From Botryllus schlosseri (Eukaryota), in NCBI GenBank assembly GCA_051294905.1, contig CM119373.1, positions 7,316,001 through 7,380,000 of the forward strand: a stretch of DNA of 64,000 bases, written 5' to 3'. The position numbers and the translations under genes were made by a program. This document shows positions 1 through 64,000 of this stretch, piece by piece. A model generated the notes under the pieces. It had not been told where the DNA came from, did no database searches, and saw only the letters and a program-made list of their open reading frames with translations. Numbering within the stretch: position 1 is the stretch's first letter; each line of letters starts with the position of its first letter.

Positions 1-33
1 CAGGCACATACAGTCGATTTAACGACTTCAAAG

Positions 34-333
34 TTGACACCTCCACATCTTTTGATTGCACGTCGTGAGAATGGAGATGAACAGTCGTGGATTGCGGCCG
101 ATCGCATCACCATCAAGCGCATATCCGAAAACGAAAGAAGACCGTTTGAGATGATTATTGATCTCGTAGCATGCTATTCCGCATGGGATCTTAGTTATCC
201 CAAGGTCTTTCAAATATTGCCATTCATTCAACGTGTCCTTGTTGGTGATAAAAATTCAGGATTACAGTCGAACAAGTTCGTCCATTTTTGGAAAAAATAT
301 CAGAATGCCCAGCAATCGATTGAAAAAATGTAG
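34..333 (+). CDS. C-terminal fragment of an uncharacterised, probably TE-associated protein (SAMD3-like C-terminal pattern)
   Basis: 99-aa ORF at the window edge. The pattern ...IIDLVACYSAWDLSYP...ILPFIQRVLVG resembles the C-terminus of SAMD3-like proteins often found in CACTA-type elements (recalled resemblance only). Confidence 0.35.
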   Translation: MTPPHLLIARRENGDEQSWIAADRITIKRISENERRPFEMIIDLVACYSAWDLSYPKVFQILPFIQRVLVGDKNSGLQSNKFVHFWKKYQNAQQSIEKM

Positions 334-518
334 GCTAATTAATCTCCCTTGCTCCAAGTACTTGGACTGTGAGTAGTGCTTTCTTTTGGTATGGAATGTA
401 CCTGTACATAGTGGATTTCGTTATTTTTTGCATTTGCACAATAATTCGTTTTTTTTAGTGGCTAGACTTTTGCTATGCCTTCATTAGTAAATTTTTCGTT
501 TTTAGTGGCACTGTATAT

Positions 519-1882
519 TAGGGCTGTTCCAAATAACATACTGTTTAGCCAAAATTGGTTTACTATGGCATTTTGGCAATTCAATCAATCATTTGATCAT
601 GAAACCAGACAATTTTTGAGAAACAATATTTATTGACAACATTACTGTACATACACCTTGCTTTAGTTCCGAATCCAGTTCTTTTATACTGTTATTACTG
701 TTAAATAGTATCACCTGCATGGAAATAGTGCATTAAACGCTCACTCTCGCGAAATTTCATGCTGGTGAAGGCCTATTTTGTGATACGATTGTTGATATAC
801 AATGTTATTTCCAATTCTCCACTAGTTGCTGACGATTACCTCTGACGAGTGTCATCCGAAAATGATTGGGTTCATTTCAACATGCACAGCACATACTATT
901 CAGTTGTTTATTGCAGTTCTGTACCTGCAAGAATCTCTGTTATTACTGTATAAAATCCTGTCTTACTGTGTCAAAAAATTGTTATGTTTTCAATTTGTAT
1001 TGTCATATTTAACGGCAACTTACACTGTTTCTTTTATTGTACATTCCACAACCGACTCTTTTAAAATAAAATATTGTTTCGAGAAGAGCCTGTGGATCCA
1101 CAGTGTGGAGGTATTTCCAGATACATAATTTCGAGCTCTGCAGCGATAGGTACTGACATGCCACTTCAGACCACACAATATTATGACATACATCGCTACC
1201 ACGCAATGTGACATCTAAAAAAAAAATCGAATATTGTGTGTTTTTTTTGTGCATAAATGCACGCGTTTTAGCTTACAGTGTACAAGCTGTGGAAGATCAC
1301 CGGAACAGATATGCAGATTTCTCGAAAGCAACCATTTCATCCACCTGATTTATGTAATATTTTGCCAAGTTGATCTCTTTCTTTGCCTTATTTTTTCGTT
1401 TCTTGTGATGTTTATTATGTGGCTGTGAGTGGATGTTACATTTGCAGTTGTATTCTTGCACATGGGGATCCAGGAAATTGATGAACAGTGCCGGGTAGGT
1501 TTGAGGGGTGTAGGATATGTGATCCAACAAAAAGACCATCAGTTTTAGGTAGTTTTGAGCAGTTCTAAGGCAGTGTGGGACATGGAAATGTTATCCTGAA
1601 CTAGGAATGCCTTATATAGTGGGGTTTTGTAGCACTCCAAACCGCAACAGCTGCATAAATCCATGTTATATGTCACTTTAACTCGGCTAGGTAAAATCGT
1701 GACACTGAGATTTTAGGGGAATCCCCTATTTTCAGCTGCTATTCTTCCAGCTCAATGTGCACACGGATGCAGGGGACGAGTTACAAAAAAAAGTAGCCAG
1801 AATATGTTTTCAAGGTATAAGGCATGGGAATCGGACTGAAAACCTGGACTTTTTGAAAGTCGGTCAATTCTGAACAACCCTA
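519..1882. mobile_element. Possible old TAGGGCTGTTC-terminus DNA element
   Basis: tagggctgttcc at 519 and gaacaacccta ending 1882 form an imperfect TIR of the same class as element K. The flanking 8-mers match only 4/8. Confidence 0.3.
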
Positions 1883-4175
1883 ACGTACAATTTCAAAATG
1901 TAAAGTGCTTGACATATTTGATGGATATTTCCGATTCTTGACGCATCGAACCAGACAAATTTAAAATGCAAGAAAGGGGTAAATATATTATTCAGTTTCT
2001 ATGATTAATAATGGCATTTTCTGAGAGCAATCAAACGTGAATTGGCAAACGGCAAATCTGATATAACTTGACTTTACGTTCCACTGTGCCATCGGTAACA
2101 CATCTACTTATGCCTATAGCAGGGGTTCTCAAAGTATGGGTCGCGAAGGGTATGAATTTGGGTCGCGACCACACTAGAGCGATCTTTTAATATGCATGTA
2201 ACATTTGCCGAATTTCCTGCAACCTGCAACAAACCGAGGAAAACAATGCACCCCAATTCGAAAACACCTGCGTCACTCATGTTTAATAGATCTGTAATAG
2301 GTCAGTAATTTTGTTAGTTACTTCCGTATTTTATCGGCATTACTGCAATGGGTTGCGGGTTCAGCGTATTTCCTTGTGCATTTTAACCTTTTATTTTCAT
2401 CCTTATTTAGAGTCACTGTTAACTAGATTTGCGTCTGTCGTGAGTGAAATATAGACGCATCTTGGCACAGTGTAACTCCTGTATCACAACCTTGGAATTC
2501 CAACCTTTTGAATATCCCGTTTTAGTTTCATATACGTATTTTACTAATGGCTGCAGGGTAGTAGTGCCAACAATATACTCGGCGCTCTTAACTGAAATCG
2601 CTTGCAGCGACCGGAAAATATACTCACAGCACAGAACGAACCACGGACTGAAAAAAGATATCGAAAATAGGTTCTTGGCTTGCTTCGCTATTTCCGGCTC
2701 CTTCAAGGTATCGTCTTGTGAGTTCACTTCTGTGCTGAACGCGGATGAGCAAATGATGTCGAGAGAGAGCCGGGAAGATATCCTGGAAAAAGAGAGGAGG
2801 GTATTTCGGTAAATTGTAATCACGTTACATATAGTGACCGGTCGCCTGGGATATGAGCAATAAGCAATATTTTTTTGTATTATTCAATGTGTTTGTCGAC
2901 TACATTGGTCATTTACACCAGGCCGATTGTCTTTATCTTGATTCCTTAACTGACGACTTGTAGCACGGCCCACTTCTCGGCTTGCTCAAGACACCGCTTG
3001 CGAAGATCAAACGGCGTGGAGGAGCCTAGAAAAACCACCAGCACTTAGGCAGGAATTCTGGAATCGACTCCGGCAGGACTCGAAGTCGCAATCCATTAGT
3101 GTTGCAGCTGCCGTTCATACCACCAAGCTATTTAGCCACGGCAAGCAATGGGCAATGGGCATGGGGGAAATGAGCACATGAGACTTGCGCATGTGGTTTG
3201 AAGTTAGGGTACAGGATGAGTTAGTTTTGAGGAAAAACTGTCCCAAGCCCAACTCTCGTTTTTCATTGTGTCGTATACTCAAAATGTCGAGAATCATGTT
3301 ACTTCCATTGAAAATCAGAACATGACGCAAGTATTGGGCTAAACCACTCAGATCCCAGACGTTAAGAGTCGTTGGATTCTGTAGGTTATATCAATTGCTT
3401 TTATAATGCCATACATAAGATTTATTAATTTTCTGGTTGGACCACCGATACTTTATTATCTATATTTAGACTGGGCAACCTCCGCCACACAAAACAGATG
3501 CCTCTTGTCGCTTCCCTGCTCCGGCATATGGTCAATTGTGTACAATGTTATGTGCGTTCCGGCCGTAACAATATCCAATCGGTCCACGCACCGCAAAGAT
3601 ATCTTGTATTATTAGGCCCATACATTGCCAAAAACTGTCAGCGTCGGGAAGAACGCGGCGTACAAAGAAGTCGTCAATAAAATTGGAAATTGGCTGCAAT
3701 CATCAGTCTCTAAGCATCGTGGAGCCAAAATGACTACTGCCGTTATGATGGACCCATAAAATCCTGTCGCGCCCATGACTATACTTTTTACACGGTCGTT
3801 CCACTCACTTTTTCGAGTTGAATACTCCATCACTGGACTTGATACTGCGGTCCAGAGCCGCTGCAGCGTTGTCTGCACATCTGTCCATGATGTAGATCAT
3901 TTGTCTGATCTTAGAAGTTGAGAATGTAGGAGTGAGGGAAGACCGAATGCGCTTCCATTGGCTACCCTCAACAACCGTGAGGCCTACATTGAGCTCTTTT
4001 CCGCCTATCTTGATGAGACTGTTCTGAAATATAGTATGTGATCTTCGTATGTGGTGCGAGATTATTCATTCTGTGGCATCTTCACTATCGCAAACAGATA
4101 ACCTAGCGGCGATACAATTTGATTATGCTTGGGTCCTACAATTGTAAAGGAACGGGAAGTAAGGTGTCCGGTCAA

Positions 4176-4556
4176 TACCGAGAATGCTATTACCGAGAAT
4201 GCAATTACCGAGAAGGACAATACCGAGAATGGACATTACCGAGAATGAACACCACCAAGAATGGACATTACCGAGAATGCAATATATGCAATGCAGGCAT
4301 GTCATGCATATGAACAGGTCGTGTGTGTGCATCACGGCGTTACTACATTCGGTATCGATTCTCAAGTATAAATTTCTCGACAACGTCAGTTAAATTAAGC
4401 TCTATTCTTGGCATTGGCCATTCTCGGTAATGTCCGTTCTCGGTAATGTCCGTTCTCGGTAATGTCCATTCTCGGTAATGTCCGTTCCCGGTAATGTCCA
4501 TTCTCGGTAATAGCATTCTCGGTAATGTCCATCTCGGTAATGGCATTCTTGGTTAT
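4176..4556. repeat. Foldback-like element: inverted arrays of a ~15-bp unit (ggacattaccgagaat)
   Basis: Tandem taccgagaatg units at about 4176-4290 and their reverse complements at about 4406-4556 flank a ~115-bp spacer. Confidence 0.8.
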
Positions 4557-5269
4557 AGTATGGAACCCGGGAAGTAATGGTTAACATTCAGCTCTGATCA
4601 AGACCGTAACAGTACTTTAGCACTTCAAAAACCTGAATCGCAATCACATGTCAAATGTCCGCTAGTTGCGAAATTACAACGCGACAGGTTTTACGATGAC
4701 ACGATGCATTTGTCGTCTCGCATGGTGTCTAACTGTCTATAACTCACTATTTCGCCAAATTATGCCAAGCACAACATCATTTTAAAGAAAATATTTAAAA
4801 ATATGACTTTTTCGTGGCAAACGTGAATATTATAATTTGAATCACATTTTCACATTGTGTATGGAATGCCAGTCTGCAAGTTTCGTCTAATAAGGCCTAC
4901 TGGGAAATACACATTATACCCCTATTTAATTCTGCGGCCTGCCGCGTCATCAGAAACTACGAAATTGACCCGCGAGCAAATTTGTGTTCAAGACCGCTGG
5001 TCTAAACGATGATACTCTTGTTACTGTCGCGTTTTCGCGTCAACATTACAAAGAATAAATGCTGTTTGTGTTGCTTGTATGTGTATTTGACTACTTTTCT
5101 AATCCCGGGAAATCCCGGGATTGAGAAGCGAAAATCCCGGGGATTTCAAATTTGATCCCGAAGTCCCAACGCTATGGGCGCACCCGTTGGTATAATGATT
5201 TCGTTACATGATGCTATTTCGCGACCTTCCATCTGCTATGTCAAACGATATTGAAATCACCCAAACGTA

Positions 5270-5749
5270 CTTAACTAAAATACGTACACGATTTCAAATT
5301 GCTCTTTCTTTACTGCCAAATAATGTTCCCTCAGGATGACATTTGTCTTGTGGAGCTCAGATCGCCAGGACAGGGATATTCGGCACCAGCCATTTTGGCG
5401 CCTATGGACAATTAAACATATATTTATATACAACGAAGTTTTCTGTCAGCACAAGGCAATTCTTTTTCGCCAAGGTCTTCTCGCTGCTGATCGTTCTGGC
5501 AGACTTCTCCGAGTCGCATGTTACATGGCTTATAACTTCATATGTCTTGGTGCGCCGAAGTGCCCTTTTTTAAAGTCATGCTCCTTCTTTGTTTGGGGAA
5601 TGGTTCCCAATAATCACTATATATTTGACAACATTAAATTTCCAAAACAATACTTTATGATTTATGTTCATTCACGAAATAATTCTGGGGGCGCCTAAAG
5701 CCTCCCCCCCCCTTATTGGGTGTGTTGGGGTGCGGAAGTTACGGTCCTG
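5270..5749 (-). mobile_element. Truncated copy of hAT-type family B
   Basis: Terminus gttacggtcctg ends at 5749 (reverse complement caggaccgtaac). The interior matches the B copies at 27426, 52850 and 62239. Confidence 0.75.
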
Positions 5750-5935
5750 GCTCTGATCACATGTAGTAGACTAGAAAACATTCGTTTCCGCATATACACC
5801 TGATAAATGAAACACGTGGATGTCATCCCTTTCATTCAATATCCGGGATTGTGACGTGTCAAAAGTCACATAATGGCTGAAGAATGAACATTGCTAGAGA
5901 TCGCATAGATATAATTTATAGTCAATTTTTGTTAC

Positions 5936-6032
5936 CTGCCTAGCAGGAAAAGAATGAAATTCTTTGATGAATATCTGTCTCAGCATATCCGGATCGTGGA
6001 TTGTTACACTCGGACTGAGAAATGCATAAGAT
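5936..6032 (-). CDS. Cytochrome P450 CYP3-clan internal exon (equivalent to CYP3A exon 4)
   Basis: 97-bp exon bounded by tttcAG and GTaac. It encodes SYAFLSPSVTIHDPDMLRQIFIKEFHSFPARQ, starts in phase 2 and ends in phase 0, like CYP3A exon 4 (...[25 protein letters not shown]). Confidence 0.85.
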
Positions 6033-6397
6033 CTGAAATTGGAAGACGTATTATTGAGTGGCAGTTCCAACACTGTCATACCTGAATTATCAACCCCCAA
6101 CTGTCATACATATATATCATCTTTGGGCTGGTAAGTAACGTGGTGCTATTTTTATACTACAGTGCGTCGTTGAAAAAAAACTCATTTGTGGTCACGTTAA
6201 ACCGATAATCTTCTGGATGCTAACTGCGAATTATTCGAATAAAACGAAACTAGCCGGGTCGCAAAGGGCCCAGGAACGCTGATCATTTCATCTTTACTTG
6301 GGCCCATATTAAAGTATATTATTTCAAACAAGTCTGTGACATGACCTCTGAAACAATATACTACTTGATCGTGATCATACTTAAAGATCTTCTAAAT

Positions 6398-7379
6398 CAG
6401 TTGTTCTCAACCGGGGGTCCGCGGACCCCTAGGGATCAGCGAAGCCTCTGAATTTTCAAAATAGTTGATAACCTGAATCTGTGTTTTTAAACCTGGAAAA
6501 TCGCGAGGTACTTTCACTTCATTACTAGTACCTAAATCTCCAAAACTCGCATCAACAGAATGGCCGTCCGAGTTGAAATATCCTACTGTTCAGACTCATT
6601 TTAATTGCTAAATTACCAATAGCCTACTAATGCATATATTTTGCTATTTCGCGATATTTTGTTGGGGATTGTGAAAAAAAAATAAAAATATGGATTAGTA
6701 AGCTCAATCATGGTGACTTCGAAATGTATACAAAAATCGATTTTCTCTTGTGACATACATAACCCTTTGCCATAATAATTTCAGTCATTATCAGTATCAG
6801 TTTATTAATATTGTCATCAATTCAAAAACTCACAAAATTGCGATAAAATGAAAACATAGGAAGGATTCGAAACGAATAGGAGTAGTCTCTGAAATCAGAC
6901 ACCCAAGATGAGCTGCTTCATAAAAATGACCAGGCTTGACGTTAAATGTTCATTAAAATTGTTTATCAATTTTGGTGCCATATTTGTTGCGATCATACCC
7001 GAATGTGTCGTCGGAAGCGTTATGCGTTTTTTATTACATTCACCACCACCTATCTTTGTGGAAAAGGATTATCGGCACTAGTTCATAGCAAATCGACGGC
7101 GCGGATTTTCGAGACTCGACCACGTATTTCAAGAAATGCAGTTGCAAAATTAACTTTGAAATAACAAAATTCAATCCAATTTCTACATCAGTAGCATGAT
7201 GTTATTTTTGAGAAAAGTCATTTTTTGCTGGTTATCACTAGCCTACGGATATCATTTGAACAAGACAGATGACAATTGCAGGACAATTGAGCTAAATTTG
7301 AACTAAAACTTTGGGGGATCTGATGGGTCCGTGACGGTCTAAAAGGGGTCCGAGAATACGAAAAGGTTAAGAGCCACTG
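6398..7379. mobile_element. Non-autonomous hAT element F
   Basis: TIRs cagttgttctcaacc and ggttaagagccactg; exact 8-bp TSD ttctaaat (6390-6397, 7380-7387). Confidence 0.9.
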
Positions 7380-8330
7380 TTCTAAATCAATTCGAAGCTG
7401 GATTTGGTATGAGACAGTACATTTTTAATATTTTTCAAGGGCCTGACGACTTTTTGATGAATATGAACCAATTCCGGGTTTCGTCTTGAAATCATTATGA
7501 TATTGGTGAGTTTCAGGATTTATGGACTTTATGAAAGCGGATGTGGATGTGAAAATATACAATCTTCTCATCCCTGTTTTGAAGTCTGCCATCACTGTAT
7601 AACGTAAAGCGACATGTGCATTTCTAGAAAGGAACCTAGCCAGTAGAATGTTTAATGTGATTCAGTTAATTTTGGTATCGAGTGGATAACCTATCTGTAT
7701 AACATGTTGGAATTTACCTATATAAGCGACGTATGCACAAACTTTACTGACTAGTAGTAAGATAGGCTTGCTTTCGATATAGGTTCACACTTTAAAATTG
7801 GATTCTCAAAGTAAAGAAATGAAGCATTGTAAGGGTGAGATAAAAGTGAACAACTGTAACGGTGTAATGGGTCGGAAGGTGGATAACTGGATATCGACGT
7901 AAGGTTCTCACTAATTTCGTTTAATGCTACTTGATTTCATGACATAATCTGGAGCATGCTGAATGCTGATACAAGTTGGTATTTTGCTTCTGTGGTATTG
8001 AAATATATCAAGTGCAATTCATAGATTATATTCCATGAATTTTTGCTGACACTGGTTGATACGCAACTACTGATAAGCATGACCGGGTGTGGGGGTTTCG
8101 CAGTTATAAGATTAGTAGGGAGTTGGGATCCACTGTTCAAAGTAGCGTCATCAACAACTTCGCTAATGTTTGCTATCAGATATAATCTTATTATGTGATC
8201 CTTATTTACATCCAACTTTTATTACAGTTGATATAGTGATGACATTCTACCAACACAATGAATGATCGCATGCATGGTTCGGAGAAAAGAATGAATGTTA
8301 ACCATATAGAAAATTGCGAGTACATCCTAC

Positions 8331-8383
8331 CCCCAAATTGTTCCATGCTTTTTCTTCATCTGGTTATCATATTGAAACATCGT
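8331..8383 (-). CDS. Cytochrome P450 CYP3-clan internal exon (equivalent to CYP3A exon 3)
   Basis: 53-bp exon bounded by tttctAG and GTagga, encoding TMFQYDNQMKKKHGTIWG. Its length and phase-2 end match CYP3A exon 3, and it splices in frame to 5936-6032. Confidence 0.85.
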
Positions 8384-9039
8384 CTAGAAACAGATAATTA
8401 GTTAGTTGTTCCTGATCTAGTATTCAACGCCTTGGAATATAAAGCTTAGGCTAAAAATCTGAAAACACAATTACTCATAACATAATACATGACACATTGA
8501 CATAATTCATGGCCAGATCTGATAAAAGCGGTTTTAGTATCACAGAACAACATTCGAAAGTAGTCTTCAGCTATTCGCTATGTTCATATTCGTTCATGGA
8601 ATTTCCTATTGATGCATCATTATGGTAGCTTTCACCAAGTTTTGCCACAACATATATTATAGGGATGGTGTGAACTGTGAATCTCTGAAAAGTTCAGGCT
8701 CGTGTAAAAGCGTAAATTTTTTGGAAGGTTCTGTACGAACGCGGACGTGAACCTCATGACGTCACGTGACGTCATATTGCTAATTCCAAAATAACATTTC
8801 AGTGAATTGATATATATACCCCAAGCACACAGATTTGGTTTTTATGATACGATAAACATATCAAATCAAGATGGACCCCATACGCCTGCTAATTTTTTTA
8901 CATTAGACAACGATGTATTCTTTATATGTATTTCATTGATTGGTTAAATAAGCATCATTCGGGGACTGCCTACATTGTGGTTTATTTCACCCGTGATGAT
9001 GTGTGATCGCGGGTCAAGCTCACATCAGAGCCCCTAAAC

Positions 9040-9860
9040 CAGTGGTTCTCAACCTTTTTGTCTTTGCGCACCCCTTTTGAACCGTGAAGACCCCCGCGGA
9101 CCCCAGAAAGTTTTAGTACAGATTTAGCTCATTTATCGTACAATCGTCATCTGACGTCATACCTGTAGGCTCAGTGATAAATAGCAGCAAAATGACTTTC
9201 TTGCAAATACGATCATACTATCCATGTAGAGATTGTGTCAACTGAGTTTTATTATTCCAAAGCGAATTCTGCAATTGCATTTCTTGAAATACGTGGTCGT
9301 GTCTTGGAAATTCGCGTCTTCGAAAGGATATTAGCGAGTGCCAAAAATCCATTTCCACAACATAGGTGGTGGCGAATGTAATAACAACGCGTTACGCTTC
9401 CGACGACACATAATCGCAAAAAATATGGCCCTAACATTGACAAACATTTTTTAATGAACATTTAATGTCAAGCCTAGTAAATGATATCCAGCACAGTAAT
9501 TCTCAAAAAACTTTCTTCAGACACGCTCCCCTGATAGTGAAAAATTTCGCGCCACCTTATCGTCATATCACAAAATGAAACCAGAGTGCTAGCAGTCGCA
9601 AAGGATAGTTTGATGGCATGGAAGATTATGACTGTTGATGAGAGAGTTCTCAAATACGAAATTCGGACTATACACAGGGCAACAACCATAAATTTAGGGG
9701 GAAATGCGTGGAGCGAGAAACAACTTTTAGTTAACCGCAGCTTCGCGCCCCACTTCAGATGTTTTTTTTTAAAAAACAATTCAAATTAGCCTATCAACTA
9801 TTTTGAGGCTATGCGGACCACCTGAAAACGCTTCGCGGCCCCCCGGTTTGAGAACCACTG
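9040..9860. mobile_element. Non-autonomous hAT element G
   Basis: TIRs cagtggttctcaa and ttgagaaccactg; exact TSD ccctaaac. Confidence 0.92.
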
Positions 9861-10112
9861 CCCTAAACATTCACAAAAAAAAACTGGATATTTCCAGTAA
9901 ACTTTTGTAACAAAGCAAGTAAAATATTTGAGATTTTCAAGGTGCATGATGCTCGTTGTTGCGTGGATTTCTTATGCTGCCAGTGCCATGCATAGAGTGG
10001 CCCGCCGTTTAAATGCAATAAATTTCAACCAAAGATGTAACAATGAAGTGAAAACTGCAATATATGAAAAAGGTTCACGGTGCAGAAACTTCCAAGGTTC
10101 GTTTGTGTACGT

Positions 10113-11980
10113 CAGTGGTTCTTAACCTTGCCTCCAGCGCCCCCCCCCAAGGGGCGCTGGCGATTTTGAAGGGGGCAGAAACGCTCAGGGGGCGATATGG
10201 GGGGCGCTGGCTTCAGGGGGGCGATATGGGGGGCGCTGGATAAAAATGGCTTCGCAGTAGATGATGTGGTGGTAGGACATATCCCTAATGAGTATTCAGA
10301 GCAAATTAACACCGAAAACTTCGTTATATATAGCCTACAAAAGAAATATAGGTTTAATTGTCCATGGGCGCCTAAATGACTGGCACCAAATGTTCCTGTC
10401 TTGGCAATCTGAACCTCAGAAGACGAATTCCATCTGGCAGGGAAAAATTATATGCCAGTGAAGATATACCAATTCAAAATCGTGCGCATCTTTTAGTTGG
10501 GCGACAGGGATATATAAAACTAGATATCCTTGTTGGGCGATTCTCTATTTTTCGATATAGCAGACAGGAGGTCACGAAATAACATCATGCAACGAAGTCA
10601 TACCAACGGGTCCGTCCACCTGAATATGTTTAATTATTAGTTACGGGCCCTACAGTTTCTAAGACACCTCACAATGTTCGCTCTACGTTTTGACGAGTCT
10701 GCGCACACGCGACAACTCACTGCGCAGGCCCTTGGACAACAGTGCGTAACGACTAAAAAAAGGTCATAACTTCGGATTTGTTTTGCGCAACGTCGATTTT
10801 CTGTACGCAGAGATCGTGTCAGCACTGCGCACGTGCGCAGCTTAGAGGGAACATTGCACCTCACTCAGCTCTACCGGTAAATCTGGTAACATGAGCAGAG
10901 AGGACAAGAAATTGATTGCAATATATATGCAATTCTCGATCTTATTGACCGATTTTATCATGAATTATCGAAAATTTTCGCGCTTCGCACTGGCTCGCTA
11001 AACAGTACAGCTGATTTCGTGGCAAAAGCCAACAACGTGATGGGGGCGGTCGATTTAACACCCTATGGCAGCCCAAGACCCAAGTTTTTTCAGGGGGTCT
11101 GACGAAGTGCCGTTTCATTCCTGCCAACGGGTATACGCCCGAAAATGTATAATTATTATTGAGGGGTCCTACCTTTTCAATCACACATCACTCAGCTCTA
11201 CCGGTAAATCTGTTTACGTGAGCAGACAGAGGATAAAAATTGATATCAATATACATGCAATTCCCGATCATATTGACCAATTCAATCAATAATTATTGAG
11301 ATTTTTCGCGCTTCGCGCGTCTAGGCGAGAATAGTTGGCTCAGTAAATGGACACCCAATGTAGATGACTAGTATCAGCAAATAGCGGATAGTCAGAGGTG
11401 GGTCTGGGGACGAAGCCCCCCGGAAGTTTGGTTTATCACGCGATGGGGGGGGACAAGACCAACGTTTTTTTTGGGGGGGGGGGCTGACGAAGTGCTGTTA
11501 CGGCCCTGGTAACGAATTAATTGTACCTACGGGCACGCCCGAATATATTTAAATATTAATTACATGCCCTTTATTTTCCAATACAACAGCTCCCTCGGCG
11601 CTACTGGTAAATCTGATTACGTGGGCTGAGAGGATAATAAGTTTATAGCGACTTATATATGTAATTACCACCTATTCATTCATACATTATAGAAAATTTT
11701 GGTACCTAGGGCGACCAGGCCACACAAACTTTGCTGACCATCGAAATCACGCTACGGGGTTCTTGGGGGCGAAGCCATCAGAAGTTTGGTTTATCACGCT
11801 ATGGGTGCGCAAGGCAATCCTTTTTAGGGGGGTTGGCGAAGTGCTGTTACGGCCCTCCCTCTTACTAATTGACTTTATTATTTGTCTTTATTTACATTCC
11901 TTACAATACGAGGTTGGGGGCGCTGGAGCACGATAATTTTTGAAAGGGGGCGCTGAAGGAAAAAATGTTAAGAACCACTG
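10113..11980. mobile_element. Composite non-autonomous hAT element A, copy 1
   Basis: TIRs cagtggttcttaac and gttaagaaccactg; exact TSD gtgtacgt. The interior is built from family B segments. Confidence 0.93.
10672..10856. mobile_element. Mini-MITE with CAATGTTC TIRs inside A1
   Basis: caatgttcgctcta...tagagggaacattg flanked by duplicated cacctca. The same site is empty in B copies (about 28055, 53480, 62865). Confidence 0.8.
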
Positions 11981-13789
11981 GTGTACGTGAACATCTAAAT
12001 TTCCGAGTTTCATACACAGAAGTGACAGAACGCAAACGTTAACCTAACGTTCACACCATCCCTAATAAAAAGCAAAAAAATGACTTTTCTTGAAAATGAC
12101 ATCATACTATTCATGTAGAAATTGCTGGGTTGAATTTTTTTTTATTTCAAAGCGAATTCTTCAATTCACGTTCACGCCATCCCAATTTTTCGCATCAATT
12201 GATATCAGCATATAGTTGTTGTAATATCATTGTTACGAAACGTCGCAACCCTAAATTTCCATCTTCAACTTCCAAATTTTTATGAATCGAGGAAAGATTT
12301 TTTACTGAACTGCTCTAATGCTAAGATTTTGGTTGGAATTAAATACGATCCAGCCCCCTTTTAATGCGTGACCATGATCAACTATGGTCCTTACCTCTTT
12401 GTCAAAGAGTTTGCCCAAGTGTCCAAACTGGAGAAGCGATGGTGGATCGTGAGGTATATTGAGTTCTTTGTGATATTGCCACTTTCGGTGAACGTAATAC
12501 CTGCAATTTGGTCGCATTACTTGACGGAACTAATAAGATCTATAGGACAATGAACTCTTGATTTGCTATAACTGGCTCCTCGAATAAACGGAGAATAAGG
12601 AAGGCAAAGGCAAAACCGGCAAGACATTTTACTTCAGAGATCAATTTAAATGGTATCATGCCGCCACGAATACGCTGCAACGACAGATGGAGGATGTCAA
12701 TACATGACAAAGAAGCTCTACGGGTGCCCGACACGCAATTCAATAAATCAAAAAGTCAATGGGGATTTACACTGATTTTCTTCCTCATATGTGACATTCA
12801 ACATTGTAAAGGACACGCAGTCAAGGTATGGCAAGCTATACCATTCCTGGTATTGTCCCTGCTCACAGAAACAGAACTCGTAGCAAAATTGAACATGCTA
12901 CCACTCACCAGGCGAGGGCCACAATACTGCCAATCAGCGCCAATGTCTCAAGCGAGAAGAGATCGAAGGGAATCAACATGACCCGTACCGGTTGATATTC
13001 CGATTATATTCGTTAATCTTAAAGTTGACCTTTATAATTCTGCAAAAGATTCCGGATTAACTATATTCACGGCTCGAGGTTGAGTTATGAATTCTGTACG
13101 ATATACTTCCTGCCCTGTCATAATCTGCGGCGCGAATATTTTCATCCACTAACTAAGATCAGTTCGGGTTATAAATAATTTCTCATTTCCAAAAGCCGCA
13201 AGATTGCGATAAGACGTAAAATATGGGAGTGAGTCGCGAAGACGTGTCCTAGTCTTCCCACCAGACAACACCTTGGCCTTGAACGTGTAAATAAGAGGCA
13301 TACTGTTTTGAGCACTCGAGATTAGCGAGCCGCGATCTGACGTATCGACCTCGCCTATCGACATATGCCTCATTCATTTTCATCGCGTGTCCTTCAATAG
13401 AGGGGGGACTCGAGTAGGTGGGGAAATTTGGGTACATCTGACTAAAACTTCTTCTGGTCAAACATATGTGCTTCAAATTTGTCAGTTCTGCCTTCATTCA
13501 GTAGTTCACTATGCAAGCTATAGATAAGACTAATAACCATTTTCCTTACAGGAAAATTATAAGCATCCACATGCAATTGAAAATTTGTGGCGCATTTTTT
13601 AATTTTCAACACTGTTTTTCAACTTCTTCACAGGTGACATAAAAATGGTTATTGCAAAACGATATACCACTCAAGTAGTGATAGTTGATCATACTACAGG
13701 GTATGGCTATGGATATTGTCAATGGTGGTGTGAGAAAGTTTTAATTTAAAAAATAATGTTTTGGGGTATTTTGGTTATAGTATGTTATA

Positions 13790-15294
13790 AGTGGCGGGTA
13801 AATTGAGTATACCATTGAATGCGGAATTTCTCCGTCCCACGATTATTAGAGGGGTTGCAAATCATGTCGCCACGGTTGCAAATCATACTCAGTTGAATCT
13901 TGTTATGCAGGTTTTGTTAAATATTAGAGAATGCAATTGTTAAAACAGTCAAAATATAGCCCAAGAATTATAAGAAAAAGCGAACTCCTAAATACACAAC
14001 ACAGCAATTGCAACGGGCAGTAAAGAAAATTAAGGGAGGAAAAAGCTGTTATACAGAATTCCATATGAAACTCTCAGAAGAAACTCAATTCGAGAAGAGA
14101 AGTTGAGGGATCTCGAGAAGGAAGTCGGAGATTTTGACGAAAGCAAGAGCAGAAGGCCTGTCATGTGAGGTAATCGATTCTTTTTTCGGTAAATACCTTG
14201 ACATGCCGAAACAAAATAACTTGGAAAACCAACCCACAAGAATATTCAATTTGGATGAAACTGGCCTAAGCACTGACCCCAGGTCTCAAAAAGTTTATGG
14301 GGCAAAGGGAAGGAAGCAGCATACATGATGCATTCAACATGTGGAAAAACAACATATTCCTCACTATTTTGCTGCTCAGCCGCTGGATCATATCTGCCTC
14401 CCTTTGTAGTCTACAAAGGCCCGAATATATATGATACTTAAACATCTGGAGGCCCAGAGGGAACACATTATGCTGTTACTCCAAGTGGATGGATGCAAGA
14501 TTGTGTATTTGAGAATTGGCTCAAGGAATTTGCAACTCAAATACAATCGTTGGATAAACCCTGCTTACTTATTTTGGATGGTCATGGCAGGCATATTACA
14601 TATAAATGCTCTGAAATTTGCCGAGATAACGGCATAATCTTATTTTGTCTTCAACTCATTCCTTGCATGCTCTGCAGCCACTGGACGTCGGAGTTTTCAG
14701 GCCTTTGAAAATAGCCTAGAAGAATATTTTGAAAAACTGGGCCCGAGAAACACGAATGCAATCAGTATTAAAAGCCATATTTTAGATAATCACAATGCGA
14801 AATGGAGGCGTGTTGGAAAATTGGAAAAGTCAGAGCACCAATTCCTAGAAGAAGAGGGGTTCTCAAATTTGATTTAAATGCAAACAGTTGGTAAAACATC
14901 ACCATTGAATTATTTCGTTATGCGGTTCGTTCTGAAAAAGCTTCTCTTTAACCAACCGTAGCAGATTTTGTTTCAGTTTCCTTTTAAAAATTTGTAAATA
15001 TACTCAATTTTCCCATAAAATGACTCATTTGGGTATAACACGGGGATAAGGCTTACTTCTAGTGCTATTTGGACAGTATGCTCAATTTTCCCACAAAATT
15101 GGGGAAAATTGAGTATACTAATTTCGAAAAAAAAATCGCGATATTTTTCTACTCCAAGCTGATTGAATCCTTAAACTATTTTCAATCAAAAATTCAACCA
15201 TACAATGTAACAAATATCAACCAACAACCTTTCTATTGGACAGTTTATGAAAATGACAGCCCCTCGAACTTGAAAATATACTCAAATCCCCCCC
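13790..15294 (+). mobile_element. Degenerate pogo/Tigger-like (Tc1/mariner) transposon with transposase pseudogene at about 13965-14760
   Basis: HTH-psq-like start (KYTTQQLQRAVKKIK...YRIPYETLRR) and DDE_1 motifs IFNLDETG, LPPFVVYKG, SGWMQ and LLILDGH, with stops and frameshifts. Degenerate TIR (gggtaaattgagtata / tatactcaaatcccc) next to TA. Confidence 0.8.
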
Positions 15295-15649
15295 TATAAT
15301 GTTGCATCCAGTGTGCATGACGGGGTATTCGTAACCCTTTACAGTACGAGACTGGACATTAAGGGGTACGAAGAACGTTGCGCCACGGAGAAGATTTAGA
15401 AACAGATTTCACTGCACAGTTTTATTTTGGAATTGTAAAAAATGAAATCATGCCACTACAGTCTTTGCTGCTGATTACTGCCAGGTAGGTGTGTAGCTAG
15501 TCGAAGATAGGATGGGTTTGAATTTATTTCATATTCACCAACATAGAACCAATTTATTTTTTGAGTTCAGAACGTCATGCGTGAAGGCCCATATTCACAG
15601 ATCTCAGACAAGTTTACATGTGTTGACGAACTTATGCATTTACTACATA

Positions 15650-15850
15650 AACAAGCGCGACTGTTGCACCCTAAGATTACAGCAAGTCGGGCTATGGAAG
15701 CTATGACAGTGGTTATAATTTACTTTTCAACAAGTTATTGCTGTGAAAATGGCTTTCCAACATTGATGTATATCAAAAATGAGTATATACAGCAGTCGCC
15801 TGAAACTGAAAGATGAAACTATAGAACGTAAACAAATATCAACATTCTAT
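15650..15850 (+). pseudogene. hAT Buster/Charlie-type transposase C-terminal (dimerisation) relic
   Basis: FSTSYCCENGFPTLMYIKNEY matches the F.+TYLCE.GFS.L..IK.K motif. Confidence 0.65.
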
Positions 15851-18189
15851 AACCTAGTACCTACGACGACATTCGTGGAAACATATAATGGGTAATTCAC
15901 TAGCCCTTAGCTAGATAGCTACCAGCTCCTATTTATAGGTCTGACTGCAAAGGGTTCTTGCTGTATCACTGAAATTAAGCTACAACAGTATTTCCTCGGA
16001 AATTATTGTTCAGCCAGCGCTCTCAGTAAGTGTAGTATGACGGCATTGTAGAATGTATATATGTCGTATTCCAAACTCAGAAGAGCTAACACTCGCACTG
16101 TGATATCACGTCAATGACCCTTCGGTATCAAGCATGTGTCCAAAGCAAATACCAATCATTTTCTCATAATTAGTACAAAAACGCACTGAACATCTCTTCT
16201 GATATTGTGACGGCAATGCTGTCTACAAACTCATCAACACGCGATAATGCTGCCGTCAGTTAGAGCCGGCGGTGGTTTGACATCCGTACATCAATTCCAA
16301 AATAGAACCTGTAGCGTTGAGACGATAGCGTTGTTTACTCAGGGCCTTACTCAGTCATATTGCTCTTCTGTATTAGGTTAATTTGGAGAGGCTCGACGGT
16401 GGGATTTCACTGATACGCTATAGGCTGCGATTGCCACCACGCGGTTCACATTGTATTATGAAAGACCGCAGTACGATAAGCACACCGCATAACACTCGGT
16501 GTGGTATGAGATCATTCGAAGCCAGAAGGAGTGTATGTTATTGTCGGGAAGTTATAAGGCTATACTGATAAGGACAAATGGCGTCTATTATTCTAGGTAT
16601 GCAATTAAGTTGCGATTTCCCTGCAATGAATGCAGCATTGAAAGTAAGTTACAGATTTTACTATCTCGCTACACACAAAAGCAACTACAATGATAAAACG
16701 GTCGACACGTTGGATTCATTCGAAAATCGACAATCAGTGTTATACGCGCTAGCGTTTGTACTGCGCATCCACCCTGAACGATACGCAATATACCCTACGC
16801 GTCGTCGAGCAAAATTGAGTTGCGATTTCAGACAAAGCTATTACCGATTTATGCTCTATGGAAGTACGCCTATCCTATCTAGGGTTGTGTTTAAAACAAA
16901 AATCCATTTAAAACGAACATGTTTAAAACAATAGGCTAAGGCCCTTGTTTAAAACATGCTTTTTTTCGAGCCACGGCGTCACGCATATTCAATAGTGATA
17001 TCATGGTGTATTGATATTCACAATTGGAAATATAGCATATATATAGCTCTTTTGACGAAATAGGCTTCCAACCCATGTCATATACGGACCAAAATAATAT
17101 CTTAACCAGGACTACATCGTCTTGATGCATTTTTACGGTTGGCGGTCGTCATCGTCATCAGAACATTCATTCCTTACCAATGATATATGTCTACTTACTT
17201 TTGCTGTGGAACCGACTATATTTCGAGGGTTCCAACCATCCCATATCGTATACGTCGGCTATATCGGGTGGAAATCGTCGCCCGTAAGCTCATACAACAT
17301 GTTTTCGAAAAGTATTTACACAATTATGGCATAATTAATTAATTATACAACTTTAAAAAAAAAATTAAAGGCCTTTGCCTAAAACACTGTTTAAAACATT
17401 TTTTAAAACATTTTTTAACGAAGTGTTTTGAACAACTATTTGTTTTAATTGCCACCCTACCTATATCACACCAAAAGCAAATCGTTCGAGTAAGACAATG
17501 CATAATTATGAAGTCCTGGCGTAGTAATCACCGTCGCTCCTATGGCATTGTATTCACTGAATTATTCAAACTCTTCGAATGATAAAGACTCGTCGCATAT
17601 TCAATCGACCAAACATACGCATTACATACAGGTAGCTTTGGTATAGTTTTGCTTCAGGCCTGCCAAGTTAATACTATTGGATACTCGAACACACACTGAT
17701 ATTTTATAGGCGAGAGATTGTAGCAGCACATGAAGTATAGGCGAGCGGATTAACCTGATTGAGTAGACGTGGTCTAATTTGCAGAGGTGGTCAAAGTAGT
17801 CAATAAAGCTATTCAAGTAGAAGTAGCGACGAAAAAATATACTCAAGTACAAGCAGAAGTACTTCTTTCATTGGCAACCTAAAACTACTTGAAATAGAAT
17901 TGACCGACTTAAAATCTACTCAAGTAAGTAAGTAGTTGTGAAAACGATCGTGATTCGTTCGCATGGACTGTCAAAAGCTGCAAGTGGAGCTATGCGGAAG
18001 GTGTAGAGAGCTTGATTCATACTGATGCATCCCAGGAGGTGTCAATTTTTGACAGAATAATAAGAAGTCGTCCACATCATGGGATGTAAATGATAGTATT
18101 GATATGGAAATGCGATACTAAGCCTTTGCTTACTCGAACACCCCTTTATTTTATAGAATATCATGGCATGGCGCCCTCCCCCACATTTG

Positions 18190-18592
18190 AAGCTAACACG
18201 GTTATGATGCTGTCAGCATTCTGCGTCCTGGAACTGAACTAAAATTGGAATTAGTAAATCTATGAACAGATCGATGCTCACAGATTCAAATTTCAACCCT
18301 GTTCTAAGAATCGGGCCAACAGACTTTCATCTCTATAGTTTTGACAAAATGGTTATTGAGGTCCACCAGCTTATGAAATCTCGCGACCATATGTTTATGG
18401 CGCGTGTACGATATCATCAAAGCAATGTTTGGCTTGTTTTAAATAAGCACATATATTATCTCCACGTCCTCGCTATATAATCAAATATCAATATTGCGTT
18501 TTGGTTAACAATCCCAATTTTATATAGTGCGGCCCGCGAATGGATTCAGATGTTGAATGCGGCCCACGAGCTCAAAAGTTTGCTCACCACTG
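18190..18592. mobile_element. Right-hand fragment of hAT family D
   Basis: About 400 bp closely similar to about 20750-21152, ending aagtttgctcaccactg. Confidence 0.8.
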
Positions 18593-18779
18593 GGTTAGGG
18601 GGTTGAACCCACCTTTTTCCAAATAAAGATACATGTCGTGTCATTAACTGTCTTCCTCCAATGTTGTGAATGCTGCACATATAAATCCTACATTATCATC
18701 TGGTGATCCTGATTTATAGAATTCCCATCGTTTAGCCTTGAAATGGAATATTCAAAGCCATCACCTCAATCTTAGGGTT

Positions 18780-19420
18780 AGAAGCAATCAAAGTTAGTCA
18801 TATGCAGATTAGCTACCTTGCCAACAGGACATCAGTACAGAGAGAATGTGCAGAATTGGGTAAATACAGGGCTCTTCGACTCACATGCAGCAATTTTGGT
18901 AGGGTTTTGGACTGCTTTGAGAGGAACAAGACAGGAGGTACTCCAAATCCACCATCTCTTTTCAAATCACTTCAAGGACAGTGCATTATGAACAGGGATT
19001 CAATATTGTGGCGGTTATAGCACGAAGAAGGGGCTATTCAAGGCTACTATGTAGCATCACTCATATGAATGTAGCAAAGATTGATCTTGTTCTTTTTCCA
19101 TGTGGATATCTGTTTCCTTCACCTGATAGAGTGATTCTACCTGAGCAACAGCAGTTGGTGTGCTTGAGGTAAAGTGCCCCTGGAGATATCGTAACAACAG
19201 TCGATGAGCTCATGAGCTTCAAACTTGGAAAGATATCAGAGAAAAAGATTTTTTATTTGACTGCTGCTGGATAATTACAAGTAAATCACTCTTATTGGCA
19301 TCAAATTCAGCCACAAATAGTGACTGGGCACATTTTGTTGTTTGGACTACAAAGGATACGCGGATTTGCGAAGTATCAAGAGACCCTGACTGGAAACAAA
19401 ACATTCCCAAACTCGAGAGC
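18780..19420 (+). pseudogene. YqaJ-like (lambda-exonuclease-fold) nuclease relic, copy 1
   Basis: RALRLTCSNFG, SLFKSL..., GYLFPSPD, VLEVKCPWRYR, HQIQ and HFVVWTTK motifs across frameshifts. Confidence 0.8.
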
Positions 19421-19659
19421 AATTTTATCTGGATGTGATGCAGCCAAGTACTCACGTCATAATTCGAACTCGCATTTCTCTATTCTTTATTGCCCAAAAA
19501 ATTCAATTTATTATATTTGGAACGGAACTGGACTAACATATCTCTATCTTCAACAGAACTAGTTCATGAATAGGTATAATCCACAACATTGGAGGAAGGC
19601 AGTTGACACGCCATGGAGTTCAGGGTCCGCCTTTTTGCAATGCGCGTATCTTCTGCTTC

Positions 19660-19935
19660 ACCATGGAGATTGTGATTGGGAATCGCATCTCTCTATAGAC
19701 GTAATTTTCGAAACTGTATTGGTGTATCTAATGCACTAGCAGCAAAATCTTCCCTTCAAAAGTGGTAGGAGCAAACGAAGCTTGTGGAAGTAGGCTTGGC
19801 GTCATGCCTTCTTACTCTGCATTCCCAATCCTTCCTGTATTTTGCGTTGGAAGGAAATGAATGGAAGGATCTGTTCTTCCCCAGTTTATTGCCATTGGTG
19901 GCACTGCATTTATAAATACAGCAGTATTTCGGCAT
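19660..19935 (-). pseudogene. THAP zinc-finger domain relic
   Basis: MPKYCCIYKC...FHSFPS...RKDWECRVRR...FVCSYHF*REDF...RL*RDAIP: canonical THAP C2CH pattern with two in-frame stops. Confidence 0.85.
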
Positions 19936-20042
19936 TATATTTTAGTAGGTGTTACTAAATATTTTATTTCCTTTCCTCATTCTATTATTGATGAAAAAAT
20001 ATACATATAACTGTAATCTTGTCGTTTTTATACAGTCTACAC

Positions 20043-21152
20043 CAGGGGTGGGCAAACTACGGCCCGCGGGCCGCATGCGGCCCGCAACACCGTTCTGTGC
20101 GGCCCGCGAGAGTCTAAAGAAACTTTTAAAAATTATTGATAAAATGCGTACTAAAAATCGAATTAATGCAGGGACTTGATTAACTATTTCTTAGTATATT
20201 TCACCATGATAATTCTAAGACAGTGGTTCTCAAACTGGTGGGCAGACCCCCCTTGGGGGCGTGAAAGCATCTGATGGGGGCGCGAAGCTGAGCGCAACTG
20301 AAAAAAAATTCGCGCTCCGCGCGATTTACATCCAATTCAAAGATATTGCTCTGTATTTAGTCTGAATTACATATTTAAAAATCTCTCATCCACAGTCGTA
20401 ACCTTCGATGCCATTAAACTACCGGTTAGGTTTGCTAGCATGCTGGTTGCGTTTTGTGATATGACGATAAGGGGACGTGAAATCTTTCACCGTCATAAGG
20501 GGGTGCGTGTCTTAAAAAGTTTGAGAGTCACTGATCTAAGGTAAATACTTAATATCACAGCGGGATAGCTGCAACGAGATTGACATAATTTGGATCACGA
20601 TTGGGATTTCAGATTGGACACTCTGTTTTTAATTATTTCAGTGTTGTGTTTATAAAAAACGATTCGGGCGTGTCTTAGGTAGCTTCGTTTGTATGCGTAG
20701 GATTGGGTATTTATATTTTATCTACACATAGTAGACGCCTGTTTGAAGCTAACCTGGTTACGATGCTGTCAGCATTGTGAGTCCTGGAACTGAACCAAAA
20801 GTGGAATTAGTAAATCTATGAACAGATCGCTGCTCACAGATTTAAATTTCAATCCTGTTCTAAGAATCGGGCCAACCGACTTTCATCTCTATAGTTTTGA
20901 CAAATTGGTTATTTAGGTTCGCCAGCCTATGAAATCTTGCGACTATATGTTTCTGACGCATGTACGATATCATCAAAGCAATGTTTGACTTGTTTTGAAT
21001 AAGCACTTGCGTATATTATCTCCATGTCCTCACTATATAATCAAATATCAATATCGCGTTTTCGTTTATAATCCCAATTTTATATGGTGCGGCCCGCGAA
21101 TGAATTCAGATGTTGAATGCGGCCCGCGAGCTCAAAAGTTTGCCCACCCCTG
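20043..21152. mobile_element. Non-autonomous hAT element D
   Basis: TIR caggggtgggcaaact / agtttgcccacccctg; exact TSD gtctacac. Confidence 0.93.
20221..20533. mobile_element. hAT MITE E nested in D
   Basis: TIR cagtggttctcaaac / gtttgagagtcactg; TSD ttctaaga vs atctaagg (6/8). Confidence 0.8.
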
Positions 21153-21287
21153 GTCTACACGGATATAGGAATACATCGTAGTGCCAACTAGGCTTAGGTA
21201 AATGCAGTGTCTTCCGTTGCTGCGCCGTTTCTATGGCCATTGTTTCTCGACCAATCAGCGTAAAGTTTGGTTTACGGCCGTATACAC

Positions 21288-22625
21288 CAGTGGTTCTCAA
21301 CCGCCGGTCCGCGACGACTTTCCTGCCTGTCCGCCTGGTCCAGGTATATTACAATTTTATTCTTTAATTTCAAGATGCAATGTTGAACGCTGGTCCATTG
21401 ATAAAAGAAATAAAACATCAAATTTTAAACTGATTCATAACTTCGTGAGGTAACATTAGGGCTGGAAACATATTGGATTTGACTTAAAGTTCAAGACGTT
21501 TTATTTGACGACTTGCGAGCGACAAATACAGAACAGATACGAGCTCACTCTTCGCTAAACAGCGCAGTTTGATCATTGGTTTTCGGCCCATTCATTTTGT
21601 GCAGGAACGTAACTGGGGGATCGCAAACCGCCTAATTGGAGAGGGGCCGAGCTTGAAAAGGGCCTAAAATTATTTCGCCAATGAAAATAAATCAGCGTAT
21701 TTATTTGAAACTTTTTCCAGCATTTTTCAATTTCTTTTCGCGCTTTGCACGAATTAGTGTGCCTAAATGTCTTGCTTAATAGGCGACCCGATTTATAGGC
21801 ATTTCGGCGTCAGCAATTACCGCGTCACGACGCACCAACACATAATGAAGTTTAGGTTAACATGGGACTCAGAAAGGTGGACCAAAAATTCGGCCACGAA
21901 AAACCGCTTCGGTTGTGAATGATCGAAAACTTTAGCCATTGGCGCGATCAGTTACGTAAACTCTCTGCTTACGCTGGGTAGAATACATGTGATCACAAGT
22001 ACAGGTGAAATATCCACCCAACTGTAGGGTCTGGGGGCGAATCCCCCGGAAGTTTGACTTATCGCCCTGTAGGGGTCCCAAGACCAACGTTTTGGGGAGG
22101 GCTGAAGAAGTGCTTTTCGGCCCGGATTTGTGGATGGCCGGTATAGCTGCTGTAATGTGTTTTCTTACGGCACGCATTGTATTCGTAGTTGGCAGAGTAG
22201 CCTTCGTCTGGTGGCAGTGGGAATGAGCAAGGTAGCACGACAAGATGTTTGGTTCGACTCCGATACGCTTCTTCTCTCGATATTATCAAATAGAAGAATA
22301 TTATTGCAGTTGGCGTGGTCGCTTAATCCCACGGCCTTCGGCGCGAAATACTGTAAACGAATCTCGGCGGTAGCACGTTTATCTGGCAAGGCAATTTTAC
22401 GTCGATTCGGAAGACTCACTACCATAAAATCACATGGGTGCCATCGTGAATATAATTAACTACGATCAAAACCCTCTAAATGTCACTCTATAGCACCATA
22501 TAATTGCAAAAAACGGTTGCATACTTTACATTTTGGCCTCGTTTCAATTTTGAAAGTTCACCGGTCCGCCAGACATTTTTTGAAATTTTACCGGTCCGCG
22601 AGGCGAAAAAGGTTGAGAACCACTG
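21288..22625. mobile_element. Non-autonomous hAT element containing a B-like insert (about 21602-22123)
   Basis: TIR cagtggttctcaacc / ggttgagaaccactg; the TSD is only partial (gtatacac vs gacac). Confidence 0.75.
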
Positions 22626-22911
22626 GACACTATATTTTGGAGGCCGATTCCGAGTCCGACAAACGTCCGATACGGTTGTATCGGGTATCGATGAACGCGT
22701 GGTCTGGAGACGAATGCAGCGGTACCTCGTTTGGCCCTGTAGCGTCTGCAGTCGTGACGGAACCTCGGATAGCCCTTCTATGAAAACCCGTATTCCGTCT
22801 TGTCGGCATTTAAATTCACGGATTTTCCTTACAGTAACATTGAACTATACGATCCTCATTATCTATATATACACAAAAATACACGTGGAGTTCTTCTACT
22901 TCGAAACTACG

Positions 22912-24112
22912 ATGGAGGCGAGACTGTATCGTATTTTGAACGATGAAACCCGTTTGCGAGATTGTTTGGTTTCCAAAGGATTGATTCGGACGCCTGAATC
23001 ATTCCGGAAATGCCCCAACAGGAGATGCAGGAGGACAGGAAGGCTTCGCTGGGGGGCAAGATTCCGTAACCTAACATCTGCATCTGCCCGAGATTGCTGG
23101 GAGCAAGGCGAAGACCCTGACACGTGTATTGGAATTCGCCGCAACGCCTGCAAGACTCGCGTGTCCCCGAGGACCGGAACCTTTTTTGCGTTCGCTGACG
23201 GTATGAGTCGCGCAAACATCAAACTCAGCTATCAGAAGGTGATGCAGATCATCTATCACTGGTCGATGGCTAGATTGGGCCCTGACATGAGGATGTCACT
23301 GGGGATCGCTGAGTCTACCATTGTCGACTGGCGTAATGTCTGCCGCGAGATATGCATCGCAGCTTTTCGACGGCGTACGAAGTCCGGGGGGAATCGGGAT
23401 CGTGGTCGAGATTGATGAATCCCTTGTTCGTGGCAAAAGAAAGGCTAACATCGGTCGGATGCTACGCGGGGATAACCGGCAGGTGAGTAGTAGCGTCGAT
23501 GGTGACGAGGATGGCATTGAGCGGGTGTCCGAGGAAAGCGATGGCGGTGATAGCGATGGTGGTGATAGCGATGGGGATTCCAGAGTTGATTCGGATCTTG
23601 ATAATGGTCCAGGGTCCAACGGAAATCCCAACATAAATGTTGGTACTACTACTGCTTCTACTCCGCAAACTCGCGACCGTAGTGGTCCGTGGGTTGTTGA
23701 AATGCGACAAGTTTCAATTTCCTATGATTCTGATAATGTACCGCATCGGAAAGCAGGAGAGCTGAGGCTATTCCCAGTGGAACGGCGAGACAAGCCAACC
23801 CTTCATGGCTTGATTCTTGCCGAATTGGAACTGGGCACAATGATTCAGATCGATGAATGGAGCGGATATTGGGGTCTGGGCGGTATCGGATATCATCACG
23901 ATACCGTTAACCACTCAGGTAACTTTGTGTCGGCCGCAACTGGTGCGCATACTCTCGCAGTGTATCTAGACGTCGTGGTGTCCGCTCAAAAACCAAATCA
24001 ACCGTTTTATGCGAGGGTCGTCTCCGGAGTTGTTTCCCTCGCATTTATCAGAGGCATGGTTTCGGTCCCTTACTTTGGGTCGATGGGAAGTGTACATTGT
24101 ACAATCTGTTGA
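22912..24112 (+). pseudogene. Merlin (IS1595/ISXO2-like) transposase pseudogene
   Basis: N-terminal Cys motifs; TIVDWRNVCREIC; VVEIDES...KRK; GPWV; RDKPTL; IQIDEWSGY; HDTVNHSGNFV...TGAHT; FPSHLSEAWFR. Frameshifts near 23385 and about 23960. Candidate TIR gcagcggtacctc (22716) / gaagtacgctgc (24474-24485). Confidence 0.88.
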
Positions 24113-24491
24113 TTGAGACGATCGCCCAGGAATACCCAGCGCAAAGGTGCTGAAAAGCAAGTGAGCTTAGGCCTGTGGAGCAACTGGCCTACACTCTATC
24201 CAGTCTAAAGGCGAGATAAGCTGGTGATAATGGCTTATTCTTGTCCAAAAGGAGCTGGGTACAATCTCACTAGTCCTTATTTTGGTGGCAATGTTGCAAT
24301 ACTTCCCGCGGCGCCACTGTTACGCTTGCATATACCAACCGATTGCAACGAACGCGTAGAAGTAGTAAGTGGAAGTAGAAGGTAAAGTAGAAAATGAGAA
24401 GTAGCCTACTCGAGTAAGTATAGGTCAGAAATGTTTCTGAACACCTCGAGTATAGGCCAACACGCGACGCCGTGAAGTACGCTGCTAATAG

Positions 24492-25428
24492 CAGTGTTGG
24501 GATCAAGTCACTACCTTCGAGTCACGAGTCATTTCGAGTCATTGCACATTTTGACTCGAGTCAAGTCAAGTCAATCGATTTTCGAAGGTGACTCGAGTCA
24601 AGTCAAGTCACTCGTTTTTTGAAGGTGACTCGAGTCAAGTCGAGTAAAGTCAAGTCACGAGTCAAGTCACAATTCAAGTCAATTTGCCTTTTCGAAGTAT
24701 GAGGTATGATCAAGTCATTGTATTTTGCTAACTGTCTGAAAGACAGATTGAGTGGTCATTGATTCTGAACCGATGAACGGACATAGCGTTAAATATACAC
24801 GAAAGAATGCGCTGTATCGCTCACATATACATGGAACTGGTTAACTACGGAGCAATTACATAGCCTCAGTTTATATTTACTAGCCAAAATAGAGAAACGA
24901 ATTGATAACATGCAATACATTACCCATTTACATATTGATACGATACAATTCGAGCCTGCGCCAATGGTTGAGTACTATTTAAACTATATTCGAATTCAAT
25001 TTCAATAAAACATGAGATTTGGCTAAGGTATGAACAGGAAACAGAAATGAAATTATTGCCAATAATCTACCATACTACTAGTTTACGACAATATCAGCTG
25101 TAAGCTTCGATCACTTCGTTTGTGGTTAATTTATTTGTGAGAGAACAATGGAGGCTCAGTAAAACACACGATCATTGAATGATTGGTCGCTCTCACAGTT
25201 TACATCAGCGTTTCGGAACAATCCAAACATATTCAAGATACCGTGATTTTTATCGACACCGATTACTTGATGACTTGAAATTGACTCGTGAATTTTGCTC
25301 CGATTCACGAGTCAATCCACATTTCTGATACGCCGAGTCAAGTCAAGTCATTTTGGCAAAGTGACTGGAGTCAAGTCAAGTCACACGAAAAAGGTGACTC
25401 GAGTCTGACTCGAGTCATCCCAACACTG
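24492..25428. mobile_element. hAT-type MITE I with subterminal gactcgagtc/aagtc arrays
   Basis: TIR cagtgttgggat / atcccaacactg; exact TSD gctaatag. Confidence 0.93.
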
Positions 25429-26689
25429 GCTAATAGGCTCAGTATGTTGATATGTTCTGTTTTGTGCTACTTTTTGTTTTCTTCTGTTACGTCTGACTAA
25501 CTTAGTCGTTAGTTTTGACCAAAACATGTCATTTTTGCAATATACGAATCTTCCATTGAACTGAGTACCTGTTGTTATTGAAGTCGAGTGAGAAACGAGG
25601 AGCAATATCAGAAGTGTTCGATTGAAGAATGTTGCTATTGAAAGGCGTTTCCTGGTATGATATTGATAGGCGGGGGTATAAATATAACTGCGTAGGAGTC
25701 ATAGGCTAGGAAAAGTTTTAGCGATACGAAAACAGTTGCGATGCGGAAACAGCGATGCGAAAACGGGCAGTGGCCTGTCGCTAGTCGTAGCTTCAAGATC
25801 AGCCCACCTTAGCCTAGGCGAAGTAAAGAAGAGACATGCACACAGAATGAAAAGTAATGCAGACAAAATGAGGTGGCATGTGTCGGAGGTTGAGGTCGAT
25901 GTTAGGTCGTGGTCCGGTAATCCTGAAGGCCGGCAAGTATCCATTTAGAAGAAATTGCTTGTATTTCGACTTGACACTGGACGTGGACATGCTCGACGAC
26001 TGTGGGATTGCCGGCGAAATACTGATCCACTGTTCTACTCCGTCCGTAGATGAATGCACTGTAAAGAAAACCCGTAAATTTAAATGCCGACGCGATCAAC
26101 AGCATGCGTAGCGGTGTGGATTAAGCCAAGTATCACTGGGAACACTTCGTAAGTCCGAGTGGACTATTTGTGGCGACACAATGGGCTGGCGGAGTCAATC
26201 GCGCATTGTTTAGGCGATTTGCGATTGTCCAAAACAATTGGAATCTTTGAGGTCGGTTATATTGAATTTTGAGGTGTGGCCGCGAATGCTAAGATTACCA
26301 AAATGTTTGGTGTGAGGCCGTGTTTTAGTAGGCCATGGTTGACCTTATGTGCGATATCGTACATTGTTCATATCAACAGTATACGACCGGCAAGGTGGGA
26401 AGCCATTGATACATGACGCACTTGGATACTGAGGAAACGGCTTGCCTAGTAACCAATGTTAACAACGTTTTTCTACGGTACTTGTTAGCCAAACCTGCTT
26501 CAACTACCTGGTCGAACATCAAGTATGCTAGCGCATTTTCTATTTTCGATAAATTCTATCATATGCGTCTTGCCTTATTCTTTCATTCTAAATATTCAGG
26601 GATAAATACCGGTCTGATTTATAAATAGCCTACTTGTGTCGTACTGTTGACAGTTGGCCGCTGGAAATGTCAATGAAGTGGTGTTTATT

Positions 26690-29100
26690 TCTGGCATGAT
26701 GAAGCATTTCAATGCTGGCAAAAATGCTTTCTGTAAAGGGAATTGAAGTATAAATCAGGATCAAGTGACAATGCGTGAACAGTGAACAGACACACACCGC
26801 GGAATTGTTCGAGCATCGATGAAAGGCCGAAGTTATAATGTTGAGATTTGTGTTGACGGCTCAAAACGTTCCTGCCTCAATTGGAATAAATTCTGAAGTC
26901 ATATGGTTGCAACGACCATACACGCTAATCGTTACGAAGTATCGAAAACTAATCTACCGGATTCATGGCTGTCAAAGCCGAAATCATCCTTTGGGGGTTC
27001 CATGTCCCAGACTCCAAACCATTCCAAGCAATTTCACGCCCAGTTAACTCCAGCGATAAAAATATATATTTGAACTTCTGAAAGCCGCATCTAGTAATTG
27101 CCAAATGTTATGGATTATTGGACCAGAACCGGATACATCTCTTGAAACACCGTGGTGGAAGAATTGATTCCTGAAACACCGTGGTGGAGGAACTGATTCC
27201 TATATATCTCAACGACATCAATGAGTTTTTGGAGAAGTGCAAAGTTGATTATAGTCAGGTAGAATGGTTGGCAGATGTGACTGCAGCACATCGAGAGTGT
27301 CTAGTCCAGTGGTTCCCAACGTGGGCGATATCGCCCCCAGGGGCGATTTGTCGGTCCAGGGGGGCGAAAATAGCCAAGGGGGGCGAAAACGGACGAAGGG
27401 GGCGATGACGCGTTGAAATGGCGTCCATGACCGTAACTGCCACACCCAAACCCCCAATTGGGATGGGGGGCTCCAGCTCGAAGGGGGCACACAACTTTTT
27501 CGAAAAAATTTCGCGCTGCGCGTCATTTCGTGCTTATATTTCACATATTTCTTGCTTATTGAATACCCTTCCTCCAAGAAATAATACGCACGAGTTATAG
27601 AAATGGGCATCTCGGCGTCAGCCATTATCACACCATGACGCACCAAGGCATATGAATTTTCAGGCCATTTAACATGCGACTCCGAGAAGTGTGCCAGAAC
27701 GAGAAAACCTTGGCGGAAAAGGACTGCCTTTCTGCTGACCGACTTCGATATATACACGATAATACATACATATTTAATTGTCCATAGGCGCCTAAATGGC
27801 TGGCGCCAAATGTTCCTGTCCTGGCAATCAGAACCCCACAAAAAATGCCATATCGCAGAGAAAAATTAATTGTCAGTGCAGAAATGCCAATTTGAAATCG
27901 TGTGCGTCTTTTAGTTTAGTACGTATGGGCGATTCGAATATCTTTTGACATAACAGACAGGCCACGAAATGTCATTACGTAACGAAGTCATTACATTACA
28001 CCCACGGGTCCGCCCGAATATGTTCAATTATTATTTACGGGCCCTACATTTTCCAAGACACCTCACTCAGCTTTACCGGTAAATCTGTATACATGAGCAG
28101 AGAGAGGGTAAAAATTGACAGCAATATATATGCAATTCCCGATCATATAGACCGATTCAATCATGAATGATAGAAATTTTTCGCGCTTAGCGCGAATTAT
28201 GCCAACTAACTAAAGAGTCCAACAATTTGTGCTAAGAAGTAGCGGTAAAGAGGTATCGGGGGAGTTGGGTCTGAGGGGTGCATAAGTTTGCTTTATCGCC
28301 CTATGGAGGGGGGTCAAGACCAACGTATGGGGGGGGGGCTGACGAAGTGCTGTTACGGTCCTTTGGGAATCAAGTCGGAGAAATCACCTTTTCTGTTAGT
28401 TAACTTACCAAAATCTAGCTGGAAAATTGTAATTTCGAGGTCGAGCCGAAAAGTTGACCTTTTTTCTTGGTCAACTCGCCGGTGATTTCAGTCTGTATGC
28501 CCATTTTTCGGTTCCCAATATTTGGGAGGCGATGAGTCGAAAAAGGTTGGGAACCACTGGTCTAGTCCAATGTGGGGATGTATCAATTTTGGAAAAGTGA
28601 TAGACAGCTATGACCGAAATCATTTATAGATAAATTCATATCCACGTCTCTTTTCAAGACACTTACTAAAGATGCCATACAGCGGGGACAGGGACAGGTG
28701 CATGAGAATATTACAATAAATAAATATTCTGAGGTTACAGGAAGAGGTCAAAAGTTGGTTTAGTATCATTTCCTAGCGGTTTTTTGAGCAGCAATCCCGA
28801 TGGAGTAATTATCGCAGAAAATGGGCGTGTTGAGGTTGTAGTGGAAGCAAAGTGCCCACAATTGAGAAAGTGCTCAAGTAGGAACTCGCAGGAAAACAAA
28901 GCAACAAAAGGGATTTTATTTGACCTCAGACTTGCAGGTAAATGGATCGCACCAGTAGTCCGGTACTGGCACCAGCTACAGGCCCAAATATTTGTAACTT
29001 ATGCACATGTTTCAAAGATTTTCAAATCATCGAGGTGGAAAAGGACATCAGCTGGACGAGATTGAACATTCACAAGTTGACGGATTTTACTTCAATGTCC
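26690..29100 (+). pseudogene. SWIM-region plus YqaJ nuclease relic, copy 2, split by element C
   Basis: KHFNAGKNAF...RGIVRASMKGRSYNVEI (pre-SWIM pattern) upstream; SSNPDG...VVEAKCP...YWHQLQAQIFVT downstream. Confidence 0.7.
27307..28559. mobile_element. Non-autonomous hAT element C containing a B copy (about 27426-28363)
   Basis: TIR cagtggttcccaac / gttgggaaccactg; exact TSD gtctagtc. Confidence 0.92.
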
Positions 29101-29162
29101 TACTCAAACGATTGTCGGTGGATGACACGGCAGATCGACATAACAGGCATATTACTGTTATT

Positions 29163-29631
29163 TAGGCTTACCATATTTTGAAAATGTAAAAAGAGGACAC
29201 TTTTTCAGAAATTTGCAAGATGCAAAACCGGAGTAGAATTCTCAAAACCGGTGAATTTTTCCCACTTTGTGATCGGTTGACTAAAAAAAAAAAAAAAAAA
29301 GGTCATCACTTCCGCTCAGAGCTCATAATACCGTTTTTATCTCCACATTGCCAGGTGAATGACTAAAAAAAAACAGGTGGATGACTAAAAAAAAGTCATC
29401 TTTTCGCTCAGAGCTAAATTCACCGTTTTTCACTCCGAAATATCCGCCGCAGCGTCACTTTTGTGCTAATTTGCGGCATATCACTCGCAATTTGCTCTAA
29501 ATCTGACCTAAATTTTCAAAAAAGAGGACAAAATCTCAAAAAAGAGGACAAAAGGGCGTCCTCTGAGGACACTTTCAAAAACGTCAAAAAAGAGGACAAA
29601 ACCTCTTAAAAGAGGACGTATGGTAAGCCCA
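29163..29631. mobile_element. hAT-type MITE J, copy 1
   Basis: TIR t(a/g)ggcttaccata; exact TSD ctgttatt; repeated aaaagaggac motifs. Confidence 0.9.
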
Positions 29632-29980
29632 CTGTTATTGCAACCTGATTTCCGAGCTACCATCTGTCTTTTGAGGTTTCTCATTGTCTCAAGAGAAATT
29701 TCGAAAAAATACTTTTGTCGAAAAGATCGTTCGTTTGGAAGTTGTTAAACTTTTTTCAAGCATTTTGGCAATAATAAGATTTCAAACAAGGTGGGAATAT
29801 TTAAACATGGTGTTCATTTATTGTTGCATCAAATTGAAACCAGCAGCGATAGAACTAAATGAGACTTGAATCAACGACAAGAACTTGAAATACAGACCCA
29901 TCAAAGTCCACAGTACCAGTCAAAGGCAACAGCAAAAGTCGGGGATTGAAAATTAACTAATACTTGTGTTGCCGATATAA

Positions 29981-31430
29981 TGCCTTGTTTTCACGGGGAG
30001 CGTGCATTCTCACGGTGAGCGAATGTCGTTGTTTATTTCTTTGCTTCACGCCTCCCTGGAGATTTCTGTTGACTCGCTCGTTCTCGCTCAATTTTTCACG
30101 TTCCCGCACGGTCGTGGCGCGTTTGGAGAACATATCCCAACGAGAAATTTGCGAGCGTAGCTAGACAAGTAGACCTCTAGACCGCTACGGAAGTGGAATG
30201 TAGTTGCGAAAATTGCTGGAATGAATACCAGGAGAACGTATTGGTGTTAGTAGCTGCGTATGTTTATTGTAAACATACAAATGACAGAAGAGGACATTCT
30301 GGGTTGCCCACAACCTATAAATGTGCATTAATTTGTATAATATGAAAATATACCGGAAATATATAAATTTGCGTTGGTGGTAAATTTCCAGTAAAATCTT
30401 ACACAAAAAACGTGTTGATCAGTGTATCTTTCTGTTGCGTAGTAACAACATATTGTGAATTAATACCTTGATATACAGTATATTTTCTTTTTGATTTACA
30501 GGTGAATATCATATATCAGTGCCGAACTTGAGATTACACCGACCGGAAAAGTACCGGACATATTTTAGAATGCCAGCTGAAACATTCTATAAACTCCTTG
30601 ATCATGTCAAAGAATCTATACCAATATTACAACAAACATGAGGAAGCCTATCAGTGCCGAAGAGCGCCTGGGAGTAACCCTGCAGTACGTATATTGATTA
30701 TTGATGTGATCATTGAAATTATATTTTGGGAATGGACGGAAGATGCTCTTTAAATTGTCGTTGGGGTGGGTAAAACGAAGCACTAATTTTGAACCAGTAA
30801 CTTGACAAGAGGCAAAGATTTTTGTAATTATGACTGATTGGAAATTTGGAAATGATATCGATGGATATTTATGACATTGTTGCAAAGTCACTTTCTACTC
30901 GTCGTATGCGGACGCAGGAACTCGAACCGCGCCATCATCTCCCACTCAGCGCAACAGTTTCTTCCCGATCCTGTTGTTCTTCTTTTCTTTGTTCAACTCT
31001 CTTCGATATTTATCCCGTACTGCCCGCCATCTTTTGCAATCTTCCACTGAAAGAAGCACAACTTTGTATGCATACGGCGGTACCGTAGTGCGATAAAAGA
31101 AGCACTCACCAGTAGTTTTTAATGAATCGGCTATGTTTCTCCATGCATTATCCTTTCGAACTGTGTCCCTATACGCACTGATGCCCATGTTGTACAGACA
31201 CTCATACTCCCTAATTTCCACAATTAATTGCTCTTCCTCCATCTTCCTTCAGGTCGTAGCTTCGTAGCAATACAACTTTCTCGCGCGCTTTTCTCGACTA
31301 TTCCGCACCATTGTCTCGAACCGCGTGGTGGCGCCAGTGCTAGCGATCACTCTCACGGCATTAGTGAAAACGCAAGGCTCGTTCTCGCTACGGCTCGGTC
31401 GACTCACTCGCTCCCCGTGAAAACAAGGCT
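29981..31430 (-). mobile_element. Non-autonomous PIF/Harbinger element carrying a MADF (Myb/SANT-like) gene relic
   Basis: TIR gccttgttttcacggggagcg at both ends and TAA on both flanks. MADF MEEEQLIVEIREYECLY...AWRNIA...[short intron]...CKRWRAVRDKYRRE lies at about 30900-31242. Confidence 0.88.
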
Positions 31431-31449
31431 TAAGGCCTCATCGGTGCGC

Positions 31450-31700
31450 TAATGCAGTGCAGTATCCTATAATTTCGCATCCTTTCGATTCCACGGGGAT
31501 CCTACTTCTAGCAATTCGCCTCGTGAATGCTGCTTCTTCTTTGGTGAACTGCTTCTAGCACTTAAAATGGAAGGCACGTTCAAGTACACGCCACGAGACA
31601 AAAGATCATAGATAAGAAAAGCCTTTGTCAGCTAGTATAAGGTCACCAGCCTGTAATGAAATGGGAAGAGTTGATATAAAAAGACTGCACATAATGCCGA
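31450..31700 (-). pseudogene. ISL2EU/Harbinger-group DDE transposase C-terminal relic
   Basis: GDLILADKGF...GVYLNVP...QFTKEEAAFTRRIARSRIPVE motif. Confidence 0.75.
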
Positions 31701-32479
31701 CCCCAGCATAAGATTGATTATAATTATCTTACTTACAAATGAGAAATAATTGCAGATTAGATGTTATTTCCTTTTCCGATGTCTGTATTTGCAGATTCCA
31801 TTTTCTAGCAAAATGTCGCCCGCATATCCATGGTTTTTGATATCGGCATGCACTCGCAGGTGTACATTGAGATTGCATTTCTTTTTGAACCCCGCTCGCT
31901 TCGTCGTAGACTGTCGCGTGCAAATATAACATTGGTAGGATTCCATGATCAACTCGTGCAGTAAATATTTCTGAAATAATAACAGCGTAAGTAACAAATA
32001 CATTCAAAGCTTCCTGGACGAGTGAGTATAAAAGTGGGTCTGGGAAAACGAGAGTGGAATTAAGAGCCAGACAACACTGTTGCGTCACAATGCCAAACTC
32101 GATCTCAATGCAAATTTCGAGGATGATTTTGGGGGTTTCCAGGACCATGACCAGAATAAACTTTGTATTTTCGTAATCAGTACAGCAGCAGCTTTCCATT
32201 AATACCCTGTTTATCGAAATTAGCGCTCGACAAGCCGGTCAAAAATGGCCGTGAAGTTGCATTTTATCAAATGGAAGAAAGTATGAGGTAAACTTAGATG
32301 CAGTAAGCCGAGTCTCGCTGTGTCCACACCATATAGGACACTATATTCCGAGTAAGCAATTAGGAAAATAATATATCATGTAGAATTAATCAGCTATCTT
32401 TTGGCATACACTTTATTATAGAAATAATTCGTGAAACAGCAGATTTCCTGATTCAATACAAACATAATATGTTTATTAT

Positions 32480-32670
32480 AGTTGGAACTATCGCTTTGAC
32501 CACCAATTACGCTAATGACAAAAGCTCTGAACTTGTAGGAAGCATCACATCCTCCAGCACAATATCAATATGCTCTTTATAATTCCAGAATATTGGGCCA
32601 GATATGGATGGCCTGGAGGATGCTTGCAAGTTTTACCATCAAGTGATTTCCATCCATAGATCCAAGCCAA
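32480..32670 (-). pseudogene. Harbinger DDE_Tnp_4 transposase relic
   Basis: GSMDGNHLMVK...SGPIFWNYKEHIDIVL...DASYKF...GGQSDS, matching the GAxDGKH...SGS.F.NYK..SIVL...DA.YKF...G..SD motif. Confidence 0.7.
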
Positions 32671-33499
32671 TACGTAAAATGCTATATCCTGGTGAATTCA
32701 TCAGTGATCTTTTATCTATTTTGTGATGAATAAAGGTTGGAGTACATCCAACATTAAATTATTTTTTGCAACAGCGGATATTTTGATTCAATACGAAAAA
32801 ACAATTATTCCATAGAAGTCACCAGTCACTCAATTTCTGTAAAGAAAAAAGGATAGTAGGCTATTTCAGACAATTTTATATCATTCAAGTAACGCAAGCT
32901 TATCCAAAACTGAACTCCCCATTTTATAGGGTTAAAACACTAGAAAGTAAGTGATTTTGTATAGTGACATAGTCATTATGTTTTGTGATACGAAAATATG
33001 CATCTTTTAGGCAACAGAAATGGTATGAAGTACATGCCATTCAAATTGATAAGTATTTTTGGACAAAAACTATTTCGTAGTGCTTAAAAATACAATATGA
33101 CTCCCAGTCTCTGGTGCATCGGCAGCTTATCACTGTAAATGAACTCAGATCACGCTTCTGGATCTGATCTTTGTCTGAATAATTCTTAACTTGATGAACC
33201 AACACGGCTAACTGATACCATATAACATCCAATCTGATAACACAACTCTTCTATACTCTTTTCACTCCACAACCTTAACTATGTTATTTTCAGTTGATTC
33301 TTTAGTTTGTTTCATTTCTGAATACCACCCCAAGTTACATAATTGTACCACCAGTTTTTCAACCTTTACAACAAGCACAACCCTGAATTCTTATATGCAA
33401 TCTGACACAACGTACCACCACCCAAGTCTTCTCATACTAGAGATGATCCACAGCAACGATAAACAACTCTTTTTGGATCAAGACACCTTCACAACTCGT

Positions 33500-34450
33500 T
33501 TCGAACCTAGAGACGGCGATTGTTTTTCCACGCCATAATTGACCAACTACAATTCAGACAAATTGTCAATCTTTACAATTCGAAATCAAGTAGAAACCAC
33601 GCTTGCAACGAACTTATCAGCAATTGGAACAACATTAAAGAATTCATCGAAAAAAAACGATAGAGAAGAATACTTGAAGAAGACTTCTACGCCGACCACT
33701 TCTTGATTCAGGCAACTTTCGATACGCTGAAAAACTTAACATAAAAATTCATCAAATTACAGACTCACACTATAGAATGTAAACGTGGGATGGCAACGAC
33801 CGATTTTGCAGCTTCGTTCCGCTTCGCTGAAGCTTTTTACTCAGACTTAGACTTATTTTAACGGCAGCTACTGTAGGATTCCAGCCAAAAGTTGTCTTCC
33901 AAAGCTCAGAATTTACTGAATGTGGTCTTCTTGATCGAAAGCTACTACCGCACTGATTCCGAAAATATGAATCAAAATATGGTCAGGACCCGTACTTGGA
34001 TGAAAAATCACCCTCAACATCTAAAATCTGCATTGTTCAGAACAATCGCATGACAGCAAAACGATGACCATAACAATGAACCATTGCGGCTATTCGATTG
34101 TTCGGACAATGCCGATAATTCTGACTTGGAGGGCGAATTCTTAGTGGTTCAGTGCCTGATCATATTTTCTTTTGCATTTTTGGTGTCAGTGTGACAGTAG
34201 CTTTCGAACAAGACCAGATTCAGTTAATTCTGCGCTCTGGAAAGACGACTTTTGGATTGCCAGAAAACCTACAGGAGCTGCCGTAAAATAGGTCTGAGTA
34301 AAGCTTCAGCGAAGCAGCAAAATCGGTCGTTGCCATTCCACGTTTACATTCTATACTCACACATTCAGAATTATACATTTGGCAATTACAACGATGCACC
34401 ACCAACCCTTACCCTAGCCCTCTAAAATCTTCACTTCGCATTGAGCTTAC
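33500..34450 (+). pseudogene. OTU cysteine-protease domain relic (split by the MITE at 33771-34355)
   Basis: PRDGDCF(F)HAIIDQL catalytic-Cys motif; YADHFLIQAT...KLNIKIHQI; LTLAL*NLHF His motif after removing the MITE. Confidence 0.6.
33771..34355. mobile_element. MITE with TATAG termini and 7-bp TSD (P-like)
   Basis: About 150-bp inverted arms starting tatagaatgtaaacg; ctcacac directly repeated on both flanks. Confidence 0.85.
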
Positions 34451-35334
34451 ACCCATCCAAAACCCTGCGCCATAGCACCACCAACACCCTTACCCGCATT
34501 TGCAATACCAAAACTACCCCCTTCTCACTGGTCAACCATACCGATCAATCCCAGACTCTCCCGAATCTACACTTCCTAACTACTGGAGTAATGACAACCC
34601 CAACTTTACCATCTTCCTCCTTCCGATTCCACGAATTTAGCAAAGAAAACCTTCAGAAAACTATACTCCACTCTATACATACCGACCTACTTCAATTCCT
34701 CTTACTACTTTCTGGCCTCGTTGGTCACCCACCAACATAATTTCTTCGAAACCATCGAGCCCTCGCATTTTCATTCCATTACAACCCTTATTAATAATCT
34801 GAATTCGGCTCGTGTAAAACTTGATACCATAAAAAAAATAAAAAATATAAGAATCCCGAACTAACCAGCACCATTACTAAAATTATCAACCTATATTATC
34901 TAGACATACATGACCTCCCCATCACCACACGACATAATTTGATTAATAAAAATTCTAAATTCTGCAGACGAATTTATTAAGCCTAAAACCGCATTTCACA
35001 ACACATACAGTGAATTCCACTATGTCAGATATTTCAGGTTTAGGCCCATCCTTTATACCCACCCAACAATTTCGATCCCCCAGTAAATTCAAAAACGAAG
35101 TCCACCTAGCTTACTTTTAAAAACTAACCCCCATAGAGAACAGATTAGAAAACCCAAACCCATTCCTGAAATCCACTCCGCTTCCACTTGAAAAAAATCA
35201 ATTCGGTCATATCAAAAGCACATTCGCTGTATACTACAAGTCATATTAGGGATGTCATACTGAATACCTTTGATAACTTAAAAAAATTGAGGGAATATAA
35301 AATTAAACCCACATTTTCCAAATATCAACGAAAC

Positions 35335-36558
35335 CAGAGGTCTCAAACTCAAATATGCTCATAGGCTCATTTCCTACTTTTGATGACGCCGCGGGCCGCA
35401 GCATCAATAATACGGCTATTCAATGTATGATTTCCAAGTATAGGCCTTATTTAACGGGATCTTGCAGACAGGCATTCCACAAACACCGTGTAAATGTAAT
35501 TCACTATTGTACTATTCACGCTTGATACGGAAAAAGGTAGATCAACATTTTCAAATATTTGAAATTTTTTTTTTTTGCCGGCATAATTTGTTAAAATAAT
35601 GAGTTACAGACATCATAAAACTGTCGGGTTATAATATTGCAGCTATTGGACCTTTGACGCGCCACGATTTTATGTCGAATATTTTTAAACCCTACTGAAG
35701 ATTGATCTGATATCAGAATAAATTGGCCAAGATAACATTCCACAGCATATAGGCCTAATTCCACAATGCATCTCGTACCGCCTGGTGTGGTTCTTCGTAC
35801 TCTGATGGAGTCTACGGACCCTGGTTAAGAACCCCTGGAACAGAAATGTCCAATCGCCAAAGAATGCATTGGTGTTACAACTGTGGAGCGTACTATTACC
35901 TTACTCGCCACAGATAATAACATAGATAAAGAGAACAAAAACACCCAGCATGTAACCAACTATGCGTCACGGGGGGTCACAGAATGCCAATGGTTGCCAG
36001 ACTGGCTGTATCAGATTAGATGGCTATCTATACCCTACGCAACGCAAGCTACGACCTTTTGATGTACCGTATTACTACTATTCCCCACGACAGTTTCATA
36101 GATTGTTGTGTCCATAGGATTACCAAGTCCCCGTTAAGAGTCGCAAGCCTTTCTCTGGTTTTAATGCTTGACCCAACCCGACTCAACTCGAGTCGTTTTT
36201 ATTTATTCACCCAGGCAATCCAAAATAGAGAATAACTTGACGAAAGGTCGCACCAAACTAAATCACAATTTTCAGTCAGGAATCATCAACGGGTAATGTT
36301 TTATCATCATGAACTAGAAATGTGACGTAATAGCTGATCTTCTACCGCATGGTAGCTTTTAAAAGTAATGTGATAGTGAAGTTTGTTGAGATTTCAGTGA
36401 TTTTTATAGTAGTTTCAGGGTGAACTTCAGGTTCTTGTATCTAAAAAAGATATATAGTACTTGAATATTTTGATGAATACTTGAAATTTCAAAATGCCGT
36501 CGCGGGCTGAACAAAATGATCTCGCGGGCCACATGCGGCCCGCGTGTTTGAGACCTCG
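35335..36558. mobile_element. Non-autonomous hAT-type element
   Basis: cagaggtctcaaac / gtttgagacctcg ends; no clear TSD. The left end is also present inverted at about 4870-4999. Confidence 0.65.
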
Positions 36559-36584
36559 GAACTGAACCATATTAGAGAGATAAC

Positions 36585-37678
36585 CAAGCCGTGTTATTTT
36601 GGCATTTCAGGAGCCAGATGCCAAAAATAAAAATTTGAAAATGCCAAAAATAAGCAATTTTGGCATATGCCAAAAATAACACGGCCTGCCATAGTTTATA
36701 GTGTTATGTAAACGGGACCGCGATACAAGCGAGAAGAGCGTGTCTGAAGGACAGGTTTCTTAATCTGGGTCCAGCCCACTCATTAGTGGTGAAAGCATGG
36801 TGTCCTAAATGATGTGGGCACAGCGAGATTGAACGGCTGACTGCATTTGGTTTACGTCATATTTTCCATTTGTCCAAAGGTAATTTTACGACCATTTTTG
36901 AGCCGCTAGTGTCTTGTTGCATGATTGCGTCAATGTTCCTAAACAAGCTAACCTTCCCAGGACTCTTCCATGTGAGTTGGTAATATTAATGCCACCGAAA
37001 GTGACAAAAGTCCTCCAAAAATATCTCGATAGACTGAAGGAGATGGGATGGTCGGGCTACAGAATAGAATGTGTTGAGAGACAACAGAGGAAACTCCTGG
37101 AAAAGTATTGGGAAGAAAATTCTTTCCGCGATGAGATCGATGGCACCAGCGAAGTGATTTCTTTTCATGATGCTTGGAAGCCGGTTAAGCTCTCCGAAAT
37201 TTTTGAAGCTCTGAAAACCTTTTTGGAGGACTGGCTGTATTCTTTCCCTGAACGGCTACTGTTGAAGCCGATATTTCCCAGATTCGACCTGAGTTTGGAA
37301 GCACTGATACAGTACAAAAAATATAAGTCTATTCAAGAGCTATAGCAATCAGGTGTTGAGCGTGTTTGTTACGCTTCTCTTTCTTTTTGCCTATTGGCAC
37401 CGATTCCGAGATGATACTGCAAATTTTGTGGTTTCGTTTGATATTGATAACCTATGAGATCGCTAGATTTTTTTCTTCTATTGTTTGTTGACACTGATTA
37501 TAAGTGGATGCTGCACATTTTGTGGTTTCTTTTGATAAACTGACCCGAATAAAGCGTTTCTATGACTAATTCGTGTCTGAAACTATCTTTTAAGGGGACG
37601 ATGCCAAAATTGCCAAAAATAAAAATTGAAAAATGCCAAAAATAAGCCATTTTGGCATGCCAAAAATAACACGGCCTG
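36585..37678. mobile_element. hAT-type element L with an internal duplicate right end and a transposase-like fragment
   Basis: TIR ca(a/g)gccgtgttatttt; exact TSD gagataac; extra right end near 36687. ORF 36914-37345 (SFHDAW...FEALKTF...FP...LSLEAL) resembles hAT-like transposase C-termini. Confidence 0.8.
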
Positions 37679-37849
37679 GAGATAACTAATAGTAAAGACT
37701 CAATTATTAACATTTCAGATAAAAAATTAGGTTTCTGCATGAATTCGACTTTTACTCACCCATTAACCTTAATTTGGAAACTATATTGGATAGGGCCCTC
37801 TGTGAAAGATATACTATCACTTAAAAACATGGCGAAGCCCTAGAACCGA

Positions 37850-38760
37850 TAAACATCGCTTCATTAGAACTTGGGACTAAAGAAAACTGCCACATCCCTT
37901 TATTCAACTTGCTTCCAAAACCTCCCAGATTAGGACCTTTCAACGCTAACCATGAACCAAAACTTGAAGGCAGATATCATTTCGGCTCATTCTTGGATCA
38001 CAGTAGAAACCCGGTAAACTTTTAGGCCACCGCTCTCGGCAATACTATTTTCACCAGTGCACCTTTCAACATCCAAATTATTACCTTTGATTTTGAATGT
38101 TTATATCCCAACATAAGAAATGAGGACGTCGTGTATGACTTCAACCAACTAAAACACCCTCACCATCTCGGAACCAATCTTTAACCTTGCTGTCGATGTC
38201 TTTGTCTTCTGTCAAAAACACTTCTATTTCTCCCCTGCTGATAATCTGTTTATTCAAAAATATGGATTAGCTATGGGTAGTTACAACTCCGCCCAATCTG
38301 CAGACCTTACCCTCGCCATATTTGAAGAAGATATGATATCCCAAATCTCCACGACCTGTTCCATCCAATTTTCCGTATGTACCTAGACGACGGACTCATT
38401 ATTTCCAAACTCCATCTATCACACCTCCCCTACTTCATCCATTATATATCCCAAATTTACCCCAGTCATTTTAAGATCCCCTTCAATTGCAACCACATCC
38501 ACAAACCTTTCCTTGAACTCGCCCTTCGTTTCGACCATAGGACCCTCACCAAGGGATTGATCGGTTACAATACCTTCTTCGAACATCCCCTTTGATTCCA
38601 ATCATCCCTCCCACACCTAAACCAGAATTATAGCCACTGAACTCACCCGTTACCACAGAACCAATGCGACCCTCACCCCCCACAGAACCAATGCGACCCT
38701 CACCCCCCCCCCTATCTCCAAAACACATTCACCGATTCAAAAAAAGACTTACTAGATTAG
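37850..38760 (+). pseudogene. Penelope-like retroelement reverse transcriptase relic
   Basis: LFNLLPK; DFECLYPNI; FIQKYGLAMGS; FRMYLDDGLII; FLELAL; RIIATELTRYHRTN. The upstream LGPSFIPT at about 35040 and the C/A-rich strand bias from about 33240 suggest one interrupted element. Confidence 0.8.
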
Positions 38761-39187
38761 GACCTTGATCAGTATGAGCTACTGTAGTCAGTTTTCAATT
38801 TTATGGTGGCTCAGAAGCTCAAAAGTATGTTTTTATTAAATCTGCGATTGATAAACTTCAGATCCTTAAAACTGAAACTTCAGATCCTTAATACTACCCG
38901 TGCCGGTTCAACTGTGAAGTCGCTCATGTACCGTTGAAAGCGTCGCAAGCTCACCTAAACATTTTGTAATTTTAACTAAACGTGTGTCCAGAAGTAGAGG
39001 CAAACTATTCAAGTACTTCAAAAAAGTAGAAGTACTTCGTTACTGACCACCTCTGAGAGTAACACGTTTCTATTTGTGGTGGTCAACACCAATATCAGAG
39101 AGAAATATCTCGTCGCATCAACTAGTCGGGAATATACCATAGAACTGTCAATTCAATTCTGTACCAGCATGAAAACGAGGTAAACAC

Positions 39188-39988
39188 TGTTTCTTGCTGT
39201 ACATTTATTATGGCTTCCATGCGCCATGAACCAGAGATGAGATAACAGATGAATCGGTCAAGCACGAGTAAGGCAGTCATGCACAGTAGGGCTGTTCAAA
39301 AATAACTTTTTTTCCTGAATCTTGCTGGTTACTTGATTAAATCGTTAGGTTGCCTTAAAAAACGACGCATACCAAATTTGAATTCATTCCGACAAATATT
39401 CGCGGGTTACGTAGAGTTTAAAAATTTTGGATTTGCTCAAAAACGCAAATTTTTTTTTTTTCAAATTTTTCTGCCAACCCCATGAAATTGTTGGGCTGTC
39501 TTCAAAAACTATGCAAAACAAATTTGACTCAATTCCAAGCCGTAGAAGCGGAGTTATTTCAGTTTTTATTCGATAATTCTGGGATTATCCTTGATTGGTG
39601 GATAATCCAACAATTATCACCGAAAAACTGGAATAACTCCGCTTCTACGGCTTGGAATTGAGTCAAATTTGTTTTGCATAGTTTTTGAAGACAGCCCAAC
39701 AATTTCATGGGGTTGGCAAAAAATTTGAGAAAATTTTTTTTTTGCGTTTTCGGGCAAATCCAAAATTTTCAAACTCTACGTAAACCGCGAATATTTGTCG
39801 GAATGAATTCAAATTTGGTGTGCGTCGTTTTTTAAGGCAACCTAACGATTTAATCAAGTAACAAGCAAGATTCAGGAAAAAAAGTTATTTTTGAACAGCC
39901 CTAATGCACAGTTGGGTAAGGCATGACGTCATACCTTGTTACTTTACAGGGAAGCATCGTCATAATACATACAATAACCCACGTAACA
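39188..39988 (-). repeat. 3' LTR, interrupted by foldback element K
   Basis: Matches 49703-49878 after removing 39287-39903 and one TSD copy; about 7 substitutions in 176 bp by manual comparison. Confidence 0.95.
39287..39903. mobile_element. Foldback/palindromic DNA element K
   Basis: About 300-bp near-perfect inverted arms with a ~9-nt loop; termini tagggctgttcaaaaataac; exact 8-bp TSD atgcacag. Confidence 0.93.
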
Positions 39989-39998
39989 TCCCCTTCTC
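39989..39998 (-). promoter_or_regulatory. Polypurine tract
   Basis: gagaagggga on the minus strand immediately before the 3' LTR TG. Confidence 0.85.
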
Positions 39999-40061
39999 AA
40001 AACATCACAAAATAATAGAAAACGAAGCGAACCGAATTAGGATATAAATTACAGCAACGAA

Positions 40062-40830
40062 TCAAGTTGTAACATAGTCTTGCAAGTATGCTGGTCGAAT
40101 AACTGTACGGCTTGGTCTGCTGCTACTGGAACCAGATAACGACCCATTAGTGCCGCTGTTCACTACTGCTGGTCTGGCAATCGAAATGTCGTCAAAGTCA
40201 AATGCAACATGCGGGCGAGTTACAGTAGTTCGAATAAACTTTCTGTTGCGTCGGTAGATCGTTCCATCTGTCGCCTTAACAATGTACGATCGATCATTCA
40301 GTTGCTTAATCACCACCGCTTCGAGCCACAAGCCATTTTCTGTCCTTTTGAATCGAACCTGTTGACCAGGACTCAACAGGGCGAGGTCTTTTGCACCACG
40401 ATTGTAATACTTTGCCTGTTTTCTTTTCCGATCCATAAGCGATGGAATGACATCAGAAACAATTTTCGGCTCAAGCAGTTTAGTTGCTATTGGCAACAAG
40501 GTCTTGGTGCGTCTTCCAAATAGCCTCTGTGCTGGAGAGCCAGGAACAGTCTCGCCTGGAGTGTTCCTCCAATCCAACAGTACAATATTTATGTCTTTTT
40601 TGTCAGTTGTCGCTTTACGAAGTAACGATTTGAAGATTTTGACAGCTGATTCCGCCTTTCCATTCGATTGGCTGTGTCCTGGAGAGCTGGTCACATGTTC
40701 AAACTCGTATTCCTTTGCAAATGCCTCGAAGTCATGAGCAGCATAGCATGGACCATTGTCAGTAATCAATTTCTCGCAGATTCCATGACGTGCCATATGT
40801 GATTTTAAGCGGAGAATAACTGCTGACTCA
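40062..40830 (-). pseudogene. Gypsy integrase C-terminal part (HHCC and first catalytic Asp deleted)
   Basis: LITDNGPCY...SNGKAESAVK...SPAQRLFGR; the frame begins abruptly at a deletion junction near 40830. Confidence 0.9.
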
Positions 40831-40831
40831 G

Positions 40832-43522
40832 AATAGTGCCTTTTATGGACGACGGTATGACAATACGATCACCATTCAGAACGATTTGATCCTGAAATGT
40901 CAACTCCTCTTTAAAACAGTAGAAATTTCGAATTGATTGGGGTACCAGCTTGGCTTCATTCGGCCACCCATGTTTTATAAAAGAAATTAACGTGTTCATG
41001 ACAGAATCAGAGATTGTTGCTTGGCTGACCATGCCGAGCGTGGAGCTTGATACCGGTATAGTATTCAACATTACGATATGTTTAATCTGTTGAAAGATAT
41101 CAAACACATCAGCAGTTTCTGCGTCTTTGGGTGACTTCGGAATGTACGCACGACTCAACGTATCCACCACAAATAATTGTGATCCAGGCTTGTATATCAC
41201 CTCGAAGTCATACTTTTGGAGCTGAAGTAACATGCGCTGTAACCGTTTTGGTGCATTAACCAGACTTTTCTTTGTGATGACTTCCAGAGGTTTGTGATCG
41301 CTTTCTACTGTTACAAAGCTGCCATAGACATATAACTCAAATTTTTCCATGGCAAAGAGAATAGCAAGCAATTCTTTTTCGATTTGCGCATAGTTGCACT
41401 CCGTTGTTGTCAACGCCCGTGAAACATAGGCAACAGGGTGAGAGTTTTGCAACACACAGCATCCTAGCCTCTTTGAACTGGCATCACATTGCAGTACCAT
41501 AGGTGCGTTTTTGTCAAAATATTGTAAAACTGGCGCGTTGATCAAGGTTTGTTTTATTTTCTCAAAGCATGTCCCATGTAGGATTGGATCCCATATGAAC
41601 GCGTTGTCTTTTTTAAGGAGTTCGCGGATGGGAGCGGTTATATCTGAAAGCTTCGGGGCAAAACGCTGCAGAAAATTTGTCATCGCTAAAATTCTCTGGA
41701 CGCCCTGCTTATCTGTTGGAGGGGGCATTTTTATGATGCCTTCAATTTTGCTCGATGAGGGTTTTAGACCATCTTTTGAGATGGTATGGCCTAAGTAGGG
41801 CACTTCAGTCTGCAGATAGCGTAGTTTCGCTTTATTCAGTTTAATACCAGTTTGTTGACAGCGTTTCAACAGTTCAAAGAACTTTTTCTTATAGTCCATA
41901 GTCGCCTCTTCAACAGTATCGCCCACACCGTAAATCAAGATGTCATCCGCGACAGGCGTGATTCCTTCCAGGCCGTCCAGCGCTATCTTCAGTCTTCTCA
42001 TGAAGTCCTCCGGTGCTGGGCTGATTCCGAAAGCCAGTCGGAGCCATCTGTAACGACCATATGGAGTACCGAATGTAGTTAGATAACTACTAGTATCATC
42101 AAGTTCTACATGCCAAAATCCATTTTTTACATCACACAGTGTAAACACTTTGGCATTGTGCATATATGGTAACACATCATCAACTGTCGGCATTGGATAG
42201 TTGTTGCGTTTTAGGGCTTTGTTCAGCGCCAGTGGATCCAGGCACAAGCGGATATCTCCAGATTGCTTTTTTACAGTGACCAGATTAGATATCCAGGGAG
42301 TATGGCAATCCACGGGAGCTATTATGTCAGCATCAACCAAACTATCAATTTTCTCCTTCACTTGTGCTTCAAGTGCCAGGGGTATTTTGCGAACAGGCAT
42401 TTGTACAGGATTGATAGTGTCATCAATTTCCAGATGAAGTTTACCCTCTAGCTTTCCCGTACCATTGAAAACATCCGAAAATTGTTCACATATTTGATCA
42501 AACTCCAGTGTAGCAAAATTGGCGAATTCAGGATCCTTCGCTGTAAGAGCTTGTACTGAAGGTTCCTCGATCATTATGTTTTCAAAATTGCTCGTAATTA
42601 GTTTCATCCTTTGAGCATCGGCGGAACCAATGATGGAAGTGTTCGGCTTCTCAACCACTACAAATTCTAGCAAGTATTTTTCACCATTCTTTTTATTGAT
42701 GATTTCCAACGTTGTTATTCCGAGAGGCCTTATCACTTCCTTATTATATACAACCAGTTTCATAGAAGTAGGTTTCAAGTTGAGCATTTTTGTGTCACCA
42801 GTTACATTCAAGTAATCTCGCCATGAAAGAACCTTTACGGTTGCGCCACAATCAATTTGGAATTTTACATACATGTTAACCAGGTATAACAGAGCAAATA
42901 TTTTCTTAACATAGGATTCCTCCGTAGCACTCACATGTTCAAACGAAAGAACTTCGTCATCCTCTTCTTCATCCGACTCAATGCGATCAGCTGATATCAC
43001 CATCACAGTTGCCTGACATGCCACGGCAAAATGGTCTTTTCCGTTACAGCGTGAACAAGTTTTGCCGTTAGCCGGGCAATATCGCCGACCAAAAACATGC
43101 ACCTTTCTACAAAACTTGCAGAGTTTGGGGAGCTCTTCCGATTGAAGTGTACTACCATCACATCCTCGATTCATTTTAGAGTCCCTTTCAGCAGCTGGCC
43201 ATTTCCTTTGCTTGTACTTATTTTGTATCGCATGAATTGCAACGTCATCTGACGTTAGAGTCATTTTTTTCATTTGCAGAGCAGTTGACTCAAACAATCT
43301 GCAGCTCGAAATACAGGAGTTCAATGTAAGTCCTGCCTCTTGTAGGAGTTTTCTTCTCAGCACAACATTGGATATACCACACACAATTTTGTCTCTGAGA
43401 AGCTCATCCTCCAAGGTTTTAAAATCACAGGTTTTTATCAGCCTTCGCAGCTGTTCGTAGTATGTGTTGAAAGATTCATTTGAAGCTTGACTGCGACTGA
43501 AAAAACAGTACCTCTCGTATAT
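40832..43522 (-). pseudogene. Gypsy gag C-terminus, protease, RT and RNase H (open frame)
   Basis: Gag Cys/His knuckles; FQIDCGAT protease; DVKNGFWH; VADD; LQCDAS; ELLAI; DHKPL. Confidence 0.95.
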
Positions 43523-44091
43523 TAGGCTTACCATATTTCGGAAATGAAAAAAGAGGACACTTTTTCAGAAATTTCAGACAAGCAAAACTGGAGAAGAATT
43601 CTCAAAAACCGGTAAATATTTTCCACTTCATGATCGGTAAAAGGTCATCACTTCCGCTCAAAGCTCAAAATCACGTTTTTCACTCTCCACATTGCCAGGT
43701 GGTTGACTAAAAAAAAAAAGGTCATCACTACCGCTCAGAGCTCAAAATCACGTTTTTCACTCTCCACATTGCCAGGTGGTGCCAGGTGGTTGACTAAAAA
43801 AATAAAAAAAAAAGGTCATCACTACCGCTCAGAGCTCAAAATCACGTTTTTCACTCCATATTGCGGTCTTCTTTTCGCTCAAACCTGAAATCACCACTTT
43901 TCCCTCCGAAATACCAGCCGGAGCTTCACTTCTGCGCTAATTTGCGGCATATCACTCGCAATTTCCGACATTCGAGTCTGACAGTCGTCGAGTGAGGACG
44001 TCTTGACAGCGCACGAACAGGAGACGGAGGATTATTACCTTGATTACTGTCTTGTTACGGTTAGTACTGTACAAGACAGTCGTATAGTAAA

Positions 44092-45207
44092 ATGGAGCAA
44101 GGTCAGGAAGTCATGGACCTGCGCAAACAGTCGCAAAAAAGGAAAGGCGATGATAGTATTGATAAGGATGATCCGACTAGCAAGATACGGGTTACGGAAA
44201 AAGTCAGGAATCCTTCTCAGGAGCAGCCAAAACACTTTGTTATCATATCGGGCAAAGAACGACAGATGAAGAACTACCTTCCTACGGCTGTCAACAGATC
44301 CCTGTTCAAGTTGATAGGAGCGTATAAGGAAATCAGAATATTCAGATCGGGAGATCTACTATTGGAATGCTACAACAGAAAACAAACAGACATCATGCTG
44401 AACTGTGATGATCTAGGAGAAGAAAACAAACGAATCCCTATCACAGTCAAGAAATTCCTTCCGGACCCCACAAAATCCAGAGCAGTTATATCGGGAGTAC
44501 CATTGGAAATTCCAGAATATGAGATCAAGCCCATGCTCACTTCGTACAACACTATATTCATCAAGAGGTTGAAGCGCAGATATAACGGGAAATATATTGA
44601 TTGTCAATCAGTTCTTATAGGTTTCAGTACCATTGAATATCCCGAAGTTCTACATATGGAGTATTTACGGTTTCACACCAAACAGTACACACCTGCCCCA
44701 AGACGGTGCTACAAATGCAATCATTACGGTCATCGAGCCAAACACTGCAGAGGATCAGCAGTTTGCTCCTATTGCGGCAGTAAGGAACACTCGCGAGACA
44801 AATGTGATAGCGACATGTACTGTGTAAATTGCAAAGGTACTCATAGTGCAGCATACGGCGGCTGCGCAGTATATAAAGAGGAAAAGTCCATTGAGAAGGT
44901 TCGTAATACGGAACATTTATCTTACTGGGAGGCTAAGACCCAGGTCCGAAAGAAGAAAACAGATCGAACGACCACACCCAAGGCTTGGAGCAACCCACCT
45001 GGAATTACCAGACAAAATGCCGCCGAAGACCGCATACAAGCAGCAAAAGATATGCAGATCGATTGGGCGCGGGTGTCCAACATACCCACAGCGAAAAATC
45101 CTGTTGCCAGCAGTCAGCGAGAAGATAATGACAATGAAATTATGATAATGCAGAGCCAAATTCTGATTGAACGCTTACAAACCCTGGCAGCTTCTACTGT
45201 ATCATAG
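44092..45207 (+). CDS. LINE ORF1 (gag-like nucleic-acid-binding protein)
   Basis: 371 aa with three Cys/His knuckles: CYKCNHYGHRAKHC, CSYCGSKEHSRDKC and CVNCKGTH. Confidence 0.9.
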   Translation: MEQGQEVMDLRKQSQKRKGDDSIDKDDPTSKIRVTEKVRNPSQEQPKHFVIISGKERQMKNYLPTAVNRSLFKLIGAYKEIRIFRSGDLLLECYNRKQTDIMLNCDDLGEENKRIPITVKKFLPDPTKSRAVISGVPLEIPEYEIKPMLTSYNTIFIKRLKRRYNGKYIDCQSVLIGFSTIEYPEVLHMEYLRFHTKQYTPAPRRCYKCNHYGHRAKHCRGSAVCSYCGSKEHSRDKCDSDMYCVNCKGTHSAAYGGCAVYKEEKSIEKVRNTEHLSYWEAKTQVRKKKTDRTTTPKAWSNPPGITRQNAAEDRIQAAKDMQIDWARVSNIPTAKNPVASSQREDNDNEIMIMQSQILIERLQTLAASTVS

Positions 45208-45343
45208 CTGAGGTTGTGCAAAAAGTACTCGCAGCCGCTCTTAACCGCGAAGAGGCTGACATACTTAAAATTATGTCTACTTGTTTAAGCACAGGTGACG
45301 TCGAACCAGAAAGTTTAATTTAAACGACTCTGGCCTAGTCATA

Positions 45344-48300
45344 TTGCAATGGAACTGTGGATCTATCTACCGAAAGTTACCAGAACTGAAACGATATATT
45401 TCGTCGCTTTCGCAAAAGCCAGATATAATTATGATACAGGAAGCACACCTTATACATAAATATCAGCCAAAAATGGATGGGTATTTACTTGAACGAAGAG
45501 ACAGAAATATCCATGGGGGAGGGTTGGCAACTTTTATTCGCGAGGGTTTGGAACCCAAAGAGATGCAATCTCAGCAAGATGCCTCATTAGAAACACAGAT
45601 CTTTAAGATAGGTGATTTCAAGCTAATTAACGTCTACGCTCCGCCCAGCGACCACGAAATATCATTTTCATTCCTAAAAGAATGCAAAGCGAAAACACTG
45701 GTTTTCGGAGACTTTAATGCTCATCATGAAACCTGGTCACACTTCTCGAACGAGCGGGGCAAATCCATCGACAGTGCTCTTAGCGAAAATAATTTAGTAC
45801 TTTTGCATACAACAAGTCCAACAAGATTGAACTTGGCAATCAACGCAAGGCGCAGATGGAGTCTGTTAGATCTTTCGTTCGCATCTTCAGATATCGCTCA
45901 CAGATGTACCACCTCTGTAACCGAACATTTCATGGGGAGTGATCATTGCGTCATATTGACATATTTAGACTGCAATATTGAACAATCAGGCAACGTAAAA
46001 ATTCCTAGATGGAATTTTGAGAGGGCGGATTGGGTCAAGTTTGCGGAAATTGCCGATGAACTCACAGCCATGAATACTGCCGATGAACTCACAGCCATGA
46101 ATACAAGTAATCTAACATTAAATGAAAGCGCCGAGCTCATCACACGCTGCCTGCTCCAGGCAGGATTGCAATCCATACCTTCAACCTCTGCAGCCAGTAG
46201 TCATGGCAAAATACCTGTACCTTGGTGGAATGAAGATTGTGCGAAAGCGCAGAGATTACGACGTGCCGCTTATCTCAAAATGAAACGAACATTCTCCCCG
46301 CAACATGTTATAGCATTTAAACAGCGAAGAGCTGCATGCATGCCGAAGAACAATCATGAGTGCGAAGAAACAGAGCTGGCAGAACTACTGTGAAACCCTT
46401 GGCAAACAAACCAGTTTATCAAAAGTGTGGGGCATGGCAAAAGCATTTACTGGGCGGCGCCAATCAGTATTTATTCCCGCACTTACCACGGTCAACTTGT
46501 TGCATCAAGTGACACAGAAAAGGCAAATTTGTTAGCAGACATGTACAGTCAAGTTAGTAGTGATAATAACTACTCCAGCACTTTTTCAAACAGAAAAGCT
46601 TACTTCGAGAAAAATACATTTGACTCGCTGCCACTGGAGCTGGAAAACGATGATGCGATAAACTTCCCATTCACTTTGGACGAATTGAAGCGAGCGATAT
46701 CAAAGAAAAAGCCCACTGCAACTGGGCAAGATAAGGTCAGTTATGAAATGCTAAAACACTTGAGCGCAACCGCATTGGAACAATTATTACGTTTATATAA
46801 TGACTCCTGGAGCGAGGGGACGGTGCCTAAGGCCTGGCTCCATTCCATCATAATACCGATACTTAAATCCGGGAAAACGAAGTCATCGGCAGCATCTTAC
46901 CGTCCCATTGCTTTAACCAGTCATCTGTCTAAGATAATGGAGACAATGATAGCAAATCGATTAAAATGGTATCTGCAACAGCATGATATATTGAGCCCCG
47001 TTCAGTCTGGATATCGGACAGGCCGATGCACACTTGACCATATTCTAGCACTACATGATGATATCTATAAAACGATTTACAATCAACGCTCCGCAGTTGC
47101 AATATTTGTGGACTTCGAACGTGCGTACGACACGGTCTGGCGCAAGGGCCTCCTGGCAAAAATTTTTGCCATAGGTCTACGGGGTAAAATCATTAGGTGG
47201 TTGTCGTCATTCCTATCGAAGAGAACCGCTCAAGTTCGTGTGGGAAATGATCTGTCACAGACATTCGATATCGAGACAGGCATTGTACAGGGCAGCGTAA
47301 TCAGTCCAATATTGTTTTTGATCATGATTAACGACCTTCCTGAATGTCTTTCCACCAAGAACGCTCTGTTTGCTGACGATCTTGTGTTTTGGGAGTCTGG
47401 ACTGAACATTACCGAGGTATCCGACTCCTTACAGAATGACTTGGATTGTCTTAAACAGTGGTGCGATCGATGGGGAATGAAAGTCAATACAACAAAAACG
47501 GTGTCAGTTGTCTTTAGCAACAAAAGGAAAATACCAAATCTCCAATTTAAATACAGTGGTCAGAACATAGCGACAGCAGAATCGGCAAAGTACCTCGGAA
47601 TTACCTTCGACAAGAGGTTATCATATAAACTACATGTTGAATCTGTTTTACATAAATGCACTGCTCGAATTAACTTTCTGCGGATGATTTCAGGAACCTC
47701 TTGGGGAGCTGCAAAAGAAACTATGCTAACCCTGTATCGTACTCTTATTCGATCTATAATTGAATATGGAATTGAGGCATTTCATTTTGGTCACCGACGA
47801 TATCTAGAAAAAGTCGAGCGTCTACAAAACAACGCGCTGCGGCTTTGTTGCGGAGGGATGAGGAGCACCCCAATTATTTCTATACTGTCTGCGTGTGGGG
47901 AAATGCCACTGGACCTACGACACAGGTATTTATGTATGAAATTCAGATCCAAGGTGAATGCTGATTTGCAGCACCCGTGGCGAGAGCAGCTTCTCCAATT
48001 ATCGTGGGAGGAACAATGGCCGAAAAGAAAGCAATTCGTTTGCTTCAATCAAATTACATATCGACCGAATTGCGACGAAAGTGGAAATGGTCTGTTGCGG
48101 TTGAGTAAAATAACCCATCCACCTTGGACGTTGCGTCGAGCACGTATAGATTTAACATTGACGAGTCTGCAGTTTAAAGAATGTTCCTCTTTGTTACCGC
48201 TAATCAATGAACATATCTGTAGACGATTCCCGGGATACTTGCAGATTTTCACTGACGGATCAAAAACTACGACGGGTGCTGCGGCGGCGTTTTATGTATC

Positions 48301-49075
48301 GCGAACTATCAACGGTGCAACCACTATCATAAAGGAATCGAGTTCCTTCACTGCAGAATTGGTGGGAATAAGCTTAGCTCTACAATGGGCTGTGGAAAAC
48401 AGCAATACGAATATACTGATACTCGTGGACTGCTTGAGCGCAATTCAAGCGATTGACAATGTGTATGGGCGATCCCATCACCTCGTCGCACCAATTTTAC
48501 AGACGATCCATCGGATATCGGAGGCAGGATACGAGATCGCTATTGTTTGGATACCTGGTCATTATCGAATTCCCGGGAATGAAAAGGCAGATGAATTGGC
48601 CAGACGAGCGAGTCAAGCCAGTGTGCAAACGACTGAATTCAAACCTTCCGTACGAGACATTGCTGCTTCGCGTCGGAAGGCGTGCATCGAGCTATGGAAT
48701 AACCGCTATTTACAATCGGATAAGTCACAGCAATATAAGGAATGTTTTCCCACCGTATACCACAGAGCAGACGTGAATGGCCTACCGAAAAGGTATCAAG
48801 CGATTACGTTCCGACTACAATCCGGACATTGTGGACTAAAAGCACATCTATTCAAATTGGGAATAGCAGATTCAGCCAATTGCTCAACGTGCCGCCAAGA
48901 AGAGAGTGTCACCCATTATTTATTCACGTGTCGAAATTATAGACACCAGAGAAGAGTTCTCGAGGACACGTGTCGGAGGAAGAATATCGCTCCCACCGTA
49001 ACAAACTTTTTGACTGACACGCATATTTTTCCATACGTTGTGGAGTTCGTTCTCGCAACGAAGCCATATATTTGA
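45344..49075 (+). pseudogene. LINE ORF2: AP endonuclease, RT, RNase H and C-terminal Cys/His motif; one stop inside compensating frameshifts
   Basis: QWNC, GDFNAH, SDH; SYRPIAL, QGSVISP, FADD; FTDGS, WIPGH...GNEKAD; CSTC...HYLFTC. Stop codon at 46391. Confidence 0.93.
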
Positions 49076-49334
49076 GTGTATATTTTGTAATGCAATACCC
49101 ACCCCTTGATGATAAATGACTTTTTGGATATGGCGAACAAAACCACTTGCGTTATAATCGCCAATCAAATAATAATCAACAACAACAACTCGCAATTTCC
49201 TCTAAATCTGACCTAAATTTTAAAAAGAGGACAAAATCTCAAAAAAGAGGACAAAAGGGCGTCCTCCGAGGACACTTTCAAAAAAGTCAAAAAAGAGGAC
49301 AAATCCTCTTAAAAGCGGACGTATGGTAAGCCTA

Positions 49335-49621
49335 TCGTATATAATGTTGATCTTCCCAACACAGCGCTCCTCCATTTTCTTCAATACGACTGGGTAACTC
49401 TTGGCGTCATCTTCTGATAAAGTAATGCCATCATAGACATCACAACCAGCTGGTCCAAGAGCCGCTTTGAGAGCCGCAATACGAATGGAATGTTCCTCGT
49501 TATTGAGTTTTGTAGCCACTTCATAATTCTCATAATGGCGCTTCCAGTTCTTCCAGTTGGTGGCCAAATCACCAGAGACAGTTAAAGGACCCGGATGGGG
49601 TATCACATATCTTAGATCCAT
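49335..49621 (-). pseudogene. Gypsy gag N-terminus
   Basis: MDLRY...GDLATNWKNWKRHYENY...; in frame with 43514 downward once J2 is removed. Confidence 0.9.
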
Positions 49622-49689
49622 AGAGTTAGATAAGATGATAAATCTTTATGTCGAGCTAATGACAGATTTAGAGCTCGCGAGTTCAGTTA

Positions 49690-49702
49690 TCTTCTGACAC
49701 CA
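49690..49702 (-). promoter_or_regulatory. Primer-binding site (probably tRNA-Leu)
   Basis: tggtgtcagaaga immediately inside the 5' LTR, complementary to the ...CUUCUGACACCA 3' end of metazoan tRNA-Leu. Confidence 0.85.
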
Positions 49703-49878
49703 TGTTTCTTGCTGTACATTTATTATGGCTTCCATGTGCCATCAACCAGAGATGAGATAAGAGATGAAGCGGTCAAGCACGAGTAAGGCAGTCATGCACA
49801 GTTGGGTAAGGCATGACGTCATACCTTGCTACTTTACAGGGAATCATCATCATAATACATACAATAACCCACGTAACA
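49703..49878 (-). repeat. 5' LTR (176 bp)
   Basis: TGTTACG...GAAACA on the minus strand; matches the 3' LTR. Confidence 0.95.
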
Positions 49879-50249
49879 ACTACTTCCATCCTAAAGAAAT
49901 GGTGCTGAGACTATCTAAACTTAGTCATTTATTATTGGTTCAAAACACTGGAAGAGTAGGATTTGACGTGATAAGTACGTAAAAATGCCGGCCAGGTCCC
50001 GCTTTAGTACGAAGACCGGAATATCTAAGGGATGAGAAGTATAGGAAACATCATGCTGATCTCACAAATATACTTTTGATACTCCGTGACTCGATTAAAG
50101 GAGACAACATCAAAAGAGTCCTCGCAGCCAGTTACAGTATCGGTGATAAATCCACAGATTTCGTCACTTGTACAGTTGGAGCTACGGCGGAAAAGAAGGT
50201 GTTGAGAATTAAGATTCAGTCGTTTCCCAAATAACGTCATCGTTATAGC

Positions 50250-51120
50250 TGGGATGTCATTTGTTGTAGATTTCATACTCCATGAGTCTTCTCGTCGACT
50301 GCGAATTGGGTACTATTACAAACGGCGAATGTGCCTGTCCACTGTCCAGCTGGAATCGGCGATGGCTCTTGCAAGCAGTTAGCCGGTTTCGCCCACATGT
50401 TGATCCACCTCTTGCACTTGGTGGATTGATATGTAAAAAAATCCATACATCAAAACCAAGTGAGGTTATGGAAGCATCAAAGGAAGCGTCGATTAATCTC
50501 GTCAAATTGTGGTGCAATATTCAATGCAAATAAATGAAGAAATATGGAGAGCTTTATGGAAAAGCTGTTGAATCCGATCGGTAACTGATTATTTGTTTGC
50601 AGAAGTGATGCCATATTAAATAATACGTTAATATAATTTCTATATAATGATATGCATGTCATTTGGAAATGCAAAAGATTTATATCGTATTTAACAGAAT
50701 TCCACACCGAGCCATACTGTTGTATGGTGGGACCATGAAACATGCCGCCATTGAAGCTCTTGATAATATCACTCGCCGATCGGTGGAACTGTGGGGACTC
50801 TTCATGAACAAACAATACGATTTCTCGGGGGCAACGCCTGACGGCACCACTGACAACGGGACCGCGTTAGTGGAAGATGAATACCCGTGGTCGTGCAGAG
50901 AATGCGGAATAATGCCGCGAAAATTGCCATATCTGGTCCGATATGACCAAGGCGGCATGATGCTAAAATCCTACACTCCTTCATACATCTCCTGTCGAAC
51001 CCCTATATATGCATCCCCAAATACTATTAACTTACATTATGTCCTGCTCACAAATACATGGACCACTGATTCTACTGACACGCTTTGGCCTCTCGATTCA
51101 ATTAGTCATAATTACGTAGC
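50250..51120 (+). pseudogene. SWIM plus YqaJ nuclease relic, copy 3
   Basis: GTITNGECACP; AILLYG...VELWGLFMNKQYDFSGATPDG...LVEDEYPWS. Confidence 0.7.
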
Positions 51121-51139
51121 ACAGTGGTTATTTATACAC

Positions 51140-51452
51140 GCCTAACCCTTTATGATAGTGAAAAATTTCATATCCCCCGTGTCATCATATCACAAATTGG
51201 AACTAAAATGCTGGATCTCATATTGTAACCAGAATGCTGGCAATCCCAAGGCCTAGTTTGATGGCATGGAAGATTATGATAGTTGATGACAAAATTCTCA
51301 AATACGAAATTCGAACTATAGACAGAGCAATAACCGTGAAATGGAAGTAAATCGCGCATAGCGCGAAACAAAATCAGTTGATATCAGCTTCTCGCCCCTC
51401 TTCAGCTGCTCTCACGCCCCCATGGGGGGCGCGCCACCAGTTTGAGAAGGCC
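51140..51452. mobile_element. Partial copy of hAT family E/G modules
   Basis: Ends ccagtttgagaaggcctg; shares sequence with 9530-9760 and with E. Confidence 0.6.
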
Positions 51453-52174
51453 TGTGGATATACGCAGTTCAGGCGGCTCACGTAGGTATCAACGCAGGTA
51501 TCACTCTTCCGCATTGTTCTGGTGCTCAGGTATCAAGTCTGGACTCTGGAGTGTTTTCGGGGTGTGTTCAAGTTTGTAGAGTAATCAAGTTTCGTGCAGG
51601 TAAACCTCAACCTCGGACGGACTCTACCCCGCACCCATTGGTGTTGAAGCCGCGGTTTCTAACACTGCGCTATCTCTCTATTTCGCATGCTAGGCGCAAT
51701 GCCATAGATAGTGCTTCGTTTGCGTCCACTGAGTTTAGTAAATATGGCAGACTGTTTAGAGTCAAGTGTACCTGTTTGATGCTGGTGTGATCAGACTAGA
51801 TGACAATGCAAGCATAATTTCTGTACCACCATCACTGCCGTTGTTATGTATTTTGGTTGGTTGAAAATAAAGACTCTCTCTCTCTCTCGTGTTGAATTGA
51901 ATATGTTATGCTTGGCTGGTCGAGTTTGAGGCACATGGCTGCGAGCATCTAAGACAAGTCTTTCTTTGGTCGAGGTCGCCTGCGGAGCATCTAAAGACGC
52001 TGCCATTATGTAAGTAACCTTGTTGATTACACGATGAGGCAATTACTATTGATTTTATGTCAAGTTGGCGTAACATAACGGGGGACATGATATATGGCAT
52101 TGGGTGGGAGTAAAGAATATCTGTGAAATTCTTATGTCTCATAATTTACAGGTGATGAACCAATAAAACGACAG

Positions 52175-52215
52175 CGGGCGAGGTCGGGTGTGTTCAACGT
52201 GGTATGGTCGTAAGC
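52175..52215 (-). pseudogene. 3'-truncated 5S rRNA fragment (first ~41 nt)
   Basis: The reverse complement reads GCTTACGACCATACCACGTTGAACACACCCGACCTCGCCCG, matching the metazoan 5S 5' end, then diverges before box A. Confidence 0.8.
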
Positions 52216-52849
52216 CATACACGTGGGGCGAGATCGACTCTAGCGCGTAGAGGAGTAGCGTCTTATTGGGTAAGTCAGATTATAGAGTATGACTGGAGTG
52301 ACGACTCGATTGTTATCCCATTGTTAGCCGGCAGAATGGTCACGGTCAGATGGATGCACCCAAAACAGGATAGCTCAGTGCTTGTTTCAATGGCGTTCAA
52401 GGCGATTCGTCGTGTATTTCTTGAAGTTGCGTCGGAATTAGTTAGACTGTTCAACATTTAGGTAGCGGTGGCGAGTCGTTATGACTGGTGAATAATACTG
52501 TGTAGCCTATGTTACATTTCTCACGAGATTGATGTGATATTGTGGCTTTGATCCTTGGTAGAGTTTGCTACGTATATGAATATAATGACAGAAGGTATGG
52601 GATATCTGGTTCGTGTGCATTGGCTATTGTGAGATGAATTCATGGAAAGAACGACTGAAGAATACTACAAAGTGAACAAGTGGAAAGATCTTGAACTATA
52701 CCTATATGCAATTCACAATATCGTTGATTGAAAATATGTCCTATATTAACTGCAGAAACTCGAGTATGAATATAACAAATAATATTGCAACTGTCTTGTC
52801 GTCTTATATAATGCCTGTCCGATAACCGCAGAAACTTGAGTATGAGTAA

Positions 52850-55514
52850 CAGGACCGTAACTGCCACACCTCAAACCCCCCAATTGGGGGGGGGCGAGCT
52901 CAAAGAGGGCTCAAAATTATTGAGTATTTTTCAAAAATTTATGCAACTTTTTCAAAAATTTTTCGCTCTGCGTGCGATTTCGAGTTGCCAACTTTCTTAG
53001 TTATTTGGTAGCCTACTCTTCCCCAAGACAAAATACGCAAGATCTATCGAAATGGACATATCGGCGAGACATTTAAAGTTTTAGAACATGTAACATGCGA
53101 CTCCAAGAAGTGTACCAGAACGATCGGCAGCGAGAAAACCTGGGCCAAAAAGGGACTGCCCGCTTATGCTGACCGAAAACTTCGTTATATACCGTATGCA
53201 AAATGCGTATAGGTTCAATTGTCCATAGGCGCCTAAATGACTGGCGCCGAATGTTCCTGTCTTGGCAATCTGAACCTCAGAAGACAAATACCATTCCGCA
53301 GGGAAAAATTGTATACCAATTTGAAATCGTGTGCGTCGTTAATCTAGTACATTTGGGCGATTCTATATTTTTTGATATAACAGACAGGAGATCACAAAAT
53401 GACATGAAACGAAGTCATACCAACGGGGCCGCCCGCCTGAATATGTTTAATTATTATTTACGGGCCCTACAGTTTCCAAGCCACCTCATTCAGCTCTACC
53501 GGTCAATCTGACAACGTGAACAGAGAGAACAAGAAATTGATAGCAATATATATGCAATTCCCAATATTATATTGACCGATTTTATCATGAATTATCGAAT
53601 ATTTTCGCGCCTCGCGCTGGCTCACTAAACTGTGGCCCTTATTTCGTGACAAAAGCAAACAACGTGATGGGGGGGGGGGGGTTTATCACCCTATGGGAGC
53701 CCAAGACCCAAGTTTTATTGGGGGCCCTGGCCAAGTGCTGTTTCGTTCCTGCGAACGGGTATACGCCCGAAGATGTTCAATTATTATTGAGGGGTCCTAC
53801 CATTTCAAACACACCTCACTCATTACCATTAAATCTGATTACGTGCGCAGAGTGAGGATAAAAATTGATAACAATATATATTCAATTCCCGATCATATTG
53901 ACCGATTAAATCAGTGGTTCTTAACCTTGCCCACAGCGCCCCCCAGGGGGCGCTGGCGACTTTGAAGGGGGGCGGAAGCGCTCAGGGGGCGATATGGGGG
54001 GCGCTGGGCTCAGGGGGGCGGTATGGGGGGCGCTGGAGGAAAATGGCTTCGCAGTAGATGATGTGGTGATAGAACTTATCCTTAATGAGTATTCAGGGCA
54101 AATTAACACCGAAAGCTTCGTTACATATAGCCTTCAAAATACATATAGGTTTGATTGTCCATGGGCGCCTAAATGACTGACACCGAATGTTCCTGTCTTG
54201 GCAATCTGAACCCCAGAAGCCGAATTCCATCTGGCAGGGAAAAATTATATGTCAGTGAGGAAATGCCAATCTGAAATTGGTGCGTCTTTTAGTTAAGTAC
54301 GATTGGGCGACAGGGATATTCCTGTTGGGCGATATCCCCTCACAATGTTCGCTTCAAGTTTTGACGAGTCTGCGCACACTCAACAACTCACTGTGCTGAC
54401 CTTTGGATAACAGTGCGTAACGACTAAAAAAAGGTAATAAATTCGGATTTGTTGTGCGCAACGTAGATTTCCTGTGCACAGAGACCGTGTCAGCACTGGG
54501 CACGTGCGCGGCTTAGAGGGAACATTGCACCTCACTCAGCTCTACCGGTAAATGTGTTTACATAAGCAGAGAGAGGATAAAAATTGATCTGAATATACAG
54601 GCAATTCCCGATGATATTGACCAATTTAATCATTAATTAGTGAAATTTTTCGCGCTTCGCGCGACTAAGCGAGCATGGCTGCCTCAGTAAATGGACACCC
54701 AATGTAGATACCTAATAGGCTATCAGCCAATAGGGGACAGCCTAATGGAGGTCTGGGAGTGAAGTTTCCCGGAAGTTTGGTTTATCACCCGATGGGGGCC
54801 CTGGACCAACGTTTTTTGTTAGGAGGGGGCTGACGAAGTGCTGTTACGGCCCTGGTAACGAATAATTGTACCTGCGGGCACGCCCGAATATGTTTAATTA
54901 TTGATTACGTGCCCTATATTTTCCTATACAACAGCTCACTCATTGCTACTGGTAAATCTGATTACGTGGGCTGAGAGGATAAAAAGTTTATAGCGAGTTA
55001 TATATGTAATTACCACCTTTCCATTCATGCATTATAGAAAATTTTGGTACCTAGGGCGACCAGGCCACACAAACTTTGCTGACCATCAAAATCACGATAT
55101 GGGGCTCGTGGGGGCGAAGCCCTCAGAGGTTCAGCTTATCGCGCTATGGGTGCGCAAGGCAATCGTTTTTAGGGGGGTTGACGAAGTGCTATTACGGCCC
55201 TCCCTCTTACTCATTGTCTTTATTACATTCCTTACAATATGAAGTTGGGGGGCGCTGGAGCACGATAATTTTTGAAAGGGGGCGCTGGAAGAAAAAAGGT
55301 TAAGAACCACTGGATTAAATCATGAATTTTGAAATTTTTCGCGCTTGGCGTGTGTGGACGACCAAATCTGCCCCACTAAACGGACGGTGAACACAGATGA
55401 TGAGTAGCGGTAAACATCCTATAGCTTCGTCCCCCAGAACTTCGGTTTATCACCCTATGGGGGGCCCATGACCAACGTTTTTTTGGGGTCTGACGAAGTG
55501 CTGTTACGGCCCTG
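52850..55514. mobile_element. hAT family B copy nested in M and containing A2
   Basis: TIR caggaccgtaac / gttacggccctg; degenerate TSD (atgagtaa / atgacaag). Confidence 0.8.
53912..55312. mobile_element. Composite hAT element A, copy 2
   Basis: Same TIRs and interior as A1; exact TSD gattaaat; contains the mini-MITE at 54343-54527. Confidence 0.93.
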
Positions 55515-55801
55515 ATGACAAGAACAAGAGCCTTGTGTAATGTTAATGTTCTGCTTGAGCTCGACTCACAATAGCCAGAGCTTACTCCTTGAAAGTGTGC
55601 AAAATCGCACTTGAAGGGAACTCGTTGTCATTGCCAAGAACACAGGAAGACGTCTGCCGGTCGACATTAGTAGTAAGCCAATGCACCACGTCAAGGTTTC
55701 GACCAACGCATTGGTTTCCTTTTTTAGGTAGGGAACCTCAATGTGGATAGGCAGCATTTGCCACAGAGAGAAAAAACTACCATACTAAAAGAGCATATTG
55801 T

Positions 55802-56832
55802 TCATTTTTTTTTCAAGCCATCTCGCAAACTTTTGGAAAATTTGGAGGACTTTTTTTGCTTCTCATGCAATGCAAACTTTGCAAAATTGTGAGACAAGAT
55901 GTTGTTCAAGTGTCTCATTGCCTTGTCCATGACATCCTCAACCTCATTTAGGTCTGAGCCAGATTGAAGTGACACAGTATGAATTAATTTGTTATAGAAT
56001 GGATCACAGTGAATTGCGTCAAGTACCCTGAAAAAAATGATCTTTTTCAGGGGTTTTCCCATTTCTTTACTGTGGATAACATAAAAGCGGAGAACCATGC
56101 CATGAAACTGTTCAGACGGGCTCTTCAATCCACCGACTTTCTTCTGCATCACTTTAATGAGGTTTCCCGATGGCGCTGCAGATGTTAGGCATGTGGCAAT
56201 TGCTTCGTTAGCTTGCTTAGAAATGGCTCCTAAAAGCACTCCACCAATATATTCAAGTATGTCTAAAAACATGTCAAAGTTTTTCCATGGAAAGGCATAG
56301 TATCAAAGGCTATTTACTTACCAGATTCCTTGCTGTTGACTCCTCCAATCTCTGTGATTGGACCCTGTTCTTTACCGCACACGAGAGAATCAAACATCTT
56401 CAAAAGTAATGCTGAAGCTGGCAATTGCGGCAAACCCAGCAACTTGTTAGCTTGGTGACAGATATTTGAATAATGTTGATAAAATCCGTCAACACCAAGT
56501 TTGCAATATTCAGAATGGAGTTGTTTCACCAATGGAACAGCTTTTGTCACGTCTAGTTCCTCGAATGATGGGGCGCATTCAAAGTATTTTTTGCTATTTA
56601 CGCAAGCCCTCTTCAAAACAGCAATTACAGCATCCTCAGATATATCCCAATTACTGGTGGGAACTTTATGATTTTTGTAATGTTTTTTCAGAGCTTTCAC
56701 AGTCGGAAAGGATGCTTCGCATTCCTCACAAATCACACCTTTCCAGTTATCGAGTCCTTCGAAACATTCTTCAATTTCCATTTCAGTTAGTGCCTCCCAG
56801 TCATCCCAAAGTGATGCAGCTGAATCAGTCAT
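55802..56832 (-). CDS. Two-exon gene of about 323 aa: C2H2 zinc finger plus P-transposase C-terminal-like region (exons 56832-56322 and 56262-55802)
   Basis: 59-bp phase-1 intron GTAAGT...TTTTTAG joins two stop-free ORFs. Motifs: CEECEASFPTVKALKKHYKNH; LEYIGG; KVGGLKSPS; KSLRDGLK. Confidence 0.8.
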
Positions 56833-57473
56833 GATACCGATTTCTATCCGTGTCGAAATATGATCTAAATCTGGCCAAAAATATAACAGAGGCTACAAGG
56901 TATTATTCACTAGTCATAACGACTCGCCACCGCTGCCTAAATGTTGAACTGTCTAACTAATTCCGACGCAACTTCAAGAAATACACGAAGAATCGCCTTG
57001 AACGCCATTGAAACAAGCACTGAGCTATTCTGTTTTGGGTGCATCCATCTGACCGTGACCATTCTGCCGGCTAACAATGGGAGAACAATCGAGTCGTCAC
57101 TCCAGTCATACTCTATAGTCAGATTTTTACGATTTGATATTTCCTAAACATAATTGTGGCTTCTTTGTTGTGTAGATACAGATATTTATGGCCAATGCTA
57201 TTATGTAATTCTAATTAGAAACTAAGTTGAAAAACATTGTTGCTACACGTCGGTCAGTCAGTAACTAACAGTTGTTGCTATTATAATCACAGGAATTGGA
57301 GTGTCGAAGAGTATACGAGAGATGCTTGAAAGAATGCTGCCACGAAATGCCAGAATGACCGGTGAGAAGAAAACTAAGTCACTTACTGACCTCTATGGAC
57401 TGGACACGCTGATACGTAATCTGAACAAAACATAACAAGATTCATTTTTTCATATGAAAATGATTGTTTAAAT

Positions 57474-58725
57474 CAGTGCTCTTCAACCGGGGTTGTCGTA
57501 CACCCCAGGGCCCAGGGTGTACCAGAATTTGCAAACGGTGTACCACTCGGATGGGGTGTACAGGGGTGTACCAGATCCGAATTACAATGAGCCGATGGCT
57601 AGCTATAACAAAGGCAGGTTTATGGGTCAGTACAGGTTGACGCACAGGTTAATGAGCAATATGGTACGATGTTATCTCAAATGTAATACTGTACACCGCT
57701 TGATTGTGATGTCATAGGCAAATATTTCTCCTATTCATTTAGCCGTCGGCAATAGACCAATGGTTCGTTCAGGGTGTTGGAAAGTATGCAGTAACAAACA
57801 TTGTGTTCAGCTAGTCATTTGTCTTTTAGAGATTTTTGAGGAAACCACTGCGATAGCTCAGACTTCTTGAATCGGTACTTCCTACCCGACGTTAATAAAT
57901 ACCGCAATGCACATAAATGAAGTGACGTAGTCAGCCAGGGTCGAAACAGCTTCCATGTGGAAATCGAAACCCTTTTGTTTTAAAATGCCGATTTTATGTC
58001 CAATATTTCGCCATACATTTGCAATTTAGTATTTTTTTATTAGTGATGCAAATTAGCGACAATAGACTGTGTATAGTGGTATACGATCTGAGGTTTCTGA
58101 CATATCTTGCAGCCCATGTGCTACTATCGACTGTGTGTGTGTGTGGTGTGAGGCAGGCCTGATACGCAGTAGGCTGGTGCGCCTGCTATCATCGCTGATC
58201 TGAATTACCGCTTCTGCAGCAGTAGCTTTACCTACTTTCTCCCCAATACTGTTACATTTAGGTTGATTATCGTTCGTAATGTCATGCTGTTTTGGGGCTG
58301 ACACGAAATAAATTCCAATTTGCATGGCGCGCGGCCTAACTGGCTGCAAATAGACTCTGTGACCAAATACTATTTTATTCAAATCCAATTTTTTGACTCC
58401 GTTTCTACTGGTTGGAATTGAACCAAATTTGAAGAACATCAATTTTATAGACAACCTAATACTTTCATGGGGTGAACAGAAAAATTTCACATTTTTCGTT
58501 ATTTATTTTTAAATAATAAATAGAAACTTTCTTCTCCCGTAGCCATGCGGCTACTGGTTGGAATTGAACCAAATTTGGTGTGTAGGTAACCTAACAATTT
58601 TATCAAGAAGCCAGTACGATTTGAGGAAAAAAGTCATTTTTGAGGACCCCTAATGAACAGGGGTGTACGAATTTTGAGCAAACGTTAAAAGGGTGTACCA
58701 CGTCGAAAAAGGTTGAAGAGCACTG
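57474..58725. mobile_element. Non-autonomous hAT element N
   Basis: TIR cagtgctcttcaacc / ggttgaagagcactg; exact TSD gtttaaat. Confidence 0.93.
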
Positions 58726-58884
58726 GTTTAAATGAACGGAAAAAGTAACCCCTGAACAAATCAATTCTATGCAAAAAATATAAACCTTAGAATAATATCA
58801 ATTGAAAATTCCTATTTTCTTCCTCTTTCTGCAGCTGCGGCCGGGCTTTGATCCGGCATTCTTATTAGGACCCGTGACGCGTAG

Positions 58885-59030
58885 CTTCCCATCGGAGTAT
58901 GTGACGAGTTGCTGGACAGCAATTCCATTTGTTGCGACTCCTGTCTGAGATGGGACCATTTCTTATGTGCGGGACTAAACGCTTGCACAAAGTAAATGGT
59001 TCTGCGATCGCTGCAAGAATTGATCGCTAT
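58885..59030 (+). pseudogene. PHD-finger relic
   Basis: VCDELLDSNSICCDSCLRWDHFLCAGL...(frameshift)KWFCDRC. Confidence 0.65.
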
Positions 59031-59162
59031 TAATTGATTGACTACATTTCATTCATTTATATTATATTTGTGTTAGTTTATTCAATTTGTTGAAGTTAAC
59101 TATTGCAACATCAAGAAATATATCTTTGTTCTCATTTCATCGACCCGCATGTTGTTGATTGC

Positions 59163-59817
59163 CCTCAATTAAAAGTATATACCGTAAATTTCAGACATAT
59201 GCATATACACATACATATCATTTCAAGTATTGAATGGAGGTAACCACGGGGCACCAAAACATAGAGGCATAAGGGAAATTATTAGCAGTAAATTGAATAT
59301 CAAGTGTCTTAAAATACGCTATCAATTTATCAGATCCTTATCAGATCAGCTCTGTCTCAACATTCTCGGCTGTAGCAAGACCTCAATTAAAAGCATACCG
59401 TACATTTCAGACATATGCATAAATACACATACATCTCATTTCAAGTATTGAATGGAGCTAACCATGAGGCACCAAAACATAGAGGCATAAGGGAAATTAT
59501 TAGCAGTAAATTGAATATCAGGTGTCTTAAAATACGCTATCAATTTATCAGATCCTTACCAGACCACATCAGCTTTGTCTCAATATTCTCGGCTGTAGCA
59601 AGACCTCAATTAAAAGCATACATTTCAGACATATGCATAAATACACATACATATCATTCCCGAGTATTGAATTAAGCAAACCAGGAGGCATCAAAACTTA
59701 GAGGCATAAGGAAAATTACTAGCAGTAAATTGAATATCAAGTGTCTTAAAATGCGCTATCAATTTATCAGATCCTTACCACATCAGCTCTGTTTGAACGT
59801 TCTTGGCCGTAGCAACA
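59163..59817. repeat. Tandem repeat, 3 units of about 220 bp
   Basis: cctcaattaaaag recurs at 59163, 59381 and 59604 with colinear unit sequence. Confidence 0.9.
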
Positions 59818-61411
59818 CGCATAGATCTTCACAGGTCCTCATACTTCGAATGTTTCAGCTCGACAGCGGCGCCCACGCTGACGCTGGCTTCTCCATTCAC
59901 GACACGCTGCTCCTGCTGTACTCACGTCGACCGTCAACTGGCGTCCGACATATAAAAAACACGTTGTATGCAGCGAGCCATGACTATCCTCATACGTGAC
60001 CCAATGCGTTTTTCTGACTACTAGAGATAGATAAATAAATTAATAAATGAATGTTATAATATGTGATTAAATATTCATTATTACATTCATTATTATTTCA
60101 TCAAATTCTACTTTGCGTTCATGGGCGACGTTGTTATTTAGTAATACCAGCACGAAACATCTATCCCCATAGTTACGTCACAGAGTTCCGGACGAATAGC
60201 CTGGTCTATAGCTTTGGGCTATTCATCCGGTTCCGGACACCTAGGCACAAAATGATTGACGCATGTTGGTCGAACCTTTCGATATCGATATGTCCAGGCG
60301 CCGAATAGTCCATTCCTTGCAAACTGAGCCCAGCCATATACAGCAGGTCCGCAATATAGTGAAGTGACAAAATTATTGACCTATGACCTTCGAAAAATTT
60401 TCGCGCTTGGCGCGGCTAGTGGCCCGCGCAATATTTCGTCGATCAAATGTGGCCCTTTTGCTGAAAAGGTTGGCCGCCCCTCAGGCCCCTGCCTTAAACT
60501 GTGTAACAAAATTTTCTCCAATTTTCAAAAATATCTCAAATTATTGTCAGCAAATGTCCACAAACCACCAACCGTCGTCCCTGGCGCCTTCCCCCGGGTC
60601 AGAAAAGTTGATGAGGATGGAGGTGACGCTCAAACTATGCGAGGCGAAGAACCGATGGTTGGAGAGAGTAGGTCTGAACAGCGATATATATTCAATTCAT
60701 GTATTCAGATTCACGACAGACTTGGCACATATCTGGTTGCCTAAATTAGGCTGATTGAAGCGAAATGCTGGTAACCGAATTCTAATATGATTCGGGATAA
60801 GGTACTATGTTTCAATCCAATTGTAATTTTCTAATTTCTGGGTTACGGCCAATGCTACATAGCGCGAAACTTCCCAAGCTACAAAACTGTGTACAACTGA
60901 ACATAAATTATCCATTTTCATGCTTATTGTGTTGTAATTTTTAGCCACTCGTGCGAAGCAAGAAGCCTCAAAACAGGCCGAGTCGATCACTTCTCTTCAG
61001 GTAACGCTTTCGACTTTCGTGTCCATCTTGTGAATATTGTTGTCGAAAATTGCGGCAGTTCGCATCCAACTTGATAACAGCTATCAGAAGAAGTATTGTA
61101 AGTGACAATGTGGGTTATGTGACATATGCGTAATTGTGTCCAACCAATAAATTCCAAGTGACACAGCTTTAAGATGTCACAAAATATTTGAGTGCAAAAT
61201 TTCAGTACTCAAAAAAATCATCTCACACGCTCAAATCATTGGAATTAATACTCGATTCAGATTCGAGTGCTCAAATCATTGCCCCCAGCCCGAAAATTCA
61301 CTGAAATACGGAATGAAATGATGTGAACTTTCTAACGCCATGCAAATCTGTTTTCAATCGCAAACTATACTCAACCAGTTCTTGTTCGTATTCGTAGGTA
61401 GCTCTCCGCAG

Positions 61412-61595
61412 ACTTGAAGAGGAAAGGCAGAGACGTGACGAGGATACAAAATGTGAAATATGTTTTGGTGACAAGACAGATGTAGTGCTTGTGCCCTGCG
61501 GACACATGTGCTGCTGCAGGAAGTGCACAGAAGCGATAAGATTTTGCCCTCTTTGCCGGGTCCGAATTGAGAAGGCTATAGAGGTGTATCAATAA
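61412..61595 (+). CDS. Terminal exon encoding a C3HC4 RING finger (IAP/BIRC-like C-terminus)
   Basis: ctccgcAG acceptor; LEEERQRRDEDTKCEICFGDKTDVVLVPCGHMCCCRKCTEAIRFCPLCRVRIEKAIEVYQ* followed by aataaa. Confidence 0.85.
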
Positions 61596-62238
61596 AAATA
61601 TCAGCAGCGCCAGTCGCAGTTGCAGATTACAGTTCAGGACTCGGCGTTTTCTCCAGGGAGTGAACTTGTGTGGTATTCATAAATGATGTAGGTTATACAG
61701 TACTAAACACAGTAAACAGTCTTTCACTTGGTACCGTAATTGGTAGCACAGCAAAAACTGGGTGCAAAAAGTACGATATACTCGCACCTGCTTAGTGCTT
61801 AACCACTAAGTGCTTACTCCACCATGGAGTAAGTGAGACCGAAAGAGGACGCATTGAAAGCCTCATATGCATAGACAGGCGCGATTCTCTAATTCTCTTA
61901 TGGTTTTATGAGTATTTCTAGATTTAAATCTAAATATGGATTTTGAAAAGTGAGTAGCTCTAGTTCTAGCTCCAGTAATGAAAGTGAGTAGTCGGCGTTG
62001 ATGCTGATTGTCTGCATGTTTGCTGGTTCGATGACGTCACAAAGGATAGGGTTACCATATATGACCTCTTTTTAGTCCAACCATGTAGGTCTATTATTTC
62101 TCGGGTCTCAAAATATTGTACCGTGACCTTAACGAAGGTCTTCTATCAGGTACAGAATTTCAATATACAATTTAATAGTATATTCAATATTCATATTGAA
62201 ATTAACCCGAATATTTTTCGCTGACACTCATCGGGGGG

Positions 62239-63120
62239 CAGCACCGTAACTGCCGCACCCCAAACCCCCCAATTGGGGGGGGGGCGAGCTCTAAGGGGGC
62301 CCAAAATCATTTCGTGAATTAGCATAAATCAGAGAGTTTTTTTTTTAATTTGTGCAATTTTTTCAAAATTTTTTCGCGTTGCGCGCGAATTCAAGTAGCC
62401 GTTTATCTGTATTATTGAGTATTGGCCCATCACCGCGCCACGACACACCAAGACATACAATCAAGTTTTAGGCCATATAACATGCGACTCCAAGAAGTGT
62501 GCCAGAACGATCGGCAGCGAGAAAGGCTTGGCCGAAAAGATCTATATGCTCTTATGCAGCCAGAAGACTTCGTTATATAGGCTATACAAAATACATATAG
62601 GTTTAATTGTCCATATAGGCGCCTAAATTACTGGCGCCGAATGTTCCTGTCTTTGCAATCTGAACCTCACATGACAAATACCATCCTGCTGGGAAAAAAA
62701 TTATGCCAGTGAAGAAATACCAATTTGAAATCGTTTGAGCGATTCCATATTTTTTGATATAGCAGACCGGAAGTCACGAAATAACATCATGTAACGAAGT
62801 CATATCAACGAGTCCGCCCGCTCGAAGATATTTAATCATTATTTACGGGCCCTCCCATTTTAAGACATTTCACTCAGCTCTACCGTTAAATCTAATTACG
62901 TGAGTAGATAGGTCAATAAATTGATAGCATAATATATATGCAATCGCCGATCTGATTGACCGATTTTATCATAAATTACCGAAAATTTCTGCGCTTCGCG
63001 CTGGCTCACAATACAGTACAGAACGCGAACAACGTGATGGAGGGGTCGTTTTATCATCCTATGGGAGCCCAGGACCCACGTTTTTGGAGGCCTGACGAGA
63101 TGCTGTTTCGTTCATGCCAA
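62239..63120 (+). mobile_element. hAT family B copy with degenerate right end
   Basis: cagcaccgtaactgcc start; colinear with 52850-53760. Confidence 0.75.
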
Positions 63121-63179
63121 CGGGTATACGCCCGAAGATGTTTAATTAGAAAGTCGAGGCAAAAGATTTTACCTGTTAG

Positions 63180-63265
63180 GTGTATTTAATGACCTTCCCG
63201 CCAGGCTGTCGCTTCACACGAGGTGTATTTAATGACCTTCCCGCCAGGCTGTCGCTTCACACGCT
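63180..63265. repeat. 43-bp tandem duplication
   Basis: gtgtatttaatgaccttcccgccaggctgtcgcttcacacg occurs twice, at 63180 and 63223. Confidence 0.9.
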
Positions 63266-63289
63266 GGAATAACTCATTCGGTATTACAG

Positions 63290-63929
63290 AAAATCTTTGT
63301 TCCAATAACTCGATCACCACATGACCCACTCACTAATCACATTTTTCTTCTAAATTTTCAAGACCTGTTCCATCAACTTCAATTTTGCTGCCAACCGGTA
63401 GCTCTTCCTATCTCGACTTCTTCAGCTTTCTCCTCAATATATCATTACGTGCCTTTGCCGTATTGAAAACTTTTTGGAGCTTTACAGGTGAATTTGGTTT
63501 ACTGTATGGATGATCATGTTGAATTATTTCTTCAGCTGACGGAGTTCTTAGTGGTTTACATGATATAAGCCTCATTTGGACCCTCTTTTGTGTACGTACA
63601 GGCAGAACCCTGGGGATGTTGACAAATTATTATAAAGCAGACAATTTACATCATTGTGAGTAAATGCGGAACATGATTACCGTTTTCAAATAAGCAGGAA
63701 ATTTCGTGAACTTTGTTGGCACACCATTTGCCATTAATTTACATTTGGATTGACTTTTGTCGATGTATTTCTCCAATGAATGATCGAAGCAGATCATTGA
63801 ATATTTTAACGGCTTCCAACTTACCATTGTTTGCGTTGATACTTGTGCCTAAAAATTTTTAGTACCGGCAGCCACAACTTTGCTACCCGCGGCGTTACGC
63901 ACGAGCACTATAATGACAATCCTAGGCAT
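63290..63929 (-). pseudogene. THAP9/P-element transposase N-terminal relic
   Basis: MICFDHSL...LMANGVPTKFTKFPAYL (THAP end), then HDHPY and a coiled-coil (ILRRKLKK), with stops and frameshifts. Confidence 0.6.
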
Positions 63930-64000
63930 GTTTCGTAATGTGCTATGACCAGTGACAACAAACAAGCGTAGATGAGAGAATACGATATCTGCTACCTCCA

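What the first reader, a model, noticed from the sequence alone, without database searches (positions are those of the whole stretch)
52281..57117. P-like element lacking a transposase core but keeping an intact spliced zinc-finger accessory gene
Seen in sequence: about 230-bp near-identical TIRs, TATAG termini, an exact 7-bp TSD (gtcagat), and a stop-free two-exon ORF of about 323 aa with a canonical 59-bp intron. The protein has an acidic N-terminus, one C2H2 finger, and a C-terminal YIGG...GGL..PS...KSLR..LK region. Established knowledge: 7-8 bp TSDs and a YIxG/GGL-PS C-terminal region are typical of P/THAP9-type transposases. Inference: this is a deletion derivative of a two-gene P-like transposon whose poorly characterised second gene (a DNA-binding module plus the transposase C-terminal region without DDE) is still intact, although nearly all other DNA-transposon ORFs in the window are decayed. 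It could be a trans-acting regulator or repressor, a required cofactor, or a gene being domesticated. Possible transposase remnants lie on the + strand on either side of the nested B insertion (weak).
Basis: partly seen in the sequence, partly recalled or inferred. Interest (0 to 1): 0.75.

Follow-up and report, generated by a model that had tools for sequence, protein, structure and literature searches.

The report
P-type transposon keeping only tail-domain gene
This is a small cut-and-paste transposon of the P-element kind that has no cutting enzyme of its own but keeps an intact, expressed gene for the enzyme's detachable tail domain, here fused to a zinc finger. It belongs to a little-known group of P elements whose transposase is made by two separate genes.

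Summary
The element has 261-bp TIRs (52281-52541 / 56857-57117, about 97% identical over the first 200 nt), TATAG tips and an exact 7-bp TSD, GTCAGAT. On the minus strand it carries a stop-free two-exon gene with a 59-nt GT..AG intron.

Searched exon by exon, the product has no direct Pfam or PDB hit except one C2H2 finger. A profile of exon 2 finds a family of roughly 280-310 aa proteins. Nine of 15 members touch Pfam Tnp_P_element_C, and the family profile hits the C-terminal chain of Drosophila P transposase (6p5a_B, E 8e-4).

In four loci from three assemblies, one of them Ciona intestinalis, such a gene lies convergent with a P transposase that stops right after its RNase H core. Two of these elements have 7-bp TSDs and CAAAG/CATAG tips. 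The window copy has no transposase remnant.

Copies differ with dN/dS 0.15-0.19. Bulk RNA-seq covers the gene and uses the predicted splice sites.

Best reading: a half-autonomous derivative of a split-transposase P element. No full-length partner with these TIRs was found.

The scan has already noted the split layout on other DNA of this genome. The gene-only derivative with a zinc finger is what this finding adds.

The parts
52274..52280 (.). left target-site duplication GTCAGAT
   Evidence: Exact 7-bp direct repeat of 57118-57124, directly outside the TIR tips.
52281..52541 (+). left terminal inverted repeat, tip TATAGAGTATGACTGG
   Evidence: the repeat finder I1. Aligned to the right arm: 97.5% over 200 nt, 93% over 261. 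The motif TATGACTGG occurs at the tip and again at 52480-52488.
52542..52860 (.). element's own left interior, non-coding; boundary with the nested repeat is approximate
   Evidence: No Pfam hit for any ORF. No tblastn match to P transposase exons of relatives. No THAP-like C-X2-4-C start is visible.
52861..55520 (.). nested unrelated repeats (array of about 330-400-bp units plus an inner element with 23-bp TIRs at 53906-55318); not part of the transposon proper
   Evidence: Same repeats at 10164-11817, 27731-28248 and 62562-63148. Read depth jumps about 75-fold at 55464-55527 and falls to element level from 55528.
55521..55801 (-). sequence downstream of the gene (3' flank, end of transcript near 55790-55850)
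   Evidence: RNA-seq run X23 has depth 0 at 55528-55783 and coverage begins at 55784-55847. DNA-like runs cover it at element depth. No coding signal.
55802..56262 (-). exon 2: CTD-like region (EYIGG, GGLKSPSE, SHNFAKF, basic tail KSLRDGLKKK) plus stop codon 55802-55804
   Evidence: Translation. hhalign against the family of stand-alone CTD proteins: probability 99.9%, E 2e-32 over all 152 residues. The family matches PF12596 and 6p5a_B.
56263..56321 (-). 59-nt intron, GT..AG
   Evidence: Sequence. Same position with GT..AG in L001 (52 nt), L002 and L003, and more diverged than the exons. Exact joint 56262|56322 in a contig of run X6, and the same donor and acceptor in 6 RNA-seq reads of X23.
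56322..56832 (-). exon 1: acidic N-terminus, C2H2 finger, helical region
   Evidence: ORF. Residues 88-165 align collinearly with columns 47-125 of the family profile, E 1.5e-4. 96% and 80% identical ORFs in L002 and L001.
56668..56730 (-). C2H2 zinc finger, aa 35-55 (C-X2-C-X12-H-X3-H)
   Evidence: Pattern match. Pfam zf-C2H2_6 scores 23 bits, E 8e-5, just under the 25-bit cut-off. Conserved in L001 and L002. Absent from the 15 other family members.
56857..57117 (-). right terminal inverted repeat; the gene's ATG lies 25 nt inside its inner edge, so the promoter is probably in or next to it
   Evidence: RNA-seq reads cover it up to the tip. L002 and L001 share its inner part upstream of their ATG.
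57118..57124 (.). right target-site duplication GTCAGAT

Best explanation
The element is a non-autonomous ('half-autonomous') member of the P superfamily. It comes from a lineage whose transposase is split between two convergent genes. One gene encodes the THAP-HTH-RNase H/GTP-binding core. The other encodes a protein of about 300 aa whose C-terminal half is the P transposase C-terminal domain (CTD).

This copy has only the second gene. The gene sits just inside the right TIR and reads inward, as in the two-gene relatives. In this subfamily its product has also acquired one classical C2H2 finger near the N-terminus.

The protein most likely works in trans as the CTD subunit of a transposase whose catalytic subunit is encoded elsewhere in the genome. 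[quoted passage not shown] This is a module that can plausibly be supplied separately. The element itself would be mobilised through its 261-bp TIRs, making 7-bp duplications.

Shown: the anatomy; family membership; profile-level homology to the CTD; the two-gene layout in relatives; purifying selection; transcription and splicing.

Inferred: origin by loss of the catalytic gene; assembly with a catalytic partner; any role of the finger, perhaps recognition of this family's own ends.
For: Anatomy.

Family: a profile of exon 2 finds 19 proteins at E<=1e-3 among 1.84 billion, most of them 277-312 aa with the match in the C-terminal half. By hhalign, exon 2 against the family gives E 2e-32, and exon 1 residues 88-165 align collinearly just upstream.

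CTD homology: 9 of 15 members hit PF12596, two of them above its cut-off. The family profile hits 6p5a_B, P transposase, at E 7.7e-4, aligning EYIAGYVIKK...GGLIKPSE.

Layout in relatives: L004, L009, L010 (Ciona intestinalis LOC113475742) and L012 have the CTD gene on one strand. The opposite strand carries THAP-like first exons in three of the four (a weak Pfam THAP hit in L004, the C-x2-C start by eye in L009 and L010), an HTH (PF12017, L010 and L012), RNaseH_N (PF21787, 25.6-37.5 bits, all four) and QD.LEAFFG exons. Only 240-290 bp separate the last RNase H exon from the CTD gene's stop in L010 and L012, which leaves no room for a CTD on the transposase.

Ends: L010 has perfect 30-bp TIRs, tip CAAAG and TSD CTTTAGC. 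L009 has 38-bp TIRs, tip CATAG and TSD GATAGAG. Galileo and 1360, both of the P superfamily, also make 7-bp TSDs, and Galileo has long TIRs (PMC3698922, PMC4168063).

Selection: window vs L001 gives dS 0.70, dN 0.10, ratio 0.15 (Fisher p 2e-27). Window vs L002 gives 0.19 (p 3e-6). The intron and TIR interior diverge faster than the exons.

RNA: bulk RNA-seq run X23 covers 55784-57127 but not 55528-55783 or the flanks. The predicted donor and acceptor are used in X23 reads and in an X6 contig.

CTD role: PMC7776569.
Against: - The window protein itself reaches no Pfam or PDB threshold for the CTD. The link runs through intermediate relatives, and the Pfam matches cover only about 30-45 residues.
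- No copy with these TIRs and a catalytic gene was found. The Logan contigs are about 1 kb or less, and two metagenome scans were empty. Origin by deletion and the existence of a matching partner are therefore unproven.
- The spliced X23 reads carry a one-base deletion 7 nt upstream of the donor that would shift the frame. The best-expressed copy in that sample may therefore be a broken one.
- RNA reads reach the TIR tip and run on into varied flanks, so part of the signal may be read-through from neighbouring sequence.
- dN/dS between copies cannot separate selection for transposition from selection for repression or a host function.
- AlphaFold models of the single exons were poor (pLDDT 48 and 52), so there is no structural support.
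Confidence: 0.62

Rival explanations
1. The protein is a transposition inhibitor. Many non-autonomous copies would make a CTD-plus-finger protein that occupies the element ends or the catalytic subunit unproductively. This would be functionally like the KP and 66-kDa repressors encoded by internally deleted or alternatively spliced Drosophila P elements.
For: Deleted P elements are known to encode repressors (PMC7776569). This protein lacks all catalytic parts yet is conserved (dN/dS 0.15-0.19) and expressed. The subfamily-specific C2H2 finger could add DNA binding of its own.
Against: [quoted passage not shown] This protein keeps the opposite end and has no THAP. Apart from the finger, it is an ordinary full-length member of the second-gene family found in complete two-gene elements. 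The simplest role is therefore the normal subunit role.
Confidence: 0.15
2. It is a gene on the way to domestication, or already a host gene. The TIRs would be a relic, and selection would act for a cellular function of the zinc-finger/CTD protein.
For: An intact ORF in a window where other transposon ORFs are decayed, with purifying selection and expression. P transposases have been domesticated repeatedly (THAP9; PMC7776569).
Against: At least four copies exist in two subfamilies, 80-96% identical at the protein level, each with the TIR interior upstream of the ATG. One copy is broken by an 11-nt duplication. The TIRs are about 97% identical with an exact TSD, which indicates recent insertion. 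In other copies the ends abut different flanks. All of this is typical of a mobile family.
Confidence: 0.1
3. It is a captured host gene carried by an unrelated long-TIR element (Pack-MULE-like transduplication), with only a chance resemblance to P transposase motifs.
For: Long TIRs, a small element, one intron-containing gene and no transposase. No direct database hit for the window protein.
Against: The family is found inside P elements next to CTD-less P transposases in four loci. The family profile picks P transposase as the top hit among 177,635 PDB sequences. The TSD is 7 bp, as in those elements, not the roughly 9 bp that I know from general knowledge to be typical of MULEs.
Confidence: 0.04

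Closest known systems
C-terminal domain of Drosophila P-element transposase / THAP9 (Pfam PF12596; PDB 6p5a, 6pe2)
   Same: The EYI(A/G)GY...GGL(I/K)xPSE block and a basic C-terminal tail. The family profile hits 6p5a_B at E 8e-4, and 9 of 15 relatives touch PF12596.
   Different: Here the domain is a separate protein of about 320 aa, with its own acidic N-terminus, a C2H2 finger and a helical region. It is not the tail of an 87-kDa enzyme. The window protein itself is too diverged to hit the Pfam model.
Two-gene (split-transposase) P elements, e.g. the Ciona intestinalis element around LOC113475742 (L010 9843-14503) and the earlier notes of this scan
   Same: The same protein family. The gene lies next to one TIR and reads inward. 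7-bp TSD and Y-A-W-A-G tips.
   Different: The window element has no catalytic gene at all. Its TIRs are 261 bp rather than 30-38 bp. Its CTD gene has an intron and a zinc finger, which those relatives lack.
Galileo and 1360 (P superfamily, Drosophila)
   Same: 7-bp TSD. Galileo also has long TIRs and many non-autonomous copies (PMC3698922, PMC4168063).
   Different: Per those papers, Galileo and 1360 encode a single transposase gene. No separate CTD gene is described for them.
KP and 66-kDa repressors of the Drosophila P element
   Same: Catalytically dead P-derived proteins, encoded by deleted or alternatively spliced elements, that act in trans (PMC7776569).
   Different: They retain the N-terminal THAP and dimerisation part. 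This protein retains the C-terminal domain and has no THAP.
Other two-component cut-and-paste systems: PIF/Harbinger (transposase plus Myb-like protein), MuDR (mudrA/mudrB), ProtoRAG (RAG1-like/RAG2-like) - from general knowledge
   Same: Two genes within one pair of TIRs. Derivatives that keep only one gene depend on the other being supplied in trans.
   Different: In those systems the second protein is not a detached domain of the ancestral single-chain transposase.

Membership tests
P superfamily DNA transposon | Terminal inverted repeats flanked by a 7-8-bp target-site duplication | tested here: met
   261-bp TIRs and an exact 7-bp TSD. 7 bp is the rule for Galileo and 1360, 8 bp for P (PMC3698922).
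P superfamily DNA transposon | Encodes a THAP-HTH-RNase H/GTP-binding transposase | tested here: not met
   No such coding sequence or remnant between the TIRs (Pfam on ORFs; tblastn with 25 transposase exon fragments of relatives, all E>1). The copy is non-autonomous.
P superfamily DNA transposon | An autonomous relative sharing the same TIRs | tested here: inconclusive
   The window holds only this copy. Two metagenome scans were empty. The source genome could not be searched.
Stand-alone CTD protein of two-gene P elements | About 280-310 aa; C-terminal half with EYxGGY, GxLxxPS, LSYxFAKK and GLRxxLK motifs; helical N-terminal half | tested here: met
   hhalign E 2e-32 for exon 2 and E 1.5e-4, collinear, for exon 1.
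Stand-alone CTD protein of two-gene P elements | Gene lies just inside one TIR, reads inward, and is convergent with a CTD-less P transposase gene | tested here: inconclusive
   Position and orientation are met: ATG is 285 bp from the tip, against 158 bp in L010 and 114 bp in L009. The convergent partner gene is absent from this copy.
Pfam PF12596 Tnp_P_element_C | Score above the curated cut-off (22.6 bits) | tested here: not met
   No hit for the window exons even at E<=10. Among relatives, P0010 (23.3 bits) and P0021 (24.8 bits) pass and seven more score 17-21 bits.
Classical C2H2 zinc finger | C-X2-4-C-X12-H-X3-5-H with conserved F and L | tested here: met
   CEECEASFPTVKALKKHYKNH at aa 35-55, conserved in L001 and L002. 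The Pfam scores of 18.5-23 bits are just under the cut-offs.
KP / 66-kDa type P repressor | [quoted passage not shown] | tested here: not met
   No THAP hit. The retained part is the C-terminal domain.

The most novel reading that the evidence does not exclude
The zinc-finger/CTD protein is a specificity adaptor, not just a leftover. Elements that carry only this gene would form a self-sustaining 'hemi-autonomous' lineage. They would be kept intact by selection because their own CTD subunit, through its acquired C2H2 finger, recruits catalytic subunits made by other P families to this family's long TIRs (for example to the repeated TATGACTGG motif). That would amount to a division of labour, or parasitism, between transposon lineages built on a naturally split transposase.
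Probability: 0.2. Interest if true: 0.75.

Novelty: new variant of a known kind. Interest (0 to 1): 0.6.

Why it matters
P-element transposase is a textbook single-chain enzyme. Elements that make its C-terminal domain from a second gene show that this DNA-contacting module can work as a separate subunit. That parallels the RAG1/RAG2 and PIF/Harbinger two-component systems.

A derivative that has lost the catalytic gene but keeps the CTD gene intact, selected, transcribed and spliced is a natural experiment. It makes three questions testable. Does the CTD act in trans? Is it limiting or family-specific? Can a newly added zinc finger retarget a transposase?

In practice, genome annotators currently label such genes 'uncharacterized protein' (Ciona LOC113475742). 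A naturally split P/THAP9-type transposase may also be of use in tool design.

Tried and rejected
- Direct Pfam, NCBIfam and PDB sequence searches of each exon found only sub-threshold C2H2 hits.
- PDB profile searches with the shallow exon alignments found nothing relevant.
- Word-index protein searches with exon 1, exon 2 and the 191-aa read-through ORF P0003 found only near-identical fragments.
- AlphaFold2 on each exon alone gave pLDDT 48 and 52, too poor for a fold search, so none was run.
- The transposase remnants proposed inside the element are rejected.
- A TIR-tip scan and a protein-pattern scan of metagenome contigs were empty.
- Look-ups of earlier findings by sequence were blank.
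- An 8-bp TSD and hAT-like TAGAG tips were considered and rejected, because the flanks then do not match.
- A MULE / Pack-MULE reading was rejected on TSD length and on the family's constant linkage to P transposases.
All searches were exon by exon, by reference.
- Kimbacher et al. 2009 on Ciona P elements is not in the library. I cannot say whether it mentions a second gene.
Full report
**What is there**

Window 52281-57117 is bounded by inverted repeats, 52281-52541 and 56857-57117. The 28-nt tips are identical, with none expected by chance. Arm identity is 98% over 100 nt, 97.5% over 200, 96% over 230 and 93% over 261. In the inner, less similar part, an independent copy (L002) shares the states of the right arm, so that asymmetry is ancestral rather than decay.

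The tips read TATAG...CTATA. They are flanked by an exact GTCAGAT at 52274-52280 and 57118-57124. An 8-bp reading does not fit. Contigs and reads from other copies leave the window sequence 1-2 nt after 57117.

About 2.66 kb of the interior (roughly 52861-55520) is an unrelated repeat array that recurs at three other places in the window. Without it the element is about 2.2 kb.

**The gene**

- Strand and exons: minus strand, ATG at 56832, exon 1 to 56322, a 59-nt GT..AG intron (56321-56263), and exon 2 from 56262 to the stop at 55804-55802. It is in frame across the junction, about 323 aa.
- N-terminus: 10 acidic and no basic residues in the first 30.
- Zinc finger: aa 35-55 form a textbook C-X2-C-X12-H-X3-H finger. 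Pfam scores 23 bits, just under the cut-off.
- C-terminus: the last 25 residues hold 10 K/R.

Every search used window:56323-56832:- and window:55805-56260:- separately.

**Other copies and selection**

Word searches found only near relatives, from one Logan run and one ENA assembly:
- L002: 96% protein identity.
- L001: 80% protein identity.
- L003: broken by an 11-nt duplication.

All keep an intron at the same place. L001's intron is 52 nt and far more diverged than its exons. L001 and L002 also carry the inner TIR sequence upstream of their ATG.

Nei-Gojobori counts, made per exon and summed as numbers:

| Comparison | dS | dN | dN/dS | Fisher p |
|---|---|---|---|---|
| window vs L001 | 0.70 | 0.10 | 0.15 | 2e-27 |
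| window vs L002 | 0.114 | 0.021 | 0.19 | 3e-6 |

. The protein has been under purifying selection while the family diversified.

**RNA**

Four runs of the same species label were laid on 55400-57300. Only about 6% of the bulk RNA-seq run X23 was read. In that sample:
- X23 covers 55784-57127, with depth up to about 17.
- X23 has no read at 55528-55783, which is still inside the element, and none in the flank.
- DNA-like runs cover 55528-55783 at the same depth as the gene, so the X23 signal is not DNA carry-over.

A contig of run X6 has exactly the predicted joint, 56262|56322. Six X23 reads from four start points use the same donor and acceptor. Read on the minus strand they give ...AATCTG|ACATAC.... 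They also lack one G seven bases upstream of the donor, which would shift the frame. So the intron is real, but the copy most expressed in that sample may be a damaged one.

Reads also cover the TIR to its tip and run on into varied flanks. Part of the transcription may therefore be read-through.

**What the protein is**

Neither exon hits Pfam's P-element models or any PDB chain directly.

A profile of exon 2 (A2) was searched against 1.84 billion representatives. It found 19 proteins at E<=1e-3. Apart from fragments and one spurious 4551-aa repeat protein, nine are 277-312 aa with the match in their C-terminal half. They share EYLGGY..KA, G.L.YPS, LSYTFAKKLF and GLRG.LK motifs.

- hhalign places exon 2 on the family at 99.9% probability (E 2e-32).
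- Exon 1 residues 88-165 align collinearly just upstream (E 1.5e-4).
- The window protein is therefore a full-length member. The finger is an addition that the 15 other members lack.
- Nine of the 15 touch Pfam PF12596 (Tnp_P_element_C), two of them above its cut-off. These matches cover only about 30-45 residues around the EY.GGY block.
- The family profile's best hit among 177,635 PDB sequences is chain B of 6p5a, the C-terminal piece of Drosophila P transposase (E 7.7e-4). It aligns EYIAGYVIKK and GGLIKPSE.

**Context of the relatives**

This is the strongest evidence. Four loci hold a family member with a P-type transposase on the opposite strand, tail to tail.

| Locus | Source | CTD-family gene | Transposase exons |
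|---|---|---|---|
| L004 | ENA ERZ21736675 | 10001-10927 (+) | 12275-20913 (-) |
| L009 | ENA ERZ25072152 | 1362-2195 (+) | 3204-7119 (-) |
| L012 | ENA ERZ25072152 | 5224-6084 (+) | 6121-8082 (-) |
| L010 | NCBI GCA_018327825.2, Ciona intestinalis LOC113475742 | ORF 10001-10906 (+) | 11147-14347 (-) |

- Pfam finds TNP-like RNaseH_N above its cut-off in all four. It finds the P-element HTH in L012 (above cut-off) and L010 (weaker), and a weak THAP hit in L004. The C-x2-C start of a THAP exon is visible by eye in L009 and L010. The QD.LEAFFG motif that ends the RNase H fold is visible in each.
- In L012 the transposase stops 37 bp from the CTD gene's stop.
- In L010 and L012 only 240-290 bp lie between the last RNase H exon and the other gene. 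That is too little to encode a CTD.
- L010 is a 4661-bp element with perfect 30-bp TIRs (tip CAAAG) and a 7-bp TSD, CTTTAGC.
- L009 has 38-bp TIRs (tip CATAG) and a 7-bp TSD, GATAGAG.

The window element shares the 7-bp TSD, the Y-A-W-A-G tip, and the position and inward orientation of the gene.

In the literature, the P superfamily members 1360 and Galileo make 7-bp TSDs, and Galileo has long TIRs (PMC3698922, PMC4168063).

**What is missing**

No transposase coding sequence or remnant lies between the window's TIRs:
- Pfam on all interior ORFs gave nothing.
- tblastn with 25 transposase exon fragments from the four relatives gave nothing better than E about 1 inside the element.

The same search did find a decayed first-exon remnant of a P-type transposase. 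It matches the stretch just after the zinc-binding part of the THAP exons of L010 and L004. It lies at 50007-50123 (+), 2.2 kb outside the element, and it is unrelated to these TIRs.

**Mechanism**

In the cryo-EM structure of the Drosophila enzyme the CTD is all-helical and joined to RNase H by a disordered linker. [quoted passage not shown] It contacts both transposon-end and target DNA and ends in a basic tail (PMC7776569). That geometry makes a detached subunit plausible.

I therefore read the window element as a half-autonomous derivative. It supplies a CTD subunit, here with an added C2H2 finger. It depends on a catalytic subunit made elsewhere, and it moves through its TIRs.

The steps not shown are:
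- origin by deletion (no full-length copy with these TIRs was seen);
- physical assembly with a partner;
- the role of the finger.

The rivals are a KP-like inhibitor, a gene being domesticated, and a captured host gene. They are weighed in their own sections. The last is the weakest.

**Novelty**

Four full-text searches found no paper describing a P element with a separate CTD gene. However, Repbase reports and Kimbacher et al. 2009 on Ciona P elements are not held.

Earlier notes of this scan (s1-249635, s1-268359, s1-249646, s1-249685) already describe the split layout on other DNA of this same genome. I confirmed the layout independently, but on other organisms' contigs, not on theirs.

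What this finding adds:
- a transposase-less derivative that keeps only the CTD gene;
- its zinc finger and its intron;
- evidence of selection and splicing;
- the 7-bp TSD and Y-A-W-A-G end signature shared with complete two-gene elements.

Noticed in passing
window 50007-50123 (+): Decayed remnant of the first exon of a P-type transposase, 49% identical over 39 aa to the stretch just after the zinc-binding part of the THAP exon of the Ciona two-gene element (E 3e-8). It is preceded by a stop codon. It lies 2.2 kb outside the studied element and shares no TIR sequence with it.
   Followed up: partly
L010 9843-14503 (Ciona intestinalis, GCA_018327825.2 AP043569.1): The RefSeq gene LOC113475742 ('uncharacterized protein', XP_078482418.1) is the CTD gene of a young two-gene P element with perfect 30-bp TIRs and a 7-bp TSD, CTTTAGC. 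The annotated model diverges at its 3' end from the simple 301-aa single ORF at 10001-10906.
   Followed up: partly
window 56322-56329, seen in RNA-seq run X23: The spliced reads come from a copy or allele that lacks one G of AAGGAA, seven bases before the donor. That would put exon 2 out of frame, so the most expressed copy in that sample may be defective.
   Followed up: no
window 39188-39996 and 49703-49886: Two copies of one repeat (93-95% identical). The first is interrupted by a 612-bp foldback element (39292-39903) made of two nested inverted-repeat pairs, 166 nt at 96% and 134 nt at 91%. The second copy sits just upstream of the THAP remnant.
   Followed up: partly
window 52861-55520 (also 10164-11817, 27731-28248, 62562-63148): A high-copy repeat built of about 330-400-bp units. 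It contains an inner element with 23-bp TIRs (TTAAATCAGTGGTTCTTAACC) at 53906-55318. In one run its depth is about 75 times that of the host element. In another copy of the host element the same CAGTGGTTCT end abuts the TIR tip.
   Followed up: no
window 52288-52296, 52480-52488, 57102-57110: The 9-mer TATGACTGG occurs at both TIR tips and again about 200 nt inside the left arm (3 matches, 0.38 expected). The inner copy is next to the reverse complement of the tip's GACGACTCG. These are possible protein-binding sites.
   Followed up: no
window 22504-24112 (+): Overlapping ORFs with a weak PWWP hit and an IS1595/Merlin-type DDE transposase hit (32 bits).
   Followed up: no
window 40062-43534 (-) and 44092-49075 (+): A Gypsy-type pol (RT, RNase H, integrase fragment) and, next to it, a LINE with long open APE and RT-RNase H-zinc-finger ORFs of 349 and 882 aa.
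   Followed up: no
window 59205-59785: Three tandem units of about 218 bp, 78-95% identical over 144 nt.
   Followed up: no
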